DNA of 64,000 nucleotides, taken from Bacteroidota bacterium (GTDB lineage Bacteria > Bacteroidota > Ignavibacteria > UBA10030). The stretch is taken from the NCBI GenBank assembly GCA_025454835.1, contig JALONQ010000002.1, forward strand, positions 133,483-197,482. The letters run 5' to 3'. How positions within the stretch are numbered: the first letter of the stretch is position 1; every line of letters begins with the position of its first letter. Under the pieces are notes generated by a model. That model was not told where the DNA came from and ran no database searches. It was given only the letters and a program-made list of their open reading frames with translations. Of this stretch, positions 1 through 64,000 are shown one piece after another. A program made the translations under genes and the position numbers.

Positions 1-192
1 ATCGAGCCCGGCGTCTATCTGCGGGACAAGTTCGGCGTCCGGAGCGAGATCGACGTGGTCATATCGCCCACCGGCGAGGTGATCGTTCCGGGACTGCCGA
101 TGCAGGAGCATGTGGTGGCCATTCTGGCAGGGGCACCGGCGAAGCCCAAGGTGCGGTCGGTCGCCAAGAAAGCCAAGAAGTCCAAGCGATGA
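1..192 (+). CDS. C-terminal fragment of a probable M24 (Xaa-Pro) metallopeptidase; gene starts before the window
   Basis: Frame-1 translation IEPGVYLRDKFGVRSEIDVVI...KKAKKSKR* (TGA 190-192). IEPGxY...GVRxE is the C-terminal metal-binding motif of M24 peptidases. Not in the ORF track because it lacks a start. Confidence 0.7.
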   Translation: MEPGVYLRDKFGVRSEIDVVISPTGEVIVPGLPMQEHVVAILAGAPAKPKVRSVAKKAKKSKR

Positions 193-199
193 CCCGCCC

Positions 200-1624
200 G
201 TGACGCTGCCCGCGAGCGCAGGTCCCATTGCGCCGACCACGGGCGGTGACGAGATCCGCCCGCTGCCGCCGGCACCCTCGAAGCTCTGGCGCATCATCGG
301 TCCGGGCGTTGTCGCGTCGGGTGTCGGTCTTTCGTCGGGCGAATTCGTCCTGTGGCCGTACATCGCCTCGCAGGTGGGTCTGGTGTTCCTGTGGGGCGCC
401 ATCCTTGGCGTCGTGACGCAGTTCTTCATCAATATGGAGATCGAGCGCTACACGCTCGCCACCGGTGAGACGGCGCTTGCGGGCTTCAACCGCATCTGGC
501 GGCACGCCGGACCGGTCTTCGTTCTGCTGGTGTGCTTCGGAAATCTGTGGCCTGGGTGGGCGATGAGCGCCGCCACCCTCTGCACCTACGTGTTCGGCGG
601 CAGTGCGCGCGTCATCGCCATCGTCGGCCTGCTCGTGATCGGTGCCGGCCTGACGCTCGCGCCCGTGGTCTACGAAGCGCTCGAACGGCTCGTGTTCGTC
701 AAGGTCGCCGCGGTCCTCGTGCTCATCGTGCTCGCGGTCGCGCTGGTGATCCGCGCGGACACCTGGACGGCGCTCGCGGCTGGCGCGGCGCACACGGGGC
801 AGTTCCCGGGAGCGTTGGACTTCTCGTTGTTGTTGGGTGCCATCGCGTTCGCAGGGGCCGGCGGCGGCCAGAACCTTTGCCAGAGCAACTGGATCCGTGA
901 CAAGGGCTTTGGCATGGGGCAATACGTGCCGCGCCTCGTCAGCCCCCTGACCGGCGAAGAGACCAACGCGGCTCGGGCGCCGCGCTACCGGTTCGAACCG
1001 ACCCCCGAGCATATGGAACGGTGGCGCGGTTGGTGGCGGCTCGCCAACGCCGAGCAGGCGCTCGCCTTCGCCGCGGTGACAGTGCTCACCATTGCGATGA
1101 CGTCGATGCTCGCGCACACGCTGTTGCACGGGCGCGGGGACCTGCCGAACGGAATTGCGTTCCTCGGGCTCGAGGGGCGTGCGCTTCAGGAACTGGTCGG
1201 CCCCTGGTTCGGGATCCTGTTCTGGCTGGTGGGCGCTCTCTCGCTCTTCACGGCGGCCATGGGCATCGTGGACTACACGAGCCGCCTCGCCGCCGACGTA
1301 CTGACGGCCGGAGGTCGCAGGAAGCCCGCGGTCTCAGAGAGCCGCATGTACTTCCGGATCGTCTGGGCGTTGGTGCTGTCCGGCGTAACGGTCCTGGCGG
1401 CGGGCATCGATCAGCCGCTGGTGCTGCTGGTCATCGCGGCGTGCGTCGGCGGCACGACGATGTCCGTGTACTCGGCGCTGCTGATCGTGCTCAACCGCCG
1501 GCACCTCGTTCCGGCGCTTCGCATCGGCTGGATCCGTCTTGCGGTCCTCGCCTGGTCCGCGCTGTTCTACGGCTACCTGGCCGTCCTCACCATCCTGCAG
1601 GAATCGCGGCGGCTCTTCGGGTGA
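200..1624 (+). CDS. Nramp-superfamily (MntH/YcsG-like) membrane transporter
   Basis: IGPGVVASGVGLSSGEF, QFFINMEIERYTLATGET and many hydrophobic helices. In-frame GTG at 200, just after the upstream stop, preferred over the track start at 110. Confidence 0.75.
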   Translation: MTLPASAGPIAPTTGGDEIRPLPPAPSKLWRIIGPGVVASGVGLSSGEFVLWPYIASQVGLVFLWGAILGVVTQFFINMEIERYTLATGETALAGFNRIWRHAGPVFVLLVCFGNLWPGWAMSAATLCTYVFGGSARVIAIVGLLVIGAGLTLAPVVYEALERLVFVKVAAVLVLIVLAVALVIRADTWTALAAGAAHTGQFPGALDFSLLLGAIAFAGAGGGQNLCQSNWIRDKGFGMGQYVPRLVSPLTGEETNAARAPRYRFEPTPEHMERWRGWWRLANAEQALAFAAVTVLTIAMTSMLAHTLLHGRGDLPNGIAFLGLEGRALQELVGPWFGILFWLVGALSLFTAAMGIVDYTSRLAADVLTAGGRRKPAVSESRMYFRIVWALVLSGVTVLAAGIDQPLVLLVIAACVGGTTMSVYSALLIVLNRRHLVPALRIGWIRLAVLAWSALFYGYLAVLTILQESRRLFG

Positions 1625-1685
1625 AGTCCCGGGCCGATGCCGATCGGAGAGTGCTGATGATCGTCCGCTGTCGAAAGGTCTGTAC

Positions 1686-2990
1686 GTGCGTCTAAGAACC
1701 CTCGTATTGCTCGGGGCGGCGAGCTTCGTGCTGCTGCTGGCGTTGAACGCGTATCTGCAGCCCGCCCTGGGTCCGTCCAACAGCTCCGAGCCGGTCAGGG
1801 TCTTCTACGCGGACCACATCTCTCGCGCGCACCGCGAGCTCATCGCCGAATTCAATCAGCTCCATGCCGGCCGCATCGAGGTGGTGCCCGTGGACCTTCC
1901 GTTCGAGAAGTTCTCGACGAACGAACGCAAGGAGCTGCTGGCCCGGTCGCTGCGCAGCAAGAGCGAGAAACTGGACGTGTTCGCCGTGGACCTGATCTGG
2001 GTCTCACGATTCGCGCGATGGGGGGAGCCGCTCGACGCATACTTTCCTCCGTCGGTGCGGGCGGGCTTCATGACGACTGCGTTGAAGTCGTGCATCGTGG
2101 GTGATACACTCGTGGCGATGCCTCTCTACCTCGATGTTGGCGTCCTCTACTACCGACGCGACCTTATTCAAAGACTCCCAGATGGCGCGGCCGTCGAGCG
2201 GCGATTACAGTCGGGGATCACGTGGGAGGAGTTGGAGTCGCTGCGGAAGCGCCTGGGCTACGAGCGTCGGCCGTTCTTCGTCTACCCTGCCAAAGCCTAC
2301 GAAGGGCTCATCTGTTGTTTCCTCGAGCACGCGATGGGGGACGACAGTACCTACCTCGACCAGAACCGGCTCGCGATGACGGAACCCGCAGCCGGCAGGG
2401 CATTGGCGCGCCTGGTCCAGTTCGTGCGCAAAGGGTGGACGCCGGCCGCCGCGACCGGGTTCGATGAGAACCAAAGCTATCGGTGGTTCCTCGACAACGA
2501 TGCCGTGTTCGTACGCGGCTGGCCGAACTTCATCGAAAACTTCTCCGGCTTCTATCCCGACACGTCCAAGCTCCGCGCCGTGGCGCGCGCTCCCCTGCCG
2601 CACAGCCGGGGCGGCTCGTCCCGCTCGGTGTTTGGCGGTTGGAACCTGATGATCTCGCGTGCGTCGTCGAAGAAGGCCGAAGCCGTCGAGTTCATCAAGT
2701 TCCTTCAGTCGCCCCGGTCGCAGCGGCTCCTGTTCGAGTTGAGCGGCTACATCCCGGTGCACGCCGAGGTGTACCGCGACAAGAGCCTCATCGCCGAGCA
2801 CCCGGAGCTATCGCTCTACCACGCGCTGGTACAGCGCGGGTTCCACCGGCCGATGATCGTCGATTACACCCGAACGTCGGACATCGCTTCACACTTCCTC
2901 CACCGGGCGATCCGCGGTGACCTCACCGTCGACGACGCTCTTCGCCAGGCCGACGCCATGATCCGTTCCAACTCGGTGTTGCTCAAATGA
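1686..2990 (+). CDS. Extracellular solute-binding protein (sugar SBP, family 1-like) with N-terminal membrane anchor
   Basis: LDVFAVDLIWVSRFA, AMPLYLDVGVLYYRRDL, YEGLIC, AVFVRGWP, GGWNLMI, AVEFIKFL. Hydrophobic N-terminus after GTG 1686 with no lipobox Cys. ATGA overlap with the next gene. Confidence 0.8.
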   Translation: MRLRTLVLLGAASFVLLLALNAYLQPALGPSNSSEPVRVFYADHISRAHRELIAEFNQLHAGRIEVVPVDLPFEKFSTNERKELLARSLRSKSEKLDVFAVDLIWVSRFARWGEPLDAYFPPSVRAGFMTTALKSCIVGDTLVAMPLYLDVGVLYYRRDLIQRLPDGAAVERRLQSGITWEELESLRKRLGYERRPFFVYPAKAYEGLICCFLEHAMGDDSTYLDQNRLAMTEPAAGRALARLVQFVRKGWTPAAATGFDENQSYRWFLDNDAVFVRGWPNFIENFSGFYPDTSKLRAVARAPLPHSRGGSSRSVFGGWNLMISRASSKKAEAVEFIKFLQSPRSQRLLFELSGYIPVHAEVYRDKSLIAEHPELSLYHALVQRGFHRPMIVDYTRTSDIASHFLHRAIRGDLTVDDALRQADAMIRSNSVLLK

Positions 2991-4489
2991 GGCCCGAGAT
3001 CCAGGCACGGTTTGCCGCCCTGCTCCAGCCGCTGCGCAAGTACCGGTTCGAGCTCCGGCATCTTACGGTTCTGCTCCTGGTGTTGATCGGCTTCCAGGTC
3101 ATCGTGCTCTTTCTGAATCAGCGGTCTCTGCACGTCGTCTTCGACCAGACCCAGCAATGGTATCGGCAGGATGCGGCGGAGCGCATCGCCAATCTGTCCG
3201 CCACGTCGCTGGAGCTGCTGTTGGAGTCGCATCCGACCCGTCAGGCGATGAGCGACGACCGCGAGCTCCAGATCGTCCAGGAATTCAACATCATCTTCAG
3301 CCAGCAGCTGCTCGACAAGAATGTCCAGAGCGTCTGCATCATCATCTCGGAGCCTGCCGGCCTCTCGATCGTTGACGACGGCCAGCAGCTATTCGACGTC
3401 TTCTATCGGGAGGGAGTTCGCCCGCCGTCCGACGTGAGCGGCCACGCCGAGGCGCTCCAATGGTACCGGACGCTCGAGCCCCGGCTGCGGCAGGCGGAAC
3501 AGATCACGACCGTCGTCGACGACCATGGCGGTTTTCACGTCTTCGTGCCATTCGTGCCGCAGGGGGAATTCTCAGGCGCCGTTTACATGAAGAGTTCCCC
3601 CGACCTGTCCTTCCTGACCGGAGCCCTGGCCTCGATCAACGACCAGACGGCGCTTGTCTATGCAGCGCTCATCTTCATCGGGTTCCTCGGCATGTACTTC
3701 ATCTCCACCCGCACGCTCCGGGAGCGAAACGACGCCCTCCAAGCGCTCTTCGAGGAGCAGAAGCGCCATCTGGCGGATGAGATCCACCACCAGAAAGAGA
3801 CTGTGTTCGCCAAGCGCATCTATCACGCCCACCACAAAGCGGAGAAGATCAGCGGCTTCATCAAAGAAGACCTGCGGACGATGACCACCAGAAACATGGA
3901 GGAGGTGCGCCATCGGATCGGCAAATACGCCAGCTTCGTCGCCCGGGTCATCTACGACATGAAGTGGTACGACCCCCCGATTCAAACGGTCCGGGGGCCG
4001 ATGTTCTCGACCGACATCAACGAGGTGCTCCGATTCATCGTGGACCACGTCTTCCGTCGTGTCGCGGACGGCAGGGACGCGTGTCGATTCGACCTCGATC
4101 TCGATGACCGGTTACCGAGGGTCGCGGTCAACGAGTATGTGCTGTGGGAGATCATCGAGCCGATCCTGCAGAATGCTCTTGACCATGCGAACGTGTCGGG
4201 CGTCGTCGTCCAGGTGCGCACGACCTTCCACGCGACAACGCGGCGCGCCACGATCGTGGTCGAGGACAACGGCCGCGGCGTTCGCAACGATCTGCTCCAG
4301 GCCGACGAACGGAAGGTCCAGCGCCTCTTTTTGGAGCATGTCAGCGCGGCGACCCCCGGCGCGAAAGAGCATTCCGGATACGGCTGCTTCATCGCCCACG
4401 AGATCGCCACCCAACGGCTCGGCTGGTCGCTGACCGCCGAGAATATCCCGGGCAGCGGGGCCCGGATCACCTTCGTTCTCACGGCGTAA
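2987..4489 (+). CDS. Membrane sensor histidine kinase with atypical H-box
   Basis: Two TM segments flank a periplasmic domain. HATPase motifs N (ILQNALDHA), G1 (VEDNGRGV) and G2-like (HSGYGC). His-rich RIYHAHHKAEK where the H-box is expected. Confidence 0.8.
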   Translation: MRPEIQARFAALLQPLRKYRFELRHLTVLLLVLIGFQVIVLFLNQRSLHVVFDQTQQWYRQDAAERIANLSATSLELLLESHPTRQAMSDDRELQIVQEFNIIFSQQLLDKNVQSVCIIISEPAGLSIVDDGQQLFDVFYREGVRPPSDVSGHAEALQWYRTLEPRLRQAEQITTVVDDHGGFHVFVPFVPQGEFSGAVYMKSSPDLSFLTGALASINDQTALVYAALIFIGFLGMYFISTRTLRERNDALQALFEEQKRHLADEIHHQKETVFAKRIYHAHHKAEKISGFIKEDLRTMTTRNMEEVRHRIGKYASFVARVIYDMKWYDPPIQTVRGPMFSTDINEVLRFIVDHVFRRVADGRDACRFDLDLDDRLPRVAVNEYVLWEIIEPILQNALDHANVSGVVVQVRTTFHATTRRATIVVEDNGRGVRNDLLQADERKVQRLFLEHVSAATPGAKEHSGYGCFIAHEIATQRLGWSLTAENIPGSGARITFVLTA

Positions 4490-4496
4490 GCCAGCC

Positions 4497-5957
4497 ATGC
4501 TCGTCGGCCGTCCAGTACGGATCCTATTGATCGAAGACGAAGCGTTCGACGTGCGCCGCGTTCATCGGACGCTCCAGCCGTTCGCCGAGCAGCTGCAGGT
4601 GCGACATGTCATCTCGAACGGCGACGCGGCGATCGAGCTCGTTCGTGCCGAAGGGAACGAGCTGGACGTCGTCATCATGGATATGCAGATCGCCGGGGGC
4701 GTCATGGGGGAGGCGCTGATCCGCGAGATCAAGCGGTGGCAGCCGTCTCTACCGATCATCGTCATCACGAAGATGACCGTGAACATCGCTGACGCCGATT
4801 TCGCCAACCGGCTGCTCAAGTCGGGCGCATATTGGTACTGCACGAAGTATCCGACGGATATCGAAGAAGCGATCTATCAACCGACGGACTTCATCCTGAG
4901 CATCGTCAATGCGGCCGAACAGCGACGACTCCGGCGCGAACAAGACCGCACCGAGGGCAAGCTCGTGCGAAATGCCGAAGAGGTGCTTGCCCGAACGCGG
5001 CTGATCGGGGTATCGCCCGCGATCCAGAAGGTCCGTGCGCAAGTGCGCCAGGTGGCTTCGACCGACGCCTCGGTGCTCATCAGCGGCGCGTCGGGCACGG
5101 GCAAAGAACTGGTTGCCTCTCAGATCCATTATCAGAGCGCTCGCCGGCTCGAGAACTACGTGCCGATCAACTGCGGCAGCATCCCCGATCACCTCGTGGA
5201 AAGCGAGCTCTTCGGACACGAGAAGGGATCGTTCACCGGCGCCGACCGAGCAAAGATGGGTCTCTTCGAAGCCGGACATCGCGGAACGATCTTCCTTGAC
5301 GAGGTCGCCGAGCTTCCTCTTCCGGCGCAGGTGAAGCTCCTTCGCGTGCTGCAGGACGGGGAGATCGAAAAGATCGGCCGGACGCACCGTACGAAGGTCG
5401 ACGTCCGCATCGTCGCGGCGACGAACAAGATCTTGCAAAGCGAGATCACAGCCGGCCGCTTCCGCGAGGACCTGTTCTATCGGTTGAATGTCGTTCCGAT
5501 CCATCTTCCGTCGCTCAAAGACCGAAGAGAGGACGTGCCGGTCCTGTGGGAGCACTTCGTTCGACAGATGACCTTTGATATGGGGCACGAGTCGCCGACA
5601 ACGGAGGACGGTGCCTATCAGGTGCTGACGAGCTATGCATGGCCGGGCAATGTGCGAGAGATGAAAAACGTGATCCAACGTCTTCTGCTGATGGGAGAGT
5701 CCGTGATCACGGCGGATGTCGTTTCCGAGTACCTCACGCTGGCCCCCATCAACCCGCCCCCCGATGGTCCGCACACGATCGCCTTTGGAAGCGCCGACGA
5801 ACTGCTGCCGCTCAGGGAAATGGAGCGCCTCTTCCGTCTCCGGTACTTCCAGTTTGTGCGCTCCCATTCAGCTTCCGATGCCGAGGCTGCCAAGAAGCTC
5901 GGTCTTGCCCCTCCGAACTACCACCGCATGAGCAAGGACCTCGGTCTGAAGGACTGA
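4497..5957 (+). CDS. Sigma-54-dependent response regulator (NtrC-family enhancer-binding protein)
   Basis: Receiver (ILLIEDE, VVIMDMQ, T, K). AAA+ with GASGTGKE, ESELFGHEKGSFTGA, DEVAE, FREDLFYRLNV, WPGNVRE. C-terminal Fis-like HTH (AAKKLGL). Confidence 0.93.
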   Translation: MLVGRPVRILLIEDEAFDVRRVHRTLQPFAEQLQVRHVISNGDAAIELVRAEGNELDVVIMDMQIAGGVMGEALIREIKRWQPSLPIIVITKMTVNIADADFANRLLKSGAYWYCTKYPTDIEEAIYQPTDFILSIVNAAEQRRLRREQDRTEGKLVRNAEEVLARTRLIGVSPAIQKVRAQVRQVASTDASVLISGASGTGKELVASQIHYQSARRLENYVPINCGSIPDHLVESELFGHEKGSFTGADRAKMGLFEAGHRGTIFLDEVAELPLPAQVKLLRVLQDGEIEKIGRTHRTKVDVRIVAATNKILQSEITAGRFREDLFYRLNVVPIHLPSLKDRREDVPVLWEHFVRQMTFDMGHESPTTEDGAYQVLTSYAWPGNVREMKNVIQRLLLMGESVITADVVSEYLTLAPINPPPDGPHTIAFGSADELLPLREMERLFRLRYFQFVRSHSASDAEAAKKLGLAPPNYHRMSKDLGLKD

Positions 5958-6048
5958 GCTCCGCTTCGGTCAGTCGAGCCCGTCTATAGAGAGGGGTCGA
6001 TGCCCCTCCTGAGTCCTGCAAACCGCTCAATCCGGCCACTCCTGTGAC

Positions 6049-6072
6049 CTTCTCGTTGTTGGGAACGAGAAG
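6049..6072. promoter_or_regulatory. Perfect inverted repeat CTTCTCGTT-N6-AACGAGAAG, candidate upstream activator site
   Basis: Read directly. Lies ~80-105 bp upstream of a candidate -24/-12 element, immediately downstream of the sigma-54 activator gene. Confidence 0.45.
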
Positions 6073-6151
6073 TAGCATTATTGTAACGATAAGATGCAGA
6101 CCGCGAGATCTATTGGAACGGCCGCCGATGCCAAAAAAGGCTGACTCCATC

Positions 6152-6167
6152 TTGGTACGGCAATTGA
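6152..6167 (+). promoter_or_regulatory. Candidate sigma-54 (-24/-12) promoter TTGGTACG-GCAA-TTGA
   Basis: GG-N10 spacing and TTG correct, but the -12 position reads GA instead of GC. About 110 nt upstream of ATG 6278. Confidence 0.4.
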
Positions 6168-6277
6168 GGTGAGTGGCGTGTCTTGCAGGTATCCTCGGCT
6201 GCCGGTCGTCGGAGCCGTCGGTGTTCCTGGCAGCCAACCCGCACATTTCTCATCCACCGTCTCAAAGGAGACCGCAC

Positions 6278-8788
6278 ATGCGGATGCTACAGTTCCTACT
6301 GGTGATCATGGTATTGCTCACGGTCCCGGTGTTCGGCCAGACCGTGATCGAGTCCTTCGATTCACCTAAGCCCGACTCGTTGTTCTACTTCGCGTCGGAG
6401 GGTTCTCCCACCTACATCCGAATGACGCAAGATGTGGCGGACAAGCAGGAGGGAATCGCTTCGACCAATATTCGGACGGCCATCGGCGCGTTTCATGCGT
6501 GGGGTTCTTTTTCCCAGATCGAATCGCGCTGGGTTGCCGGCACCATGGTGGACATCAGCATCAGCGATTCGGTGAGCATCTGGATCAAAGTGACCGAAGC
6601 GCCGAAGATCCCGGCGAACATGGTGATGCGCATCCATCTGATCGACTCGACATCGGGCGAGCCGCGAGAAGACTGGCTGTATGAGAACGCAACCATTCTG
6701 GATGCCGTCAGCGGCTGGGTGAACCTGAAGATCCCACTTACCGAGCGTGCGACGGACGGTTCGGTCGTCCCGAACGACGCCGGTTTTGTGTCTGCCCCGA
6801 CGGGATGGGGCGGATTCACGTACAACAACAAGAAGTTCGACCGCGACAAGATCGTTGGCTGGAAGATCGCATTCGTCACATCGGGCTGGGATCCGACCAA
6901 CGGCATTCCGGCCGACTCACTCGAGTTCAAGCTGGACGGTTTCCAGCGGTTCGGTCTGCGTGCCGTTCCTGCCATCATGTTCAACGGTCGCGACCTGAAC
7001 ATGAACATGAGTTCGTGGTCGTGGGGTCAGTCATCGGTGACCGTGGAGGCCAACGCCGGTCCGCTTCCGAAGACCAATGCCATCTTGTGGACACAGGGCA
7101 ACGAATACGGCAACGGCTGGACAGGCATGGGCTATGACGTCGGCAAGAATGCCGGCGCGCCGTTCAACCTGGCCGGTGGCTGGGTGGTGGACAGCGTCAC
7201 GTTCAAGATGAAGACCGACGCGGGTGTCGGACCGATCCGCCTGCAGTTCGAGACCGGCCCGTGGGGCTCCACGACGGGCAAACGCGGACATGTCTTCACT
7301 CCGAACAGCGACGGCAACTGGCATACGTATGCCTTTGCGCTTCGTGACTTTGTTGTGAAGGACGGTGCCACGAACTTCGATTCGTCGACCATCACCACGA
7401 TCGGTTTCATGGCCGAAGGGTCGGGCGTGGCCGGCAAGAAGTTGTATATCACGGATTGGTGGACCGGACGTCCGGTGTTTGACGTCATTCCTCCTGACGC
7501 CCCGTCGGGTCTGGCTGGTGCGGGCACGGGCTTTGTGAATCTCGTGACCTGGAACGACGTTCCGAACGAGCCTGGCATTCGCTACAACGTCTTCTTCGCC
7601 GACCATCCGTGGACCGCTGTCGAGGATTCGACGGTCGAAGACCTGCCGCCGTACAACATTACGAGCGCTGTTGCGACACATCCGTTGCGCGTCCCGAAGA
7701 CCGACGCCAACGTATCGCTCTACTATGGTGTCGTCTCCAAGGATCCTTCGGGCAACGAGAGTTCGCCCGTCCTCATGAGCTCGCCGGTGACGACGCTGGC
7801 GAAGGGTGTTCCTACGATCTCGAAGACAGGCCCGGCCTCATTCGTGGCCGACGGCGACCTGAGCGAGTGGTCGTCGATCACCCCCTTCGTGCTCTCGACG
7901 GTGTCTGGCACGGCGCACGCCGTTCCGAACTTCCCCATCACGAGCGACGCCGACCTGTCGGCGAACGCCTATGTGGCGGTGGATGCCACGTATATCTACG
8001 TGGCGTTCGATGTGACGGACGACATCGTGCTGGCCGCGACGACGGGCAACGACTACGAACAGGACTGCCCGGACATCTTCTTCGGCACGTACGACTGGCG
8101 CGGCAAGCGGCATTCGGCCTATCAGCGCGGCGCAAAGCCGGACTACCATCTGCGCTTCTCGCGACACCGCATCTGGATCGACAACGGCGGCGTGCGGATC
8201 GACACGATCAGCGCGAATTATGCCTGGACAGAGAAGCTGTTGTCGCCCGGCTATGTCGTCGAAGCACGGATCGCCTGGGCGGACCTGGCCACGAAGTTGG
8301 CGGGCAATGACATCGTCTTCTCGCCGGTCGAAGGCATGCGCATCCCGATCGATTTCGCCATCAACGATCGCGATTCAGACGTTCGTAACGGTATTTTGGT
8401 CTATTCGATCCTGTCCAATGACGATTCGTACAAAGCCCCGTTCTACTGGACCTATACTTGGATCGGCGACAAGTCGACCACGACGTCGGTTGAGCAGGTG
8501 AGCGACGTTGCGACCTCGTTCGAGTTGGGCCAGAACTATCCGAATCCCTTCAACCCCAGCACCGAGATCCGGTATAGCGTTCCGACCTCCGGACCGGTGG
8601 CCCTGCGGGTGTACGACATGATGGGCCGCGAGGTCGAGACACTCGTCGACCGGACCATGGAAGCCGGTTCGTATGTCGTGACGTTCAACGCCGAGCGGTC
8701 CGGCCGAGCCATGGCCAGCGGCGTGTACTTCCTCCGGCTTGACGCGGGTGCCCACACCGCGATCCGGAAGATGCTGCTCGTGAAGTAA
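6278..8788 (+). CDS. Secreted non-catalytic multi-domain carbohydrate-binding protein (two CBM-like sandwiches, FnIII-like, CBM9-like, T9SS type-A CTD)
   Basis: Signal peptide MRMLQFLLV...PVFG after RBS AAGGAG. FVADGDLSEW...AYVAVDATYIYVAFDVTDD...IDFAINDRD is CBM9-like. CTD ELGQNYPNPFNPSTEIRY...SGVYFLRL...KMLLVK. No catalytic GH motif recognised. Confidence 0.7.
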   Translation: MRMLQFLLVIMVLLTVPVFGQTVIESFDSPKPDSLFYFASEGSPTYIRMTQDVADKQEGIASTNIRTAIGAFHAWGSFSQIESRWVAGTMVDISISDSVSIWIKVTEAPKIPANMVMRIHLIDSTSGEPREDWLYENATILDAVSGWVNLKIPLTERATDGSVVPNDAGFVSAPTGWGGFTYNNKKFDRDKIVGWKIAFVTSGWDPTNGIPADSLEFKLDGFQRFGLRAVPAIMFNGRDLNMNMSSWSWGQSSVTVEANAGPLPKTNAILWTQGNEYGNGWTGMGYDVGKNAGAPFNLAGGWVVDSVTFKMKTDAGVGPIRLQFETGPWGSTTGKRGHVFTPNSDGNWHTYAFALRDFVVKDGATNFDSSTITTIGFMAEGSGVAGKKLYITDWWTGRPVFDVIPPDAPSGLAGAGTGFVNLVTWNDVPNEPGIRYNVFFADHPWTAVEDSTVEDLPPYNITSAVATHPLRVPKTDANVSLYYGVVSKDPSGNESSPVLMSSPVTTLAKGVPTISKTGPASFVADGDLSEWSSITPFVLSTVSGTAHAVPNFPITSDADLSANAYVAVDATYIYVAFDVTDDIVLAATTGNDYEQDCPDIFFGTYDWRGKRHSAYQRGAKPDYHLRFSRHRIWIDNGGVRIDTISANYAWTEKLLSPGYVVEARIAWADLATKLAGNDIVFSPVEGMRIPIDFAINDRDSDVRNGILVYSILSNDDSYKAPFYWTYTWIGDKSTTTSVEQVSDVATSFELGQNYPNPFNPSTEIRYSVPTSGPVALRVYDMMGREVETLVDRTMEAGSYVVTFNAERSGRAMASGVYFLRLDAGAHTAIRKMLLVK

Positions 8789-8800
8789 CCATCCTGGAGA

Positions 8801-8830
8801 GGGGCGCACCACGGTGCGCCCCTTCCCTTT
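8801..8830 (+). terminator. Strong stem-loop GGGGCGCAC-CACG-GTGCGCCCC followed by TTCCCTTT, between the CBM gene and the TonB receptor
   Basis: Perfect 9-bp stem. The U-tract is interrupted, so it is either a leaky terminator or an RNA-stabilising hairpin. Confidence 0.6.
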
Positions 8831-8843
8831 TCCTGGCCGACCT

Positions 8844-11567
8844 ATGAATGCTCTTCGTGGCTCCCTCATGCGAGGCGGACGTGTCGCCGGTCTCCTGTCG
8901 ACGCTCCTCTTCGTTTCCGTCCTTCTCTGGGCGGGCACGACCGGCAAGATCGCCGGCTCGATCACCGACGCGTTGACCGGCGAAGCGCTCGTCGGGGCGA
9001 ACGTCATGCTCGTTGGGACGAGTCTCGGCACGACGACCGATCTCGACGGCTACTACACGATCAACAATATCCCTCCGGGGGTGTATCAGGTCGTGGTGAG
9101 CTATGTCGGCTATCGTCGGACGACCGTGACGAACGTCCAGGTGCGCATCGATCAAACCACGCGCGTCGACGCGAAGCTGCAGTCAGAGGCGATCGAAGGT
9201 GAGGAGGTCATCGTACGGGCCGAAAGGCCGCTGGTGCAGAAGGACCTCACCTCGAGTTCGGTGACGCTCTCGGCGGATGACCTCAAGCGCATTCCGACGG
9301 AGAATCTGAGCCAGGTCGTCAATATCCAGGCGGGAGTCGTCGGCGGTCACTTCCGCGGCGGCCGTTCGAACGAAGTGGCTTACCTCATTGACGGCGTTTC
9401 CGTCGTCGACCCGTTCAACGGGCGGATGAGCGTCGAGGTCGACAACACGACCATCCGTGAGATGGAGGTGATCAGCGGTACGTTCAACGCCGAATACGGC
9501 CAGGCGATGTCGGGCGTCGTCAACATCGTGACGCAGGAGGGCGCTTCGGATTTCCACGGTTCGCTGTCGCTCTATGCGGGCGACTACGTCACGTCGAACG
9601 ACGGCACCTACATGAATCTGGCGAAGATCGAACCGTTCCGGACGGCCAACATCCAGGGAAGTCTCAGCGGTCCGATCGCCGGGGGCCTGTCGTTCTTCGG
9701 GAGCCTGCGATCGTATCAGGATGAAGGCTATCTCTACGGCCGGCGTTTGTTCTTGACGTCGGACCGGTCTCCGTATGCCCTCAGGGATCCCTTGGGCAAT
9801 TCGATCCTCGGGCCCGACGGCCAGGCGATCTATGTCATTCCGCAATCGGGGGACGGGGCGTACGTCTCGATGAACCCCTCGAAGCGCAATACGGCCAACG
9901 GCAAGCTGTCGTACAGCATGGGGTATCTCAAGTTCAGCGGCAGCCTTCTGTGGGAAGACCACTGGAACAAGTACTACGACCACGGCTTCTCGCGGACGCC
10001 GGACGGCACGACGAACCACTATCGAACGAACTGGGTGTCTTCGTTCCAGGTGACCCATTCGCCGACGGCGAATACGTATCAGACGTTCAAGGCTTCCTAC
10101 AACCAGTTTGACTACAAAGGTTACGTGTACGAGAACGAGCTCGATCCCCGCTACGTCGACCCGTCGCAAGGCACGCCGATCTCGAACTACACCTTCCGGT
10201 CCGGCGGCCAGGCGTCTGATCGGTATGACCGGCACACACGAACGTGGATCGGCCAATGGGCGCTTTCGTCGCAGCTCGATGCGCACCACAAGGTCGGTGT
10301 GGGCATCGAAGGGCGCCGGCATGAGATCTACAACCACTGGAAGACGATCCTGAACCGGAATACGGTCGTCACGGACAGTTCTGGCGCTCTCGTCTTTGAG
10401 ATCGGATATCCGGACGTCGGCACATCCGACCACACGCTCTATTACAAGGAGCCGTACGAGTTCTCGGCCTACGTGCAGGACAAGATCGAATACGACATCA
10501 TGATCATCAACGCGGGAGTTCGGGTCGACTACTTCAACCCTAACGCCTCGTACCCGCTCGACCTGCGCAATCCGTCGGGGAACCCCGAGTTCCCGAACGC
10601 CGGCGTTTCCAAAAAGACCTCGGCCAAGGTCCAAGTGAGCCCCCGCCTTGGCGTCTCGTTCCCGATCACCGATGAAGGGATCATTCACTTCTCGTACGGC
10701 CATTTCTTCCAGATCCCGAGTTTCGAGAACCTCTATCTGAATTCGAACTACCTCGTGAACCAAGGCGACAACCTCTCGAGCGTGATAGGCAATCCCGACC
10801 TCGAGGCGCAGCGGACGGTGATGTATGAGCTGGGCCTCCAGCAGGTCCTGTTCGGCCAGGTGGGTATCGATTTCACGATCTACTATCGTGACATCCGGAA
10901 TCTTCTCGGCATGGAGATCCTCAGCACGTACGAAGGATTCCGGTTCTCTCGCTTCATCAATCGGGACTATGCCAACGTCAAGGGATTCATTTTCAGCGTG
11001 GAGCGCCGGTTCATCGGCGGATTCAGCGTCCGGGCTGACTATACGTATCAGATCGCCGAAGGCAACGCCTCCGATCCGTACGCCGTCTTCTACAACAACC
11101 AGTCCGACCCTCCGACCGAGACGAACAAGAAGGTCGTTCCGCTCGACTGGGATCAGCGTTCGACGCTCAACGTGTCCGTCAGCGTCGGCGATCCGGGCGA
11201 CTGGAACGTCGGCCTCATCGCCCAGTATGGCAACGGCTTCCCGTACACCGAAGATGTCCGCGTCTCGAACGGGTTGAGGTTCGAGAACGGCGGTAAAAGG
11301 CCGACGACGTTCAACGTCGACCTGCGCGCCGAGAAGACCGTGGCCTTCGGTCCGGTCGACCTGACGGTATTCGCCCTCGTCTACAATCTTCTCGATACGA
11401 GGAACGAATACGGCGTCAACGCGGCGAGCGGTCGCGCGAACATCGACCTCTACACCTATCTGGCGGGCCGGATCATCGGCCTGAACACGATCGACGAATA
11501 CGTCAACAACCCGGCCTCGTTCTCGGCGCCGCGCCAGGTGCGGTTGGGTGTCACGTGGAATTTCTGA
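8844..11567 (+). CDS. TonB-dependent receptor with N-terminal carboxypeptidase-regulatory-like domain (not SusC-type)
   Basis: TTGKIAGSITDALTGEALVGANV, plug (HFRGGRSNEVAYLIDGVSV, GTFNAEYGQAMSGVVNIVT), SPRLGVSFPIT, C-terminal beta-signal RLGVTWNF. Alternative start 8868. Confidence 0.92.
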   Translation: MNALRGSLMRGGRVAGLLSTLLFVSVLLWAGTTGKIAGSITDALTGEALVGANVMLVGTSLGTTTDLDGYYTINNIPPGVYQVVVSYVGYRRTTVTNVQVRIDQTTRVDAKLQSEAIEGEEVIVRAERPLVQKDLTSSSVTLSADDLKRIPTENLSQVVNIQAGVVGGHFRGGRSNEVAYLIDGVSVVDPFNGRMSVEVDNTTIREMEVISGTFNAEYGQAMSGVVNIVTQEGASDFHGSLSLYAGDYVTSNDGTYMNLAKIEPFRTANIQGSLSGPIAGGLSFFGSLRSYQDEGYLYGRRLFLTSDRSPYALRDPLGNSILGPDGQAIYVIPQSGDGAYVSMNPSKRNTANGKLSYSMGYLKFSGSLLWEDHWNKYYDHGFSRTPDGTTNHYRTNWVSSFQVTHSPTANTYQTFKASYNQFDYKGYVYENELDPRYVDPSQGTPISNYTFRSGGQASDRYDRHTRTWIGQWALSSQLDAHHKVGVGIEGRRHEIYNHWKTILNRNTVVTDSSGALVFEIGYPDVGTSDHTLYYKEPYEFSAYVQDKIEYDIMIINAGVRVDYFNPNASYPLDLRNPSGNPEFPNAGVSKKTSAKVQVSPRLGVSFPITDEGIIHFSYGHFFQIPSFENLYLNSNYLVNQGDNLSSVIGNPDLEAQRTVMYELGLQQVLFGQVGIDFTIYYRDIRNLLGMEILSTYEGFRFSRFINRDYANVKGFIFSVERRFIGGFSVRADYTYQIAEGNASDPYAVFYNNQSDPPTETNKKVVPLDWDQRSTLNVSVSVGDPGDWNVGLIAQYGNGFPYTEDVRVSNGLRFENGGKRPTTFNVDLRAEKTVAFGPVDLTVFALVYNLLDTRNEYGVNAASGRANIDLYTYLAGRIIGLNTIDEYVNNPASFSAPRQVRLGVTWNF

Positions 11568-11589
11568 CCCGAAGGTCCAGGAGCTGACA

Positions 11590-14500
11590 GTGATCCGAAC
11601 GTTCATTCTCTCGCTGCTGTTCGCCGGCACTGCCGTTGCCGTCGCTCAGCCCGTCCTGACGCCGTCCGTCGATTCCCTCCATATCGGAAGCGTGAGGGTG
11701 GGCCAGCCGTTGACGTCAAGCCAGCTCTCCGTGCGGAACACCGGCTCGGGGCTGCTGACGGTCACGGCTATCGCCTCGTCGAACTTCGCCGTCAAGATCG
11801 GCGCGTCGCTGGCGGTCATCGCCCCGGGCGATTCGTTCATCGTCACCGTCACCTGGCGGCCGCGAAAGGCGGGGTTCGACACGGCGTCCGTCACGTTCAC
11901 CAGCAATACCTCGGCCCCGCCGCGGCGCGTTCGGTTGACCGTTATCGGCGACGTTGTGCTCGACCCCACGACGGCGGCCTACCGCAATGACCGCATCGGC
12001 GAGGTCACTGCCCGTCGCGAAGGCACCCTGAACGGCAATCTCATTTCGACGCTGTTCTACAACCACGGTGAAGTGGCGAAGTGGAACTTCCAGCCGTCCG
12101 TGGTCTGGCCGAAAGGAACGAACCACTCGTACATGGACGGCGTCGCCGTCCTCATCGGTGCACGCACGATCGCACCGGGCAACGGGAATGTCATCTCTCC
12201 GATCCAATCGGCGTATCGGGAAGAGGTGGACAAAGACCCGGTCACCGGACTGGAATGGGTCCTGCAACCGCTGCCAGGCTATGACAACCCGGGCCGACGG
12301 CCGAGCCCCACGCCGGCCGTGAACCGCGACACCTCGACATTTCCGCGGGTCTGGCCGGCGGCGCTCGGCCTCGACGCCACCTGGAACGGATTCTGGTACG
12401 GCTACTTCGGCCGGGGCGTCACGAATGCCGATCTCGAAACGTTCTACGTGATGGACGATTCGAAAGACAAGGAATTTACCAGACCGCCGTTCCTCTACTA
12501 CCCGATCGCTGGGGATTCTGCGCGCGGTGGGCTCGGCTTGCGGGTGGAGGTCCGCGGCTTCCAGTGGTCGCACGTGCTGGCCGAAGACATCATCTTCTGG
12601 CACTACGACATCGTCAACATCTCCGACTGGGACTACGACTCGACGGCCTTCGGTTTTTACACCGATCCCGGCGTTGGCGGTCCGAGCGCGCCGGGCAACA
12701 GCGCGCGGTATAACTCGCAGTTGGACCTGGCCTATGCTTGGAACACCAGCGGCATGGGCGTGCCCGATAACTGGAAGACCGGCTACGTCGGATATGCCTA
12801 CCTCGAAAGCCCGGGAAACGCGCTCAACGGCATTGACGACGACGAAGACGGAATGATCGACGAGCGGCGCGACGACCGCATCGACAACGACGGCGACTGG
12901 GTGTCGTTCACCGACCTGAACGCCAGCGCGACCTGGGACCCGGGCGAACCTTTGAACGACGACCTGGGCCGTGACGGCGTCGGTCCCACGGACCTGCAGT
13001 ATTCCGGTCCGGATGTGGGCGAAGGGGACGGCGTGCCGACTCCGGGCGAGCCGAACTTCGACCAGACAGACAAGGATGAGTCTGATCAGATCGGGCTTTC
13101 ATCGGCCGCCATCTGGGGGCTGGCCGACAAGGGTCCATCGGGCGGCTGGCCGAAGAACGACGAGATCATGTGGCAGAAGATGAACAGCGGCTTCCGCGAC
13201 ACGGCCATTGCCAACACGAACATCAGCATGACGTTCTCTTCCGGCCCGTTCCCGTTGCGCCAAGGACGCCGCGAACGCTTCTCGATGGCCCTGGCGATGG
13301 GGGAGGACCTGGACGATCTCATCTTTAACAAGGAGACGGTACAGGAGATCTACAACGCAAACTACAACTTCTCGAAGCCTCCATACACGCCTCGGCTGAC
13401 AGCTGTGCCCGGCAACGGACGCGTCTTCCTTTACTGGGACAACGTGGCCGAGCGGTCCGTGGACCGGTTCATGGGATTGCAAGATCCCTCCGATCCGTCG
13501 AAGGGCTACAAGCGGGATTTCGAGGGATACCTGCTGTATCGCAGTACGGAAGCGGAGTTTAACGACATCAAGATCATCACCGATTCGAAAGGCTCGGGCA
13601 AGTACTGGAAGCCCATTGCGCAATGGGACCTTGCTGACAGTATCGCCGGCCCCGATCCGGTCGGTATCAACGGGGCGAGCTTCTGGCGCGGCTCGAATTC
13701 GGGGCTTGTCCATTCCTTCATCGACACGACGGTCCTGAACGGAGTCCGCTACTACTATGCGCTCGTGTCGTACGACATGGGTGATCCAAAGCGCGGGACG
13801 AAGGGGTTGCAGCCGACGGAGTGCACCAAGATCATCACAGAGGACTTTGCCGGAAACCTGAAGTTCATCGATATCAATTGTGCCGTCGTCATGCCCAACG
13901 GCCCGGCCGCTGGATACCAACCGCCCCAAACGGAGGGGGACCTGAGAAAAGTCGCATCGGGCCTGGGCACCGGATCGATCGGCCTGATCATCCTTGATCC
14001 GAGCCAGGTGATCGACGGTGCGCGCTACACGGTCAGGTTCAAGGCCGATTCAACGATCCCCACCTACCGAACGCGTTCCTTCGACCTGCTCCGGACGAGC
14101 GGGACCTTGACAGACACGCTCCATCGGGGCTTGGATTCCTCGAGCATCGGCGAAGGCCGTTTCTCGCCGCCATTCGACGGCATGGTCCTGTCCGTTGCCA
14201 ACGACACCGCCGTCGTCCTGAATGACACCGCGACAGGCTGGGTGGTGGGTCGGAGCAACCTCTTCATGCGGGTGGCACGCGACGTCACGATCGGTTCGCG
14301 TTCGATCGCGTGGCCGACCGACTATGAGCTCCAGTGGTATCCGACGATCGTCGATACGACGGCGCTCAACGCCCCGGCATCGCGGTATCCGCTGCTGCCC
14401 GTCAACTTCACCGTCCGAAATCTCTACACCGGAGGACGGTCGAAGTTCATCATCCATGACGTCGACAACTCGAACTCTCTGACGGTCGGCGACACGATCC

Positions 14501-15018
14501 GGGTGTTGGAGCAGTTTGTCAGCGCGTCGAACTTCAAGTTCACGTGGAAACTCACGTACGGCCGCCCGTTCGGGGCCGACACGCTCTTTCCGCAGCCCGG
14601 GGACCGATACGTGATCAAGACCCGTCGGCCCTTCCTGACGGGCGACGAGTTCCAGTTCACGACGCGCGGATCGCGCACCGACCTGGAGGAGGCCAAGAAC
14701 AGCCTCGACCGGATCTCGGTCGTACCGAACCCGTACATCGCGACGGCACCGTGGGAGCGACGGTCGCTCTATGTGACAGGCCGAGGGGAGCGAAAGATCG
14801 AGTTCAAGAACCTGCCCGCGCTGTGCACGGTGCGCATCTACACCGTGAGCGGGGGACTTGTGGCGACGCTCCGGAAGGACTCATCGCCGATGGACGGCTC
14901 GCTGCCGTGGAACCTGATCTCGGATGACGGCATGGAGGTGGCGTACGGCCTCTACATCTATCACGTCGAAGCTCCCGGCCTCGGTGAGCACGTCGGCAAG
15001 TTTGCGATCGTGAAGTGA
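11590..15018 (+). CDS. Large secreted uncharacterised protein: Ig/ASH-like domain, conserved core, acidic Ca-binding-like repeats, FnIII-like domain, divergent T9SS-like CTD
   Basis: Signal peptide from GTG 11590. VRNTGSGLLTVTAI (ASH-like), NGIDDDEDGMIDE/IDNDGDW, PRLTAVPGNGRVFLYWD. C-terminus ISVVPNPY...KIEFKNLP..CTVRIYTVSG.LV...WNL...VAYGLYIYHV...KFAIVK. Confidence 0.7.
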   Translation: MIRTFILSLLFAGTAVAVAQPVLTPSVDSLHIGSVRVGQPLTSSQLSVRNTGSGLLTVTAIASSNFAVKIGASLAVIAPGDSFIVTVTWRPRKAGFDTASVTFTSNTSAPPRRVRLTVIGDVVLDPTTAAYRNDRIGEVTARREGTLNGNLISTLFYNHGEVAKWNFQPSVVWPKGTNHSYMDGVAVLIGARTIAPGNGNVISPIQSAYREEVDKDPVTGLEWVLQPLPGYDNPGRRPSPTPAVNRDTSTFPRVWPAALGLDATWNGFWYGYFGRGVTNADLETFYVMDDSKDKEFTRPPFLYYPIAGDSARGGLGLRVEVRGFQWSHVLAEDIIFWHYDIVNISDWDYDSTAFGFYTDPGVGGPSAPGNSARYNSQLDLAYAWNTSGMGVPDNWKTGYVGYAYLESPGNALNGIDDDEDGMIDERRDDRIDNDGDWVSFTDLNASATWDPGEPLNDDLGRDGVGPTDLQYSGPDVGEGDGVPTPGEPNFDQTDKDESDQIGLSSAAIWGLADKGPSGGWPKNDEIMWQKMNSGFRDTAIANTNISMTFSSGPFPLRQGRRERFSMALAMGEDLDDLIFNKETVQEIYNANYNFSKPPYTPRLTAVPGNGRVFLYWDNVAERSVDRFMGLQDPSDPSKGYKRDFEGYLLYRSTEAEFNDIKIITDSKGSGKYWKPIAQWDLADSIAGPDPVGINGASFWRGSNSGLVHSFIDTTVLNGVRYYYALVSYDMGDPKRGTKGLQPTECTKIITEDFAGNLKFIDINCAVVMPNGPAAGYQPPQTEGDLRKVASGLGTGSIGLIILDPSQVIDGARYTVRFKADSTIPTYRTRSFDLLRTSGTLTDTLHRGLDSSSIGEGRFSPPFDGMVLSVANDTAVVLNDTATGWVVGRSNLFMRVARDVTIGSRSIAWPTDYELQWYPTIVDTTALNAPASRYPLLPVNFTVRNLYTGGRSKFIIHDVDNSNSLTVGDTIRVLEQFVSASNFKFTWKLTYGRPFGADTLFPQPGDRYVIKTRRPFLTGDEFQFTTRGSRTDLEEAKNSLDRISVVPNPYIATAPWERRSLYVTGRGERKIEFKNLPALCTVRIYTVSGGLVATLRKDSSPMDGSLPWNLISDDGMEVAYGLYIYHVEAPGLGEHVGKFAIVK

Positions 15019-15025
15019 GGCGAAC

Positions 15026-16045
15026 ATGAAACGACTGATCATTGGAGTGCTCGTCAGCCTCGCCGTCGCCGGAACGAGCGCCGTGGGGCAGAATGTCTCG
15101 AAACGCGGTACCACGGCCGCGACCTTCCTGTCGATCTCGCAAGGGGCGCGTGGCATGGCCATGGGGGGCGCGTTCGTCGCCGTCGTGAACGATCCGTCGG
15201 CGATGTACTGGAACCCCGCCGGCTTGACCGAGGTCGAAGGGATCAGTTTCCTCGTCGACAATACGACTTGGATCGCGGACATCCACTACAATTACATCGG
15301 CGCCACCGTATCGGCCGGGCCGGTCGGCGTGCTCGGGCTCAACGTGACGATGTCGAACATCGCCGACATGGCCGTGACGACGGTCGACAAACAGGATGGG
15401 ACCGGTGAGGTCTTTGGCGTGTCGGACCTGGCGGTCGGCCTGTCGTACGCGATCAAGTTGACCGATGCGTTCTCCATCGGCTTCACGCCGAAGTTCGTCC
15501 ACCAGAAGATCTGGAAGATGAGCGCCACGGCGTTCGCGATCGATCTTGGCGTCAAGTACCGGACGCCGTTCGAAGGCTTCACCCTCGGCATGTCGATCTC
15601 GAACTTCGGCACGAAGATGCAGATGCAAGGGAACAATTCGCTGGTACTGTACGATCCTGATCCGTCCGGCTCGGGCAACAATGGTCGCATCCCGGCGCAG
15701 CTGGCGACGGAGGAATGGGAACTGCCGCTGAACTTCCGCGTGGGTTTGGCGTACGATCTGCCCCTCGAAGAGATCGGCCGGCTGACCCTGGCGGCCGACG
15801 CGCAACACCCCAGCGACGACTACGAGAGCGTGAGCGCCGGCGGCGAGTTTGAGTTCAACGAGGTGCTTTACATTCGGGGAGGATATAAAACGTTGTTCCT
15901 CACTGATTCGGAAGAAGGGTTGGCACTCGGCCTCGGCGTCCGGCAATACGTCATCGGCAACGTCCGCCTGGGACTCGACTACGCCTACCAGGAGTTCGCC
16001 CGCCTGGCCAGCGCCCAGAAGATCACCCTCAGCATCCAGTTCTGA
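15026..16045 (+). CDS. PorV/PorQ-family outer-membrane beta-barrel (UPF0164-like)
   Basis: GTTAATFLSISQGARGMAMGGAFVAVVNDPSAMYWNPAGL, DLAVGLSYA, LPLNFRVGLAY, alternating beta-strand pattern, terminal Phe (ITLSIQF). Confidence 0.85.
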   Translation: MKRLIIGVLVSLAVAGTSAVGQNVSKRGTTAATFLSISQGARGMAMGGAFVAVVNDPSAMYWNPAGLTEVEGISFLVDNTTWIADIHYNYIGATVSAGPVGVLGLNVTMSNIADMAVTTVDKQDGTGEVFGVSDLAVGLSYAIKLTDAFSIGFTPKFVHQKIWKMSATAFAIDLGVKYRTPFEGFTLGMSISNFGTKMQMQGNNSLVLYDPDPSGSGNNGRIPAQLATEEWELPLNFRVGLAYDLPLEEIGRLTLAADAQHPSDDYESVSAGGEFEFNEVLYIRGGYKTLFLTDSEEGLALGLGVRQYVIGNVRLGLDYAYQEFARLASAQKITLSIQF

Positions 16046-16063
16046 CGCGTATCGGAGCCACTC

Positions 16064-17863
16064 ATGATCGATCGAAAGCTGTTGCGGACCTTCGCCCTCG
16101 CACTCGTCTCCGTCATCACGGCGGACGCACAACCTGCCGCTGAACGCGTGGATAAACTTCTTCAGTCCATGACCCTGGAGGAAAAGGTCGGCCAGATGAC
16201 GCAGGCTGACTACGGTGCCCTCAAAGGCCGCACTGACGACGTCACAAAGTATGCGCTTGGGTCCGTGTTGTGGGGAGGCGGGACCGAGTTGCCGGAGATC
16301 TCGTCCGAGCACTGGGCCCGCGCGTCGGGTGAGCTGCAGGGACTCGCGGCCAAGACGCGTCTGCGCATTCCGCTCGTGCTGGGCATCGACGCGGTGCACG
16401 GTCACAACAACCTGACCGACGCGGTCATGATGCCGCATAACATCGGGCTCGGCGCGACTCGCGACGCCGCGATCGTCGAGGCCGTTGCCCGCGTGACAGC
16501 GGTCGAGATGCAAGCGACGGGGATGAACTGGGCGTTCGCGCCGTGTGTCGCCGTCGCGCGCGACGAACGCTGGGGCCGGACGTATGAGAGCTTTGGAGAG
16601 GATCCAGACCTCGTCCGCCAGATGGGCGTGGCCCACCTCCGCGGTCTGCAGGGCGCGTCGCTTTCGAACCCGACGTCGGCATTGGCCTGCGTGAAACACT
16701 ACGTCGGCGACGGTGGAACGACGGGCGGCAAAGACCAGGGAAACACGGAGGTTGACGAAGCGACGTTGCGCCGCATCCATCTGCCGGGTTACATCGACGC
16801 GATCAAGGCCGGTGCCCGCTCGATCATGGCGTCGTACAACAGCTGGAACGGCAACAAGCTGCACGGTCATCGCTACCTCATGACCGACGTGTTGAAGGGG
16901 GAGCTCAAGTTCTCGGGGTTCATCGTATCGGATTGGGCGGGGATCGATCAGCTGCCTGGAACGTATCGCGACCAGATCGCGGCTTCGGTCAACGCCGGTC
17001 TGGATATGGCCATGATCCCCAACGGTCCGGGAACGCCGAACAACTACGTGGACTTCATCACCGAGCTGACGAAGCTCGTCAACGAAGGCGTCGTGCCGAT
17101 GTCTCGCATCAACGATGCGGTGCGACGGATCCTGACGGTCAAGATGGAGATGGGATTGCTCCGCCGCTCGCCGGGCCCTGCCGTCGGACTGGAGACGGTC
17201 GGTTCGAAGGCCCACCGGAAGGTGGCCCGCGAGGCCGTGCGCAAGTCGATCGTTCTGCTGAAGAACGAGAACAAGGTCCTGCCGCTGTCGAAAACATCGA
17301 AACGGATCACCGTGGCCGGTCCTGCGGCCGACGATATGTCCGTACAGTGCGGCGGCTGGACGATCGATTGGCAAGGGAAGGAAGGGCGCCGTGTGATCGG
17401 AGGGACAACGATCCTTCACGCGGTCGAACAAAGCGTCGGCGCTGGGGCGACCGTGACTTACTCGACGAACGGAACGGGTGCCGACAGTGCGGATGCCGTC
17501 ATCGTGGTCGTCGGTGAGGAGCCGTACGCTGAGATGTTCGGCGACCGCAAGGACCTTCGATTGAGCGATGCCGACCGGGCCGTGATCGAGACCGTGTTCG
17601 CCACCGGACGACCGACCATCGTCGTCTTGCTGTCCGGGCGGCCCATCATCATCGACGACCTCATGACGAAGTGCCATGCCCTGGTCGCGGCCTGGCTGCC
17701 GGGCTCCGAAGGGGCCGGCGTGACCGATGTCCTGTTCGGTGACGTCGCTCCTACCGGAAAGCTGTCACACACGTGGCCTCGGTCGATGGACCAGGTCCCG
17801 GTCAACGTCGGTGACCCGAATATCGACCCGCTGTTCCCATATGGCTACGGCCTGAGCTACTGA
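16064..17863 (+). CDS. GH3 beta-glucosidase / exo-beta-glucanase (barley ExoI-like), signal peptide I
   Basis: [41 protein letters not shown], nucleophile [24 protein letters not shown]. Confidence 0.93.
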
Positions 17864-17918
17864 CACCGGGCGCGCCCGGACCACACGAATCTCACCTCCG
17901 ATCCTCCGACAGACACGT

Positions 17919-19229
17919 ATGGCCTCGATCCCCGGCACGACGCAGCAAACGTCCACCACGGTGCCTCCGGCGGCGAACTACACGCCGGCATTGACGGTGC
18001 TCACATCCCTGTTCTTCATGTGGGGATTCCTGACCTGCCTCAATGACATCATTATCCCGCATTTGAAGGCCGTCTTCGACCTGAACTACACTCAGGCGAT
18101 GCTCATTCAGTTTAGCTTCTTCACGGCTTACTTTGTGGTCTCGCTGCCTTCCGGATGGTTCGTCGAGAAGTTCGGCTACAAGACTGGCATCATCGTCGGT
18201 CTTGTGACAGCGGCCATCGGCTGTCTGTTGTTCTATCCAGCGGCCGCAGAGCGTTCGTACGACATCTTTCTGTTTGCGCTGTTCGTTCTGGCCTCGGGCA
18301 TCACCCTCCTGCAGGTCGCTGCAAACCCGTACGTCGCGATCCTCGGACGACCCGAGACGGCCAGCAGCCGTCTGACACTGACGCAGGCATTCAACTCACT
18401 CGGCACGACCGTCGCGCCGCTCTTCGGTTCGTGGATCATCCTTTCCAATGCCGTCAAGTCTCCGGCGGAATTGGGCTTGATGAGCCCCGTCGATATCGAG
18501 GCGTATCGTGCGGCAGAGGCAGCGTCGGTCCAGATCCCTTATCTGGGTCTGGCCTCGGCCCTGTTGATCGTTGCGTTCGTTATCGGCATGTTCAAGCTTC
18601 CGCGTGTTGAAGCTGCGGAATCGGCGACGGAAGGGGGGCATAATCAGGACCACCTGCATGGGAGCGCCTGGAAGTACCGGCACTTGGTCCTCGGAGCGAT
18701 CGCCATCTTCGTCTATGTCGGCGGTGAGGTGGCCATCGGCAGCTTCCTCGTCAACTACATCAGCCAGCCGTCGATCGGTGACATGTCGATCGCCGAAGCT
18801 GGCCGTTTCGTTTCTTTCTACTGGGGCGGCGCCATGGTGGGTCGGTTCATTGGGGCTGCCGTGATGCGTACGATCGCACCGGGCAAGGTGCTGACCGTCC
18901 ACGCGTTCGCGGTCATGACGCTCGTCGTCACGGCCATTCTGACGACCGGACATGTGTCGATGTGGGCGATCCTGGCGGTGGGGCTCTTCAATTCGATCAT
19001 GTTCCCGACGATCTTCACGCTGGCGATCCGAGGCCTCGGCCGCCATACCGGCCAGGGTTCGGGCATTCTCTGTATGGCGATCGTCGGCGGCGCCATTGTG
19101 CCGGTCCTGCAGGGTATGCTGGCCGACTCGGTGGGCATCCAAATGGCATTTGTCATTCCAGTTCTGTGCTACGCCTACATCGCATATTATGGAGCCCGCG
19201 GACATCGTCCGGCGTTCGCTCAACCCTGA
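17919..19229 (+). CDS. gluP: Glucose/galactose MFS permease (GluP/FucP family)
   Basis: [60 protein letters not shown]. Confidence 0.85.
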
Positions 19230-19252
19230 CCGGCCGCACGGGGGCCACGTCC

Positions 19253-20230
19253 ATGAGTTCAGAAGGTCTCTGCCTCGGCGTGGACATTGGCGGCACGAAC
19301 ACCGTGCTCGGCCTCGTGGACGCCTCAGGCCGCCTCATGGGTGAGTCGTCGATCTCGACGTGCGCGCATCAACCGGCCACGCAGCTTTTCGACCGGCTCC
19401 ACAAAGCGGCGACGGTGCTCGGCAAGTCCCTCTCGGGCCGCTGGGATCTGCGCGGCATTGGCATCGGTGCGCCCAACGCGAACTACTACCGCGGCACGAT
19501 CGAACAGCCTCCCAACCTGAGCTGGGACCACGTCGATGTCGTCTCGGAGATGTCCCGGTTCTTCAAGGTGCCGGTAGCCGTGACGAATGACGCGAATGCC
19601 GCCGCCCTCGGTGAAATGCTCTTCGGCTCGGCCCGTTCGATGAAGGATTTTATCGTCGTCACGCTCGGCACGGGCCTTGGGAGCGGCATCGTGGCCAACG
19701 GCCAGCTGGTCTATGGGGCCGACGGCTTTGCCGGAGAGATGGGCCATACGATCGCCGTGCCCGGCGGTCGGGAATGCGGTTGCGGCCGTCGCGGTTGCCT
19801 CGAAGCCTATGCTTCGGCGAACGGCGTCCGGCGGACGGTCCATGAGCTGATCGCCTCCACGATGGAGGCGAGTGAGCTCCGTGACGTCCCGTTCAACGAA
19901 CTGACGGCCAAGCGTGTCGCGGAATCGGCCGCTCGCGGCGACCGATTGGCCCTCGAGACGTTCGACCGCACCGCCCGATGGCTCGCTGCCAGCCTGGCCG
20001 ATGCTGTCGCGTATTTCAGCCCGCAAGCCATCATCCTCGTCGGCGGCGTGGCCTCGGCCGGGGACCTTCTCCTGAAGCCGGTGAAGAGGTACCTCGAGGC
20101 GAACGTCCTCAGTGTCTTCAAAGACAAGGTGGCCATCCTGCCCTCTGGCCTCGCGAACGGGAACACGGCGGTACTTGGCGCCGGGGCCCTCATCTGGAAT
20201 GAGCTGAAGGCCGGGCCGAAGGGTTCGTAA
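19253..20230 (+). CDS. ROK-family sugar kinase (glucokinase)
   Basis: GVDIGGTN, NDANAAALGE, TLGTGLGSG, AGEMGH, CGCGRRGCLEAYAS. ATG 19253 preferred over the track start at 18962. Confidence 0.92.
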   Translation: MSSEGLCLGVDIGGTNTVLGLVDASGRLMGESSISTCAHQPATQLFDRLHKAATVLGKSLSGRWDLRGIGIGAPNANYYRGTIEQPPNLSWDHVDVVSEMSRFFKVPVAVTNDANAAALGEMLFGSARSMKDFIVVTLGTGLGSGIVANGQLVYGADGFAGEMGHTIAVPGGRECGCGRRGCLEAYASANGVRRTVHELIASTMEASELRDVPFNELTAKRVAESAARGDRLALETFDRTARWLAASLADAVAYFSPQAIILVGGVASAGDLLLKPVKRYLEANVLSVFKDKVAILPSGLANGNTAVLGAGALIWNELKAGPKGS

Positions 20231-21651
20231 TGGAGATGCAGCATCACACGAACGACGGCGGCTTCCAAGCCGCCGTTGTTGTTCGACGGCGACGCTTGGG
20301 ACGGACCATCCTCCTCCTGACAGGCGCCGTATTCGTTTCTTGCGTGAACGATCCCGTGGTCGAAGAACTCCCCCCGGTCATCAGCGGTTCGGCCATTATC
20401 GGTACGCTCTCCGACTCGACGACGGGAGGACCTCTGGCGTACACCCGCGTCCGGCTGCTCGGCCCAGGCGTGGAACGGCTGGCGTTGACAAGCGCGGCGG
20501 GCGAGTTCCGATTCAGCAGCGTCGTCCCAGCCACGTACCGAGTGACGGTCGACCGGGCTGGATATGACTCGACGACAGTCGAAGTACCGTCGGGCGTGCG
20601 CGATACCTCGAGGGTGCGTCTCGCGGCGTTGCGCCGCGCCAACGTGCCGCCGTTGAAGCCGTTAGGAACAGGCCGCTATCGGATCGAAGGGCGGCTGCTG
20701 CACGAGGACGTCGATCGGGATGGGATCTACAGCGCGGCCCGCATCAACGGAGTGGCTTTCTCACCGACGCCGATCGGGGGCGGCACGCAGACGCCGGCCA
20801 TGTTCCAGCGGGCCTTCCAGTACCTCGACACGTTGAACGCCAACACCATCAGGACCTACAGCGGCGCCACCGACGAGCTCCTGAGGACCGCCGCGTCATA
20901 CGGCGTGCGTGTGATCGTGGGCTATTGGGTGCTGACCGATGCCGACATGGCCGACCCGGTCTTCCGTCAGAACACGGTGAGGTCGTTCCGCGAAATGGTC
21001 CGAAGCCTCAGATCGTATCCCGCCGTGCTCTTCTGGAATCTCGGGAACGAACAGAATCTGCCGCACGTGAACGGCGACACGCCGCTGTGGTACGACCTCG
21101 CCGAAGAGCTCGCCGTCGCCGCGTTCGAGGAAGAGGGAACGGCCTTCCATCCGGTCTGCATCAGCAACGGCGGCGTGACGAACATCGGCGACCCTGCCAA
21201 GCGGGCGGACGACGCTTCACTTCGATATGTTGACCTCTGGGCGTCGAATCTTTATCGGCTCGACCTTACGTCGTCGTTCGCCCAATTCCGAGGGGCAACC
21301 TCCAAGCCGATCGTCCTCACGGAATTCGGCGTCGACGCATTCGACCATCGCATCCGACAGGAGTTCGCAGCGGTTCAGACCTTGGTCGACAGTATGAACT
21401 GGTCTCAGATCCTCTCGGCCAGTGACGTGTGCATCGGCGGGACGGTCTTCGAATACACCGACGAATGGTGGAAGGCGGGGGACCCGCTCAGCCACAACGA
21501 CGGCGGCTACTTCACCAACCAGCATCCGGACGGCTATTCGAACGAGGAATGGTGGGGCCTGATCGCCGTCACCCCCGACACGAACGCCGACGGCATGGAC
21601 GAATGGCGTCCGCGCAGCGCATTCCGGATGTTCCAACGACAATGGCAATGA
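20230..21651 (+). CDS. Lipoprotein: carboxypeptidase-regulatory-like domain plus clan GH-A TIM-barrel hydrolase (GH2-TIM/GH157/GH158-like)
   Basis: Lipobox-like FVSC. ANTIRTY, FWNLGNEQN (acid/base), KPIVLTEFG (nucleophile), FEYTDEWWK, NEEWWG. Family not resolvable by eye. Confidence 0.7.
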   Translation: MEMQHHTNDGGFQAAVVVRRRRLGRTILLLTGAVFVSCVNDPVVEELPPVISGSAIIGTLSDSTTGGPLAYTRVRLLGPGVERLALTSAAGEFRFSSVVPATYRVTVDRAGYDSTTVEVPSGVRDTSRVRLAALRRANVPPLKPLGTGRYRIEGRLLHEDVDRDGIYSAARINGVAFSPTPIGGGTQTPAMFQRAFQYLDTLNANTIRTYSGATDELLRTAASYGVRVIVGYWVLTDADMADPVFRQNTVRSFREMVRSLRSYPAVLFWNLGNEQNLPHVNGDTPLWYDLAEELAVAAFEEEGTAFHPVCISNGGVTNIGDPAKRADDASLRYVDLWASNLYRLDLTSSFAQFRGATSKPIVLTEFGVDAFDHRIRQEFAAVQTLVDSMNWSQILSASDVCIGGTVFEYTDEWWKAGDPLSHNDGGYFTNQHPDGYSNEEWWGLIAVTPDTNADGMDEWRPRSAFRMFQRQWQ

Positions 21652-23645
21652 CCTATCACGGACACCGCATCGTTGTTCTCTCGCTCTTGTGTGCCGCGGC
21701 TCCGGCGGCAGCCCAGGTGCTTGTGGACCAACTTGGATACCGGCGCACGGCGGCGAAATATGTCTTCACGCCGTCGTCGGCCGACAGCTTCGTAGTGGTT
21801 GATGCCGCCAGCGGGGTGACGGAATTCCGTGGACCGCTGATCGCCTGGAAGGTGAACGACGCCGCGACCGGCTGGAATGTCCGCCGGGGAGATTTCTCTG
21901 AACTGACCCGTCCGGGACGCTACAGGGTCCGCACGAGTGCGAACGCCACATCGGTTGACTTCACGGTTGCGGACTCGGTCTTCCGAGGCGTGTCGCGTGC
22001 CGCCTTGAAGGGATTTACGTTTCAGCGGTGCGGCGTCTCGCTCCCGTTCTCCGTGGCCGGTTGGTATCTCCATGGCTACTGTCATACGGCCGATGCGACA
22101 TTCCATGCGACGGCCGAATCCACCGGCACGGTGGTCGCGACGGGCGGATGGCACGATGCGGGGGACTACGGGAAGTACGTGGTCAACGCCGGTATCACGA
22201 TCGGCACGCTTCTCCTGGCCTACGACCTCTATCCCGATCGCTTTCAGGCCGACGACGTCGGCATGCCTGAAAGCGGCAACGGCATTCCCGATCTGTTGGA
22301 TGAAGTGCGGTTCGAACTGGAATGGCTGCTCCGAATGCAGAGCGCCAATGGCGGGGTCTTCACGAAACTGACGAAGACGGCGTTTGAATCGATGGTGATG
22401 CCGCAGAACGATGCCGGTACGCGCTACATCTATCAGATCTCCTCCACGGCGACTGCCGACTTGGCGGCGGTGGCGGCACGGGCATCCAGGACCTACCAGA
22501 CGATCGACCCGACATTCGCCGCGAAATGCCGTCTGGCGGCCGAGCGTGCCTGGGCGTTCCTGGCCACCCGGCCGTCGATCATTCCGGCCGGCGGTTTCGT
22601 CAATCCTTCGGGTACGTCCACCGGTGGCTACGGCGACACCGATGACCGCGACGAACGCCTCTGGGCGGCGGCGGAACTCTTTGCCGCAACCGGCTCCGCA
22701 GATCACGAGTTGTATTACTCGCTGAACATGTCGGTCCGGGGTCTGTTCACGACCGGCCTGTCGTGGCAGAATGTGACCGACCTCGCACATCTGGCGTATC
22801 TGACCGCCACCGACCGTACGCGGGATGCCGACCTGGTCGCCCAACTGTCAGGCTCGCTGAAGAGCGTTGCCGACGGGCTCATGACACGACGTTCAACAAG
22901 CGGTCTTCATCTCACGCTGGTCCCGGGTGAGTTCGTGTGGGGGAGCAATTCCGTTGCCCTGAATCACGCGATGCTGTTGCTCGTGGCGTCGAAGATCCAC
23001 GGCCAGACATCGTATCGCGATGGGGCGGAGGACCAGCTGCACTATGTTCTCGGCGTCAATCCGCATGGCCGAGCGTTCGTCACCGGCCACGGTTCTGTCC
23101 GACCCATGGCGCCGCATCATCGGCCCTCAGCGGCGGACGGCGTTGTGGAGCCGGTTCCCGGGCTGCTCGTGGGCGGCCCGAATCAATTCGGAGGCGATCC
23201 CATCCTGTCGGCCCGCTTCACGGCTGCCGATCCACCGGCGTGGTGGTATGCCGATGAACTGGATAGCTACGCGTCAAACGAGATCGCCATCAATTGGAAT
23301 GCACCTCTGGTCTTCGTGGCCGGCGTCCTGGCTGGAGAGGGCTCGTCCACAGGAACGTTGGACCGTCACGAGACAGGTCCCAGCGAACTTGGCCTCGACC
23401 CCGTCTTTCCGAATCCATTCAACCCCCGAACGACGGTGCGATTTCGGCTGGCGGAGGCCGGCCATGTGTCGCTCGATGTGGTGGACCTTTCGGGCCGGAT
23501 GCTTGAGCGGTTGGTGGATACCGACCTTCGCGCAGGTTCTCACGATACGACATGGGATGCCGGCCGATACGCCAGCGGCGTGTACGTCATGCGTTTGACC
23601 GCCGGAGAACACGTCTCCATGCAGAAAGCCGTCTTGCTGCGATGA
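21648..23645 (+). CDS. GH9 endoglucanase with N-terminal Ig-like domain and T9SS type-A CTD
   Basis: [84 protein letters not shown] overlaps at both ends. Confidence 0.92.
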
Positions 23646-25456
23646 TTCGTCCTTTTCATATGCGTTGGTTCCTCCTAGTCACGGCGGCACTGGGCCTCGC
23701 GTGCGCTGAATCGCCCACGGCGGCACCGGAGCCCCCGACCGCGTTGACGCTCGACGAGCGCGTCGACAGCCTTGTGGCGTTGATGACGCTCGACGAGAAG
23801 ATCGGCCAGATGACGCAAGCTGAACGGAGCCGCGGCTCGATCGAGCTGGACATTCGCACCTACACCCTCGGGTCATTGCTGAGCGGTGGCGGTTCGGCTC
23901 CGGCTGATAACAGTCCCGGCGGCTGGGCGGACATGTACGACCGGTATCAGCAAGCCGCACTGCAAACGCGATTGCGCATCCCGTTGATCTATGGTATCGA
24001 CGCGGTGCATGGCCATAACAACGTGCGGGGCGCCGTGATCATGCCGCATAACATCGGTCTCGGGTGCACGAACGATGCAGCCCTCGTTGAAGAGGTCGGT
24101 CGCGTGGTCGCGCGCGAAGTGGCCGGAACCGGGATCGACTGGACGTTCGCACCTTGCATCGCTGTGCCGCGTGACGAACGGTGGGGAAGGACCTATGAAG
24201 GGTTCGGGGAGACGCCCGACCTGACCTGGACCATGGCCGGCGCGGCCGTGCGGGGATTGCAGGGAACGGACGTGCGTGGCGGCGAAAGGATCGTGGCTTG
24301 CGCGAAGCACTTCCTGGGGGACGGAGGCACGACGGGAGGTGACGATCAGGGCAACACGCAGTTGGATGAGCTGACGATGAGGGGGCTCCATCTCCCCGGA
24401 TATCTGGCGGCCGTCCAAGCGGGCGTGGGGACGGTCATGGCCTCCTATTCCAGCTGGAACGGCCAGAAGATGCACGGAAGCCGCTATTGGTTGACCGACG
24501 TCCTCAAAGTCGAACTGGGATTCAAGGGATTTGTTGTTTCGGATTGGCAGGGGGTCGACCAGCTGCCCGGCGGATACGAGGCCGCCGTGGAGACCGCCAT
24601 CAACGCCGGCATCGACATGGTCATGGTGCCGATCAACATCGAACTGTTCATCAGCAGCCTGCGGAGGCTCGTGAACGCCAACCGGGTGCCGATGAGCCGT
24701 ATCGACGACGCCGTGCGGCGCATCCTGCGGGTAAAATTTCAGATGGGACTGTTCGAGCGTACGTTCACCGACCGCGCTCTCACGCTGGCGGTCGGTTCGG
24801 CGGCCCATCGAGCCGTGGCGCGTCAGGCCGTCCGGAAGTCCATCGTCCTGCTCAAGAACGATTCCAGTTTCCTGCCGCTATCGAAGAGCCTGACGCGCAT
24901 TCACGTTGCGGGCAAGAATGCCGACGATCTGGGCAATCAATGCGGCGGATGGACCATCACGTGGCAGGGTCAGAGCGGAGCCATTACCACGGGCACGACG
25001 ATCCTGCAGGGAATTCGCGACGCGGTCTCGGCCAACACCTCGGTGACCTACTCGCGCGATGGCAGTGGCGCTGCCGGCGCCGATGTTGCCATCGTCGTCC
25101 TGGGCGAGACTCCGTACGCGGAGATGCTCGGCGACCGAAGCGACCTGAACCTCACGAGCGAAGACCTGACGACATTCACGCGCGTCCGGGCCACCGGCGT
25201 TCCGACGGTGCTCGTCCTCGTCTCTGGCCGTCCGATGATCGTCACGGATATCGCCTATGCCTCCAACGCCTTCCTGGCCGCTTGGCTGCCTGGGACCGAA
25301 GGAGCCGGCGTTGCAGATGTCCTATTTGGGGACTACCATCCTACAGGGATCCTCTCGCACTCCTGGCCCCGGGCAATGAACCAGGTGCCCGTGAATGTGG
25401 GGGACCCATACTACGACCCTCTGTTTCCGGTGGGATTCGGTCTCCATTACGAATGA
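23642..25456 (+). CDS. GH3 beta-glucosidase / exo-glucanase, probable lipoprotein
   Basis: LGLAC lipobox. [53 protein letters not shown]. Close paralog of 16064-17863. Confidence 0.92.
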
Positions 25457-25460
25457 GCGT

Positions 25461-27296
25461 ATGACGCGCCACGTTCACGTGCTATTTGCGCTGGTTCTCC
25501 TGGCCGCGGTGGGTCTTGGCCAGGGGTCCCGACAGTTGCCGCAGGATACGTTGGCCTGGGTCGATGGTCAGCCGATCCTTGCTCGCGAGCTTCGGTCCCG
25601 GGTTGAACTGATGCCCTGGCCGGGCCCCGTCCGACCTTCGACGATCGATTCGGTGAAGTCGCATGCCCTCTCCGCGTTGATCGCGGAACGTCTTCTGGCG
25701 ACCGAAGCGACGCGCGAAGGCCTCGCCATGGACCGCCGCTACGATCTGCTTCGGTGGGGACTGACTACGGTGCTGCTGAAGGACGCTCTGTTCCAGCGCG
25801 AAGTGGCCGGCCGTCTCAGGCCAACGCGAAAAGAGCTCGAAGAGGGCTACCGACGCTATCGTGAAGACCGGACAGTGTTGGCCTTGCTGACCCGAAGCCG
25901 GTCGGCTGCCGATTCCGTTGCGTCGTCGTATCGACGCGATCGTCGGTCGGATGGCGCATCGGTGCGAGGGCTGATCCTCGACCGGGACACGATCGCCGTC
26001 AGTTTTGGGATGACCGACACGCTCCTGGAGCGGATGGCCTACGACATCGGTCCGGCCGGCGTCGCCACACCGCGCCGCATGGGCGAAGGACAATGGATGG
26101 TGCTGGTGTTGGTCGACCAACGCCCGCGTTCCTCCTCGCTGCGTCAGGAGGCCGACGAACAACGCCGGGTGGCCGGTCAGATCGTTCAGCAACGGTTGGA
26201 TGGACGCGCGGCCGAAAGCTTCTTCCGCAGCACGTTGGCCGAGAGACGCGCGCGGTCCGAATCCGACGCGTTTGACGCTTTCGCGCGGCTCGTGAGTGAG
26301 GTCTGGTTGGAAGATTCGAGCCGATACCGGAGGGATGCGGGGTATGAACTGACCTCGGACATGGTGGATGTGCTGCACAGCCGGCTCAGAGAATGGAATG
26401 ATCGTCAGCTCGTCTCGATGGACGATGGCGGACTGACCGTCGCGCAGGTCGTCGAGATGTTCCGGTACGAGACCTTCGTTAGCCCCGAACCGGCAGGAGT
26501 GAGGTTCCAGAATCGGCTCAATGAACGGGTCCAGTCCATCGTCGCCGGGGAATACCTCGCACGGGTGGCTCGGGAGCGTAGCCTTGAAGCGTCGCCGGCG
26601 GTCCGCTCTGAGTTGCGATCATGGACGGAGTATTGGGGCGCTGGTGAGATGCTGCGCGCCGTCCGCGAGACGGTGCTCGTCTCGAGGAACGATCTGGTCG
26701 ATGAGCTCATTCGCCAGCGAGAATCGCTGCGAGGTTCCGCCTCGGTCCTGTACGAAGAGGTGTGGGCCACCAATCGCGCCGAGGCCGCTCAGATCTACAG
26801 CTCCGTGCTTCAGGGTGAACCGTTCGCATCGCTGGCCGCCGGTCGCGCCCGGCGACTGCCTCGGATCGGACCCGACGGACGTTCCGGGTGGATCGACCCC
26901 ACCGATGATCCAGTGGTCGGATTCCACGCCTTGCTGGCTGACTCCGGTGCCGTGGTGGGTCCCGTGGCCGTCGACAATGGCTATGTCACGATCCGGGTGC
27001 TCGGAGTTCGAATGTCGCGGCCGGGTATCAAGGGCCCCGAGTTGCAACGCTCTCTGGGCCCGGTGGCTCGCATCCGTGTGGCCAACGACCGTGTGAATGC
27101 CTACATCGCTGATCTGGCCATGCGTCGTCAGGTACGTGTTGAGCCCGACGCCGTCCGCCGTACAGCGATCACCACCGTGCCGATGTTCACGCGGCGATAC
27201 CTGGGCTTTGGAGGCTCGATGAACGGCGCTCCGATGCTCCTACCGTTGTGGGAATGGGTGCGCCAGCTGCCGGCATCGGCGAATTGGCCGTTGTAG
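25461..27296 (+). CDS. SurA/PrsA-like periplasmic chaperone with degenerate parvulin (PPIase) domains
   Basis: Signal peptide. TLAWVDGQPI...ALSALIAERLLATEATREGL (SurA-N-like), GEPFASLA...GRSGWI...GAVVGPVAVDNGYVTIRVL (rotamase-like). Confidence 0.65.
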   Translation: MTRHVHVLFALVLLAAVGLGQGSRQLPQDTLAWVDGQPILARELRSRVELMPWPGPVRPSTIDSVKSHALSALIAERLLATEATREGLAMDRRYDLLRWGLTTVLLKDALFQREVAGRLRPTRKELEEGYRRYREDRTVLALLTRSRSAADSVASSYRRDRRSDGASVRGLILDRDTIAVSFGMTDTLLERMAYDIGPAGVATPRRMGEGQWMVLVLVDQRPRSSSLRQEADEQRRVAGQIVQQRLDGRAAESFFRSTLAERRARSESDAFDAFARLVSEVWLEDSSRYRRDAGYELTSDMVDVLHSRLREWNDRQLVSMDDGGLTVAQVVEMFRYETFVSPEPAGVRFQNRLNERVQSIVAGEYLARVARERSLEASPAVRSELRSWTEYWGAGEMLRAVRETVLVSRNDLVDELIRQRESLRGSASVLYEEVWATNRAEAAQIYSSVLQGEPFASLAAGRARRLPRIGPDGRSGWIDPTDDPVVGFHALLADSGAVVGPVAVDNGYVTIRVLGVRMSRPGIKGPELQRSLGPVARIRVANDRVNAYIADLAMRRQVRVEPDAVRRTAITTVPMFTRRYLGFGGSMNGAPMLLPLWEWVRQLPASANWPL

Positions 27297-27335
27297 TCGG
27301 CCTTATCGATCAGTTTGGAACAACATACGCCACCA

Positions 27336-28175
27336 ATGAAGACCATCATGAGACGATCAGGATCACTTGCGGTTGTCCTTGCGGGCGCCGCCATTGCCGT
27401 GTTGAGCTGCCAGGAGAATTCCTCGCCGACCGGTGAACAGCCGACGGCGCCGACCGATACTATTCCAGCCCCCGCCGGATATGCCCTTGTGTGGAACGAC
27501 GAATTCTCCGGCCCCAGGATCGATTCGACGAAATGGTCGTACGAGGTCAACGATAACGGCGGCGGTAACAATGAGCTGCAGTACTACACCGCGCGGCCGG
27601 AGAACTCGTTCATCGAGGAGGGGAAACTCGTCATTCAGGCTCGCAAAGAGGCGTATCTGACGCGGCAATACACTTCGGCCCGGATGATCTCGCGATTGAA
27701 GGGCGATTGGCGCTACGGCCGCTTTGAGATCAAGGCCCAGTTGCCGTATGGCAAAGGGCTCTGGCCGGCGATCTGGATGATGCCGACCGACTCCGAGTAC
27801 GGCGGATGGCCTTCGAGCGGAGAGATCGACATCATGGAACTGCTCGGCCACGAACCGTGGAAGACCTACGGAACGATCCACTTCGGGACTTCGCCTGCCA
27901 CCCGTCAGCAATCGGGCGGCAACTATTCCCTTCCGGCCGGAACGTTCGCCGGCGCCCCTCACGTGTTTGCGCTTGAATGGGATTCGACGCAGATCCGATG
28001 GTACGTCGACGACGTCAAATTCTACCAGGCGAACATCGGCAAGCCGTTCGATAAGCGGTTTTTCATGATCCTCAACGTCGCCGTGGGAGGCAACTGGCCC
28101 GGCAACCCCGACGAGTTCACCGTCTTCCCGCAACAGATGGCCTTGGACTATGTCAGGGTCTTCCGTCGGAAATGA
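27336..28175 (+). CDS. GH16 endo-beta-1,3-glucanase (laminarinase type), lipoprotein
   Basis: Lipobox VLSC. LVWNDEF, GGGNNELQYYT, GLWPAIWMMP, WPSSGEIDIME (ExDxxE), ILNVAVGGNWPG. Confidence 0.93.
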   Translation: MKTIMRRSGSLAVVLAGAAIAVLSCQENSSPTGEQPTAPTDTIPAPAGYALVWNDEFSGPRIDSTKWSYEVNDNGGGNNELQYYTARPENSFIEEGKLVIQARKEAYLTRQYTSARMISRLKGDWRYGRFEIKAQLPYGKGLWPAIWMMPTDSEYGGWPSSGEIDIMELLGHEPWKTYGTIHFGTSPATRQQSGGNYSLPAGTFAGAPHVFALEWDSTQIRWYVDDVKFYQANIGKPFDKRFFMILNVAVGGNWPGNPDEFTVFPQQMALDYVRVFRRK

Positions 28176-28181
28176 ACTATC

Positions 28182-31100
28182 ATGAAAGCTTGGTCCCTGC
28201 CCGCGGCATTGTGTGGAGCGTTCCTTGCGCTCTCCGCGACCGCGCGCGGACAATCCCTCGACGAACGCATTGATGCCATCGTCGTGAGGATGTCGCTTGA
28301 GGAGAAGATCCTGCAGCTCCACGGCGAGAGCAACATGAGCACGGCCGACAACGTTCGCCTGGGTGTGCCGGGCTTCTTGATGGACGACGGACCCCACGGC
28401 GTGCGCAACGGTACGGCGACGTCATTTCCCGTCGGTATCGGCATGGCCGCCACGTGGGACCCGGAGTTGGCGTATCGCATTGGCGTGGCCATGGGCAAGG
28501 AGTTCCGCGGCAAGGGGCGAAGCATGGCCCTCGGCCCGGCGCTCGACCTCGACCGCGACCCCCGCAATGGACGCAGTCCGGAAACCGGCGGGGAAGATCA
28601 GTACCTCTGCGCCCGGATCACCACGGCCGTCGTCCAAGGCATGCAATCGCAGCCAGTGCTCGCGACGATCAAGCACTTTGCGGCGAACCATCGCGAGAAC
28701 GGGCGCACCTCGAACAACATCGTCGCCTCACGCCGCACCCTCGAAGAGCACAACGGTCTGCCATTCCGTATGGCCGTTCAGGCCGGCGGCGCGTTCTCTG
28801 TCATGAATGCGTACAACCTTATCAACGGGGAGAAGTCCGCCGAGAATGCGACCCTGCTGACCACGATCCTGAGGGATCATTGGGGCTTCCCGTATTTCGT
28901 CGTCTCGGATTGGGGCTCGATCTGGAGTGCCGAAAAGGCCATCGAAGCCGGATGCGACCTCGAAATGGGGTCGAACCTGTACGGAGCCAACCTGGCGTAT
29001 CTGGTGGCCACCGGCGCCGTCTCCGTCTCGACGATCGACAATGCCGTCCGCAACATCCTCCGGACAAAGCTGCTCTCCGGCGTGTGGGGCTTTCTGCCCC
29101 CGGGAGATCCGGCGGACGTCAACAGCCAGGCTCACCGTTGGCTGTGCGAAGAGGCGGCGCGCAAGTCCATCGTACTCCTCAAGAACGAGGGAACGATGCT
29201 GCCCCTGAATGCCGGAGCCGTCACGAACGTGGCCGTCATCGGTCCCAATGCCGCGGTCTGTCGTACCGACGGAAGCGGCAGTTCTTGGGTGGAGCCGGCC
29301 GTCTCGGTGTCTCCTCTCACCGGACTTCAGACCCTCCTCGGCGCGTCGAAGGTCTCGTATCTCAAGGGTTGTGATATCAACTCGACGGATACGTCGGGAT
29401 TTCCGGCGGCTCGCACGTTGGCCCGAGGTGCAGATGCGGTCATCTTCGTCGGCGGCCTGGACCCGTCGCAGGAAGGCGAGGGGTTCGACCGCGTCGGCGG
29501 ATCGATCGAACTACCCGGCAAGCAACAGGACCTCATCAATGCGCTCGCGGCCGAGAATTCCAATGTGGTGGCGGTGATGTACAGCGGCGGCGTCTGCGGC
29601 CTGAGCCGCTCGATCGCCAATGTCCGCAGTCTGCTCTATGCGTTTTACCCCGGCCAAGAGAGCGGCACCGCGCTCGCCGAGATCCTGCTCGGGATCACGA
29701 ATCCGTCCGGACGATTGCCGGTTACGATGCCGCTCAACGACGGTCAATTGCCGGCGTGGAACGACGATTTCACGGACGATCACGGTGGAGGCTATCGCTG
29801 GTTCGACCAGACCCGCCAGATCCCCCGATACGCCTTCGGTCACGGTCTCAGCTACTCGCATTTCAGCTACATCGGCCTGACGATCGCGCCGTCGGTGATC
29901 GTTCCGGGTGGCTCGGCGCTGATCTCCTGCACGATCACGAACACTTCTTCCCGCGACGGCGACGAAGTGGCTCAGCTCTACATCAGTGACGCGGCCACCA
30001 CCCATTCGAACAGCGTCAAGCAGCTCAAAGGCATTGCCCGCGTTGCCGTGCCGGCCGGACAATCCGTCGGCGTCTCCTTCACGATCGGCAGTGAGGAACT
30101 CTGGTATTACGATGAGTTCCTCAGTTCTTTTACGGTCGAGCCGGGGCGCTATCGCATCTTCGTCGGAGGAGCGTCCGACGACCTGCCGCTCCAGGGCGAA
30201 CTGGAAGTGGCCAACACCACCGCCGTGCCAGATCTCGTACTGGGTTCGATCCGGACGGTGCCGGCCTACCCGCAGACGGGACAACGGGTGACGTTCGTTG
30301 CCACGGTCCGAAATGTCGGTGCCGCTGCCACTGCCGCCTCGGTTCCGCTCAAGGTGAGTTTCAGGGTCGACGACGCTCTGGTGGCTTGGAGCGAGACGCC
30401 GGTCGGTTCGATCGCGCCGGGGGGAATGATACAGGTGTGTGCGACAGCCGGTCCGAATGGCCCGCCCGAGTGGACGGCGGCGGGCGAATGGACCCATCAA
30501 TTGTCCGCCGTGGTCGACGACAACGGTCGGGTGGACGAAGGCGACGAAGGGAACAACGGGCTTGGTCGAACGCTGAGCGTCTATGCGGCGGCCAAGCCGA
30601 ATCTTGCGGTGTGGAAGAGGGCCTCTGCGACGTCCTCCGAAAGCACCGAGTATGGACCGCAGCGCGCCGTCGACGGGAACATGGGCACCAGGTGGTCCTC
30701 GAATTTCTCGGACCCGCAGGCGATCATTATGGACCTCGATTCGCTGTAGTGCGTTGAAGACGTGACACTGTATTGGGAGGATGCGTTCGGCAAGGAGTAC
30801 TTCATCAAGATCAGCGACGGCGTTGGAGGATGGGTGGACGTGTACCATGAGACGAATGGCGATGGAGGGATGGATCGTATCTCTGTTGGAGCGCTGGCTC
30901 GGAAGATCATGATGCTCGGCGTGCAGCGGGGGACCCCATACGGTTATTCACTGTATGAGTTCCAGGTCAACGGCTCGCCGACGACGTCGGTGGAGGAGCC
31001 CTCCGGGGTCATCCCTTCCGATCTTGCCCTCGATGAGCCGTTCCCGAATCCGTTTAATCCCTCGACGCAGATCCGATTCAGCCTGGCCGAGCCCGGCGAG

Positions 31101-31280
31101 TGCACCTTGGCGGTCTTCGATTTGCTGGGACGACAGGTGGCTACGCTCATTGATGGAGTCCGGCCGGCGGGAATGCAGATCATTTCGTGGAACGCTTCGG
31201 GCCAGCCGGCGGGCGTGTACTTCTGTCGTCTGCAAACGGCCGGCATTGTCATTGCGCGAAAGCTGGTTTTAGCGCGATAA
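28182..31280 (+). pseudogene. GH3 + FnIII + CARDB-like + F5/8C (CBM32-like) + T9SS CTD gene interrupted by one in-frame TAG at 30747-30749 (or a readthrough gene)
   Basis: ORFs 28182-30749 and 30762-31280 share a frame. Reading through gives MDLDSL*CVEDVTLYWEDAFGKEY, a continuous F5/8C domain, then FPNPFNP CTD. GH3 motifs DGPHGVR, KHFAAN, VVSDW. Confidence 0.75.
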
Positions 31281-31322
31281 TGAGCGGTTGGAATGCCCGC
31301 GTCATTGCAGTACCCTTGAACG

Positions 31323-33827
31323 ATGTTTCATGACACCTCGGACATGACCGTGAATACCTTCTGGCGCAGCACCCTCCTCCTCGGCTGCATCGCCGGCTCG
31401 TTGGTCGGTCAGCCAACTGTTTCCCTTGATCAGCGCGTTGCAGATCTTGTTGCGCGCATGACGCTTGAAGAGAAGGTCTCGCTCCTGGGCGGCACGGGGT
31501 TCGACACGCGGCCGATCGAGCGGCTTGGCATTCCGACGCTCCGCATGACCGACGGACCACTCGGCGTTCGCACCGGCCGGGCCACGGCGTTCCCGTCTTC
31601 CATTGCGCTGGCCGCGAGCTGGGACACGGCGCTCGTCCGCCGCGTGGGGGAGGCGTTGGGGCGCGAGACGAAAGCCAAGGACAAGAATGTGCTGCTCGCC
31701 CCGTGCGTCAACATCCATCGCGTGCCGCACGGCGGGCGCAACTTCGAGAGTTTCGGCGAGGACCCGTTCGTCGCGGCGCGGATGGCCGTGGCGTATATCA
31801 CGGGCGTCCAATCCGAAGGAGTGGCGGCGACCGTCAAGCACTTCGCCGTCAACAACCAGGAGCACGAACGTGATTTCGTCGATGCACGGGTCAGCGAGCG
31901 GGCCCTTCGCGAGATCTACTTGCCGGCTTTCGAGGCTTCGGTCCTCGAAGCGGATGTGCTGGCGGTGATGAATTCATACAATCGCCTCAACGGTCCCTAT
32001 ACCACGCAGCATGCACACCTGAATCTGGACATCCTCAAGAACGAGTGGGGCTTCCGCGGCGTGCTCATGTCAGACTGGGGGGCAACGCATAGTGTAGCGC
32101 AGGCGGCCAATGGAGGCCTCGATCTGGAGATGCCGACCGGGAAGCACTTCGGGGACAGTCTGCTGACGGCCGTTCGTTCCGGCGAGGTGCGAGAAGCGGT
32201 CATCGACGACCACGTCACGCGCATCGTACGGCTGGCGCTGAAGGACGGAATCTATCAGGCTTCGCCGAAAGCCGACACGAGCGTCATTCTGAGCCGCGCC
32301 CATCAGATGCTGAACCGCGAAGCGGCAGCGCGCGGAATGGTCCTGCTGAAGAATGACGGCCCGATCCTTCCGTTCGATCGCTCCACGTTGAAGTCGCTCG
32401 CCGTGATCGGCCCGAATGCGGACATCCTGCGCACAGGGGGCGGCGGCAGCTCGATGGTGAGTCCGACGTCCGCAGTCTCTCCGCTGGCAGCCATCCGTGA
32501 GGCTGCCCCGAGACTCGACGTTCGCTTTGCCCAAGGGGTCAAGCTCGAAGGCGATCTCATCCCGATCGATCCGGCGCAATTGACGCCGGGCGGCGGCATG
32601 TCCGGCAAGGGCTGGAAAGCGGAATACTTCGACAATATGAGGCTTGCCGGGAAGCCAAAGCTGACGCGCGTCGAACCGATCATCAACCACGATTGGGTCG
32701 GCGACAGCCCCGACAAGGGGATCCCGTCTGACCAGTTCTCCGCCCGTTGGACGGCGACGCTGAGGCCGGACGTCTCCGGCGAGCGACGGCTGGAGGTCTC
32801 AAGCGACGACGGCATCCGGCTGTGGCTGGACGGTCAGTTGCTCATCGAGGATTGGACGAACCACGCCGAGATCTACAAAAGCGTGCCCGTACAACTCGAG
32901 GCCGGCAAAGCGTACGAACTGAAGATCGAATACTATGAGGACGGCGGGAGCGCGGTTGCCCGTTGCGGATGGTCAGTCAATCAAGAAGGCAAGATCGCCG
33001 AAGCGGCGGAGACGGCCCGCGGCGCCGACGCTGCGGTGTTGTTCGTGGGGTATTCCGCACGGTATGAGAGTGAGGGATTTGATCGTCCCGACCTGACGCT
33101 GTCGGATGAACAGGTTGCGCTGATCAAAGCTGTGACCGCGGCCAATCCACGGACGGCCGTCGTCCTGCACAGCGGCGCGGCGGTGCTGATGGAGGATTGG
33201 GTCAGTGATGTACCGGCGCTGATCGAGGCGTGGTATCCCGGCCAAGAGGGAGGGCACGCCATCGCCCAGGTCCTGTTCGGAGACGTGAATCCATCCGGCA
33301 AGTTGACGACGAGCTTCCTCAAGCGCTGGGAGGACTACTCATCCTTCGGCACATATCCAAATGAGACCGGGGTTGCAAACTACACGGACGACATTTTTGT
33401 GGGATATCGTCATGTCGACCGCACGGGAATGGAGCCCCGCTTCGCTTTCGGGCATGGGCTATCGTACACGACCTTTGGCTATGAGAACCTGTCGGTGAAG
33501 GTCATGTCGAGCCTGCCATCTCCGAGATTGGAGGTGACATTCGACGTTATCAACACGGGTTCGCGTGCCGGAGCGGAGGTCTCCCAGGTCTACGTCTCAA
33601 ATCCGGCCGGAGAGGTCGAACGGCCGCGTCAAGAGCTTCGCGGGTTCGCCCGCGTCGACCTCGCGCCTGGGGAACGGCGGACGGTGCGTCTCGAGCTGGG
33701 GCCCCGCGCCTTCTCGACCTTTGACGCCTCTGCCGGAAGGTGGACGGTTCCTCCGGGTGACTACGGCATCCGGGTCGGAAGCTCCTCACGGCTCATTCGT
33801 TTCGCAGAGATCGCAACGTTACGGTGA
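31323..33827 (+). CDS. GH3 beta-glucosidase with PA14 insertion and FnIII-like domain, signal peptide, no CTD
   Basis: MTDGPLGVR, GRNFESFGEDP, VKHFAVNNQE, LMSDWG. PA14: WKAEYFDN...FSARW...SSDDGIRLWLDG. ESEGFDR. Alternative start 31344. Confidence 0.93.
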   Translation: MFHDTSDMTVNTFWRSTLLLGCIAGSLVGQPTVSLDQRVADLVARMTLEEKVSLLGGTGFDTRPIERLGIPTLRMTDGPLGVRTGRATAFPSSIALAASWDTALVRRVGEALGRETKAKDKNVLLAPCVNIHRVPHGGRNFESFGEDPFVAARMAVAYITGVQSEGVAATVKHFAVNNQEHERDFVDARVSERALREIYLPAFEASVLEADVLAVMNSYNRLNGPYTTQHAHLNLDILKNEWGFRGVLMSDWGATHSVAQAANGGLDLEMPTGKHFGDSLLTAVRSGEVREAVIDDHVTRIVRLALKDGIYQASPKADTSVILSRAHQMLNREAAARGMVLLKNDGPILPFDRSTLKSLAVIGPNADILRTGGGGSSMVSPTSAVSPLAAIREAAPRLDVRFAQGVKLEGDLIPIDPAQLTPGGGMSGKGWKAEYFDNMRLAGKPKLTRVEPIINHDWVGDSPDKGIPSDQFSARWTATLRPDVSGERRLEVSSDDGIRLWLDGQLLIEDWTNHAEIYKSVPVQLEAGKAYELKIEYYEDGGSAVARCGWSVNQEGKIAEAAETARGADAAVLFVGYSARYESEGFDRPDLTLSDEQVALIKAVTAANPRTAVVLHSGAAVLMEDWVSDVPALIEAWYPGQEGGHAIAQVLFGDVNPSGKLTTSFLKRWEDYSSFGTYPNETGVANYTDDIFVGYRHVDRTGMEPRFAFGHGLSYTTFGYENLSVKVMSSLPSPRLEVTFDVINTGSRAGAEVSQVYVSNPAGEVERPRQELRGFARVDLAPGERRTVRLELGPRAFSTFDASAGRWTVPPGDYGIRVGSSSRLIRFAEIATLR

Positions 33828-35053
33828 CGCGCATGAGATCGCTACGCTTCCTCGTCGGCCTGGTGCTGATCGCCGGCACGCTCAGTGCACAATCGTTTGT
33901 AACGGTCCGGGGGCCTGAGTTGATCGACGCCCACGGCAAGCCCCTGCTGCTCCGCGGCATCAACCTCGGGAATTGGCTCGTGCCGGAAGGCTACATGTTC
34001 AAGTTCGACACGGCGGCCTCTCCCCGAATGATCCACGGAGTTCTCAACGAACTCATCGGACCCGGTGAAGCTGTCGATTTCTGGAGGCGGTTCCGGGATG
34101 TCTACATCACCCGCCAGGACATTCGCTTTATTAGGCAGGCGGGATTCAACAGCGTCCGCGTGCCTTTCAGTTTCCGGCTCTTCGTTCGCGAGGATGAGCC
34201 GTCGGTCTGGGGTGGACCCGGATTCGAGATGCTCGACCGCGTCGTCGGCTGGTGCCGCGAGGAAGGGCTTCTCGTGGTCCTCGATATGCACTGCGCTCCC
34301 GGCGGTCAGACAGGCGACAATATCGACGACAGCTGGGGAATGCCCTTCCTGCTGACAAGTCCGCTCAGCCAACAACTGACGATCGAGGTGTGGAGGAGGA
34401 TCGCAGAGCACTTCCGCAATGAGCCGACCGTCATCGGATACGACCTGCTCAACGAACCGATCCCGCACTTCGCCGACACAACGAGGCTGTATCCGCTCCT
34501 CGAGCCGCTCTACAAGCGTATCGTGGCCGCCGTTCGAGAGGTGGACACGACGCATATTGTCATCTTGGGTGGTGCCCGTTGGAACACGAACTTCCAGATC
34601 TTCGGTCCTCCGTTCGACCGGAAGGCCGTCTATACCTTCCACAAATACTGGATGCCCCCGGAGTTCGAAGCTATCCAGGAGTACGTTGAATTTCGGGACC
34701 GTTGGCAGGTGCCGATCTATATGGGCGAGTCGGGCGAGAACACGGACGAATGGATCAACACCTACCGGACGTTGCTCGATCGACACAAGATCGGGTGGCA
34801 CTTCTGGCCCTACAAGAAGCTGGATGCGACGAGCTGTTTCGTGAGCATCAAACGACCGGACGGTTGGGAGACCATCCGTCGATTCGCGGCTCGGCCGCGC
34901 GTCACGTACGCCGACCTACGGGCCAACCGCCCGAACGGATCGGACGTGACGGCGACATTGGAGGAGTATTTGCGGAACTGTGCATTTGACCAGACAACCG
35001 TGAACAAGGCGTATATTGAAGCGTTGGGTGGAAAAATCCCGGAGAGCCGATGA
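33824..35053 (+). CDS. GH5 glycoside hydrolase, signal peptide, no CTD
   Basis: LRGINLGNWLVPEGYM, VVLDMHCAPGGQTG, GYDLLNEP, YTFHKYW, YMGESGEN. GTGA overlap with the upstream gene. Confidence 0.9.
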   Translation: MTRMRSLRFLVGLVLIAGTLSAQSFVTVRGPELIDAHGKPLLLRGINLGNWLVPEGYMFKFDTAASPRMIHGVLNELIGPGEAVDFWRRFRDVYITRQDIRFIRQAGFNSVRVPFSFRLFVREDEPSVWGGPGFEMLDRVVGWCREEGLLVVLDMHCAPGGQTGDNIDDSWGMPFLLTSPLSQQLTIEVWRRIAEHFRNEPTVIGYDLLNEPIPHFADTTRLYPLLEPLYKRIVAAVREVDTTHIVILGGARWNTNFQIFGPPFDRKAVYTFHKYWMPPEFEAIQEYVEFRDRWQVPIYMGESGENTDEWINTYRTLLDRHKIGWHFWPYKKLDATSCFVSIKRPDGWETIRRFAARPRVTYADLRANRPNGSDVTATLEEYLRNCAFDQTTVNKAYIEALGGKIPESR

Positions 35054-36864
35054 AGACCCGAGCGTTCGTTGGTATCGTGCTGTCATTGATGAGTCTGGTG
35101 TTCCCTGTGACGGCCAAGATCTACAAGGGAGCCGAGTACCGCACCAAGCAATCATTCCTGTACGGCCGATTTGAGGCCCGCATCAAAGCCAACGGCCGCA
35201 GCGGGATGCTGACGTCGTTCTTCACGTACAACGACTCGTATCCTTCAACGCCGTGGAATGAGATCGATATTGAGATCATGGGGCGATACACGAACAACGT
35301 GCAATTCAACACGATCACGCCCGGCCAGGCGAATCACGTCAGCCATCAGTACGTGCCGTTCAACACCGCGCAGGAATTCCACGTCTACGGCTTCGAGTGG
35401 ACACCGAACTATGTCGCGTGGTTCATCGACTCGGTCGAAGTCTGCCGCCAGACGGGAGACCATATCGCCACGCTCAACCAGCCGCAGAAGCTCATGATGA
35501 ACGTCTGGCCTCCGGCCTATCCGGATTGGGCGGGGCCATGGAATGCTGCCGTCCTTCCGGCATTCGCGTACTACGACTGGGTGAGGTACGCATCGTACAC
35601 GCCGGGCACAGGCAACACCGGTACGGGAAACAACTTCTCCACCCAATGGCGTGACGATTGCGACGCGTGGGACCAGACGCGATGGGACAAAGCGTCACAC
35701 ACATTCGGCGGCAACAATTGCGATTTTGTGTATGACAACGCCGTGTTTCACGACGGGAAGCTGGTCCTGTGCCTGACGACCGAGACGGCGCTCGGTTACA
35801 ACGATGGGGTGGCGCCGTCTCCCCTGTGGGCGCGTATCGAGAAAGATGCGGTTCGCATCCACTTCTCCGAGGAAGTGACCGCCACGTCGGCCATGGTGCT
35901 GGCGAACTACCTCATTCCTTCCAACACCGTCACGTCAGCTGAACTCTTGTCCGATGCACGGACCGTTGTGCTCAATGTGCCGGGAGCGCATACGACGACG
36001 GTCTCTTCCATCGCCGTCAGTGGGATCACCGATCGCTCGCCGACGCCAAACACCTCGGCGCTCAAGGCGATCGTTCCGACGAAAGCAACGCCGCTCACCT
36101 TGCCGCTCTACATCAACCTTGGCGGCGGGTCGAGCGGGTCGTTCCTGCCCGACCAGGCGTGGGGACCGACGGTCGAATACGGGTATGCCGAAGGGTATGC
36201 CGGATCGTTCCCGGGGGCATCGATCAACGGCACGACGTACCAGGAGGTCTACCAGTCTGAACTGGCGGGATTCACCGAGTACGCGATCCGGGTTCCCAAC
36301 GGCATCTATACGGTCACGTTGATGATGGCCGAGAACTATTTCTCGGCCGCGAACAAGCGTGTCATGACCCTCACGGTCGAGGGGAACGCCGTTCTCACGA
36401 ATTTCGACCTGTATGCCAACGCCGGTTGGCGGACGGCTTACCAACGTACCGTCCTGGCCAATGTGAGCGATGGAATGATCAACATTCACGCACGGGCGAC
36501 GGTCGATCGTCCACTCCTCAATGGGATCATGGTGGGTTACATCGGAACCGGCGTGAAGGAGGGAACGGGCCAGGTGCCGCATCAGGATGATCTGGCGATC
36601 CTCGGGAGCTATCCGAACCCGTTCAACGGTTCGACGCAGGTGGCCGTGCGCGCACCGGCCGGCGATCGCGTGACCTTCAAGGTGTACGACCTTCTGGGCC
36701 GTCAGGTCGCTCAGCAGGAACTCGATCAGCAAGAGGGAGGCGTCGTGACGACCCGATGGGACCCACGAGGGTCGGGTGAGCGGCCCTTACCTTCGGGGCT
36801 CTATCTTGGCGTCGCCGAGGGCCGTCTCCGGTCGAGACCGCATAGGATGATCTACATTCAATAA
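35050..36864 (+). CDS. GH16 lichenase-type beta-1,3-1,4-glucanase + Ig-like + malectin-like domain + T9SS CTD
   Basis: YGRFEARIK...SFFTY...WNEIDIEIMG (ExDxE), FHVYGFEWTP, LMMNVW. Malectin-like YINLGG...VPNGIYTVTLMMAENY...KRV. SYPNPFNG CTD. Confidence 0.88.
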   Translation: MKTRAFVGIVLSLMSLVFPVTAKIYKGAEYRTKQSFLYGRFEARIKANGRSGMLTSFFTYNDSYPSTPWNEIDIEIMGRYTNNVQFNTITPGQANHVSHQYVPFNTAQEFHVYGFEWTPNYVAWFIDSVEVCRQTGDHIATLNQPQKLMMNVWPPAYPDWAGPWNAAVLPAFAYYDWVRYASYTPGTGNTGTGNNFSTQWRDDCDAWDQTRWDKASHTFGGNNCDFVYDNAVFHDGKLVLCLTTETALGYNDGVAPSPLWARIEKDAVRIHFSEEVTATSAMVLANYLIPSNTVTSAELLSDARTVVLNVPGAHTTTVSSIAVSGITDRSPTPNTSALKAIVPTKATPLTLPLYINLGGGSSGSFLPDQAWGPTVEYGYAEGYAGSFPGASINGTTYQEVYQSELAGFTEYAIRVPNGIYTVTLMMAENYFSAANKRVMTLTVEGNAVLTNFDLYANAGWRTAYQRTVLANVSDGMINIHARATVDRPLLNGIMVGYIGTGVKEGTGQVPHQDDLAILGSYPNPFNGSTQVAVRAPAGDRVTFKVYDLLGRQVAQQELDQQEGGVVTTRWDPRGSGERPLPSGLYLGVAEGRLRSRPHRMIYIQ

Positions 36865-36866
36865 TC

Positions 36867-36919
36867 TGATCGTTCGATCGAGCGATCAACGAAGAACGCC
36901 GGCCCTGGAGCCGGCGTTC
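36867..36919. terminator. Two adjacent hairpins between convergent genes (36867-36888 and GAACGCCGGC-N6-GCCGGCGTTC at 36894-36919)
   Basis: Perfect 10-bp stem plus a near-palindrome, between stop codons at 36864 (+) and 36962 (-). Confidence 0.65.
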
Positions 36920-36961
36920 GCTATTGCTGTGATTGATCTGAGCAGAGAGCTTCGTCGTGGG

Positions 36962-38965
36962 CTATCGCGTCAACACCACCCGCCCGGTCCGGACGTGCGG
37001 CATCTCGGTTCCCGATGCCGATCGCACCTCGCAGGCATACAGATACACGCCCGACGGCATTCCCGTGGCATTCCACGTGAGCGCGTGCGTCCCGGCGGGG
37101 CGTATGCCTTCATCCGAGCGATGGACGACCCGCCCGAGCAGGTCGGTGATCGTCAAAATGACGCGTCGCTCCGATGGGATCGTCACTTCGATCCGCGTGT
37201 CGGGATTGAACGGATTGGGGTATGCTGCCGAGACAAGGACGGAACGCGGGGTCGCCTCATCCTCGGCCGAGGTTACAATCGTGAACGCGAGCGAACTGAA
37301 GTTCCAACCGCCGGCGAGGATCTTCACGCGCAGGTCCTTCGTGCCAGCCGTCATGTTCACCTGACCCAGTGAGATGGTCGACCAGTTCTGCCAGCCGCCG
37401 GTCGACGTGATGTTGTACGGCAGCGATTCCCCTCCGTCGAGCACGAGACTCATGCTCCCGCCACCCGTGGCCGATGCGACGCGCGCCGAGATGGCGTAGG
37501 TCCCCCCGGTCGCCACATGCACCGTGTAGCCAAGCCATTCGCCCGCCGTCGTCCATCCGACGTTGAAGCCGTTTCCCTGCGGATCGCTCGACCGTTCGAT
37601 GTCCACGCCGTCGTTCCGATAGGTCCATCCGGTGTTGTACGTGGAACCCCCGTTCCCGTTCACATTCTGGAAGTCGACGTCGACGTAGGCCTCCTGATTC
37701 TTGCCCATGTCATAGTGCACGGCCGGGATCGTCCCGGGGATCACGAGGCGGGCGTAGGGCTTCCGTTGTCCGGGGGTGGGGGAACCGAAGAGCGCATTGA
37801 GATAATCCGGGCGCAGCGTGGTGTTCTGCGATTCGAACTTGTTGGCCTGTTCCAGGAGATACGTCATCGCCGTCGTGACGCTCGGCGCGCTCCCCTGGCC
37901 GCTCCAGTATCGGATGAGCGCGTCGAACCCGGCCGTCTTTGTGACCGACAGCGGGCAGGAGATGCTCTCGATCTTCTTGAGCGTCCACCACGACCAACCG
38001 ATCTTGTTCAGCTCCATCCACATCAGGCATTCGCTGAACCAGTGGTTGGAGTTCTCACCCGATTCTCCGAGCCAGAGCGGTCGCTGCGTATTGCTCCGAA
38101 GCGATAGAAGGTAAGAGATCGCGCCGTAGTCGTTGACGTTCCAGTACTTGTGGAAACTCCAAGCCATGTTGGCATCCCACGCGGGCGTGAGGCCGTTGAA
38201 GTCGGTCGCGTACCAGTTCCCTTCGGCGAAGATCAAGTGGTTCTGGTCGACAGTACGGATGCTGTCCGTGAGACGGACGAGGAATGCCCGCAAGGTGCTG
38301 TTGCCCGCCGGGAAATTCCACGCCGGTTCATTGATGAGGTCGTATCCGCCGATCCAGGGTTCGTTCTTGTAGCGGGCAGCGATCGTCTTCCACAGCGAAG
38401 CGGTCCAATCCTGGTAGAGCGTGCTTTCCCACAATGAAGGGGGGCCTTGATAGTCACTGATGCCGCCGGTGTTTTGTCCGCCGGGAGCTGCATGGAGGTC
38501 AAGGATGAGATACATCCGGTTCGATTCACACCAATCGAGGAGGCTGTCGATGATCGCGAAGCCGCTTTCGGTGTACACACCGGGAGCCGACGTGAGGAGA
38601 TTGTAATGCATCGGGAGGCGGACGGAGTTGAATCCCCATTTTGCCAGACTATCGATGTCCGTCTTCCTTACGAAGCTGGCGCGATACGCTTGGAAGAACG
38701 TGTCAGCATTTTGGGCCCCTACCAACTGGGTCACGACATTCTTCAAAGCCGTCGGGGAGTCGGCGAACGAAGAGGTGCCGAGCATGTAGCCTTCGGGCAC
38801 AAGCCAACCCCCGAGCCCCATGCCTCGAAGGATGATCTGATTGTTTGAACCGTCGACGATGTAGAGGCCAGAGGCGTGGAGAAATCCTTGTGCCTCAAGC
38901 GGGACATGCTGACTGAGTGCGAGAAGCCCTGCGAGCAGGAATGATCGGCAGCAGCGCAAGAACAT
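36962..38965 (-). CDS. GH5 + CBM6-like + T9SS type-A CTD
   Basis: LRGMGLGGWLVPEGYM, ILDLHAAPGGQ, GYDLINEP, SFHKYW, WLGESGEN. YDMGKNQEAY...GEWLGYTV...TGGWQNW (CBM6-like), YPNPFNP CTD. Confidence 0.92.
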   Translation of the reverse strand: MFLRCCRSFLLAGLLALSQHVPLEAQGFLHASGLYIVDGSNNQIILRGMGLGGWLVPEGYMLGTSSFADSPTALKNVVTQLVGAQNADTFFQAYRASFVRKTDIDSLAKWGFNSVRLPMHYNLLTSAPGVYTESGFAIIDSLLDWCESNRMYLILDLHAAPGGQNTGGISDYQGPPSLWESTLYQDWTASLWKTIAARYKNEPWIGGYDLINEPAWNFPAGNSTLRAFLVRLTDSIRTVDQNHLIFAEGNWYATDFNGLTPAWDANMAWSFHKYWNVNDYGAISYLLSLRSNTQRPLWLGESGENSNHWFSECLMWMELNKIGWSWWTLKKIESISCPLSVTKTAGFDALIRYWSGQGSAPSVTTAMTYLLEQANKFESQNTTLRPDYLNALFGSPTPGQRKPYARLVIPGTIPAVHYDMGKNQEAYVDVDFQNVNGNGGSTYNTGWTYRNDGVDIERSSDPQGNGFNVGWTTAGEWLGYTVHVATGGTYAISARVASATGGGSMSLVLDGGESLPYNITSTGGWQNWSTISLGQVNMTAGTKDLRVKILAGGWNFSSLAFTIVTSAEDEATPRSVLVSAAYPNPFNPDTRIEVTIPSERRVILTITDLLGRVVHRSDEGIRPAGTHALTWNATGMPSGVYLYACEVRSASGTEMPHVRTGRVVLTR

Positions 38966-39047
38966 GTATTCAAGCCCTTAGAGTAGAATCTGAGCGTTGA
39001 GAATCCTCCGGTATGAAACCCGGTGTGAGAGATCCAAACCACGAGGC

Positions 39048-39063
39048 TGCAAGAACCAGACCA
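39048..39063 (-). promoter_or_regulatory. Candidate sigma-54 promoter TGGTCTG-GTTC-TTGCA for the GH5-CBM6 gene
   Basis: Exact GG-N10-GC spacing with flanking T and TTGCA, ~83 nt upstream of ATG 38965. The middle of the -24 box departs from TGGCACG. Confidence 0.4.
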
Positions 39064-39213
39064 AAGACCGAGGTGGAATTCCCCCTGTTTGGGCTGAAAT
39101 CAGGTCCGTTCTGGGAGATGCATCGACACTTCCTAACTTCGATACCTATCTCTCCGATTCATGTTCTCGGAATGATAAGCAGCCGGAAATGTGTTCGCCT
39201 CCTGAAAAATGAC

Positions 39214-39242
39214 TTGACAGGGGAGGGAAGAGTAACCATATT
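39214..39242 (+). promoter_or_regulatory. Sigma-70-type promoter TTGACA-N17-CATATT for the TetR/efflux operon
   Basis: Consensus -35, 17-nt spacer, -10 retaining the conserved A2 and T6. Confidence 0.6.
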
Positions 39243-39342
39243 GGAAACGTAAGAAACGAAATGAGTTTCCATCTAGAATTGGCCCGACTGAATGGGCCTT
39301 TTCTTGGGCAGTTCGGAAACGCAAAACACTGAAGTAGTTTCC
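39243..39342. promoter_or_regulatory. Two copies of GGAAAC-N16-GTTTCC (39243-39270 and 39315-39342), probable TetR operators
   Basis: Identical arms and spacing in both copies. The first covers the predicted transcription start, the second lies just before the TetR start. Confidence 0.7.
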
Positions 39343-39353
39343 TTGAGGTTGGC

Positions 39354-39995
39354 ATGGCAGACCAAGAAGAGAAAGAGCGACTCATCATTGGAGCTCGGGA
39401 CAGATTCTTTGCGAGCGGATTCTCCAAGGTCACCGTAGACGAGATCTCCAGTGATCTGGGGATGAGCAAGAAGACCGTCTACAAGTTCTTTCCGAGCAAA
39501 GACGATCTCCTCAAGGGCGTCATTGACTTCATGCTCGCACGCGTCGGCCGGCAGATCGACGAGGTCATCGCATCGAACAAGCCCTTTGAACAGAAGTTGG
39601 CTCAGATCCTCGCCATCGCGGGACAGGTCACGAAGCGGATCAGCCCGGCCTTTATGGACGATGTCCGCAGGAACCTCCCGGGAGTGTGGAGGCATATCGA
39701 GGAATTTCGCCGGGTGCACATCTTCGAGAAGGTGAAAACTCTGATGCAACAGGCGAAGGCGGAGGGAGTGCTGCGCCAGGAAGTCAATGTCGAGTTGTTC
39801 TTCCTTGTCTTCTTCCATGCCGTGCAGGGCATCCTGAATCCGAACTCGCTTCTGCAGCTGCCCGTCTCGCCGGACGAGGCGATCCGCAGCATCTTCCGCA
39901 TCCTCTTCCTCGGCGCCATGGAATCGACCGCCGAAGACCGCTACCACGCAGTCGAAGAGATCCTGAATCAACAATCATCCCAGAGGTCGCTATGA
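39354..39995 (+). CDS. TetR/AcrR-family transcriptional regulator
   Basis: GFSKVTVDEISSDLGMSKKTVYKFFPSKDDL HTH. Confidence 0.93.
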   Translation: MADQEEKERLIIGARDRFFASGFSKVTVDEISSDLGMSKKTVYKFFPSKDDLLKGVIDFMLARVGRQIDEVIASNKPFEQKLAQILAIAGQVTKRISPAFMDDVRRNLPGVWRHIEEFRRVHIFEKVKTLMQQAKAEGVLRQEVNVELFFLVFFHAVQGILNPNSLLQLPVSPDEAIRSIFRILFLGAMESTAEDRYHAVEEILNQQSSQRSL

Positions 39996-40897
39996 AGACG
40001 TTTCCGCTTCTGCTCTCTCTTCTCCTCATTGCCGCGTGTGGCGATGGCGACGACACTCGCATCGAAGCGACCGGCACCATTGAAGCCACAGACGTCACCA
40101 TCAGCGCGCAAGTCGCGGGTGCAGTCGTGTCCCTGAGGACGGACGAAGGCCTCAAGGTCGGCATCGGTGATACACTTGTCATCCTCGACCAGCGTGAATG
40201 GCGTCTGCAGGCACGACAGGCCGAAGCCAATCTCGCCGCAGCGGAGGCGCAATACCGTCTGGCGGTACGCGGTGCGCGGGCGGAAGATCTCCGGCAGGCC
40301 GAGGCCGCGGATGTAAGCGCCCGGCGCGACCTCGAACGCATGAAGGAGCTTCGGGCGAGCAACAGCATTCCGCAGAAACAACTCGACGACGCGGAACTCC
40401 GCGCGACCGTCGCCCAGCAGACGCTGGAAAAGCTGAAGAATGGCTCGCGTCCCGAAGAGATCGATGCCATGCGAGCCCGACGCGACCAGGCCGCGGCGCA
40501 ACTGGCCCTTCTCCAGAAGAAGCTCGACGATTGCGTGGTCACCTCCCCCGCAGCAGGGACCGTCCTCAACCGGTTTGTCGAGCGGGGAGAGTTTGTCGGT
40601 ATGGGCTCCGCGCTCATCAGGATCGCGAACCTCGAGGAGATGGACCTCATGATCTATGTGCCCGAGACCCAGTTGCCGCGGATCAAGATCGGCCAAACAG
40701 CGTCGCTGAGCGTCGATGCCTTCAAGGACCGCACCTTCGAAGGACGCGTCGTCTTCATCTCATCGACGGCGGAATTCACGCCCAAGAACATCCAAACCAA
40801 GGATGAACGGACAAAGCTGGTGTTCGGTGTGAAGATTCGGGTGGAAAACCCGGATGGTGCACTCAAGGCGGGCATTCCGGCGGATGTGGTGTTATAA
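39992..40897 (+). CDS. HlyD-family periplasmic adaptor (YbhG-like), lipoprotein
   Basis: IAACG lipobox, ATGTIEATDVTISAQVAG, coiled-coil hairpin, EFTPKNIQTKDERTKLVFGVK, LKAGIPADV. ATGA overlap with TetR. Confidence 0.9.
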   Translation: MKTFPLLLSLLLIAACGDGDDTRIEATGTIEATDVTISAQVAGAVVSLRTDEGLKVGIGDTLVILDQREWRLQARQAEANLAAAEAQYRLAVRGARAEDLRQAEAADVSARRDLERMKELRASNSIPQKQLDDAELRATVAQQTLEKLKNGSRPEEIDAMRARRDQAAAQLALLQKKLDDCVVTSPAAGTVLNRFVERGEFVGMGSALIRIANLEEMDLMIYVPETQLPRIKIGQTASLSVDAFKDRTFEGRVVFISSTAEFTPKNIQTKDERTKLVFGVKIRVENPDGALKAGIPADVVL

Positions 40898-40945
40898 AGA
40901 AGGGAAGCAGGTGGGAGATGGGAAATGGGAGACGGGAATAGATCG

Positions 40946-41893
40946 ATGGAAGACGGAAGACAAAGCGCCGTAGCGTTGACGAATATCATCAAGGAGTTTC
41001 CCCGCGAGGGCGGCGGTTCGCTCCGGGCTGTCGATGACCTGACATTGTCGATCGCCAAGGGCGAGGTCTTCAGTCTCGTCGGTCCGGACGGGGCCGGGAA
41101 GACCACGGCCATACGGATGATGTGCGGCGTACTTCCGCCCACGTCGGGCTCGGTTCACATCCTGGGGCTCGATGTCCGGCGGCAGCGGGCCGAAGTGAAA
41201 CAGCATATCGGATACCTGTCCCAACGATTCTCGCTCTATGCCGACCTGACGATCGACGAGAACATCGACTTCTTCGCCGAGATCCATCACGTACGTGAGT
41301 ATCGGAACCGCAAAGCAGAGCTCCTCGAAATGACCCGCTTAACCCCCTTCCGCGACCGCCTCGCCGGACGGCTCTCGGGTGGGATGAAACAGAAACTCGC
41401 GCTGGCCTGCACGCTCGTCCACGCACCGGATGTGATCTTTCTTGACGAGCCGACCACGGGTGTCGATCCTGTGTCGCGCCGGGACTTCTGGCGGATCCTG
41501 TCGGGCCTCCTGAAGACGGGCATGACCATCATCGTCAGCACGCCGTACCTGGATGAAGCGGAACGCAGTTCCCGCGTGGCGCTGATGAGCGCCGGCAAGA
41601 TACTCCAATGCGATACCCCCGAGGCCGTCCGTGCATCGTTCCCCATGGCAGTATTCGAGGTTGTTGTCGACGACGTGCGGACCGCGGCTGAGCGGCTCAG
41701 GCCGCGTCTGACGGCCGATCGAGTGCAACTGTTTGGAGACAGGCTCCACGTCCTGCTCGAAGCAGCGTCGGACCCTGGCGAGCCTGCCGCCCGGCTGAAA
41801 ACACTCTTGACGGAGCTCGACATCAACGCGAGATCTGTCCGTCAAACGCTCCCTTCACTGGAAGATGTGTTCATCCTGCGCACACAGCGCTGA
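40946..41893 (+). CDS. ABC transporter ATP-binding protein (YbhF N-half-like)
   Basis: GPDGAGKTT, LSGGMKQKL, FLDEPTTGVDPVSRRDFW. Start 40946 or 40925. Confidence 0.92.
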   Translation: MEDGRQSAVALTNIIKEFPREGGGSLRAVDDLTLSIAKGEVFSLVGPDGAGKTTAIRMMCGVLPPTSGSVHILGLDVRRQRAEVKQHIGYLSQRFSLYADLTIDENIDFFAEIHHVREYRNRKAELLEMTRLTPFRDRLAGRLSGGMKQKLALACTLVHAPDVIFLDEPTTGVDPVSRRDFWRILSGLLKTGMTIIVSTPYLDEAERSSRVALMSAGKILQCDTPEAVRASFPMAVFEVVVDDVRTAAERLRPRLTADRVQLFGDRLHVLLEAASDPGEPAARLKTLLTELDINARSVRQTLPSLEDVFILRTQR

Positions 41894-41902
41894 GAGGTTG
41901 TC

Positions 41903-43216
41903 ATGAAACGGTTCGTGATCTTCGTCCTTCCCGTTCTTGTTGCGGCGCAGCCGGCCCCTGTTTCCGTCCGATCCTGTATCGACGCGGCCCTGGCACATCA
42001 TCCCATCGTTCGCGTCGCTGAGGCGCGTCAGGCCGTGGCTGAGGCACGGCTCGACGAGACCGCGGCCGCGCGGTTGCCACAGGTGCGGTTGAACGCCCGG
42101 TACTCTCAGCTCAGCCACGTGGACCCGACCACGATCCAGCTCCCGATCCCGGGTTCTCAGCCTATCACGCTCTTCCCCTCCATCGATCAGCAGTCCGGCG
42201 TCCGCGTGTCGGTCAGTCAACCGCTGTTCACCGGATTCCGCCTGAGCGGCGCCGAGGATGCTGCGCGTGCGAATGCGGCGTCTTCATCCGAAGAAGCCGC
42301 CCGGGATCGCGCAGACCTCGCTCTGCAGGTGGAACAGGCGTACTGGTCCTGGGTCCAGGCACTGGAATCCGTTGAGGTTCTGCAGCGTGCCCTGACGCAG
42401 CTGGCCGAACATGAACGGATCGTGCAACGCCTTTCCGACCAAGGGCTCGCCACCTCGTCCGATGTTCTGAACGTGCAGGTGAAACGATCGGACGTCGACG
42501 TGCGGCTCATCGAAGCGCGGACAAATTCGGTTCTGGCGATGATGGCGTTGAACAACCTCGTCGGGAATCCACTCGAGACGGTCCTCACGCCTGCCGAACG
42601 CCCGCTTGATTCGTTGCAGGCGCGGCCGGCAACCGGGATGGACGCCCTTGTTGCTCATGCCGTTGAAGCGAGGCCGGACCTTCGTGCTCTGCAGTACCGT
42701 CGCGAGATGGGTGAAGCGACGGTCACCGCATCCAGGGGCGGCTGGTTTCCACAAGTTGCTCTCGCAGCCGGATATGACTACGCGCGGCCAAACCAGCGTA
42801 TCATTCCGCCCAAGGATCGATACGACGGCACCTGGGATATCGGGTTGACCCTGCAATGGAACGTGTGGGATTGGATGACGACGGCGTCACAGAGCGCACA
42901 GGCGCAGGCGGCAGTTCGTCAGACCGAGGCGGGGATCGAGCAACTGACGAACTCCGTCCGATTGGAAGTGACTCAATACGTCAGGAAGGTGGAGGATGGA
43001 CGTGAGCTCGTGCGTGCTGCGCAGATGGGTGTCCGGGCAGCTGAAGAATCCCGCCGGATCGCTGGCGAAAAGTTCGACCGGGGTACGTCCTCGACCACGG
43101 ACGTCCTCGACGCCGAGGTCGCATTATTGCAGGCTCGCCTGGCGCTCACTCGTGCGGGAGCCGAAGTACGGCTTAACGATGCGCGCCTCCGCCGTGCTCT
43201 CGGAGAACATCCATGA
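41903..43216 (+). CDS. TolC-family outer-membrane efflux protein
   Basis: AAALAHHP...ARLPQV...SQPLFTGF; WFPQVAL...YDY; GTSSTTDVLDAE. Confidence 0.9.
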   Translation: MKRFVIFVLPVLVAAQPAPVSVRSCIDAALAHHPIVRVAEARQAVAEARLDETAAARLPQVRLNARYSQLSHVDPTTIQLPIPGSQPITLFPSIDQQSGVRVSVSQPLFTGFRLSGAEDAARANAASSSEEAARDRADLALQVEQAYWSWVQALESVEVLQRALTQLAEHERIVQRLSDQGLATSSDVLNVQVKRSDVDVRLIEARTNSVLAMMALNNLVGNPLETVLTPAERPLDSLQARPATGMDALVAHAVEARPDLRALQYRREMGEATVTASRGGWFPQVALAAGYDYARPNQRIIPPKDRYDGTWDIGLTLQWNVWDWMTTASQSAQAQAAVRQTEAGIEQLTNSVRLEVTQYVRKVEDGRELVRAAQMGVRAAEESRRIAGEKFDRGTSSTTDVLDAEVALLQARLALTRAGAEVRLNDARLRRALGEHP

Positions 43217-44169
43217 ACGATGTCGCCGTCAGCGTCGAAAGCCTGACGCGGACCTTTGGATCATTTATCGCCGTCGACCATGTCAGTTTCCAGGTGCGTC
43301 GCGGCGAGGTCTTTGGCTTTCTCGGCCCGAACGGCGCCGGGAAGTCCACCACGATCCGCATGCTGTGCGGATTGCTCTCGCCGACTTCCGGCAATGCAAC
43401 TGTGGGCGGCATCGATGTCGCCAGCGATCCCGACGCTGTGAAGGCCACGATCGGATATATGTCGCAACGGTTCTCGTTGTATGAGGATCTCACGGTCGAG
43501 CAGAATATTCGCTTCTACGGCGGCATCTACGGGTTGGAGGGGCATCGCCTTGCCGAGCGAAAGACGTGGGCCGTACGGATGGCGGGATTGGCAGGGAAGG
43601 AACGGGAACTGACTGGTTCACTATCCGGAGGGTGGAAGCAGCGGCTGGCGCTGGGGTGCGCCATCCTCCATGAGCCGCCGATCCTGTTCCTGGACGAGCC
43701 GACCGGCGGCGTCGATCCCGTGTCGCGCCGGGAATTCTGGGACCTTATCTACCAGCTTTCAAACGCCGGCACCACGGTCTTCGTCACAACGCACTACATG
43801 GACGAAGCGGAGCATTGCAATACGATCGGCTTCATCTATGCCGGAAAACTGGTCGCCATTGGTTCTCCCACCGAGCTCAAACAGCATATGGGTGCAGGGG
43901 CGACGTATGAGGTCGCCTGCGAGCGTCCTTTGGACGCCGTCGATCTTTTCCAAAGACTCCCCTGGGCCGCCGAGACCTCGATCTTCGGTTCCCACTGCCA
44001 CGTCACACTGACGTCCGCCGCCGAGGGTCCTGACCTCATTCGGAAAACACTTGCGGAGGCCGGTATGGCGCTGCATCGCCTGGAGTCGATCACACCTTCG
44101 CTTGAGGATGTGTTCATTCACCTCATCAGCGAAGAGGACAAGCGTCTGACACGAACGGAGGCCTCATGA
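43213..44169 (+). CDS. ABC transporter ATP-binding protein (YbhF C-half-like)
   Basis: GPNGAGKST, LSGGWKQRLALGCA, FLDEPTGGVDP, TTHYMDEAEHC. Confidence 0.93.
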   Translation: MNDVAVSVESLTRTFGSFIAVDHVSFQVRRGEVFGFLGPNGAGKSTTIRMLCGLLSPTSGNATVGGIDVASDPDAVKATIGYMSQRFSLYEDLTVEQNIRFYGGIYGLEGHRLAERKTWAVRMAGLAGKERELTGSLSGGWKQRLALGCAILHEPPILFLDEPTGGVDPVSRREFWDLIYQLSNAGTTVFVTTHYMDEAEHCNTIGFIYAGKLVAIGSPTELKQHMGAGATYEVACERPLDAVDLFQRLPWAAETSIFGSHCHVTLTSAAEGPDLIRKTLAEAGMALHRLESITPSLEDVFIHLISEEDKRLTRTEAS

Positions 44170-45290
44170 CCATCCTGCCGATCGTTCGCAAGGAATTCCG
44201 CCAGATCCGGCGCGACAAACGGGCGCTCGGGATCCTGATCTTCCTTCCCGGCTTTCTTCTGATCCTCGTGGGGTATGCGCTCAATTTCGACGTGAAGCAC
44301 GTCGGCGTGGCTGTTCTCGATGAGGACCGGACGCCGGAAAGCCGCCGGCTCGCTGAAGGTTTGACGAACTCCGAATACCTCGAATACACGTGGTCGATCC
44401 GCGACCGGAGTGAAGTGGACGCCGTTCTCGACGGCGCCCAAGCGCGCGTGGTGCTCATCATCCCCCGCGGATTCTCCCACACACTCCTGAGCGGTTCGAC
44501 GGCCACCGTGCAAGTGCTCGTGGATGGCTCGAACCCGAATTCGGCCTCCATCTCCGCGGCTTACATGCTCATCGGCATCAGGGATTACTCATCGCGCATC
44601 CTGACGGAGTGGATGGATCGCCGGGGGATGGAGATCGCTCTTCCTGTCGACATACGGCCGCGATTGTGGTTCAATCCTGAGTTGAAGACGGCAAAATTCC
44701 TCGTTCCGGGGGTCTTTGGACTTATCCTGCTGCTCTCGACGGTCATCTCCACATCGCTGTCCGTTGTTCGGGAAAAAGAGTTGGGGACGATGGAACAGCT
44801 GAAGACGTCCCCGCTCCACGCCTACGAGATCATCATCGGCAAAGCTCTGCCGTACGTCGGCATCGCCCTCGTCGCGGCCACCATCATCCTGCTCATGGGA
44901 TGGGGCTTGTTCGATGTGACCGTCCGTGGAAGCCTGTTGCTTCTGTATGGCGCGATCCTGTTGTTCCTCCTTGCCGGTCTGGGACAAGGCCTGCTCATTT
45001 CGGCGGTCGCTCAGACCCAGCAGGTCGCATTCTTTCTGTCGGTATTCTCGTCTCTCCTTCCCACGTTTCTGCTGTCGGGTTTCGTGTTCCCGCTCAAGAG
45101 CATGCCGTGGCTGCTTCAGGGGATCGGGGCCATCCTGCCGACGAAGTACTTCCTCATCATCGTTCGGTCGATCATCTTGAAGGACGTCGGGTTCTGGCCG
45201 CTGTGGCCTGAGTTTCTCGCCCTCGGATTATTCACCCTGGCGACGGTGACCATCAGCAGTATTCGCCTTCATCGGGACCTTTCGTCATGA
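44166..45290 (+). CDS. ABC-2 type permease (YbhS-like)
   Basis: KEFRQIRRD, WFNPEL..FLVPG, VREKELGTMEQL, LLSGFVFP. Confidence 0.92.
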   Translation: MTILPIVRKEFRQIRRDKRALGILIFLPGFLLILVGYALNFDVKHVGVAVLDEDRTPESRRLAEGLTNSEYLEYTWSIRDRSEVDAVLDGAQARVVLIIPRGFSHTLLSGSTATVQVLVDGSNPNSASISAAYMLIGIRDYSSRILTEWMDRRGMEIALPVDIRPRLWFNPELKTAKFLVPGVFGLILLLSTVISTSLSVVREKELGTMEQLKTSPLHAYEIIIGKALPYVGIALVAATIILLMGWGLFDVTVRGSLLLLYGAILLFLLAGLGQGLLISAVAQTQQVAFFLSVFSSLLPTFLLSGFVFPLKSMPWLLQGIGAILPTKYFLIIVRSIILKDVGFWPLWPEFLALGLFTLATVTISSIRLHRDLSS

Positions 45291-46414
45291 ACGCGATCCG
45301 GGAGATGATCATCAAGGAGTTTCTGCAGCTGAGCAGGGACAAACGGATGCGGCCCATCATCCTTGTGGCGCCGGTGGTCATGACCGTGCTTCTTGGTTAC
45401 GCTGCCACGGTGGACGTGAAGCACGTGGGATTGGTTGTCTGCGACCTCGACAACAGCCCGGAGAGTCGTGAGTTGGTCGAACGATTCACGAACACGGGGA
45501 CGTTCGAAGTGGTGGGGGATGTCGCCCGGCCGTCGGACATCGACGCATACTTCGACGACGCGCGTGCCGTCCTGGCGGTGATCATGCCGCGCGGATTCGG
45601 GCGCGACCTGAAAAAGGGGACGACGACGTCGCTCCAACTTCTGGCCGATGGAGCCGATGCGAATACGGCCAACATCAGCCTGAACTACGCCCGTCAGATC
45701 ACGATCGGGTTCTCGCAGAATCTGCTGGTGGAACAGCTGTTGCGGAGGGGGGGCACGATGCGCATCCCGCAGGTGGCGGCGGAGACCCGGGTGTGGTACA
45801 ACCCCGACCTTCGGAGTGCCAACTATATGGTCCCGGCGGTGGTGGCAATGATCCTGATGCTGTTGACGGCGACGTTCACGTCGGTCGCGATCGTCAAGGA
45901 ACGGGAGATGGGAACGATGGAACAGCTGCTCGTGACGCCGATGACGCGTTCACAGCTGATGTTGGGAAAACTCGTTCCGTACGTATTGATCGCCTTCGTC
46001 GATGTCATCCTCGTTCTCACCGTGGCGGTCCTCTGGTTCAGTATCCCGCTCAAAGGGAGCATTCTCCTGCTGTTCGCGCTTGCAGGCCTGTTCGTCCTGA
46101 CGACCCTCGGACTGGGCCTCTTCGTCTCAACCGTGTCGCAGACGCAGCAGCAAGCGATGATGACGGCGCAGTTCTTCGTCTTCTTTCCGATGTTGTTCCT
46201 CTCGGGCTTCACCTTTCCCATCGAGAACATGCCCGTGCCCGTGCAGGTGATCACCTACATCGTGCCGCTCAGGTATTTCCTGGAGATCATCAGGGGGGTG
46301 GTGCTGAAAGGAGTGGGGATCGAGACACTGTGGCCGCAGGCGCTCGCTTTGCTGGCGATCGGCCTGACCGTGCTTACGCTGGCGGTGTCGAGGTTCCAGA
46401 AGAGGCTGGGTTAG
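45287..46414 (+). CDS. ABC-2 type permease (YbhR-like)
   Basis: KEFLQLSRD, VWYNPDL, VKEREMGTMEQL, LSGFTFPIENMP. Confidence 0.92.
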   Translation: MNAIREMIIKEFLQLSRDKRMRPIILVAPVVMTVLLGYAATVDVKHVGLVVCDLDNSPESRELVERFTNTGTFEVVGDVARPSDIDAYFDDARAVLAVIMPRGFGRDLKKGTTTSLQLLADGADANTANISLNYARQITIGFSQNLLVEQLLRRGGTMRIPQVAAETRVWYNPDLRSANYMVPAVVAMILMLLTATFTSVAIVKEREMGTMEQLLVTPMTRSQLMLGKLVPYVLIAFVDVILVLTVAVLWFSIPLKGSILLLFALAGLFVLTTLGLGLFVSTVSQTQQQAMMTAQFFVFFPMLFLSGFTFPIENMPVPVQVITYIVPLRYFLEIIRGVVLKGVGIETLWPQALALLAIGLTVLTLAVSRFQKRLG

Positions 46415-46426
46415 GCAGAAGCGGAG

Positions 46427-46529
46427 CACAGAGACCCACAGAGGGACACGAAATTCCACAGAGCAAGGTCGTGAGTTACCCCCAGATCCTTTTGTGTGGA
46501 CCTGCGTGAGAACTCGGTAGATCTCTGTG
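46427..46529. repeat. Imperfect palindromic element with 10-bp periodic CACAGAG units and a complementary CTCTGTG-like arm
   Basis: CACAGAG at 46427, 46437 and 46457, CACGAAA at 46447. Degenerate reverse copies at ~46490, 46502, 46513 and 46523. Confidence 0.7.
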
Positions 46530-46550
46530 TCATGGTTCTTCTTCCGTCGG

Positions 46551-46880
46551 TCAATCGACGATCAGCAACCTCACTCCGTTCTTCGATCGTGATCGATGCG
46601 CCTCCTTGTCATCTGCCACGATGTAGGTCATGCCTTTCGTCAGCGTGCAGCTTCTCCCATCCTCCAACTCCGACACAAACTCACCCTCAAGCACGTGCAC
46701 CACGTGCCCTTTCTGGCACCAGTGGTCGGCGAGGAATCCGGCCGAATAATCGACGATTCGGACGCGGACATTTCCTTCTTTGACCATGCGCCATGTTGAG
46801 CTGCCGGTCTCGCCCGGGTGTTCTTCCGGTGGGACGCTGTCCCAATCGATTGTTTGGAAGGGGATATGTGTGAGTTCCAA
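46551..46880 (-). CDS. DHCW-motif cupin-fold protein
   Basis: IPFQTIDW..EHPGETG..RVRIVDYSAGFLADHWCQKGHVVHVLEGE. TTG start at 46880 inferred; the longer track ORF overlaps the next gene. Confidence 0.82.
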   Translation of the reverse strand: MELTHIPFQTIDWDSVPPEEHPGETGSSTWRMVKEGNVRVRIVDYSAGFLADHWCQKGHVVHVLEGEFVSELEDGRSCTLTKGMTYIVADDKEAHRSRSKNGVRLLIVD

Positions 46881-47000
46881 GGGAACCTGCTCTTGTGGGC
46901 GGGGAACGTACGGAGCATCGTGATCGCGTTCAATGAATGACAGTTTGCATTCGCAGGAAGAATCGACGACGTTCTTGAAATGCTGAATCGGGAGTCTGCC

Positions 47001-49364
47001 ATGCGCATCACATTCGTTGCCCTTCTTGTCCTCGTCGTTGCCGCGACTGCTTCGGCCCAGCGTCCTGGTGACGCCGACGGAAAGATCCTGTTGCCCAACG
47101 GCTGGTCCCTGACCCCTGCTGGGACACAGGTCGCCGTGGGCGATCTTCCCATGAATGCAGTCCTCACCGAAGACGAACGGCTGCTGGCGATCGTCCATGG
47201 CGGTCAATCCAAGGCCGAGCTCCACGTCCTTCGCATTGCCGACCGCACCACGACACAGGTCATCCGTCTGAAAGACTCATTCTGGGGAATAGCGCGTGAC
47301 GGATCACGCCTGTTCGTCTCGGGTGGATATCAGGATTGCATCTACACCTTCCGCTTCGTGGCAGACACACTCGTTGCCGGAGACACGCTTCGGCTCCCTC
47401 GTCATCCGTCGAAACGAGGCATGGGAGTGGCCGGCCTCGATGTTCGGGAAAACGCGCTCGGCTGTGTCACGCGGTTGGACAGCACGCTGCACGTGATCAG
47501 CATGGCCGATGGACGCCGGCGATCGGTCAAACTCGACGCCATGCCCTACGCGTGTCTGGCCCTCGGGGGTGATCGATGGCTCGTGTCTCTGTGGGGCGGT
47601 AAGAAGATCGTGGCGTATCGTGGGACGGAACGGGAGTTCGAATGTCCGACCGGCGACCATCCCAACGAGATCACGCTGTCGTCGGATGGCTCGACGGCTT
47701 ATGTGGCATGTGCCAACGACAACACGGTGTCTGTCGTCGACCTTGGAGCCCGCAAGACGACCGCTTCTGCGTCGACGGCCATCCATCCGGATGCACCAGA
47801 AGGCTCGACCACGAATTCCGTCGCACTGGTGCCGGGCACATCGCTGCTCCTTGCCGCCAACGCCGACAACAATGCACTCGCTGTCGTCGATGTGCGGACC
47901 CCCTCGCGGCCGTCGATCGCAGGCTTCATCCCGGTCGGTTGGTATCCCACGAAGGTCATGACGCTTCGCGACGGAACAATGTTGGTGCTCAACGGGAAGG
48001 GGGGACGGTCTCTGGCTAACCCGCAGAGGCAGTATATCGGCGGATTGTTCCCGGGCTCGTGTTCGATCATTCCATTTCCCTCCCCGGAAGCGCTCGGGAA
48101 ATTCACGAAACAGGTGTTCTCCAACACGCCGTATCGGCAGGAACAGCTCTCTGCGTCTCAGCATGCGAGCGACACACCCATTCCGCGCACGGTGGGAGCT
48201 GCGTCACCCATCAAGCATGTCTTCTATATCATCAGGGAAAACCGGACATATGACCAGGTGTTCGGAGATATGAAGAAAGGGAATGGCGACTCGTCACTCT
48301 GCCTCTTCGGCGAAAAGGTCACTCCCAACGCCCATGCGTTGGCGCGACAATTCGTCCTGTTCGACAACTTCTACGTCAATGCCGAAGTGAGCGCCGACGG
48401 GCACAACTGGTCCGACGGTGCCTACGCCACCGACTACGTCGAGAAGACATGGCCGCCCAATTATGGCGGGCGTGGAGGCGAATACGACTTCGAAGGCGAC
48501 GAACCCACGGCCCGGCCGTCATCCGGATACCTGTGGACGGCGTGCGCGAAGAAGGGGATCACGTACCGAACGTACGGCGAATGGGTTGCCACGAACGACT
48601 CCGTCGGCCTCCCGGGCCGGCCAAAGGACGTGGACCTGGTGAACAACTTCTCCCCAACGTATCGCGGCTGGGACATGGACTATTCGGACCTGGATCGTGC
48701 TGCCGCGTGGGAGAGAGAGTTTTCGCAGTTCGAAAAGGATGGAAGCCTGCCGAACCTGAGCATTCTGCATCTTCCGAACGATCACACCTCCGGGACGAAA
48801 AAAGGGGCCCTGACCCCGAGGGCCTTGGTGGCACAAAATGATCGCGCACTGGGGCTCATTGTGGAGCGCATCACGAAGAGCCGCTTCTGGACGGAGTCCG
48901 CGATCTTCGTCGTCGAGGATGATGCACAGGACGGTCCCGACCATGTGGACGCTCATCGTTCTCCGGCCTTGGTCATTTCCCCCTTCGCGAGGCGTGGGTA
49001 TGTCGACCATTCTCTCTATAGCACGGTCTCAATGCTCAGGACCATGGAGCTTATTCTGGGGCTTCCCCCCATGAGCCAGTACGATGCGGCGGCGACCCCG
49101 ATGGCGAATGCGTTCATGGAGGTTCCTGAGCCGTCCGGCTTCACGGCCCTTCAGGCGACGTGGGACCTGGAGGAGCGGAACCCTCCGAAGAGCGTGGGAG
49201 AGGCGTTGATGGAGCAGTTCGACCTCTCGCGGCCCGACGCGGCTCCCGACCGTGCCTTCAATGAGATCATCTGGGCGTCGATCATGGGGACGCCGATGCC
49301 CGCGCCGAGATACTCGGTCTTCTCACGGGGGGCGGAGGTTGAGCAAGAGGGGGATGACGACTAG
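47001..49364 (+). CDS. YncE-like beta-propeller fused to a phosphoesterase/alkaline-phosphatase-superfamily domain
   Basis: Signal peptide. TGDHPNEI, NTVSVVD, IPVGWYPT repeats. IKHVFYIIRENRTYDQVFGD, LPNDHT, VEDDAQDGPDHVDAHRS. Confidence 0.85.
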   Translation: MRITFVALLVLVVAATASAQRPGDADGKILLPNGWSLTPAGTQVAVGDLPMNAVLTEDERLLAIVHGGQSKAELHVLRIADRTTTQVIRLKDSFWGIARDGSRLFVSGGYQDCIYTFRFVADTLVAGDTLRLPRHPSKRGMGVAGLDVRENALGCVTRLDSTLHVISMADGRRRSVKLDAMPYACLALGGDRWLVSLWGGKKIVAYRGTEREFECPTGDHPNEITLSSDGSTAYVACANDNTVSVVDLGARKTTASASTAIHPDAPEGSTTNSVALVPGTSLLLAANADNNALAVVDVRTPSRPSIAGFIPVGWYPTKVMTLRDGTMLVLNGKGGRSLANPQRQYIGGLFPGSCSIIPFPSPEALGKFTKQVFSNTPYRQEQLSASQHASDTPIPRTVGAASPIKHVFYIIRENRTYDQVFGDMKKGNGDSSLCLFGEKVTPNAHALARQFVLFDNFYVNAEVSADGHNWSDGAYATDYVEKTWPPNYGGRGGEYDFEGDEPTARPSSGYLWTACAKKGITYRTYGEWVATNDSVGLPGRPKDVDLVNNFSPTYRGWDMDYSDLDRAAAWEREFSQFEKDGSLPNLSILHLPNDHTSGTKKGALTPRALVAQNDRALGLIVERITKSRFWTESAIFVVEDDAQDGPDHVDAHRSPALVISPFARRGYVDHSLYSTVSMLRTMELILGLPPMSQYDAAATPMANAFMEVPEPSGFTALQATWDLEERNPPKSVGEALMEQFDLSRPDAAPDRAFNEIIWASIMGTPMPAPRYSVFSRGAEVEQEGDDD

Positions 49365-49411
49365 CCCTTCTGGCCGAGTAAAACTTGCCGTGAGGTCGGA
49401 AGAAGACGATC

Positions 49412-49439
49412 AAGGCCGCCGGGGATGTCCGGCGGCCTT
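49412..49439. terminator. Hairpin AAGGCCGCCGG-GGATGT-CCGGCGGCCTT between convergent genes
   Basis: Perfect 11-bp stem between stops at 49364 (+) and 49481 (-). Confidence 0.7.
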
Positions 49440-49480
49440 CGTCGTTCCTGCGACCGGTCCATTCCTACCACCGGCCAAGG

Positions 49481-50869
49481 CTATCCTCGCGGCACCGAAG
49501 CCATCACAGCAATCGTTGCATCGTCTTCAAGTTCCTTGCCGTTCCCGAATTCCGAAACGTGTCTGAAGATCCCGTCGAGAAGCGTTTGTGCGTCTTCCGA
49601 TGCGTGGTGACCCAAGTAGGCCGCCAGTCGGTCTTCTCCGAACTGGTCACCGACGGCGTCGGTGTGCTCCAGGATGCCGTCTGTGCAGCACACCAAGATA
49701 TCCCCCGTTCGGAACGGCATGGATCGGGTCGGCACTTCCGGCAGGGTGGGCATGACGCCGAGCGGCATCGTTCCCCGGGGTAGCCGCCGGACGCCGTCTG
49801 ACGACGCGACCATAGGCGGCACATGCCCGGCACAGACGTACTGCACCTCGCCTCGGTGCGGCATAATATGCACGGCCAGGAACGTTACAAAGGTCTTCCG
49901 GTCCGTGCTGCGAAAGATCAGGTTGTTCAGTCGCTCAACGAAGGCTTCGAGTCCCTGGAACTCCTCCGCCAGCAGATGGACGGCCGCTCGGACCTCGGAC
50001 ATGATGAGCGCCGCGGGAGCGCCCTTGCCGGAGACATCGGCCACGACGACGAGAAGGGTTCCGTCCTGAACTTCCAACGCGTCGTAGTAGTCTCCGCCGA
50101 CGGCCCGGCCTTGCCGCACGGCGCCAGCGCAGGCGAGTCCGGGGATCTTCGGCAGATCGTGTGGCAGCAACTGGGATTGCACCTGCGATGCCAGTCCCAT
50201 CTCCCAATCCAGGGACTCCTTGGCTTGGCGAGAGGTCAACTCATGTTGCACGAGAGCTGTGATGACGCGCCGCGTGTAGCGCGCTTGATACGCCACGAGG
50301 ACGACGAACAAGGTCAGGATGACGATCTTCGTCGTCTGACCGATCAGGGTCACATCCGCACTGAACAGTTCGCGATCGTAGCCCGCATTCACGAGCGTCA
50401 CGGATCCGGAGAGGAGGAGCGAGAGGAGGAGCCCGCAGTACATGACGACGGCGGCCCCACCGGCGACAAGCGTGAGCGTCCGGTCGAACCGGAATGCAGT
50501 CAGGGCGATGATCGGGAAGAGAATGAGGAAGACGTAGTTCTTGAGGGCGACCGAAGGGATCTCGATGCTCGCGTAGAGACCGAGCAGCAGAAAGACCGAT
50601 CCGACGTCCATCAGGGATGTGACGTATTTGATCGTCGGATGGTAGCCATGTCGGCGCAGGATGACCACGACCGCCAGACTGTAGGTATAGCCAAACGCCA
50701 GCACGCTGAAGTTCATCGCGCTTGCGACGGTCGATACGGCGCCGAGGTTCAGGCCAGCGATGACCGTGAGGAGGCACAGGAAGCCAAGCCGGACCGCGCC
50801 GGCGAGCCGCTCCGCCTTCTTTTCCTCTTGGACAAGCGCTGTTACGAGTCGTTGATGGAGATCTTCCAT
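49481..50869 (-). CDS. Membrane-anchored PP2C/SpoIIE (RsbU-like) phosphatase
   Basis: N-terminal TM helices. VGGDYYD, VADVSGKGAPAALIM, FVTF, CAGHVP, CTDGILE, DDATI. ATG 50869 preferred. Confidence 0.88.
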   Translation of the reverse strand: MEDLHQRLVTALVQEEKKAERLAGAVRLGFLCLLTVIAGLNLGAVSTVASAMNFSVLAFGYTYSLAVVVILRRHGYHPTIKYVTSLMDVGSVFLLLGLYASIEIPSVALKNYVFLILFPIIALTAFRFDRTLTLVAGGAAVVMYCGLLLSLLLSGSVTLVNAGYDRELFSADVTLIGQTTKIVILTLFVVLVAYQARYTRRVITALVQHELTSRQAKESLDWEMGLASQVQSQLLPHDLPKIPGLACAGAVRQGRAVGGDYYDALEVQDGTLLVVVADVSGKGAPAALIMSEVRAAVHLLAEEFQGLEAFVERLNNLIFRSTDRKTFVTFLAVHIMPHRGEVQYVCAGHVPPMVASSDGVRRLPRGTMPLGVMPTLPEVPTRSMPFRTGDILVCCTDGILEHTDAVGDQFGEDRLAAYLGHHASEDAQTLLDGIFRHVSEFGNGKELEDDATIAVMASVPRG

Positions 50870-51076
50870 GGGGGTCGTCTGGTAACTTGCTGATATGGGA
50901 CGGCGATCAGGTGCCCCCAGGCGCACCTTCGGTCAAGCAGTGCAACGCCGTGCCGTTCTGCGGACCTCCGTAGAACGCGCTTACCTCGATCCTTTCGTGG
51001 AGCGACAAGACCCTTGGCGCCCGGCTTCTCAGGAACGGTCGGTCCTCATGAGCCACCGGCGGTCTTCCGCTCTTCG

Positions 51077-51496
51077 TCAGAACTCCACCCTGAGATCCTC
51101 TACATCCAGCCGCTTCACCCCTCCTTCTGAGACCAACGAGGCCAGGTCGCTTTGGATGGAGGCCGGATCCAATCCGTTGTGCTCCGCCGTCTGCCACAGC
51201 CACTGAAGCTCGCTCGGATGGAGTTCATTGTCGGCCGATGCGATCCGAAGGCCGTCCTTGATGAACTTCGCCGCCAATTCGGGCGAAGAGAACTTCGGAG
51301 GTGCGTCGACAATATGCTCGTTCTCAAGGATCTCTCTGACAGCGTTCTCGCAGAATTCTCTCTCAAATCCCAGCGATTGCCCGACGCGCAGGACGAGGTC
51401 CACTTCAGGCGTGGACATCTTGTTGTCCTTGCGAAGAAGAAGCAGGAGGCCTTTGAAGTAGCTGCTGCCGTCGAGGACGGAGATCGAGCGGGTCAT
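51077..51496 (-). CDS. TerB/DjlA-N-like small protein
   Basis: YFKGLLLLLRKDNKMS..E; FIKDGLRIASADNELHPSELQWL (ADxxxxxxE pattern). Confidence 0.6.
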   Translation of the reverse strand: MTRSISVLDGSSYFKGLLLLLRKDNKMSTPEVDLVLRVGQSLGFEREFCENAVREILENEHIVDAPPKFSSPELAAKFIKDGLRIASADNELHPSELQWLWQTAEHNGLDPASIQSDLASLVSEGGVKRLDVEDLRVEF

Positions 51497-51503
51497 AGGA
51501 TGA

Positions 51504-51587
51504 GCGAGATGGAAGTAGCAGGATGAAAGCAGGAAGATGGGAGTAGGCAGATCAAGGATCGAAGATCAGGATAGGAGGAAGTCAGAA
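51504..51587. repeat. Degenerate purine-rich heptamer tandem tract
   Basis: GCGAGAT GGAAGTA GCAGGAT GAAAGCA GGAAGAT GGGAGTA GGCAGAT CAAGGAT CGAAGAT... Confidence 0.75.
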
Positions 51588-51788
51588 GCAGTCGATGAAC
51601 TGGGGTTTTGGGTTCGATCCCGAACCGGTCTTGGAGGATACCGAGCGCTGATGAGCACTCCATGACATCTCAGCGGAGATCGGGGGCGCCTGGGTGGATC
51701 TTTGTGAAACGCCGTATTCCTGTCGCTGCCTGCATAGGCTTCTCTTGGGAGTTGGTATATGGCCCTCTAAGGTCTGTTGGGAGTCTGC

Positions 51789-52757
51789 TCACCCGACGCC
51801 GTACCGTTCTCTCAAGACCCCCACATGATGTCTCACATGTCCTGCCATGACATACGCAATGGCCCTCACGGTGACCGGATGACCGCTGGCGGTCCCAACA
51901 TGGGCCCACTCGGGGGCGCCAAGGGTGTACAGATGGATCAGGTTGGCGGACCGCACGGCCGTGAACTCGCGCACGAGATCACGAAGGGTGCGCGCATCGT
52001 TCCGAGAGTGCGTCACATACTTGTTCTCGTCGAACGACGGCAGATGCGCCAATTCACCCCGGCTGAAGCAGAAGGCCCTCACGCCGAAGATCCGCTCGGC
52101 GTCGATCAGGTGGCCGAAGACCTCGCGGATGCTCCATTTACCCGGGGCATAGCGGAAGCTTTCTTGGCTGGGCATGACGAGGGCGGCGGTGTGCTGGAGG
52201 ACGAGCGTCTGGTCGTGCAGGACGGTGACAATGTTCGCCTCGGGAACCAGTGTTACGTAGCGTTTGTAGTAGGCGGCGTACTCCGTCTCGAGCGGGGGAG
52301 TCGGGACGGTCCCGATCGGGTGCGACGGGGGGCCGCTGTGGGCCGGGTGGATGGCGCCGACGGCCAGGAGCGTGGTGAGCAGGTTGGCCGCGCCGCCGTG
52401 CTCGACGATCTTCCCGTTCAAAATACGGTCCACATTGACGCCCGAATAGACGAGCGGCTTGCCGGTGGGGGGAATGCCGAGCCACTCTCCCTGGTGCGTG
52501 CCGCGGGCGATGATGGACGTGGCGACCCAGTCCCCTTCAGCGATCTGGCCCTCAACGGTCAGGTGGAGGTCCGGGTAGGTGCGGCGGACGCCGCGGATAT
52601 GTTCGGCGGCGCCGGGGATGCCGACCTCGTGCCGTCGGCCGTCGTAGACCTCGGTATAGTGCAGGTGGATGAAATCATCGATGCGGGAGACGTCTCCTGT
52701 GTTTACGACGTCTTCGATGTAGCGACGGACCAGATCTTTGTTGTCGGCGGTAGCCAT
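51789..52757 (-). CDS. Fusion of SnoaL-like ester cyclase and DinB-family domain
   Basis: NKDLVRRY...AYPDL-like RTYPDLHLTVEGQIAEGDWVA...GTHQGEWLGIPPTGK. Pro/His linker. YAPGKWSIREVFGHLIDAERIF...LPSFDEN...AGHVRHH. Confidence 0.8.
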   Translation of the reverse strand: MATADNKDLVRRYIEDVVNTGDVSRIDDFIHLHYTEVYDGRRHEVGIPGAAEHIRGVRRTYPDLHLTVEGQIAEGDWVATSIIARGTHQGEWLGIPPTGKPLVYSGVNVDRILNGKIVEHGGAANLLTTLLAVGAIHPAHSGPPSHPIGTVPTPPLETEYAAYYKRYVTLVPEANIVTVLHDQTLVLQHTAALVMPSQESFRYAPGKWSIREVFGHLIDAERIFGVRAFCFSRGELAHLPSFDENKYVTHSRNDARTLRDLVREFTAVRSANLIHLYTLGAPEWAHVGTASGHPVTVRAIAYVMAGHVRHHVGVLRERYGVG

Positions 52758-52972
52758 GTCGACCTCCGTCAGTCCATGGAATCGTCATGATGACGTGTGG
52801 CGTCATGTACACGGTCGTTGCATCGCATTGCGCGGCTTCGCGCCGATGCCGGAGGAGAAGACGCCTGCGACATTCGGCATCAGCAACTTAGGAGGCCGTC
52901 CGAGGATAGTCAAGGAGCCACGGAAGATCGATTTCGTTCACTCATGACGCGCGCTCTCATTCCTGAGGCACA

Positions 52973-53443
52973 TCACTTCTCGTTGGCGATCCTGTGATAC
53001 AACGTCTCCACCGCCTTGGCCTCCGCCTCTCCCGGCATGATGTTGTACGCCGTGATCACCAGCTCGTCAACGCTCTTGAGTTCGTATTCCGTTCGCCAGC
53101 CCCACGGAGGATCGTCGGCGATATCGTACTGGCCGTTGACGCTGAAACCGCGCTCGGTGGCGGGACCCAAGGAAACGAGGACAGCGTAGTTCATGTGGAA
53201 GTCGTCCACCCACGTTACCTGGTACTGCTTCGTGACGCCGTTCCGCGCGATGAGCTCTTCGCCATGCCGCGGCTTGCCTTTCATCGACCCGCGATAGACA
53301 TGCCGCACGAATTTGCCTCGGAATACTTCGGTGAATTCACCCTCCACGTTCGACTCATCCTCCAACTTCCCCGGCTCGAACCAGGTGCGACAGGTTCCGC
53401 CCCAACGGCCGATCAGTGAACGAAAAAGGTCCTCGTGTGTCAT
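52973..53443 (-). CDS. DUF1579-like protein
   Basis: LIGRWGGTCRTWFEPG, TWVDDFHM, WGWRTEY, LVITAYNI..GE.EAKAVET.Y. ATG 53443 preferred. Confidence 0.7.
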   Translation of the reverse strand: MTHEDLFRSLIGRWGGTCRTWFEPGKLEDESNVEGEFTEVFRGKFVRHVYRGSMKGKPRHGEELIARNGVTKQYQVTWVDDFHMNYAVLVSLGPATERGFSVNGQYDIADDPPWGWRTEYELKSVDELVITAYNIMPGEAEAKAVETLYHRIANEK

Positions 53444-53625
53444 GCGACCTCTCTGTGCTTGACAGAAGGTAGGCGGGGAGAGCGGGGAAGTCAATTGTGA
53501 GAGGAGCATACGATCAAGCGCCACCACCCCTTGCCCTTCCTCGAATCAGAAGAAATCAAGAAAGAGGAGGGGATCTCGTGAAGTCCCGAAGCGCGATCAT
53601 CTACTTGGATCGGGTTCTTTGCCCC

Positions 53626-53662
53626 AAAACACAAAGGGCCGACCCATGAGGCCAGCCCTTTG
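53626..53662 (-). terminator. Intrinsic terminator downstream of the FmdB-like gene
   Basis: On the minus strand CAAAGGGC...GCCCTTTG followed by TGTTTT. Confidence 0.7.
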
Positions 53663-53721
53663 CAACCGCTTTCCGATTGACTATTCTCTATTCACCCTTC
53701 TCTCTCTGTACGTCTCAGATC

Positions 53722-53958
53722 TCAATTGTGGCTGCACGCCCCCCCACAGCATCCCCCGCCACTTTCGCACGAAGGCGCCGAGGAGAACGAGGATGACGTT
53801 CCGCCGTTCATCACCGCCGCTGCGGGAACGCTCATGAGCCGCGTGTGTTTGGCAGAATGACACGATGGACAGACAACGTCCTCGATAACCTCGCGGGTCT
53901 TGTGGTAGATGTCGTACGTCGAACCACAGTCGGTGCAACGGTAGTCGTAGATGGGCAT
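53722..53958 (-). CDS. FmdB-family zinc-ribbon protein
   Basis: MPIYDYRCTDCG...VVCPSCHS...RLMS, Cys/Gly-rich tail. Confidence 0.9.
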   Translation of the reverse strand: MPIYDYRCTDCGSTYDIYHKTREVIEDVVCPSCHSAKHTRLMSVPAAAVMNGGTSSSFSSAPSCESGGGCCGGACSHN

Positions 53959-53964
53959 GGTGGG

Positions 53965-54099
53965 AAGAGTAGGAAGTAGTCAGTAGTAAGTAAATAGACT
54001 GGAGCGGTTGTTCCTTGGATGCTTGTATTGGAGAAAGGTTTCAGAGACACCTTCCATTGCTCCTTGCTTCAGTCTTGCCATTGTCGACTCTATACTTAT
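53965..54099. repeat. Heptamer tracts: purine-rich arm (53965-53999) and pyrimidine-rich arm (54053-54099) around a ~50-bp spacer
   Basis: AAGAGTA GGAAGTA GTCAGTA GTAAGTA ... TCCATTG CTCCTTG CTTCAGT CTTGCCA TTGTCGA CTCTATA. Confidence 0.65.
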
Positions 54100-56865
<2,766 letters not shown>

Positions 56866-57210
56866 CGTGCGTCCGCGATGGAAATGAAATGATCTCACGC
56901 CACGACGCTACGTCGCAATGGCATTGAGTTAACGGGTCTCAGTGAAAAAATATAGGCAAAAAGTCTCAGCGGGGGAAGCGATTCTGAGGTCCGCTTCAGC
57001 ATGGAGAGCAATGATTACGTATCTTATTGTCAAGTTTCCTGAACATCGCGTCGTTGCGACCTAGCGGTGGAGTATGTCACCGCAGACCTGCCTGCCAGTT
57101 CAATGTGCAATACGCGGCAGGCAGGGACGCTGGACGCAAATCTGTAGAGGTAATTGCTGAGATCTTGCATTGCGTCTTTGCGCCTTAGCGGTTGACATAA
57201 TTTTTCTCCC

Positions 57211-57597
57211 ATGCCAGATACGACCTTCCCCAAGCACACGGTTTTGATCGTCGATGACGAAGATGTCATTCGGGATCTCATCGTCGACGTCGTGGCCGAC
57301 AGCGGCTATCGGGTGTTGTCGGCGGCAAACGGCGGCCAGGCGGTCGACATCGTGCGCGCCGAGAAGGGGGCCATCGACATGGTCCTGTTGGACATGCTGA
57401 TGCCCGATATGGACGGCCGGCGGACGTACGAGCTGATGCGCGAGATCGACCCGGGCATCCCTGTCTACATTGCCACCGGCTTCGGCCGCGAAGATATTTC
57501 AAAATCACTGCTGGAGATGGGCGTTCGCGGCGTTGTGACGAAGCCCTTCCACATCGAAGAGATCCTCAACCTGATCAAGTCGAACCTTCGCAGCTGA
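57211..57597 (+). CDS. Single-domain response regulator
   Basis: VLIVDDE, VLLDMLMPDMDG, ATG, TKPF. Confidence 0.9.
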   Translation: MPDTTFPKHTVLIVDDEDVIRDLIVDVVADSGYRVLSAANGGQAVDIVRAEKGAIDMVLLDMLMPDMDGRRTYELMREIDPGIPVYIATGFGREDISKSLLEMGVRGVVTKPFHIEEILNLIKSNLRS

Positions 57598-57600
57598 CCA

Positions 57601-58509
57601 GTGCGCGACGTCTCTGCAAAGACCACCTCACTCCGCATGGCCACCGCCCGGGCCGTGCTCCGCGTCGCGCCTTCCACGATCGGCCTCCTGCGTTCCGGAC
57701 AGCTCCCGAAGGGAGATCCGCTTCCCGTGGCACGGATCGCCGCCATACAGGCGGCCAAGAAGACCAGCGACCTCATTCCGTTCTGCCATCCGGTTGACAT
57801 CGAGCACGCCGACTGTCGGTTCGATGTGCAGGCCGACACCGTCGAGATCACGGCGACCGTGACGGCGGTGCACAAGACCGGCGTGGAGATGGAGGCGTTG
57901 ACGGCAGCCAGCGTGGCGGCGCTCACCATCTATGACATGGTGAAGATGGTCGACGACGCCGCGGAGATCCTCACCGTACGCTTGCTCGAGAAGAAGGGCG
58001 GCAAGTCGGACCACCGCAAGCCGCTCTCCCGGCCTGTCCGCGCCGGTGTGCTCATCGTCTCCGATAGTGTCGTGGCCGGCACACGCATCGATGAATCGGG
58101 GAAGCGGCTCGGGGCGAGGCTTGCCGAACAGGGCGTTGACGTGGTCGCGGTGGAAGCGATCGCGGACGAGCGGGCGACGATCGAATCCACGCTGAAGAAC
58201 TGGGCCGATGAGAATCGGTTCGATATCATCTGCACGACAGGTGGGACCGGTCTGGGTCCGCGTGACGTGACGCCCGAGGCAACCTTGGCGGTGCTCGACC
58301 GAGAGGTGCCGGGTGTCGCCGAGGCGATTCGACAATACGGCCAAAACCGGATGCCGACGGCCATGCTGTCGCGGGCGGTGGCCGGGCTCCGTGGGAATAC
58401 GCTCATCGTCAACCTGCCGGGCTCGGTCAGCGGAGTGAACGATGGCCTGGATGCGCTCTTGCCGGGCATTCTGCACGCCTTTGCCATGATAGACGGCGGC
58501 GGCCATTGA
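57601..58509 (+). CDS. moaCB: Bifunctional molybdenum-cofactor biosynthesis protein MoaC/MoaB(Mog)
   Basis: MRDVSAK..TLR.A...KGDPL..ARIAAIQAAKKTSDLIPFCHP, TGVEMEALT, IYDMVK. Then TTGGTGLGPRDVTPEA, NLPGS. Confidence 0.9.
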   Translation: MRDVSAKTTSLRMATARAVLRVAPSTIGLLRSGQLPKGDPLPVARIAAIQAAKKTSDLIPFCHPVDIEHADCRFDVQADTVEITATVTAVHKTGVEMEALTAASVAALTIYDMVKMVDDAAEILTVRLLEKKGGKSDHRKPLSRPVRAGVLIVSDSVVAGTRIDESGKRLGARLAEQGVDVVAVEAIADERATIESTLKNWADENRFDIICTTGGTGLGPRDVTPEATLAVLDREVPGVAEAIRQYGQNRMPTAMLSRAVAGLRGNTLIVNLPGSVSGVNDGLDALLPGILHAFAMIDGGGH

Positions 58510-58563
58510 ATCTCCGCCGCTTTTTCGGTATGTTTCATTCCCGAAAGGGCGGAAGCATTCCCC

Positions 58564-58589
58564 GCCTCGTCCTGATGACGAGGCTTTTT
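58564..58589 (+). terminator. Intrinsic terminator GCCTCGTC-CTGAT-GACGAGGC-TTTTT between moaCB and carB
   Basis: Perfect 8-bp stem followed by T5. Confidence 0.8.
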
Positions 58590-58616
58590 CATATCCGCTG
58601 AATAAAAAAAACATTG

Positions 58617-58720
58617 CCGCAAAGAACGCATAGAGCGCAAAGAAAAGAGTGGGTTGACGGACGTTCTGCCTCCGGACCCCATTTCGTTCCTTCTCTTTGT
58701 GTTCTTTGCGTTCTCTGCGG
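58617..58720. repeat. Palindromic element of 3 x 9-bp units per arm (CGCAAAGAA CGCATAGAG CGCAAAGAA ... CTCTTTGTG TTCTTTGCG TTCTCTGCG)
   Basis: Arms 58617-58644 and 58693-58720 pair with G-U wobbles and few mismatches around a ~48-nt spacer. Confidence 0.8.
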
Positions 58721-58738
58721 CTAATTCTTTTTCTGAAC

Positions 58739-62017
<3,279 letters not shown>

Positions 62018-62123
62018 GGTCCGCCGGTCCTGGCGTCCGCACACCATTCCAATTCTTTTCCCGCGACCGCCGCAATCGTTGCGAGCGCCGCGAGAATTGT
62101 CTGTTTATACTGAAAGCATCAAT

Positions 62124-63326
62124 ATGGAACAACACACGAACGGCTTCTTCGGCCTCGGCATTGCGCCGGGTCTCCTTGATGCCATCGACAAGCTGGGCTA
62201 TACCGAGCCGACCCCCATTCAGCGGAAGGCGATCCCGATCGGCATCGCCGGTCAGGATATCATCGGCATCGCCCAGACGGGCACGGGCAAGACGCTCGCG
62301 TTCGCCGTCCCGATGATCCAGCACCTGGCACAAACAAAGGGCATCGGGCTCGTCCTCGTCCCCACACGCGAGCTGGCGCTGCAGGTCCATGCCACCCTCG
62401 TCAAACTGGCGTCGTCGCAGTCGATGCACACCGCCGTCCTGATCGGAGGCGAGTCCATGCGCCCCCAATTGGACGCTCTGCGCAAACATCCGCGCATCAT
62501 CGTCGCCACGCCGGGCCGTCTCATCGACCACCTTGAGCACCGGACCGTGAAGCTCGACGACACCAAGGTCCTCATTCTCGATGAGGCCGATCGCATGCTG
62601 GACATCGGCTTCGGACCGCAGATCGAACGGATCCTCGTCACTGTGCCGAGGGAGCGTCACACGATGCTCTTCTCGGCCACGATGCCCGAGGACATCGTCC
62701 GTATCGCGGCGCAGCACATGAAGATGCCCGTCCGTACGGAGATTGCTCCGGCCGGAACGGCCGCCGAGACCGTCTCGCAAGAGGTCTTCGTCGTTGCCAA
62801 AGAAGCGAAGAGCGCCCTCCTGGCCAAACTGCTGACGCAATACAAGGGGCCCATCCTCCTGTTCTCGCGCACCAAGCGGGGAGCCCACAAGATCGCGCAG
62901 CAACTCAAGAAGCAGGGACACTCCGCCGCACAGATCCACGCCGACCGCACGCTCGGCCAGCGGAAGGAAGCCCTCGAAGGGTTCCGGTCGGGCAAATACC
63001 GGATCCTCGTCGCCACCGATATCGCCGCGCGTGGCCTCGACGTGAAGGGCATCGAACTCGTCATTAACTATGACCTGCCCGACGACCCCGAGAACTACGT
63101 ACACCGCATCGGCCGGACCGGCCGGGCCGGCGTCATCGGCCACGCGGTTTCGATCGCAACGCCGGAACAGGGGAAAGACGTCCGAGCAATAGAGGGGATC
63201 ATCCGTACCTCGATCACACAGTCCGAACACCCCGACGTTCAGTCGGAGAAGCTTGTGAGGTCGAATGTCTGGAGCACGAATCGCCGCAGGAGCATGATCA
63301 CCGGAGTCAAACGACGCCGACGCTAG
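62124..63326 (+). CDS. DEAD-box RNA helicase (RhlE-like)
   Basis: AQTGTGKT, PTRELA, TPGRLIDH, DEADRMLD, SAT, TDIAARGLD, HRIGRTGRAG. Confidence 0.95.
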   Translation: MEQHTNGFFGLGIAPGLLDAIDKLGYTEPTPIQRKAIPIGIAGQDIIGIAQTGTGKTLAFAVPMIQHLAQTKGIGLVLVPTRELALQVHATLVKLASSQSMHTAVLIGGESMRPQLDALRKHPRIIVATPGRLIDHLEHRTVKLDDTKVLILDEADRMLDIGFGPQIERILVTVPRERHTMLFSATMPEDIVRIAAQHMKMPVRTEIAPAGTAAETVSQEVFVVAKEAKSALLAKLLTQYKGPILLFSRTKRGAHKIAQQLKKQGHSAAQIHADRTLGQRKEALEGFRSGKYRILVATDIAARGLDVKGIELVINYDLPDDPENYVHRIGRTGRAGVIGHAVSIATPEQGKDVRAIEGIIRTSITQSEHPDVQSEKLVRSNVWSTNRRRSMITGVKRRRR

Positions 63327-63355
63327 AAGAGCGACCGCAAGTCGAATTGCTCGGA

Positions 63356-63380
63356 AAGGCCCCCTCTGGGGGCCTTCTCT
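63356..63380 (+). terminator. Hairpin AAGGCCCC-TCTG-GGGGCCTT plus CTCTT after the helicase
   Basis: Perfect 8-bp stem about 30 nt after the stop. Confidence 0.65.
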
Positions 63381-63572
63381 TCATTGGGCCAGACCACATT
63401 CATCCCGCTGGAATGGCACGAATTCGATGAATTTGCGTCCAATGAAGGTTGGCCGCTTGCGTGAAAATCGGACAAGTCCTAAATTGAAACATTAAGGGTG
63501 ATGAATTCACGCTCTACTTTAAGCAACAGGCGGTTCGACCAAGATCTCCGAAAAGGGATGCATACCTTTGCC

Positions 63573-64000
63573 ATGAAATGGCCTCTGGAAGCCGTCAGTT
63601 TTCTGCTTGTTTTGGCACTGGTTGGGTCTGTCCCAGTTGTCGCACAAGTGGCATCGCCACCCATTCAACGTTCTGCGGCCGAAGACCAGGATTACACCTT
63701 CTGCCACGGTCTGTTCCAGGACAAACTCTACGCTCTTGCCAAAGAGCAGCTCGAAGCATTCGTACAAAAGTATCCTTCCAGCATTCGCCGACAGGACGCC
63801 CTCTTCCTCCTGGGGGAATGCTCTTATCACCAGGGCGATTTCGCAGATGCCCTGACGACCTACGCTCGATTGATCGGAGAGTTCCCCTCGGCGGCACTGA
63901 CAGACGACGCGCATTTTCGGATGGGACAGGCCAACCTGGCCTTGAAGCGTCCGGCCGAGGCCGTCGGCTCGTTCAAGAGGGTCATCGACGATTTTTCGGC
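63573..64000 (+). CDS. Secreted tetratricopeptide-repeat protein (N-terminal part, runs off the window)
   Basis: Own translation from ATG 63573: MKWPLEAVSFLLVLALVGS...LYALAKEQLEAFVQKYPSS...ALFLLGECSYHQGDFADALTTY...AHFRMGQA; open to the end. Confidence 0.8.
   Translation, partial: MKWPLEAVSFLLVLALVGSVPVVAQVASPPIQRSAAEDQDYTFCHGLFQDKLYALAKEQLEAFVQKYPSSIRRQDALFLLGECSYHQGDFADALTTYARLIGEFPSAALTDDAHFRMGQANLALKRPAEAVGSFKRVIDDFS

Follow-up and report, generated by a model that had tools for sequence, protein, structure and literature searches.

Three adjoining genes of a Bacteroidota bacterium, encoding a solute-binding protein (SBP), a sensor histidine kinase and an NtrC-family sigma-54 activator, probably form a binding-protein-assisted two-component system that acts as the dedicated, sigma-54-dependent switch of the beta-glucan locus beside them. 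The trio lies in the 64,000-nucleotide stretch of contig JALONQ010000002.1 analyzed here (the window) and heads a SusD-less degradation locus of ~30 kb. A preliminary description of the DNA had already placed it at the head of a polysaccharide locus, and Pfam scans confirmed a TonB receptor and GH genes downstream on the same strand. The host belongs to the class Ignavibacteria and is no classical Bacteroidia PUL owner.

Table 1 Features of the trio and the adjoining beta-glucan locus (window coordinates)
Feature	Position	Strand	Details
SBP gene	1686-2990	+	GTG start, 434 aa; SBP_bac_1 E=1.5e-18, SBP_bac_8 E=1.6e-14 (Pfam)
Sensor histidine kinase gene	2987-4489	+	500 aa; HATPase_c 3.8e-12
NtrC-family sigma-54 response regulator gene	4497-5957	+	486 aa
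Candidate enhancer (UAS) palindrome TTATTGTAACGATAA	6078-6092	.	15 bp; conservation, genome-wide uniqueness
Candidate sigma-54 -24/-12 promoter TGGTACGGCAATTGAG	6153-6168	+	Conservation, spacing
CBM9/T9SS-secreted protein gene	6279-8788	+	CBM9_1 1.1e-14, Por_Secre_tail
Terminator-like hairpin	8799-8824	+	11 bp (8 GC), T-rich tail; after CBM9 gene
Rest of locus	8814-36864	+	In order (Pfam scans): TonB receptor, 1156-aa Ig-like protein, PorV-like barrel, GH3, MFS, ROK, CarboxypepD_reg protein, GH9, GH3, SurA-like, GH16, GH3, GH3(PA14), GH5, GH16-malectin
GH5-CBM6 gene	36962-38965	-	Convergent; Cellulase 2.2e-28, CBM_6 1.9e-19, Por_Secre_tail
Second sigma-54-like promoter TGGTCTGGTTCTTGCA	39048-39063	-	PWM score 10.0
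Second UAS-like palindrome TTATCATTCCGAGAA	39164-39178	-	One mismatch to consensus

The trio is a conserved unit

Gene order was counted from 80 related loci, using only those in which the contig leaves room. The SBP gene precedes the kinase gene in 74 of 74 such loci and the activator gene follows it in 69 of 70, an order far beyond chance. As the preliminary description had reported, the first two genes are coupled by an ATGA overlap, the kinase ATG at 2987 sharing the TGA stop of the SBP gene; across relatives, this junction lies mostly at -4 or -1 nt. Conservation of the trio beside TBDR/CAZyme loci also held up, with homologues of the carbohydrate genes of this locus located downstream in 45 of 56 loci. 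Ignavibacteria, Calditrichia and KSB1 commonly carry the trio; the species genomes that have it number at least 564, with one to three copies in each. Among 401 sampled genomes of the phylum, relatives of the kinase turned up only in the class of the window and in a single further family.

The kinase comprises a first transmembrane segment (TM1, residues ~25-45), a periplasmic sCache/PDC-like domain of ~165 aa (~46-211), and a TM2 continuous with the DHp helix, followed by a CA domain with N, G1 and G2 boxes. HATPase_c was the sole Pfam domain found, with no match to HisKA, and the family alignment revealed an invariant KRIYHxHHKAEK in the DHp helix (H280, H282, H283). The kinase had been called atypical, which applies to its sequence but not to its predicted fold: in the AF2 model of the full-length protein (pLDDT 74), DHp and CA resemble VicK/WalK (TM 0.76-0.78) and appear ordinary. 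The separate model of the sensor domain (pLDDT 85.7) found its top matches among extracytoplasmic PAS/Cache domains, indicating a fold of the Cache/PDC type, which other SBP-assisted kinases also have (PMC8050422). This domain is confined to the present architecture (80 clusters among 1.84 billion representatives) and retains 18 invariant positions across 30 sequences.

The activator combines a REC domain (D62), an AAA+ domain (GASGTGKE, GSFTGA), a lid and a C-terminal Fis-type HTH. Its Pfam domains (Sigma54_activat 4.1e-68, Response_reg 3.3e-12, AAA_lid_14 8.7e-18) and the GSFTGA motif match the NtrC-type assignment made earlier, and NorR/NtrC/NtrX models align to it at 1e-90 to 1e-98, reaching the C-terminal HTH. 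The genome also carries rpoN (427 bits, same contig as the trio), as the earlier sigma-54 assignment demands.

The binding protein as a putative membrane-tethered receptor

The SBP belongs to family 1 of the solute-binding proteins (CUT1-type) and is an orphan; we propose that it serves as a sugar receptor in the periplasm, held at the inner membrane by its N-terminus. Its N-terminus is a hydrophobic segment, MRLRTLVLLGAASFVLLLALNAY, without a lipobox Cys, and ~80 relatives likewise begin with a long hydrophobic stretch lacking Cys. No ABC permease or ATPase gene adjoins the trio, and the closest ABC ATPase (40925) is part of an HlyD/efflux cluster; the hydrophobic N-terminus and this neighbor scan agree with the anchored, ABC-less SBP first described. 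The closest structures are TMBP (1eu8, 2e-42) and MalE3 (6dtq, 2e-40). Since the ligands of these nearest solved relatives are alpha-linked disaccharides (trehalose/maltose), a beta-gluco-oligosaccharide ligand is suggested by context only.

A possible but rather unlikely alternative is that the Cache-like domain of the kinase itself binds the sugar, while the SBP only sharpens sensitivity or, like CBP with ChiS, inhibits in its apo state; on this view the two-component core would not need the SBP. Cache/PDC domains often bind small ligands, the sensor domain is well conserved, and ChiS-CBP is listed as an SBP-kinase pair in control of a polysaccharide regulon (PMC8050422). Moreover, CuaSR perceives cellobiose without CuaD, albeit less efficiently, so the SBP may be an enhancer rather than an obligatory receptor (PMC10384115). 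Nonetheless, the SBP gene, mostly overlapping the kinase gene, is never lost from the 74 loci, which argues for an indispensable partner.

We give very little credence to an ordinary transport protein that serves one of five ABC importers in trans and whose adjacency to the kinase reflects co-regulation. Although the protein is a full-length SBP_bac_1 with close transporter-type relatives and the genome contains five permease pairs, each pair has its own adjoining SBP, and that of the trio is the genome's only SBP_bac_1 without permeases alongside; the cognate ABC partners elsewhere that the preliminary description had considered were thus not found. Permease domains were also absent from the 87 related loci searched, including ±10 kb around the kinase relative in 86 loci from several phyla, and diderm transport SBPs do not usually have an N-terminal membrane anchor without a lipobox, as this whole family does. 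In addition, the locus has its own MFS importer; if this transporter imports the sugar, the SBP would have no transport role.

Relation to known sensors

The logic of the trio is already known from AioXSR, CuaDSR and ChiS-CBP, while the papers that could be searched describe neither this kinase family and its private Cache-like sensor domain, nor the anchored SBP, nor the operator. The arsenite sensor AioX-AioS-AioR (Agrobacterium tumefaciens, Rhizobium NT-26) shares the three-part logic, including a periplasmic binding protein encoded with signaling genes rather than a transporter, and AioR is an NtrC-type sigma-54 activator driving the neighboring operon from a -24/-12 promoter. However, AioX is an arsenite-binding Phosphonate-bd protein (PF12974), whereas the trio has a membrane-anchored SBP_bac_1 of the CUT1 sugar type; AioS and the present kinase belong to families with unrelated sensor domains and H-boxes; and the target is an oxidase in Proteobacteria rather than a glycan utilization locus in the FCB group. 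AioS does possess an sCache-like periplasmic domain, as does the kinase described here (PMC8050422).

CuaD-CuaS-CuaR (Ruminiclostridium cellulolyticum) and XylFII-LytS-YesN (Firmicutes) likewise place a transporter-independent second sugar SBP beside a two-component system. CuaDSR senses cellobiose, a beta-glucan breakdown product, and induces uptake and catabolic genes, with CuaD binding CuaS (PMC10384115). Unlike the trio, both systems use a Gram-positive lipoprotein and another regulator class, with no sigma-54 step; CuaDSR targets an ABC importer instead of a TonB-receptor/T9SS/MFS locus, and CuaSR works also without CuaD. ChiS-CBP of the diderm Vibrio cholerae resembles the trio as an SBP-controlled kinase of a polysaccharide regulon. 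CBP is an SBP_bac_5 protein that serves an ABC transporter too, the hybrid kinase ChiS has another kind of output, and no sigma-54 enhancer-binding protein is known to take part. In that pair, the oligosaccharide-binding protein controls the membrane sensor kinase of the polysaccharide-degradation regulon (PMC8050422).

SusR, hybrid two-component systems and ECF sigma/anti-sigma pairs of Bacteroidia PULs fill the same role, that of a locus-specific sensor, encoded at the locus edge, for glycan breakdown products in the periplasm, with wholly different parts; Pfam scans detected no SusD, HTCS, SusR or ECF pair among the genes of this locus. The trio's regulatory logic had been called atypical for PULs. 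Drawn from a comparison with Bacteroidia, this was overstated: the trio is common in other groups (Ignavibacteria, Calditrichia and KSB1), and AioXSR also joins an SBP, a kinase and a sigma-54 activator.

Candidate operator and promoter

The palindrome TTATTGTAACGATAA and the element TGGTACGGCAATTGAG are the likely DNA targets of the switch, as judged from conservation and spacing. TTATTGTAACGATAA, a member of the family TTATYR-N3-YRATAA, is the sole TTAT-N7-ATAA in the 3.2-Mb genome and is invariant in relatives L008/L009/L010. Of 71 non-redundant loci, 42 carry the motif no more than 400 nt downstream of the activator gene (0.025 expected), frequently as a pair spaced 21-23 bp; the window has one copy, compared with two in many relatives. 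TGGTACGGCAATTGAG lies 68 bp downstream of the UAS centre, with GG at 6154-6155, G-A at the -13/-12 positions (6166-6167) and a predicted start near 6179. Its core, TGGTACG-N4-ATTGA, is invariant in four relatives whereas the flanks diverge. A -24/-12-like element was found 58-96 bp downstream of the UAS in 40 of the 42 UAS-bearing loci, versus 21% of random windows, and the distances cluster at 58/69/80/91, a series that the 68-bp spacing fits (helical phasing). The -12 element reads TTGA versus the canonical TTGC and its last base varies across the family (C17/T15/A4/G4), so the sigma-54 reading depends on lineage-specific relaxation. The conserved palindrome, -24/-12 element, helical phasing and RNA 5′ ends (below) nevertheless support the sigma-54 transcription of the locus proposed earlier.

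The genome of the cultured Rosettibacter primus contains the tandem palindrome four times (zero for a reversed control), each time immediately before carbohydrate genes. A search of Melioribacter OK-6-Me for the strict tandem motif gave no match. That the trio regulates something else, the palindrome and -24/-12 element belonging to another of the genome's 12 Sigma54_activat proteins, is highly improbable: regulator and site are matched by adjacency only, and the trio sits beside housekeeping genes in Melioribacter-type genomes and away from CAZymes in Rosettibacter, but the palindrome follows the trio's activator in distant lineages, is unique in this genome, and in Rosettibacter marks carbohydrate genes only.

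The locus and its transcription

Downstream of the trio, the same strand encodes four GH3, two GH16, one GH9 and one GH5 enzyme, an MFS transporter and a ROK kinase, with a gap in the gene series at 30749-31323; genes past this gap may share the proposed promoter. The proposed first regulated gene is the CBM9-containing T9SS gene, whose ATG stands behind AAGGAG; start and SD are conserved in relatives. Four metatranscriptomes yield RNA contigs that start at 6194, 6204, 6210 and 6234 and cover the CBM9 gene onward, while none covers 3030-6193, indicating no read-through from the regulator genes in these datasets; as assembled contigs rather than reads, they mark a boundary, not a mapped start or induction. 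The CBM9 gene is best covered, coverage falls past about 8790, and contigs are sparse over 8500-28499. The hairpin behind the CBM9 gene is probably an attenuator inside the operon.

In the mechanism we favor, the SBP, anchored to the inner membrane on its periplasmic side, would bind a small beta-gluco-oligosaccharide released by the GH16/GH5/GH9/GH3 enzymes of the locus and brought in by the TonB receptor. By analogy, the loaded SBP would engage the sCache-like domain of the kinase and alter autophosphorylation at one of the invariant histidines (H280, H282 or H283), and phosphate would pass to D62 of the regulator. The regulator would then bind TTATTGTAACGATAA and, as an AAA+ ring, open the sigma-54 promoter, so that transcription runs from the predicted start through the CBM9 gene and past the attenuating hairpin into the TonB-receptor/CAZyme/MFS/ROK operon. 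Sugar would enter the cytoplasm via the MFS transporter.

A putative second target

We propose, from sequence and one relative, that the convergent GH5-CBM6 gene is a second target, brought under the same switch by a weaker palindrome and promoter. It encodes a GH5-family cellulase with CBM6/35 and a T9SS tail. TTATCATTCCGAGAA is one of only five one-mismatch consensus matches in the genome, and TGGTCTGGTTCTTGCA lies 108 bp from it and ~83 nt before the GH5-CBM6 ATG (38965). No RNA contigs were found over this promoter, and the 108-bp spacing falls outside the 58-96 range. In the congeneric G069, the palindrome is kept as TTATCACATCGAGAA although the spacer has otherwise diverged, and TGGCTCAGTAATTGCT follows it at 97 bp, one helical turn closer.

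A probable three-gene sensory unit heads the glucan locus

The glucan locus is headed by three plus-strand genes encoding a substrate-binding protein (SBP), a kinase and an NtrC-type activator, which we refer to as the trio. Open reading frames and Pfam matches confirm the three genes at the positions of the preliminary description, together with the ATGA coupling and the GSFTGA-bearing activator that it reported: the SBP stop overlaps the kinase ATG, and 7 nt separate the kinase stop from the activator start. The activator has the full NtrC-family architecture, comprising a receiver domain with a phospho-acceptor aspartate (D62 in a VVIMD strand), an AAA+ domain with a Walker motif (GASGTGKE) and a GSFTGA loop, which is GAFTGA with one residue changed, and a helix-turn-helix (HTH). 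It matched the NorR, NtrC, AtoC and NtrX models at 1e-90 to 1e-98, with the NorR and NtrX alignments extending into the C-terminal HTH.

Coordinates of the trio, its predicted regulatory elements and neighboring features
Feature	Position	Strand	Description
Membrane protein	110-1624		504 aa, polytopic; 67% G+C; Pro/Arg-rich N-terminus; ends 61 nt before the SBP start; no Pfam match at 1e-3
SBP	1686-2990	+	SBP_bac_1 (PF01547), E=1.5e-18; also SBP_bac_8
Kinase	2987-4489	+	HATPase_c as the sole Pfam match; no HisKA-type domain
Activator	4497-5957	+	Response_reg, Sigma54_activat (4.1e-68), AAA_lid_14
Upstream palindrome	6050-6071		TTCTCGTT-GTTGGG-AACGAGAA; perfect, 8+8
Putative enhancer (UAS)	6078-6092		TTATTGTAACGATAA
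-24/-12 element	6153-6168		TGGTACGGCAATTGAG; 68 bp after the UAS; predicted start ~6179
Rejected main promoter	6228-6243		TGGCAGCCAACCCGCA; GG-N10-GC spacing correct; 36 nt before the CBM9 ATG
CBM9/T9SS gene (proposed first target)	ATG 6279	+
Hairpin	8799-8824		11 bp, GC-rich, terminator-like, T-rich tail; between the CBM9 and TonB-receptor genes
Gap before a GH3 gene	30749-31323		not counted as a site
GH5-CBM6 gene (proposed second target)	36962-38965	-	convergent, after GH16-malectin
Second -24/-12-like element	39063-39048	-	TGGTCTGGTTCTTGCA; 108 bp downstream of the second palindrome; ~83 nt before the GH5-CBM6 ATG
Second UAS-like palindrome	39164-39178		one mismatch
TetR-like, HlyD-family and ABC-ATPase genes	39356-43216		divergent from the GH5-CBM6 promoter region; TetR-like start ~39356

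Downstream on the plus strand lie the CBM9/T9SS gene, a TonB receptor (CarboxypepD_reg, Plug and barrel), a 1156-aa Ig-like protein and a PorV/FadL-like barrel, followed by GH3, MFS, ROK, GH9, GH3, SurA-like, GH16, GH3, GH3-PA14, GH5 and GH16-malectin genes. The locus contains no ABC importer genes. A TonB receptor is present, and no match to SusD, HTCS, SusR or ECF/anti-sigma was found among the 20 large open reading frames between 6 and 42 kb; these reading frames thus do not show the pairing of SusC/SusD with a SusR, HTCS or ECF-type regulator that defines a canonical Bacteroidota polysaccharide utilization locus (PUL).

We assessed synteny with the window proteins as tblastn queries against loci from 80 species. 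The SBP gene lay immediately 5' of the kinase gene in all 74 loci with room for it, and the activator gene immediately 3' in 69 of 70, the exception being a Zhuqueibacterota metagenome-assembled genome (MAG; locus L073); across the family, the SBP and kinase genes are mostly spaced by -4, -1 or a few nt. The preliminary description had suggested checking whether the trio is conserved beside TonB-receptor and carbohydrate-active enzyme loci. Among the 56 non-redundant loci in which 4 kb or more follows the activator, 45 had homologues of this locus's carbohydrate genes there, and Pfam-annotated contexts concur; TonB-receptor, Ig-like, CBM9 or PorV-like genes were present in 25 loci, and GH16, GH3, GH5 or GH9 genes in 21. 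In Melioribacteraceae, housekeeping genes follow the trio instead.

Homologues of the kinase number at least 1377 (full-length, ~500 aa, ~50% identity), from MAGs labelled Bacteroidota or Ignavibacteriae. With each species represented by a single genome, relatives were found in at least 564 species. The closest come from Ignavibacteriaceae MAGs (84%, 81% and 73% identity), and others from Ignavibacteriales, Melioribacter, Rosettibacter primus, Ignavibacterium, Calditrichia and KSB1/Zhuqueibacterota. Of 401 genomes sampled evenly across the window's phylum, 54 carried relatives at E<=1e-40, with one to three copies each, and none of the 54 falls outside the window's class and one other family; the window's own genome (3.2 Mb, 62% G+C) has a single copy. 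A few trio contigs (L040, L065, L031 and L023/L027/L028/L041/L048) are filed as Synechococcus, Deltaproteobacteria, Caldisericaceae and Chitinophagaceae MAGs; given the otherwise tight distribution of the family, they are probably mis-binned or mislabelled.

A conserved palindrome and a predicted sigma-54 promoter precede the proposed first target

The window's genome encodes 12 Sigma54_activat proteins, and rpoN, whose presence the preliminary description had marked for checking, lies on the window's contig (427 bits). One further activator gene (C3:129571-130071) is situated ~5 kb from an SBP and permease cluster (C3:134784-139646). A search for the canonical sigma-54 promoter (TGGCACG-N4-TTGCW, up to two mismatches) returned nothing meaningful, with fewer matches than shuffled sequences. 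The promoter before the CBM9 gene has three mismatches to that consensus and was found only by comparison with relatives. When the spacer between the activator and CBM9 genes was aligned with those of three relatives (73-84% kinase identity), two islands were invariant in all four otherwise diverged sequences: TTATTG-N3-CGATAA and TGGTACG-N4-ATTGA.

Both elements recur across the family. The palindrome TTATYR-N3-YRATAA occurred within 400 nt 3' of the activator in 42 of 71 non-redundant loci, against 0.025 expected, often as two copies 21-23 bp apart; the -24/-12 pattern occurred within 600 nt in 23 of 76 loci, against 0.034 expected. Of the 42 loci with the palindrome, 40 had a -24/-12-like element 58-96 bp (median 69) from its proximal copy, compared with 21% of random windows, and the distances cluster at 58, 68-71, 79-83 and 91 bp, that is, with helical phasing. 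The window's UAS is the sole TTAT-N7-ATAA in its genome. Where the consensus has C at -12 (window positions 6166-6167), the base varies across the family (C 17, T 15, A 4, G 4 in loci L002-L087), so the window's TTGA, with A instead of C, falls inside the family range. The sigma-54 of trio-bearing lineages may not need the -12 C.

We compared these elements with RNA contigs assembled from four wetland or sediment metatranscriptomes, which yield boundaries rather than mapped ends. The CBM9 gene is covered almost continuously, the 5'-most contig ends being 6194, 6204, 6210 and 6234. The interval between 3030 and 6193 is free of contigs, and those within the SBP gene and the initial 45 nt of the kinase gene are few and short. 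Such a boundary fits an independent transcription start shortly before 6194, and it speaks against both read-through from the trio and the TGGCAGCCAACCCGCA element as sole promoter. That element, closer to the CBM9 ATG, is shared with locus L008 (TGGCAGCCAATCTGCA) but degraded in L009 and absent from L010; because it is not kept in the latter two and three RNA contigs start upstream of it (6194-6210), we rejected it as the main promoter, and it is at most a secondary one. The genome thus combines a sigma-54 gene with a target bearing a -24/-12 promoter and an upstream enhancer, and the earlier proposal of sigma-54 activation of the locus is supported by rpoN, the conserved palindrome, the -24/-12 element and the RNA boundary.

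Farther into the operon, the hairpin overlaps the first possible start of the TonB-receptor open reading frame (8814). RNA contig coverage drops after ~8790 and is much higher before the hairpin than after it, which suggests that the hairpin attenuates the operon, leaving the surface CBM protein in excess over the remaining operon products.

Immediately upstream of the UAS lies a second palindrome, the outer half-sites of which (TTCTCG/CGAGAA) correspond to the variant half-site of the UAS-like palindrome before the GH5-CBM6 gene. Its sequence is partly kept in L008 and L009, although not as a palindrome; it may represent a second, degenerate copy of the enhancer, the site of another factor or a hairpin ending the regulator transcript.

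The GH5-CBM6 gene is a proposed second target in the same locus

Allowing one mismatch, the genome holds five palindrome sites, one of them in the spacer upstream of the minus-strand GH5-CBM6 gene, where it is followed by a -24/-12-like element. In the same spacer of a congeneric genome, GCTTATCA...CGAGAA is kept amid diverged sequence, with TGGCTCAGTAATTGCT 97 bp later. RNA contigs are absent from this promoter region and gave no information on it. The gap before the next GH3 gene contains only two-mismatch palindromes, downstream of a weak -24/-12 match; with the order of palindrome and promoter reversed, we did not count it. The divergent TetR-like, HlyD-family and ABC-ATPase genes look like an efflux cluster without relation to the glucan locus.

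An orphan sugar-binding protein is paired with a private sensor domain

The ten BPD_transp_1 permease domains in the window's genome form five adjacent pairs, each adjoined by its own SBP_bac_1-type gene, and the trio SBP is the only one without permeases. The same ten domains, used as tblastn queries, had no match in 87 loci, 86 of which span up to ±10 kb around a kinase relative. The description of this SBP as lacking ABC partners therefore holds: by fold and sequence it belongs with the CUT1 sugar-binding proteins (PF01547), and its operon contains no cognate permease and ATPase. Its gene is tied to kinase and regulator genes, not to transporter genes. The N-termini of the SBP and about 80 relatives consist of a basic stretch followed by ~20 hydrophobic residues, with neither a lipobox cysteine nor a consistent A-x-A site, which fits a putative uncleaved inner-membrane anchor, although the segment may be cleaved. 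The nearest solved relatives, a trehalose/maltose-binding protein of Thermococcus (1eu8, 2e-42), MalE3 of Thermotoga (2e-40) and alpha-glycoside-binding proteins of Thermus, all bind disaccharides; the ligand is probably a di- or oligosaccharide.

The kinase showed no HisKA-family match at E<=0.01 and lacks the HisKA (PF00512) H-box and DHp sequence. Profile alignment to a canonical HisKA kinase did not assign the phospho-histidine, since only the CA (ATPase) domain aligned. The family alignment instead revealed an invariant KRIYH(A/T)HHKAEK motif (H280, H282, H283) along with invariant N, G1 and G2 boxes (QN..DH, DNGxG and GYG in the CA domain). A full-length AlphaFold2 (AF2) model (pLDDT 74) comprises TM1, an alpha/beta periplasmic domain, TM2, a second helix and the CA domain; TM2 runs on into a long helix bearing the histidine cluster, and no HAMP domain is present in the model. 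Foldseek matched the DHp and CA domains to VicK (4u7o) and WalK (4zki) with TM-scores of 0.76-0.78 over ~230 columns. With the usual two-helix DHp and CA fold but a DHp that escapes the HisKA profile, the kinase is atypical in sequence, not in architecture.

Between its two TM helices the kinase carries a 165-aa periplasmic domain. The model of residues 46-211 (AF2, 30 sequences; pLDDT 85.7, pTM 0.81) has the order a1-a2-b1-b2-a3-a4-b3-b4-b5 and most resembles extracytoplasmic PAS/Cache domains, including those of WalK, CitA and chemoreceptors (E~1e-3, TM-scores 0.5-0.6). Domains of this class are also described for AioS and further receptors that act with an SBP (PMC8050422), and the modelled domain would be capable of docking a binding protein. 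A profile of this domain retrieved 80 clusters among 1.84 billion representatives, always over residues ~40-205 and with full-length matches of ~490 aa; the restriction of matches to such proteins indicates that the domain is private to the trio's kinase family. From gene linkage, we infer that SBP and kinase interact physically and that signalling is ligand-dependent.

Relation to known SBP-dependent kinases

AioXSR has a sigma-54 output. The logic of SBP, kinase and regulator is already established, in AioXSR with its sCache-like sensor (PMC8050422) and in the cellobiose sensor CuaDSR (PMC10384115), and ChiS-CBP controls chitin genes (PMC8050422). Although the trio functions in the manner of AioXSR, it does not belong to that system: the binding protein there is arsenite-specific and of the Phosphonate-bd type, whereas the one here is of the SBP_bac_1/SBP_bac_8 type. 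Since SBP class, sensor domain, H-box or output differs each time, the trio belongs to neither AioXSR, CuaDSR nor ChiS-CBP. The literature searched (Ignavibacteria/Melioribacter and PUL contexts) contains no description of the trio family or its operator, and the Caldithrix genome paper makes no mention of the system. Judged from sequence, the trio would extend the few known cases of SBP-dependent kinases with sigma-54 output by a sugar-sensing, membrane-anchored one.

The output half of this regulatory reading (activator, enhancer, sigma-54 promoter and regulon) is supported, and the input half (ligand and SBP-kinase coupling) we infer. The broadest reading, which we consider possible rather than probable, is that the trio family is the main class of locus-specific regulators for SusD-less TonB-receptor/T9SS glycan loci in non-Bacteroidia FCB lineages (Ignavibacteria, Calditrichia and KSB1/Zhuqueibacterota), filling the role of HTCS, SusR and ECF pairs in Bacteroidia. 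It would be marked by a sugar SBP that no longer takes part in transport and serves as a co-receptor tethered to the membrane. The Cache-like sensor domain and the H-box would be private to the family, the operator (TTATCA-N3-TGATAA) would be shared and stand in helical phase with the promoter, and the sigma-54 would no longer need the -12 C. Among the polysaccharide degraders of wetlands, sediments and bioreactors, Ignavibacteria, Calditrichia and KSB1 are abundant, and to our knowledge the regulation of glycan use in these groups is essentially unstudied. The locus supplies a concrete circuit of sensor proteins, operator sequence, promoter, predicted start and two-promoter regulon. Hundreds of species carry this circuit, and searching for the palindrome with a -24/-12 element would make regulons, and hence substrate-specific loci, predictable from MAG sequence. 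Rosettibacter, Melioribacter and Ignavibacterium are cultured relatives available for tests.

Operator sites in cultured relatives

A search of Melioribacter sp. OK-6-Me yielded no strict tandem palindrome. Rosettibacter primus, in which the trio does not lie beside carbohydrate-active enzyme genes, has four tandem palindromes in its genome, compared with none for the reversed control. All four stand directly upstream of carbohydrate genes, namely GH5-CBM35-CTD, ROK with GH3 (behind a PorV-like barrel), GH31 with GH13, and GH2-CTD, and two of the four have a -24/-12-like element at the expected distance. The operator may control a broader glucan/glucose regulon, or be shared between paralogous trios, since in one Rosettibacter primus region (L098; G402:C22:79000-95000) the tandem palindrome and a -24/-12-like site precede the GH31 and GH13 genes, which encode alpha-glucan enzymes, and not beta-glucan genes.

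Follow-up and report, generated by a model that had tools for sequence, protein, structure and literature searches.

The DNA window analysed here, i.e., the whole stretch of 64 kb, carries three genes on the + strand at positions 8844-16045, which encode a TonB-dependent receptor, a large secreted protein (referred to as BIG) and an outer-membrane barrel of the PorV/PorQ family. The genes are separated by gaps of 22 nt (receptor-BIG) and 7 nt (BIG-barrel), in agreement with the tight spacing described in an earlier sequence-only reading, and a GH3 gene begins 18 nt after the barrel. The linkage of the three genes proposed in that reading holds; the conserved unit, however, consists of four genes, with the gene of a CBM9 protein carrying a type IX secretion system (T9SS) C-terminal domain (CTD) at 6279-8788 ahead of the receptor. 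The features of the locus are as follows.

1539-2990, + strand: solute-binding protein of the upstream regulator set (Pfam SBP_bac_1)
2987-4489, + strand: histidine kinase of the upstream regulator set (Pfam HATPase_c)
4497-5957, + strand: sigma-54 activator/response regulator of the upstream set (Pfam Sigma54_activat and Response_reg)
6279-8788, + strand: CBM9 protein bearing a T9SS CTD of type A (CBM9_1, 55.1 bits; TIGR04183, 35.6 bits, cutoff 23)
8799-8834, + strand: strong, GC-rich hairpin separating the CBM9 and receptor genes, with an 11-bp stem and a 4-nt loop, then CCCTTTTCCT
8844-11567, + strand: TonB-dependent receptor, 907 aa, with signal peptide, CarbopepD_reg extension, plug, and barrel ending in VTWNF
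11590-15018, + strand: BIG, 1142 aa, secreted, all-beta, with a GTG start (longest ORF from 11548)
11656-11946, + strand: N-terminal Ig-like domain of BIG (choice-of-anchor D; NF012200, 54.7 bits)
11965-13947, + strand: conserved core of BIG, residues 140-800, with the most invariant columns and pLDDT >90
13948-14682, + strand: variable β-sandwich region of BIG, residues ~800-1045, the part least conserved between paralogues
14704-15015, + strand: CTD of BIG, residues 1053-1156, composed of VVPNPY, an insert and a seven-strand β-sandwich ending in GKFAIVK
15026-16045, + strand: PorV/PorQ-family outer-membrane barrel, 339 aa, with signal peptide, ending in TLSIQF
16064-38965: β-glucan enzyme and transport set, in order GH3, MFS, ROK kinase, CarboxypepD_reg protein, GH9-CTD, GH3, SurA-like protein (25395-27296), GH16, GH3 with an in-frame TAG followed by a CTD, GH3-PA14, GH5, GH16-malectin-CTD and GH5-CBM6-CTD (minus strand)

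The regulator set at 1539-5957 also precedes the module in many orthologous loci. The CBM9-CTD protein is non-catalytic and a candidate surface glycan-binding protein; among the genes of the locus, its gene reaches the greatest contig depth in metatranscriptomes. Wetland metatranscriptomes contain RNA contigs that match parts of the receptor, BIG and barrel genes of the window with 100% identity; these contigs are short, assembled and of low depth, and none crosses a gene junction. The hairpin resembles a terminator or attenuator; RNA contigs of two runs stop at 8790, and depth falls downstream, which is suggestive of such a role. As the sequence-only reading had counted, five type-A CTDs with YPNPFN/FPNPFN motifs are encoded in the window (on the CBM9 protein, GH9, the fragment behind the in-frame TAG of GH3, GH16-malectin and GH5-CBM6), which implies a working T9SS.

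The receptor matches CarbopepD_reg (75.6 bits), Plug (PF07715, 30.2 bits, cutoff 23.9) and TonB_dep_Rec_b-barrel (PF00593, 84.1 bits, cutoff 27), and a candidate TonB box (EEVIVRA, read by eye) follows its N-terminal domain. The signal peptide, plug, 22-strand-type barrel domain and candidate TonB box place it among TonB-dependent transporters in general. The SusC/RagA model TIGR04056 yields 66.8 bits (cutoff 368.25), and the match is confined to residues 45-170, i.e., the N-terminal extension and the start of the plug. The earlier designation as a non-SusC receptor is therefore correct with respect to the model, although the SusC-type N-terminal CarbopepD_reg extension is present. The gene directly downstream is that of BIG and not that of a SusD/RagB-family lipoprotein, so a SusC-type pairing was rejected. 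A SusD-family gene (PF07980, PF14322 or PF12741) was found neither among the scanned genes of the 64-kb window nor in the ten loci for which Pfam tables were precomputed.

The receptor may alternatively serve export, a TonB-dependent protein of the Oar type assisting in the translocation or assembly of BIG, which the barrel would anchor. The Oar-type architecture with its CarboxypepD_reg N-domain would fit this role, as would the receptor of one family member, which matches OMP_b-brl_4 (PF25183) and OMP_b-brl_3; a precedent is Myxococcus Oar, which is needed for secretion of the protease PopC (PMC6434023). We regard this explanation as highly improbable: the locus otherwise encodes all of a glycan catabolic pathway, for which import across the outer membrane is required, no importer is encoded there besides this receptor, and the T9SS-type CTD of BIG already accounts for its export.

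The trio of receptor, BIG and barrel was kept in every homologous neighbourhood surveyed, including paralogous loci for other substrates and loci in other phyla. The order CBM9-CTD, receptor, BIG, barrel was observed in 80 of the 80 Ignavibacteriota loci wherever flanking sequence exists, most of them flanked by GH3, GH16, GH5 or GH9 genes, and Ignavibacterium sp. AP026678 has the same architecture. At 31-57% identity, the trio is also kept in nine distant loci (L082-L084, L085 on its upstream side only, and L086-L090), some of them of Calditrichota, others on a Marinimicrobia-like contig or in untyped MAGs. The loci read cover at least three phyla (Ignavibacteriota, Kryptoniota and Calditrichota) plus the Marinimicrobia-like contig, and none of the 89 loci breaks the trio wherever flanking sequence exists. 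Wherever a locus has flanking sequence, BIG is followed directly downstream by the barrel; a CBM9 homologue immediately precedes the receptor upstream in all orthologous loci with a flank, and likewise in L088 and L089. The linkage of the trio is far beyond chance. The pairwise identities of the receptor, BIG and the barrel are correlated, and the β-glucan orthologues cluster together in all three; a SurA/PpiC-like gene also recurs in trio loci. The surroundings of the distant trios differ, comprising α-amylase (L087 and L090), GH38/GHL10 (L088), GH63-like genes with an ABC sugar transporter (L082) and GDPD/lipase (L086), and the core of BIG is kept in these loci for different substrates.

BIG has a type I signal peptide without a lipobox Cys, and its C-terminal sequence reads ...ISVVPNPYIATAPWERR...GKFAIVK. 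The AlphaFold2 (AF2) model has a mean pLDDT of 86.4 and a pTM of 0.76. Over its length BIG matches no named family, the sole family match being the N-terminal choice-of-anchor-D/Ig domain; this domain is limited to the closest relatives, is missing in the 1039-aa Ignavibacterium forms, and occupies columns with 85-94% gaps in the family alignment. The core contains invariant acidic DxDxDG-type loops at residues 425-515 (nt 12820-13092). In the variable region, the 1592-aa form of L084 has ~680 aa at a place where the window protein has ~220, and a faint Reg_prop match was seen in the L084 homologue. Identity with SusD/RagB was rejected, since BIG lacks a SusD-family Pfam match and a lipobox and is predicted to be all-β. 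Clustered at 50% identity, the family falls into at least 625 clusters; its named members are "hypothetical", with one WOR-3 member annotated in UniRef as "T9SS type A sorting domain-containing protein", and we found no paper describing it.

With regard to function, BIG could represent a new family of surface proteins, acting on its own either as an enzyme or by binding glycans, and the barrel could be a FadL/PorV-like diffusion channel; neither would form a complex with the receptor, and the linkage would be a matter of co-regulation only. Invariant polar residues are indeed many (D304, R336, N357, E420 and D726), the barrel also matches Toluene_X/FadL (32.9 bits), and Foldseek matched the core of BIG to the β-supersandwich domains of carbohydrate-active enzymes, namely dextran dextrinase (E 7e-9), GH94 phosphorylases and GH63. 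These matches, however, have TM scores of just 0.13-0.23 and concern non-catalytic N-domains, and neither a catalytic barrel nor an (α/α)6 or any other catalytic domain was found in BIG with the AF2 model and Foldseek. Moreover, the same core stands beside β-glucan, α-glucan, mannoside and phosphodiester/lipid sets, which argues against one catalytic specificity, and the fixed order, gaps of 7-22 nt and co-inheritance over at least three phyla are stronger than is usual for co-regulation. We therefore consider a free-standing role quite unlikely.

In the AF2 model, the CTD of BIG is a high-confidence seven-strand β-sandwich (residues 1057-59, 1084-87, 1092-99, 1104-11, 1119-21, 1134-42 and 1146-55; pLDDT ~90) at the end of a Sec-exported protein, and the Ig-like fold expected of a CTD is thus predicted. 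A conserved insert of 15-20 residues follows the PNPY motif, and W1069, E1070, the GRG sequence at 1078-1080 and R1082 are conserved. The type-A models TIGR04183 and PF18962 matched neither BIG nor its last 111 residues at E values up to 10, and hhalign gave only a weak in-register alignment of the BIG tail with the five type-A CTDs of the window (E 1e-3, probability 20%), in which the tail shows an insert of 15 residues behind PNPY. The missing type-A match and the insert after PNPY bear out the earlier observation that the VVPNPY domain differs from those five. The type-B models (PF13585 CHU_C and TIGR04131) did not match the window BIG, and CHU_C matched 3 of 42 family members weakly (best E 1.6e-4).

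In NCBIfam, matches of the CTD are limited to the C-termini of PorZ (E 9e-4) and PorU (E 1.2e-3). The PDB relatives of the family CTD profiles are likewise the C-termini of PorU and PorZ only, with E values of 0.031 and 0.58 in one profile search and 0.005 and 0.05 in another, and the Foldseek matches of the BIG model include both PorZ (E 3e-7) and PorU (E 6e-5). At the sequence level, the likeness to the PorU/PorZ CTDs is weak but specific (E 1e-3 to 0.6). It does not extend to full-length identity with PorZ, which has β-propellers, or with PorU, which has a C25-type peptidase, as only the last ~70 residues align (PorZ model NF052228, 17.7 versus 260 bits; PorU model NF033707, 16.6 versus 420 bits).

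Of all parts of BIG, the CTD varies least between paralogues, with 42-65% identity versus 31-60% for the whole protein. For reference, the cleavable type-A CTDs of the window share only 33-44% identity with the CTD of the CBM9 protein, and this difference fits a permanent structural role for the CTD of BIG. The near-invariant insert (residues 1062-1081) is the sole low-confidence stretch of the otherwise confident AF2 model, as expected of an interface.

The barrel passes the PorV/PorQ family model NF033709 with 208.7 bits (cutoff 90), which confirms its earlier family assignment. It falls short of the equivalog models of PorQ (NF033711, 95.2 versus 220 bits), PorV (NF033710, 76.5 versus 250) and PorV2 (NF052325, 75.5 versus 325), and by these scores it represents a separate PorV/PorQ subfamily that comes closest to PorQ in both length and score. 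Its PDB match is PorV (6h3i_F, E 1.1e-5). In a related Ignavibacteriota chromosome, a second PorV/PorQ-family gene lies 9 kb upstream of the trio, which bears indirectly on whether the barrel is the sole PorV of its genome. That the barrel is dedicated to BIG is a well-supported inference.

PorU, PorV, PorZ and PorQ have roles in the attachment complex, in which PorZ is a carbohydrate/A-LPS-binding protein (PMC8754138). BIG and the barrel might accordingly form a locus-specific, PorZ/PorQ-like (or PorU/PorV-like) "utilisome organiser" that holds or attaches the type-A-CTD enzymes and CBM proteins of the locus on the surface near the receptor, BIG itself neither handling substrate nor capping the receptor. 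This possibility draws on PorU and PorZ being the only PDB and NCBIfam relatives of the CTD, on the conservation of the BIG core whatever the substrate, and on the presence of type-A CTD proteins in most trio loci. On the other hand, the sequence of BIG resembles PorZ or PorU nowhere but in the CTD, a search for a peptidase C25 domain found none, the trio of L082 is not accompanied by a called CTD protein in the part of that locus covered, and an organiser would not explain why the trio so strictly includes a TonB receptor next to BIG. We consider an organiser unlikely.

In the interpretation that we favour with some reserve, the CBM9-CTD protein, the receptor, BIG and the barrel form the outer-membrane uptake core of a SusD-less β-glucan PUL, with BIG docked beside the receptor. 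The receptor would import oligosaccharides freed by the T9SS-secreted GH5, GH9 and GH16 enzymes of the locus. BIG would be exported by Sec and then cross the outer membrane by means of its T9SS-type CTD, which would stay uncleaved and docked on the PorQ-sized barrel, like the PorZ/PorU CTDs on PorQ/PorV. Docking would fix BIG at the cell surface beside the receptor, where, as a non-lipoprotein accessory, it may capture or hand over substrate or cap the receptor. The parts of this model differ in strength. It is likely that the genes form a functional module for uptake; the balance tips slightly towards a retained CTD docked on the barrel, and falls just short of even for BIG and the receptor being physically associated. 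A SusD-like lid role of BIG is doubtful. The core of BIG is conserved across substrates, unlike the substrate-specific SusD, which suggests a generic role, and this conservation together with that of the CTD speaks against a simple SusD-like, substrate-specific one. The uptake-core interpretation is weakened by the lack of a recognised carbohydrate-binding module in BIG, by a CTD that the type-A and type-B models miss, and by Melioribacter roseus, which has SusC/D/E for starch, so that the lineage is not SusD-free (PMC3534657). In Rhodothermus marinus, the xylan locus may hold a similar trio, by candidate homology, beside a true SusC/SusD pair (PMC6987092).

The trio probably constitutes an alternative, as yet undescribed, to uptake by a SusC/SusD pair. 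As in SusC/SusD (RagA/RagB) systems, a TonB-dependent transporter with a CarbopepD_reg extension heads a substrate-specific CAZyme locus, the gene of a large surface protein directly follows it, a non-catalytic CBM protein is present (cf. SusE/F), and paralogous copies accompany different enzyme sets. Unlike SusC, the receptor scores 66.8 versus 368 bits on the SusC/RagA model, and whereas SusD is an α-helical TPR lipoprotein of ~550 aa, members of the BIG family are all-β proteins of 1040-1600 aa without a lipobox, whose core is conserved across substrates. The partner furthermore has a T9SS-type CTD and its own PorV/PorQ-family barrel as an obligatory third member.

The PorZ-PorQ and PorU-PorV pairs of Porphyromonas gingivalis resemble the BIG-barrel pair in having a large surface protein, with a C-terminal β-sandwich to which that of BIG is nearest, and a 14-strand-type barrel of the PorV/PorQ family, which in our locus is of PorQ size; docking by a retained CTD is proposed by analogy. 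BIG, however, lacks similarity to PorZ and PorU outside the CTD, the barrel lies under the PorQ and PorV equivalog cutoffs, and the pair is found in several paralogous copies, within catabolic loci and adjacent to a TonB receptor, and not once per genome as part of a secretion system. The combination of a divergent CTD with a dedicated adjacent outer-membrane barrel recalls SprB-SprF of Flavobacterium johnsoniae (type-B CTD), as do the insert after the PNP motif and the weak CHU_C matches in 3 of 42 members; in contrast to that system, the barrel belongs to the PorV/PorQ and not the PorP/SprF family, the window BIG has no type-B match, and the setting is nutrient uptake rather than gliding adhesins. 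BtuG-BtuB of Bacteroides provides a precedent for a non-SusD, all-β surface protein that acts as a ligand-capturing extracellular cap beside a TonB-dependent transporter, although BtuG is a lipid-anchored lipoprotein with a β-propeller fold, whereas the anchor of BIG would be a separate barrel reached via the T9SS.

The three genes at 8844-16045 most likely form the uptake core of a SusD-less utilisation locus. The sequence-only reading had described them as a non-SusC TonB receptor, a giant secreted protein of ~1140 residues (BIG; 1142 residues here) and a PorV-like barrel, and the trio was borne out, with intergenic gaps of 22 and 7 nt and a GH3 gene 18 nt after the barrel gene. The features of the locus are listed below; CTD denotes a C-terminal domain, and type-A and type-B are classes of T9SS sorting domain.

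1539-5957: solute-binding protein, histidine kinase and sigma-54 activator, upstream, heading the beta-glucan locus
6279-8788: CBM9 protein with a type-A CTD, directly 5' of the receptor gene
8799-8834: hairpin with T-rich tail
8844-11567, + strand: TonB-dependent receptor, ATG start confirmed (a longer GTG ORF would cross the hairpin)
11590-15018, + strand: BIG, 1142 codons
15026-16045, + strand: PorV/PorQ-family barrel, 339 codons
Downstream: beta-glucan set of four GH3, two GH16, two GH5 and one GH9 genes, an MFS transporter and a ROK kinase

Each of the three proteins begins with a signal peptide, and no lipobox cysteine was found in BIG. The receptor consists of a CarbopepD_reg N-domain, a plug and a TonB-receptor barrel; against the SusC/RagA model it reaches 66.8 of the 368 bits required, the match being confined to residues 45-170, in agreement with its designation as non-SusC. 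The barrel likewise proved to be a PorV/PorQ-family member (208.7 bits against a cutoff of 90), lies under the PorQ, PorV and PorV2 equivalog cutoffs, and has PorV as its only real relative in the PDB. In a related Ignavibacteriota chromosome (L010), a second PorV/PorQ-family gene (2-859; NF033709, 155 bits; 25% identical to the window barrel) is located 9 kb upstream of the trio; several barrels of this kind are thus present in genomes of the lineage.

The locus around the trio is a beta-glucan pathway. The G+C content of the window is ~62%, and its closest relatives among the matches listed are Ignavibacteriaceae MAGs, whose BIG proteins are 86-88% identical. The solute-binding protein, kinase and sigma-54 activator set also precedes the module in many orthologous loci. 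A scan for the sigma-54 promoter pattern returned matches no more often than expected by chance, and none upstream of the operon within 2 mismatches; at 6226-6241, TGGCAGCCAACCCGCA has the right GG/GC spacing by eye, with 3 mismatches to the sigma-54 promoter. The window has five type-A CTDs bearing YPNPFN or FPNPFN, the number originally counted. The GH3 gene at 28182-30749 ends at an in-frame TAG within an F5/8-type-C domain, and the frame past this codon (30747-31280) is open for ~175 codons to an intact type-A CTD (FPNPFNPSTQIRF...LVLAR). The 473-aa protein encoded at 20230-21651, whose only match is a CarboxypepD_reg domain, has homologues in several orthologous beta-glucan loci (L002, L013 and L017).

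The window stretch is contained in wetland metagenomes (word shares of 1.00, 0.89 and 0.72), and 6-10% of its sampled words occur in each of five wetland metatranscriptomes. In four of four runs, the CBM9 gene is densely covered by RNA contigs identical to the window, the receptor gene is also covered, and the BIG gene is covered in patches; the barrel gene is covered in two of four. None of the window-matching contigs crosses a gene junction. Between the CBM9 and receptor genes, the hairpin at 8799-8824 has an 11-bp stem with 8 GC pairs and is followed by the T-rich tail CCCTTTTCCT. RNA contigs from two runs stop at 8790, just 5' of the hairpin, and RNA depth is lower downstream of it, contig depth being a poor measure. 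These observations fit a partial terminator, which could raise the amount of CBM protein above that of the membrane module.

A 90%-clustered protein collection contains more than 1200 BIG homologues, and every named one is a "hypothetical protein"; in a 50%-clustered library, 5095 clusters match at E<=1e-3, 2355 at E<=1e-10 and 625 at E<=1e-30. At least 583 stretches match in a scan of one genome per species, and the best 80 of these were searched, with 10-kb flanks, with the window proteins. As the sequence-only reading had anticipated, the trio co-occurs in homologue neighbourhoods: the order of CBM9-CTD, receptor, BIG and barrel genes is intact in all 80 loci wherever the contig extends far enough, most of which are flanked by GH3, GH16, GH5 or GH9 genes, and a complete Ignavibacterium genome shows this arrangement too. 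Locus L032, from the laboratory-cultivable Rosettibacter primus, carries the trio as well. The 80 loci constitute one synteny observation because all are orthologues within one phylum. The independent evidence is provided by distant loci (BIG identity 31-57%), in which the receptor precedes BIG in nine of nine and the barrel follows it in eight, the exception being L085, where the contig ends inside BIG. The nine loci are as follows, rotamase denoting a SurA/PpiC-like gene.

L082: neighbours ROK regulator, ABC sugar transporter, rotamase and GH63-like
L083: short contig; BIG flanked by a receptor (cut at the contig end) and the barrel start
L084: BIG of 1592 aa; a Marinimicrobia protein in its 90% cluster
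L085: short contig; receptor upstream, contig end within BIG
L086: neighbours glycerol-3-phosphate dehydrogenase-like, GDPD and lipase
L087: neighbours rotamase, CBM20-CTD, LacI and two alpha-amylases
L088: neighbours GH38, rotamase, CBM9-like CTD protein and GHL10
L089: Calditrichota proteins in its cluster; neighbours CBM9-CTD and GH3
L090: Calditrichia; neighbours alpha-amylases, rotamase, ABC sugar transporter and TrmB

The named BIG cluster members belong to Calditrichota, Neomarinimicrobiota and WOR-3, and the fetched loci add Kryptoniota, many being generic "Bacteroidota" MAGs; the label Methanosarcinaceae archaeon on one cluster member is taken to be a binning error. Across nine loci (the window, locus L001 and seven distant ones), the pairwise identities of receptor, BIG and barrel correlate (Spearman 0.48-0.63), and the beta-glucan sets cluster together for all three proteins alike; the trio has therefore been inherited as a unit. 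No SusD-family gene was found within the stretch seen in any of the 10 loci with precomputed Pfam tables. That the TonB-dependent protein serves export in the manner of Oar is highly improbable.

A rotamase gene recurs in or beside trio loci of quite different substrate types: 25395-27296 in the window (weak SurA_N_3 match, 22.4 bits), 12852-14444 in L082, 5439-7130 in L087, 287-2065 on the minus strand in L088 and 4731-6104 in L090, lying directly upstream of the receptor gene in L087 and L090. It may encode a periplasmic chaperone dedicated to this module.

The only recognisable domain in BIG is an N-terminal choice-of-anchor-D Ig domain, and a sequence search against the PDB found no relative among solved structures. 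With 29 close homologues as input, AlphaFold2 gave a poor model (pLDDT 60.3), which was left out of the fold search; with 66 diverse family members it gave a good one (mean pLDDT 86.4, pTM 0.76), which predicts an almost wholly beta protein with the following parts (numbered on the longest ORF, from 11548, which reaches residue 1156).

Residues 37-133: optional Ig domain
Residues ~140 to 610: large core, pLDDT >90
Residues 425-515: long acidic loops within the core, with invariant DxDxDG-type motifs
Residues 588-603: the one long helix
Remainder: more beta-sandwich domains, then the C-terminal sandwich

The DxDxDG-type motifs are probably calcium sites. Foldseek on the whole chain gave low-TM multi-domain matches only, headed by dextran dextrinase (E 7e-9), PorZ (E 3e-7) and PorU (E 6e-5), with GH94 phosphorylases and GH63 also among the top matches. 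Since BIG has no helical catalytic barrel, the glycosidase matches must fall in their non-catalytic beta-supersandwich domains. Such matches might nevertheless recall an independent surface enzyme or binder, with the barrel acting separately as a FadL-like channel, which is quite improbable. Between paralogues, the core and the CTD are conserved and residues ~800-1045 are the most variable, making this region the candidate if BIG has a substrate-specific part. The 1592-aa variant of L084 (3022-7800) retains the core and CTD and has roughly 680 residues in place of the ~220-residue variable region of the window BIG, with a faint Reg_prop (propeller) match; the enlarged region may carry a lineage- or substrate-specific function.

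The last ~100 residues of BIG (CTD, residues 1053-1156) run from VVPNPY through an insert and beta strands to GKFAIVK. The Pfam and NCBIfam type-A and type-B models do not match this domain, even at E up to 10, and in NCBIfam it matches only PorZ (E 9e-4) and PorU (E 1.2e-3), each at the extreme C-terminus. Against the PDB, neither the CTD profile nor the whole-family profile matches anything except the C-termini of PorU (6za2) and PorZ (5m11), which align end-on (E 0.031 and 0.58, respectively, in one search; 0.005 and 0.05 in the other). The CTD profile also aligns weakly but in register with the type-A CTDs of the window, with a 15-residue insert after PNPY. In a Pfam scan of 42 family members, weak matches to CHU_C (a type-B CTD) were found in 3 and to FlgD_ig in 2, and one WOR-3 member is a type-A sorting-domain protein according to its UniRef name. 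Thus, the BIG CTD belongs to the T9SS CTD superfamily, in which it is divergent and has a signature of its own, and the C-terminal sandwich of the AlphaFold2 model and the PorU/PorZ relatives upheld the earlier view of a divergent tail with the CTD fold. No other part of BIG is as conserved between paralogues as this domain (identity of 42-65%, whole-protein identity being 31-60%); the type-A CTDs of the window are only 33-44% identical to the first, that of the CBM9 protein. The insert contains the near-invariant residues W1069, E1070, G1078-R1079-G1080 and R1082 and is the sole low-confidence stretch of the 66-member model, a pattern expected where ordering depends on a partner. This conservation and the insert suggest that the BIG CTD is more than a cleavable signal.

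PorU and PorZ retain their CTDs. Both are T9SS components seated permanently on PorV and PorQ, respectively, in the attachment complex (PMC8754138). Given these relatives, BIG and its barrel might form a local unit resembling PorZ/PorQ that attaches or scaffolds the CTD enzymes of the locus, a reading we consider unlikely. That they are the housekeeping porU-porV or porZ-porQ genes of the organism was rejected because BIG has no PorU or PorZ similarity outside the CTD and because paralogous BIG-barrel copies are tied to different catabolic loci.

In the preferred reading, an uptake core, T9SS-anchored secreted GH5, GH9 and GH16 enzymes would cleave beta-glucan, the polymer would be bound by the CBM9 protein, oligosaccharides would be imported via the receptor, and GH3 enzymes, the MFS transporter and the ROK kinase would complete the pathway. 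BIG would be exported by way of its CTD and remain docked through it on a private PorQ-like barrel, beside the receptor, as we infer from the linkage and co-inheritance of the genes and from the character of the CTD. There it could cap the receptor as SusD does, hand over substrate or organise other surface proteins. Conservation of the BIG core across substrates argues less for substrate recognition than for a generic structural or mechanical role, and a strict lid role is doubtful. We tentatively propose, as a possibility, that the trio is a three-protein TonB-dependent importer, the general counterpart of SusC/SusD in non-Bacteroidia FCB phyla (Ignavibacteriota, Kryptoniota, Calditrichota, Marinimicrobia and WOR-3), in which BIG is a non-lipoprotein that is delivered by the T9SS, retains its CTD and is anchored by a private barrel. 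Assembly of the uptake machine, and not only enzyme secretion, would therefore depend on the T9SS.

Most of what is understood about glycan passage across the outer membrane comes from work on SusC/SusD in Bacteroidia. In sediments, wetlands, hot springs and reactors, polymers are degraded by abundant Ignavibacteriota, Calditrichota, Marinimicrobia and relatives of these phyla, whose CAZyme loci are usually called "PUL-like without SusD"; the trio would supply their missing uptake core. With at least 625 clusters at 50% identity, the module is widespread; it is also conserved and wholly unannotated. If the proposal is true, it would provide a marker for locating utilisation loci in these phyla, widen the role of PorV/PorQ-type barrels and retained CTDs, beyond the secretion machine, to nutrient-uptake complexes, and offer a new transporter accessory protein family for structural study.

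No description of the trio was found in the literature on Ignavibacteria, Melioribacter or the T9SS; the Melioribacter genome paper describes only a SusCDE starch operon (PMC3534657). The module resembles SusC/SusD with its surface glycan-binding proteins in function, whereas its receptor fails the SusC model and BIG is not SusD. The BIG-barrel pair is similar to PorZ-PorQ and PorU-PorV, although BIG is neither PorZ nor PorU and the barrel represents a separate PorV/PorQ subfamily, and it is similar in logic to SprB-SprF; the module belongs to none of these systems. In the xylan locus table of Rhodothermus marinus DSM 4252, Rmar_1070 (TonB receptor), Rmar_1071 (hypothetical protein with a Por CTD) and Rmar_1072 (hypothetical protein) stand in a row beside a true SusC/SusD pair (PMC6987092), and, judged from these published gene descriptions, they may be the same trio in a cultivable thermophile.
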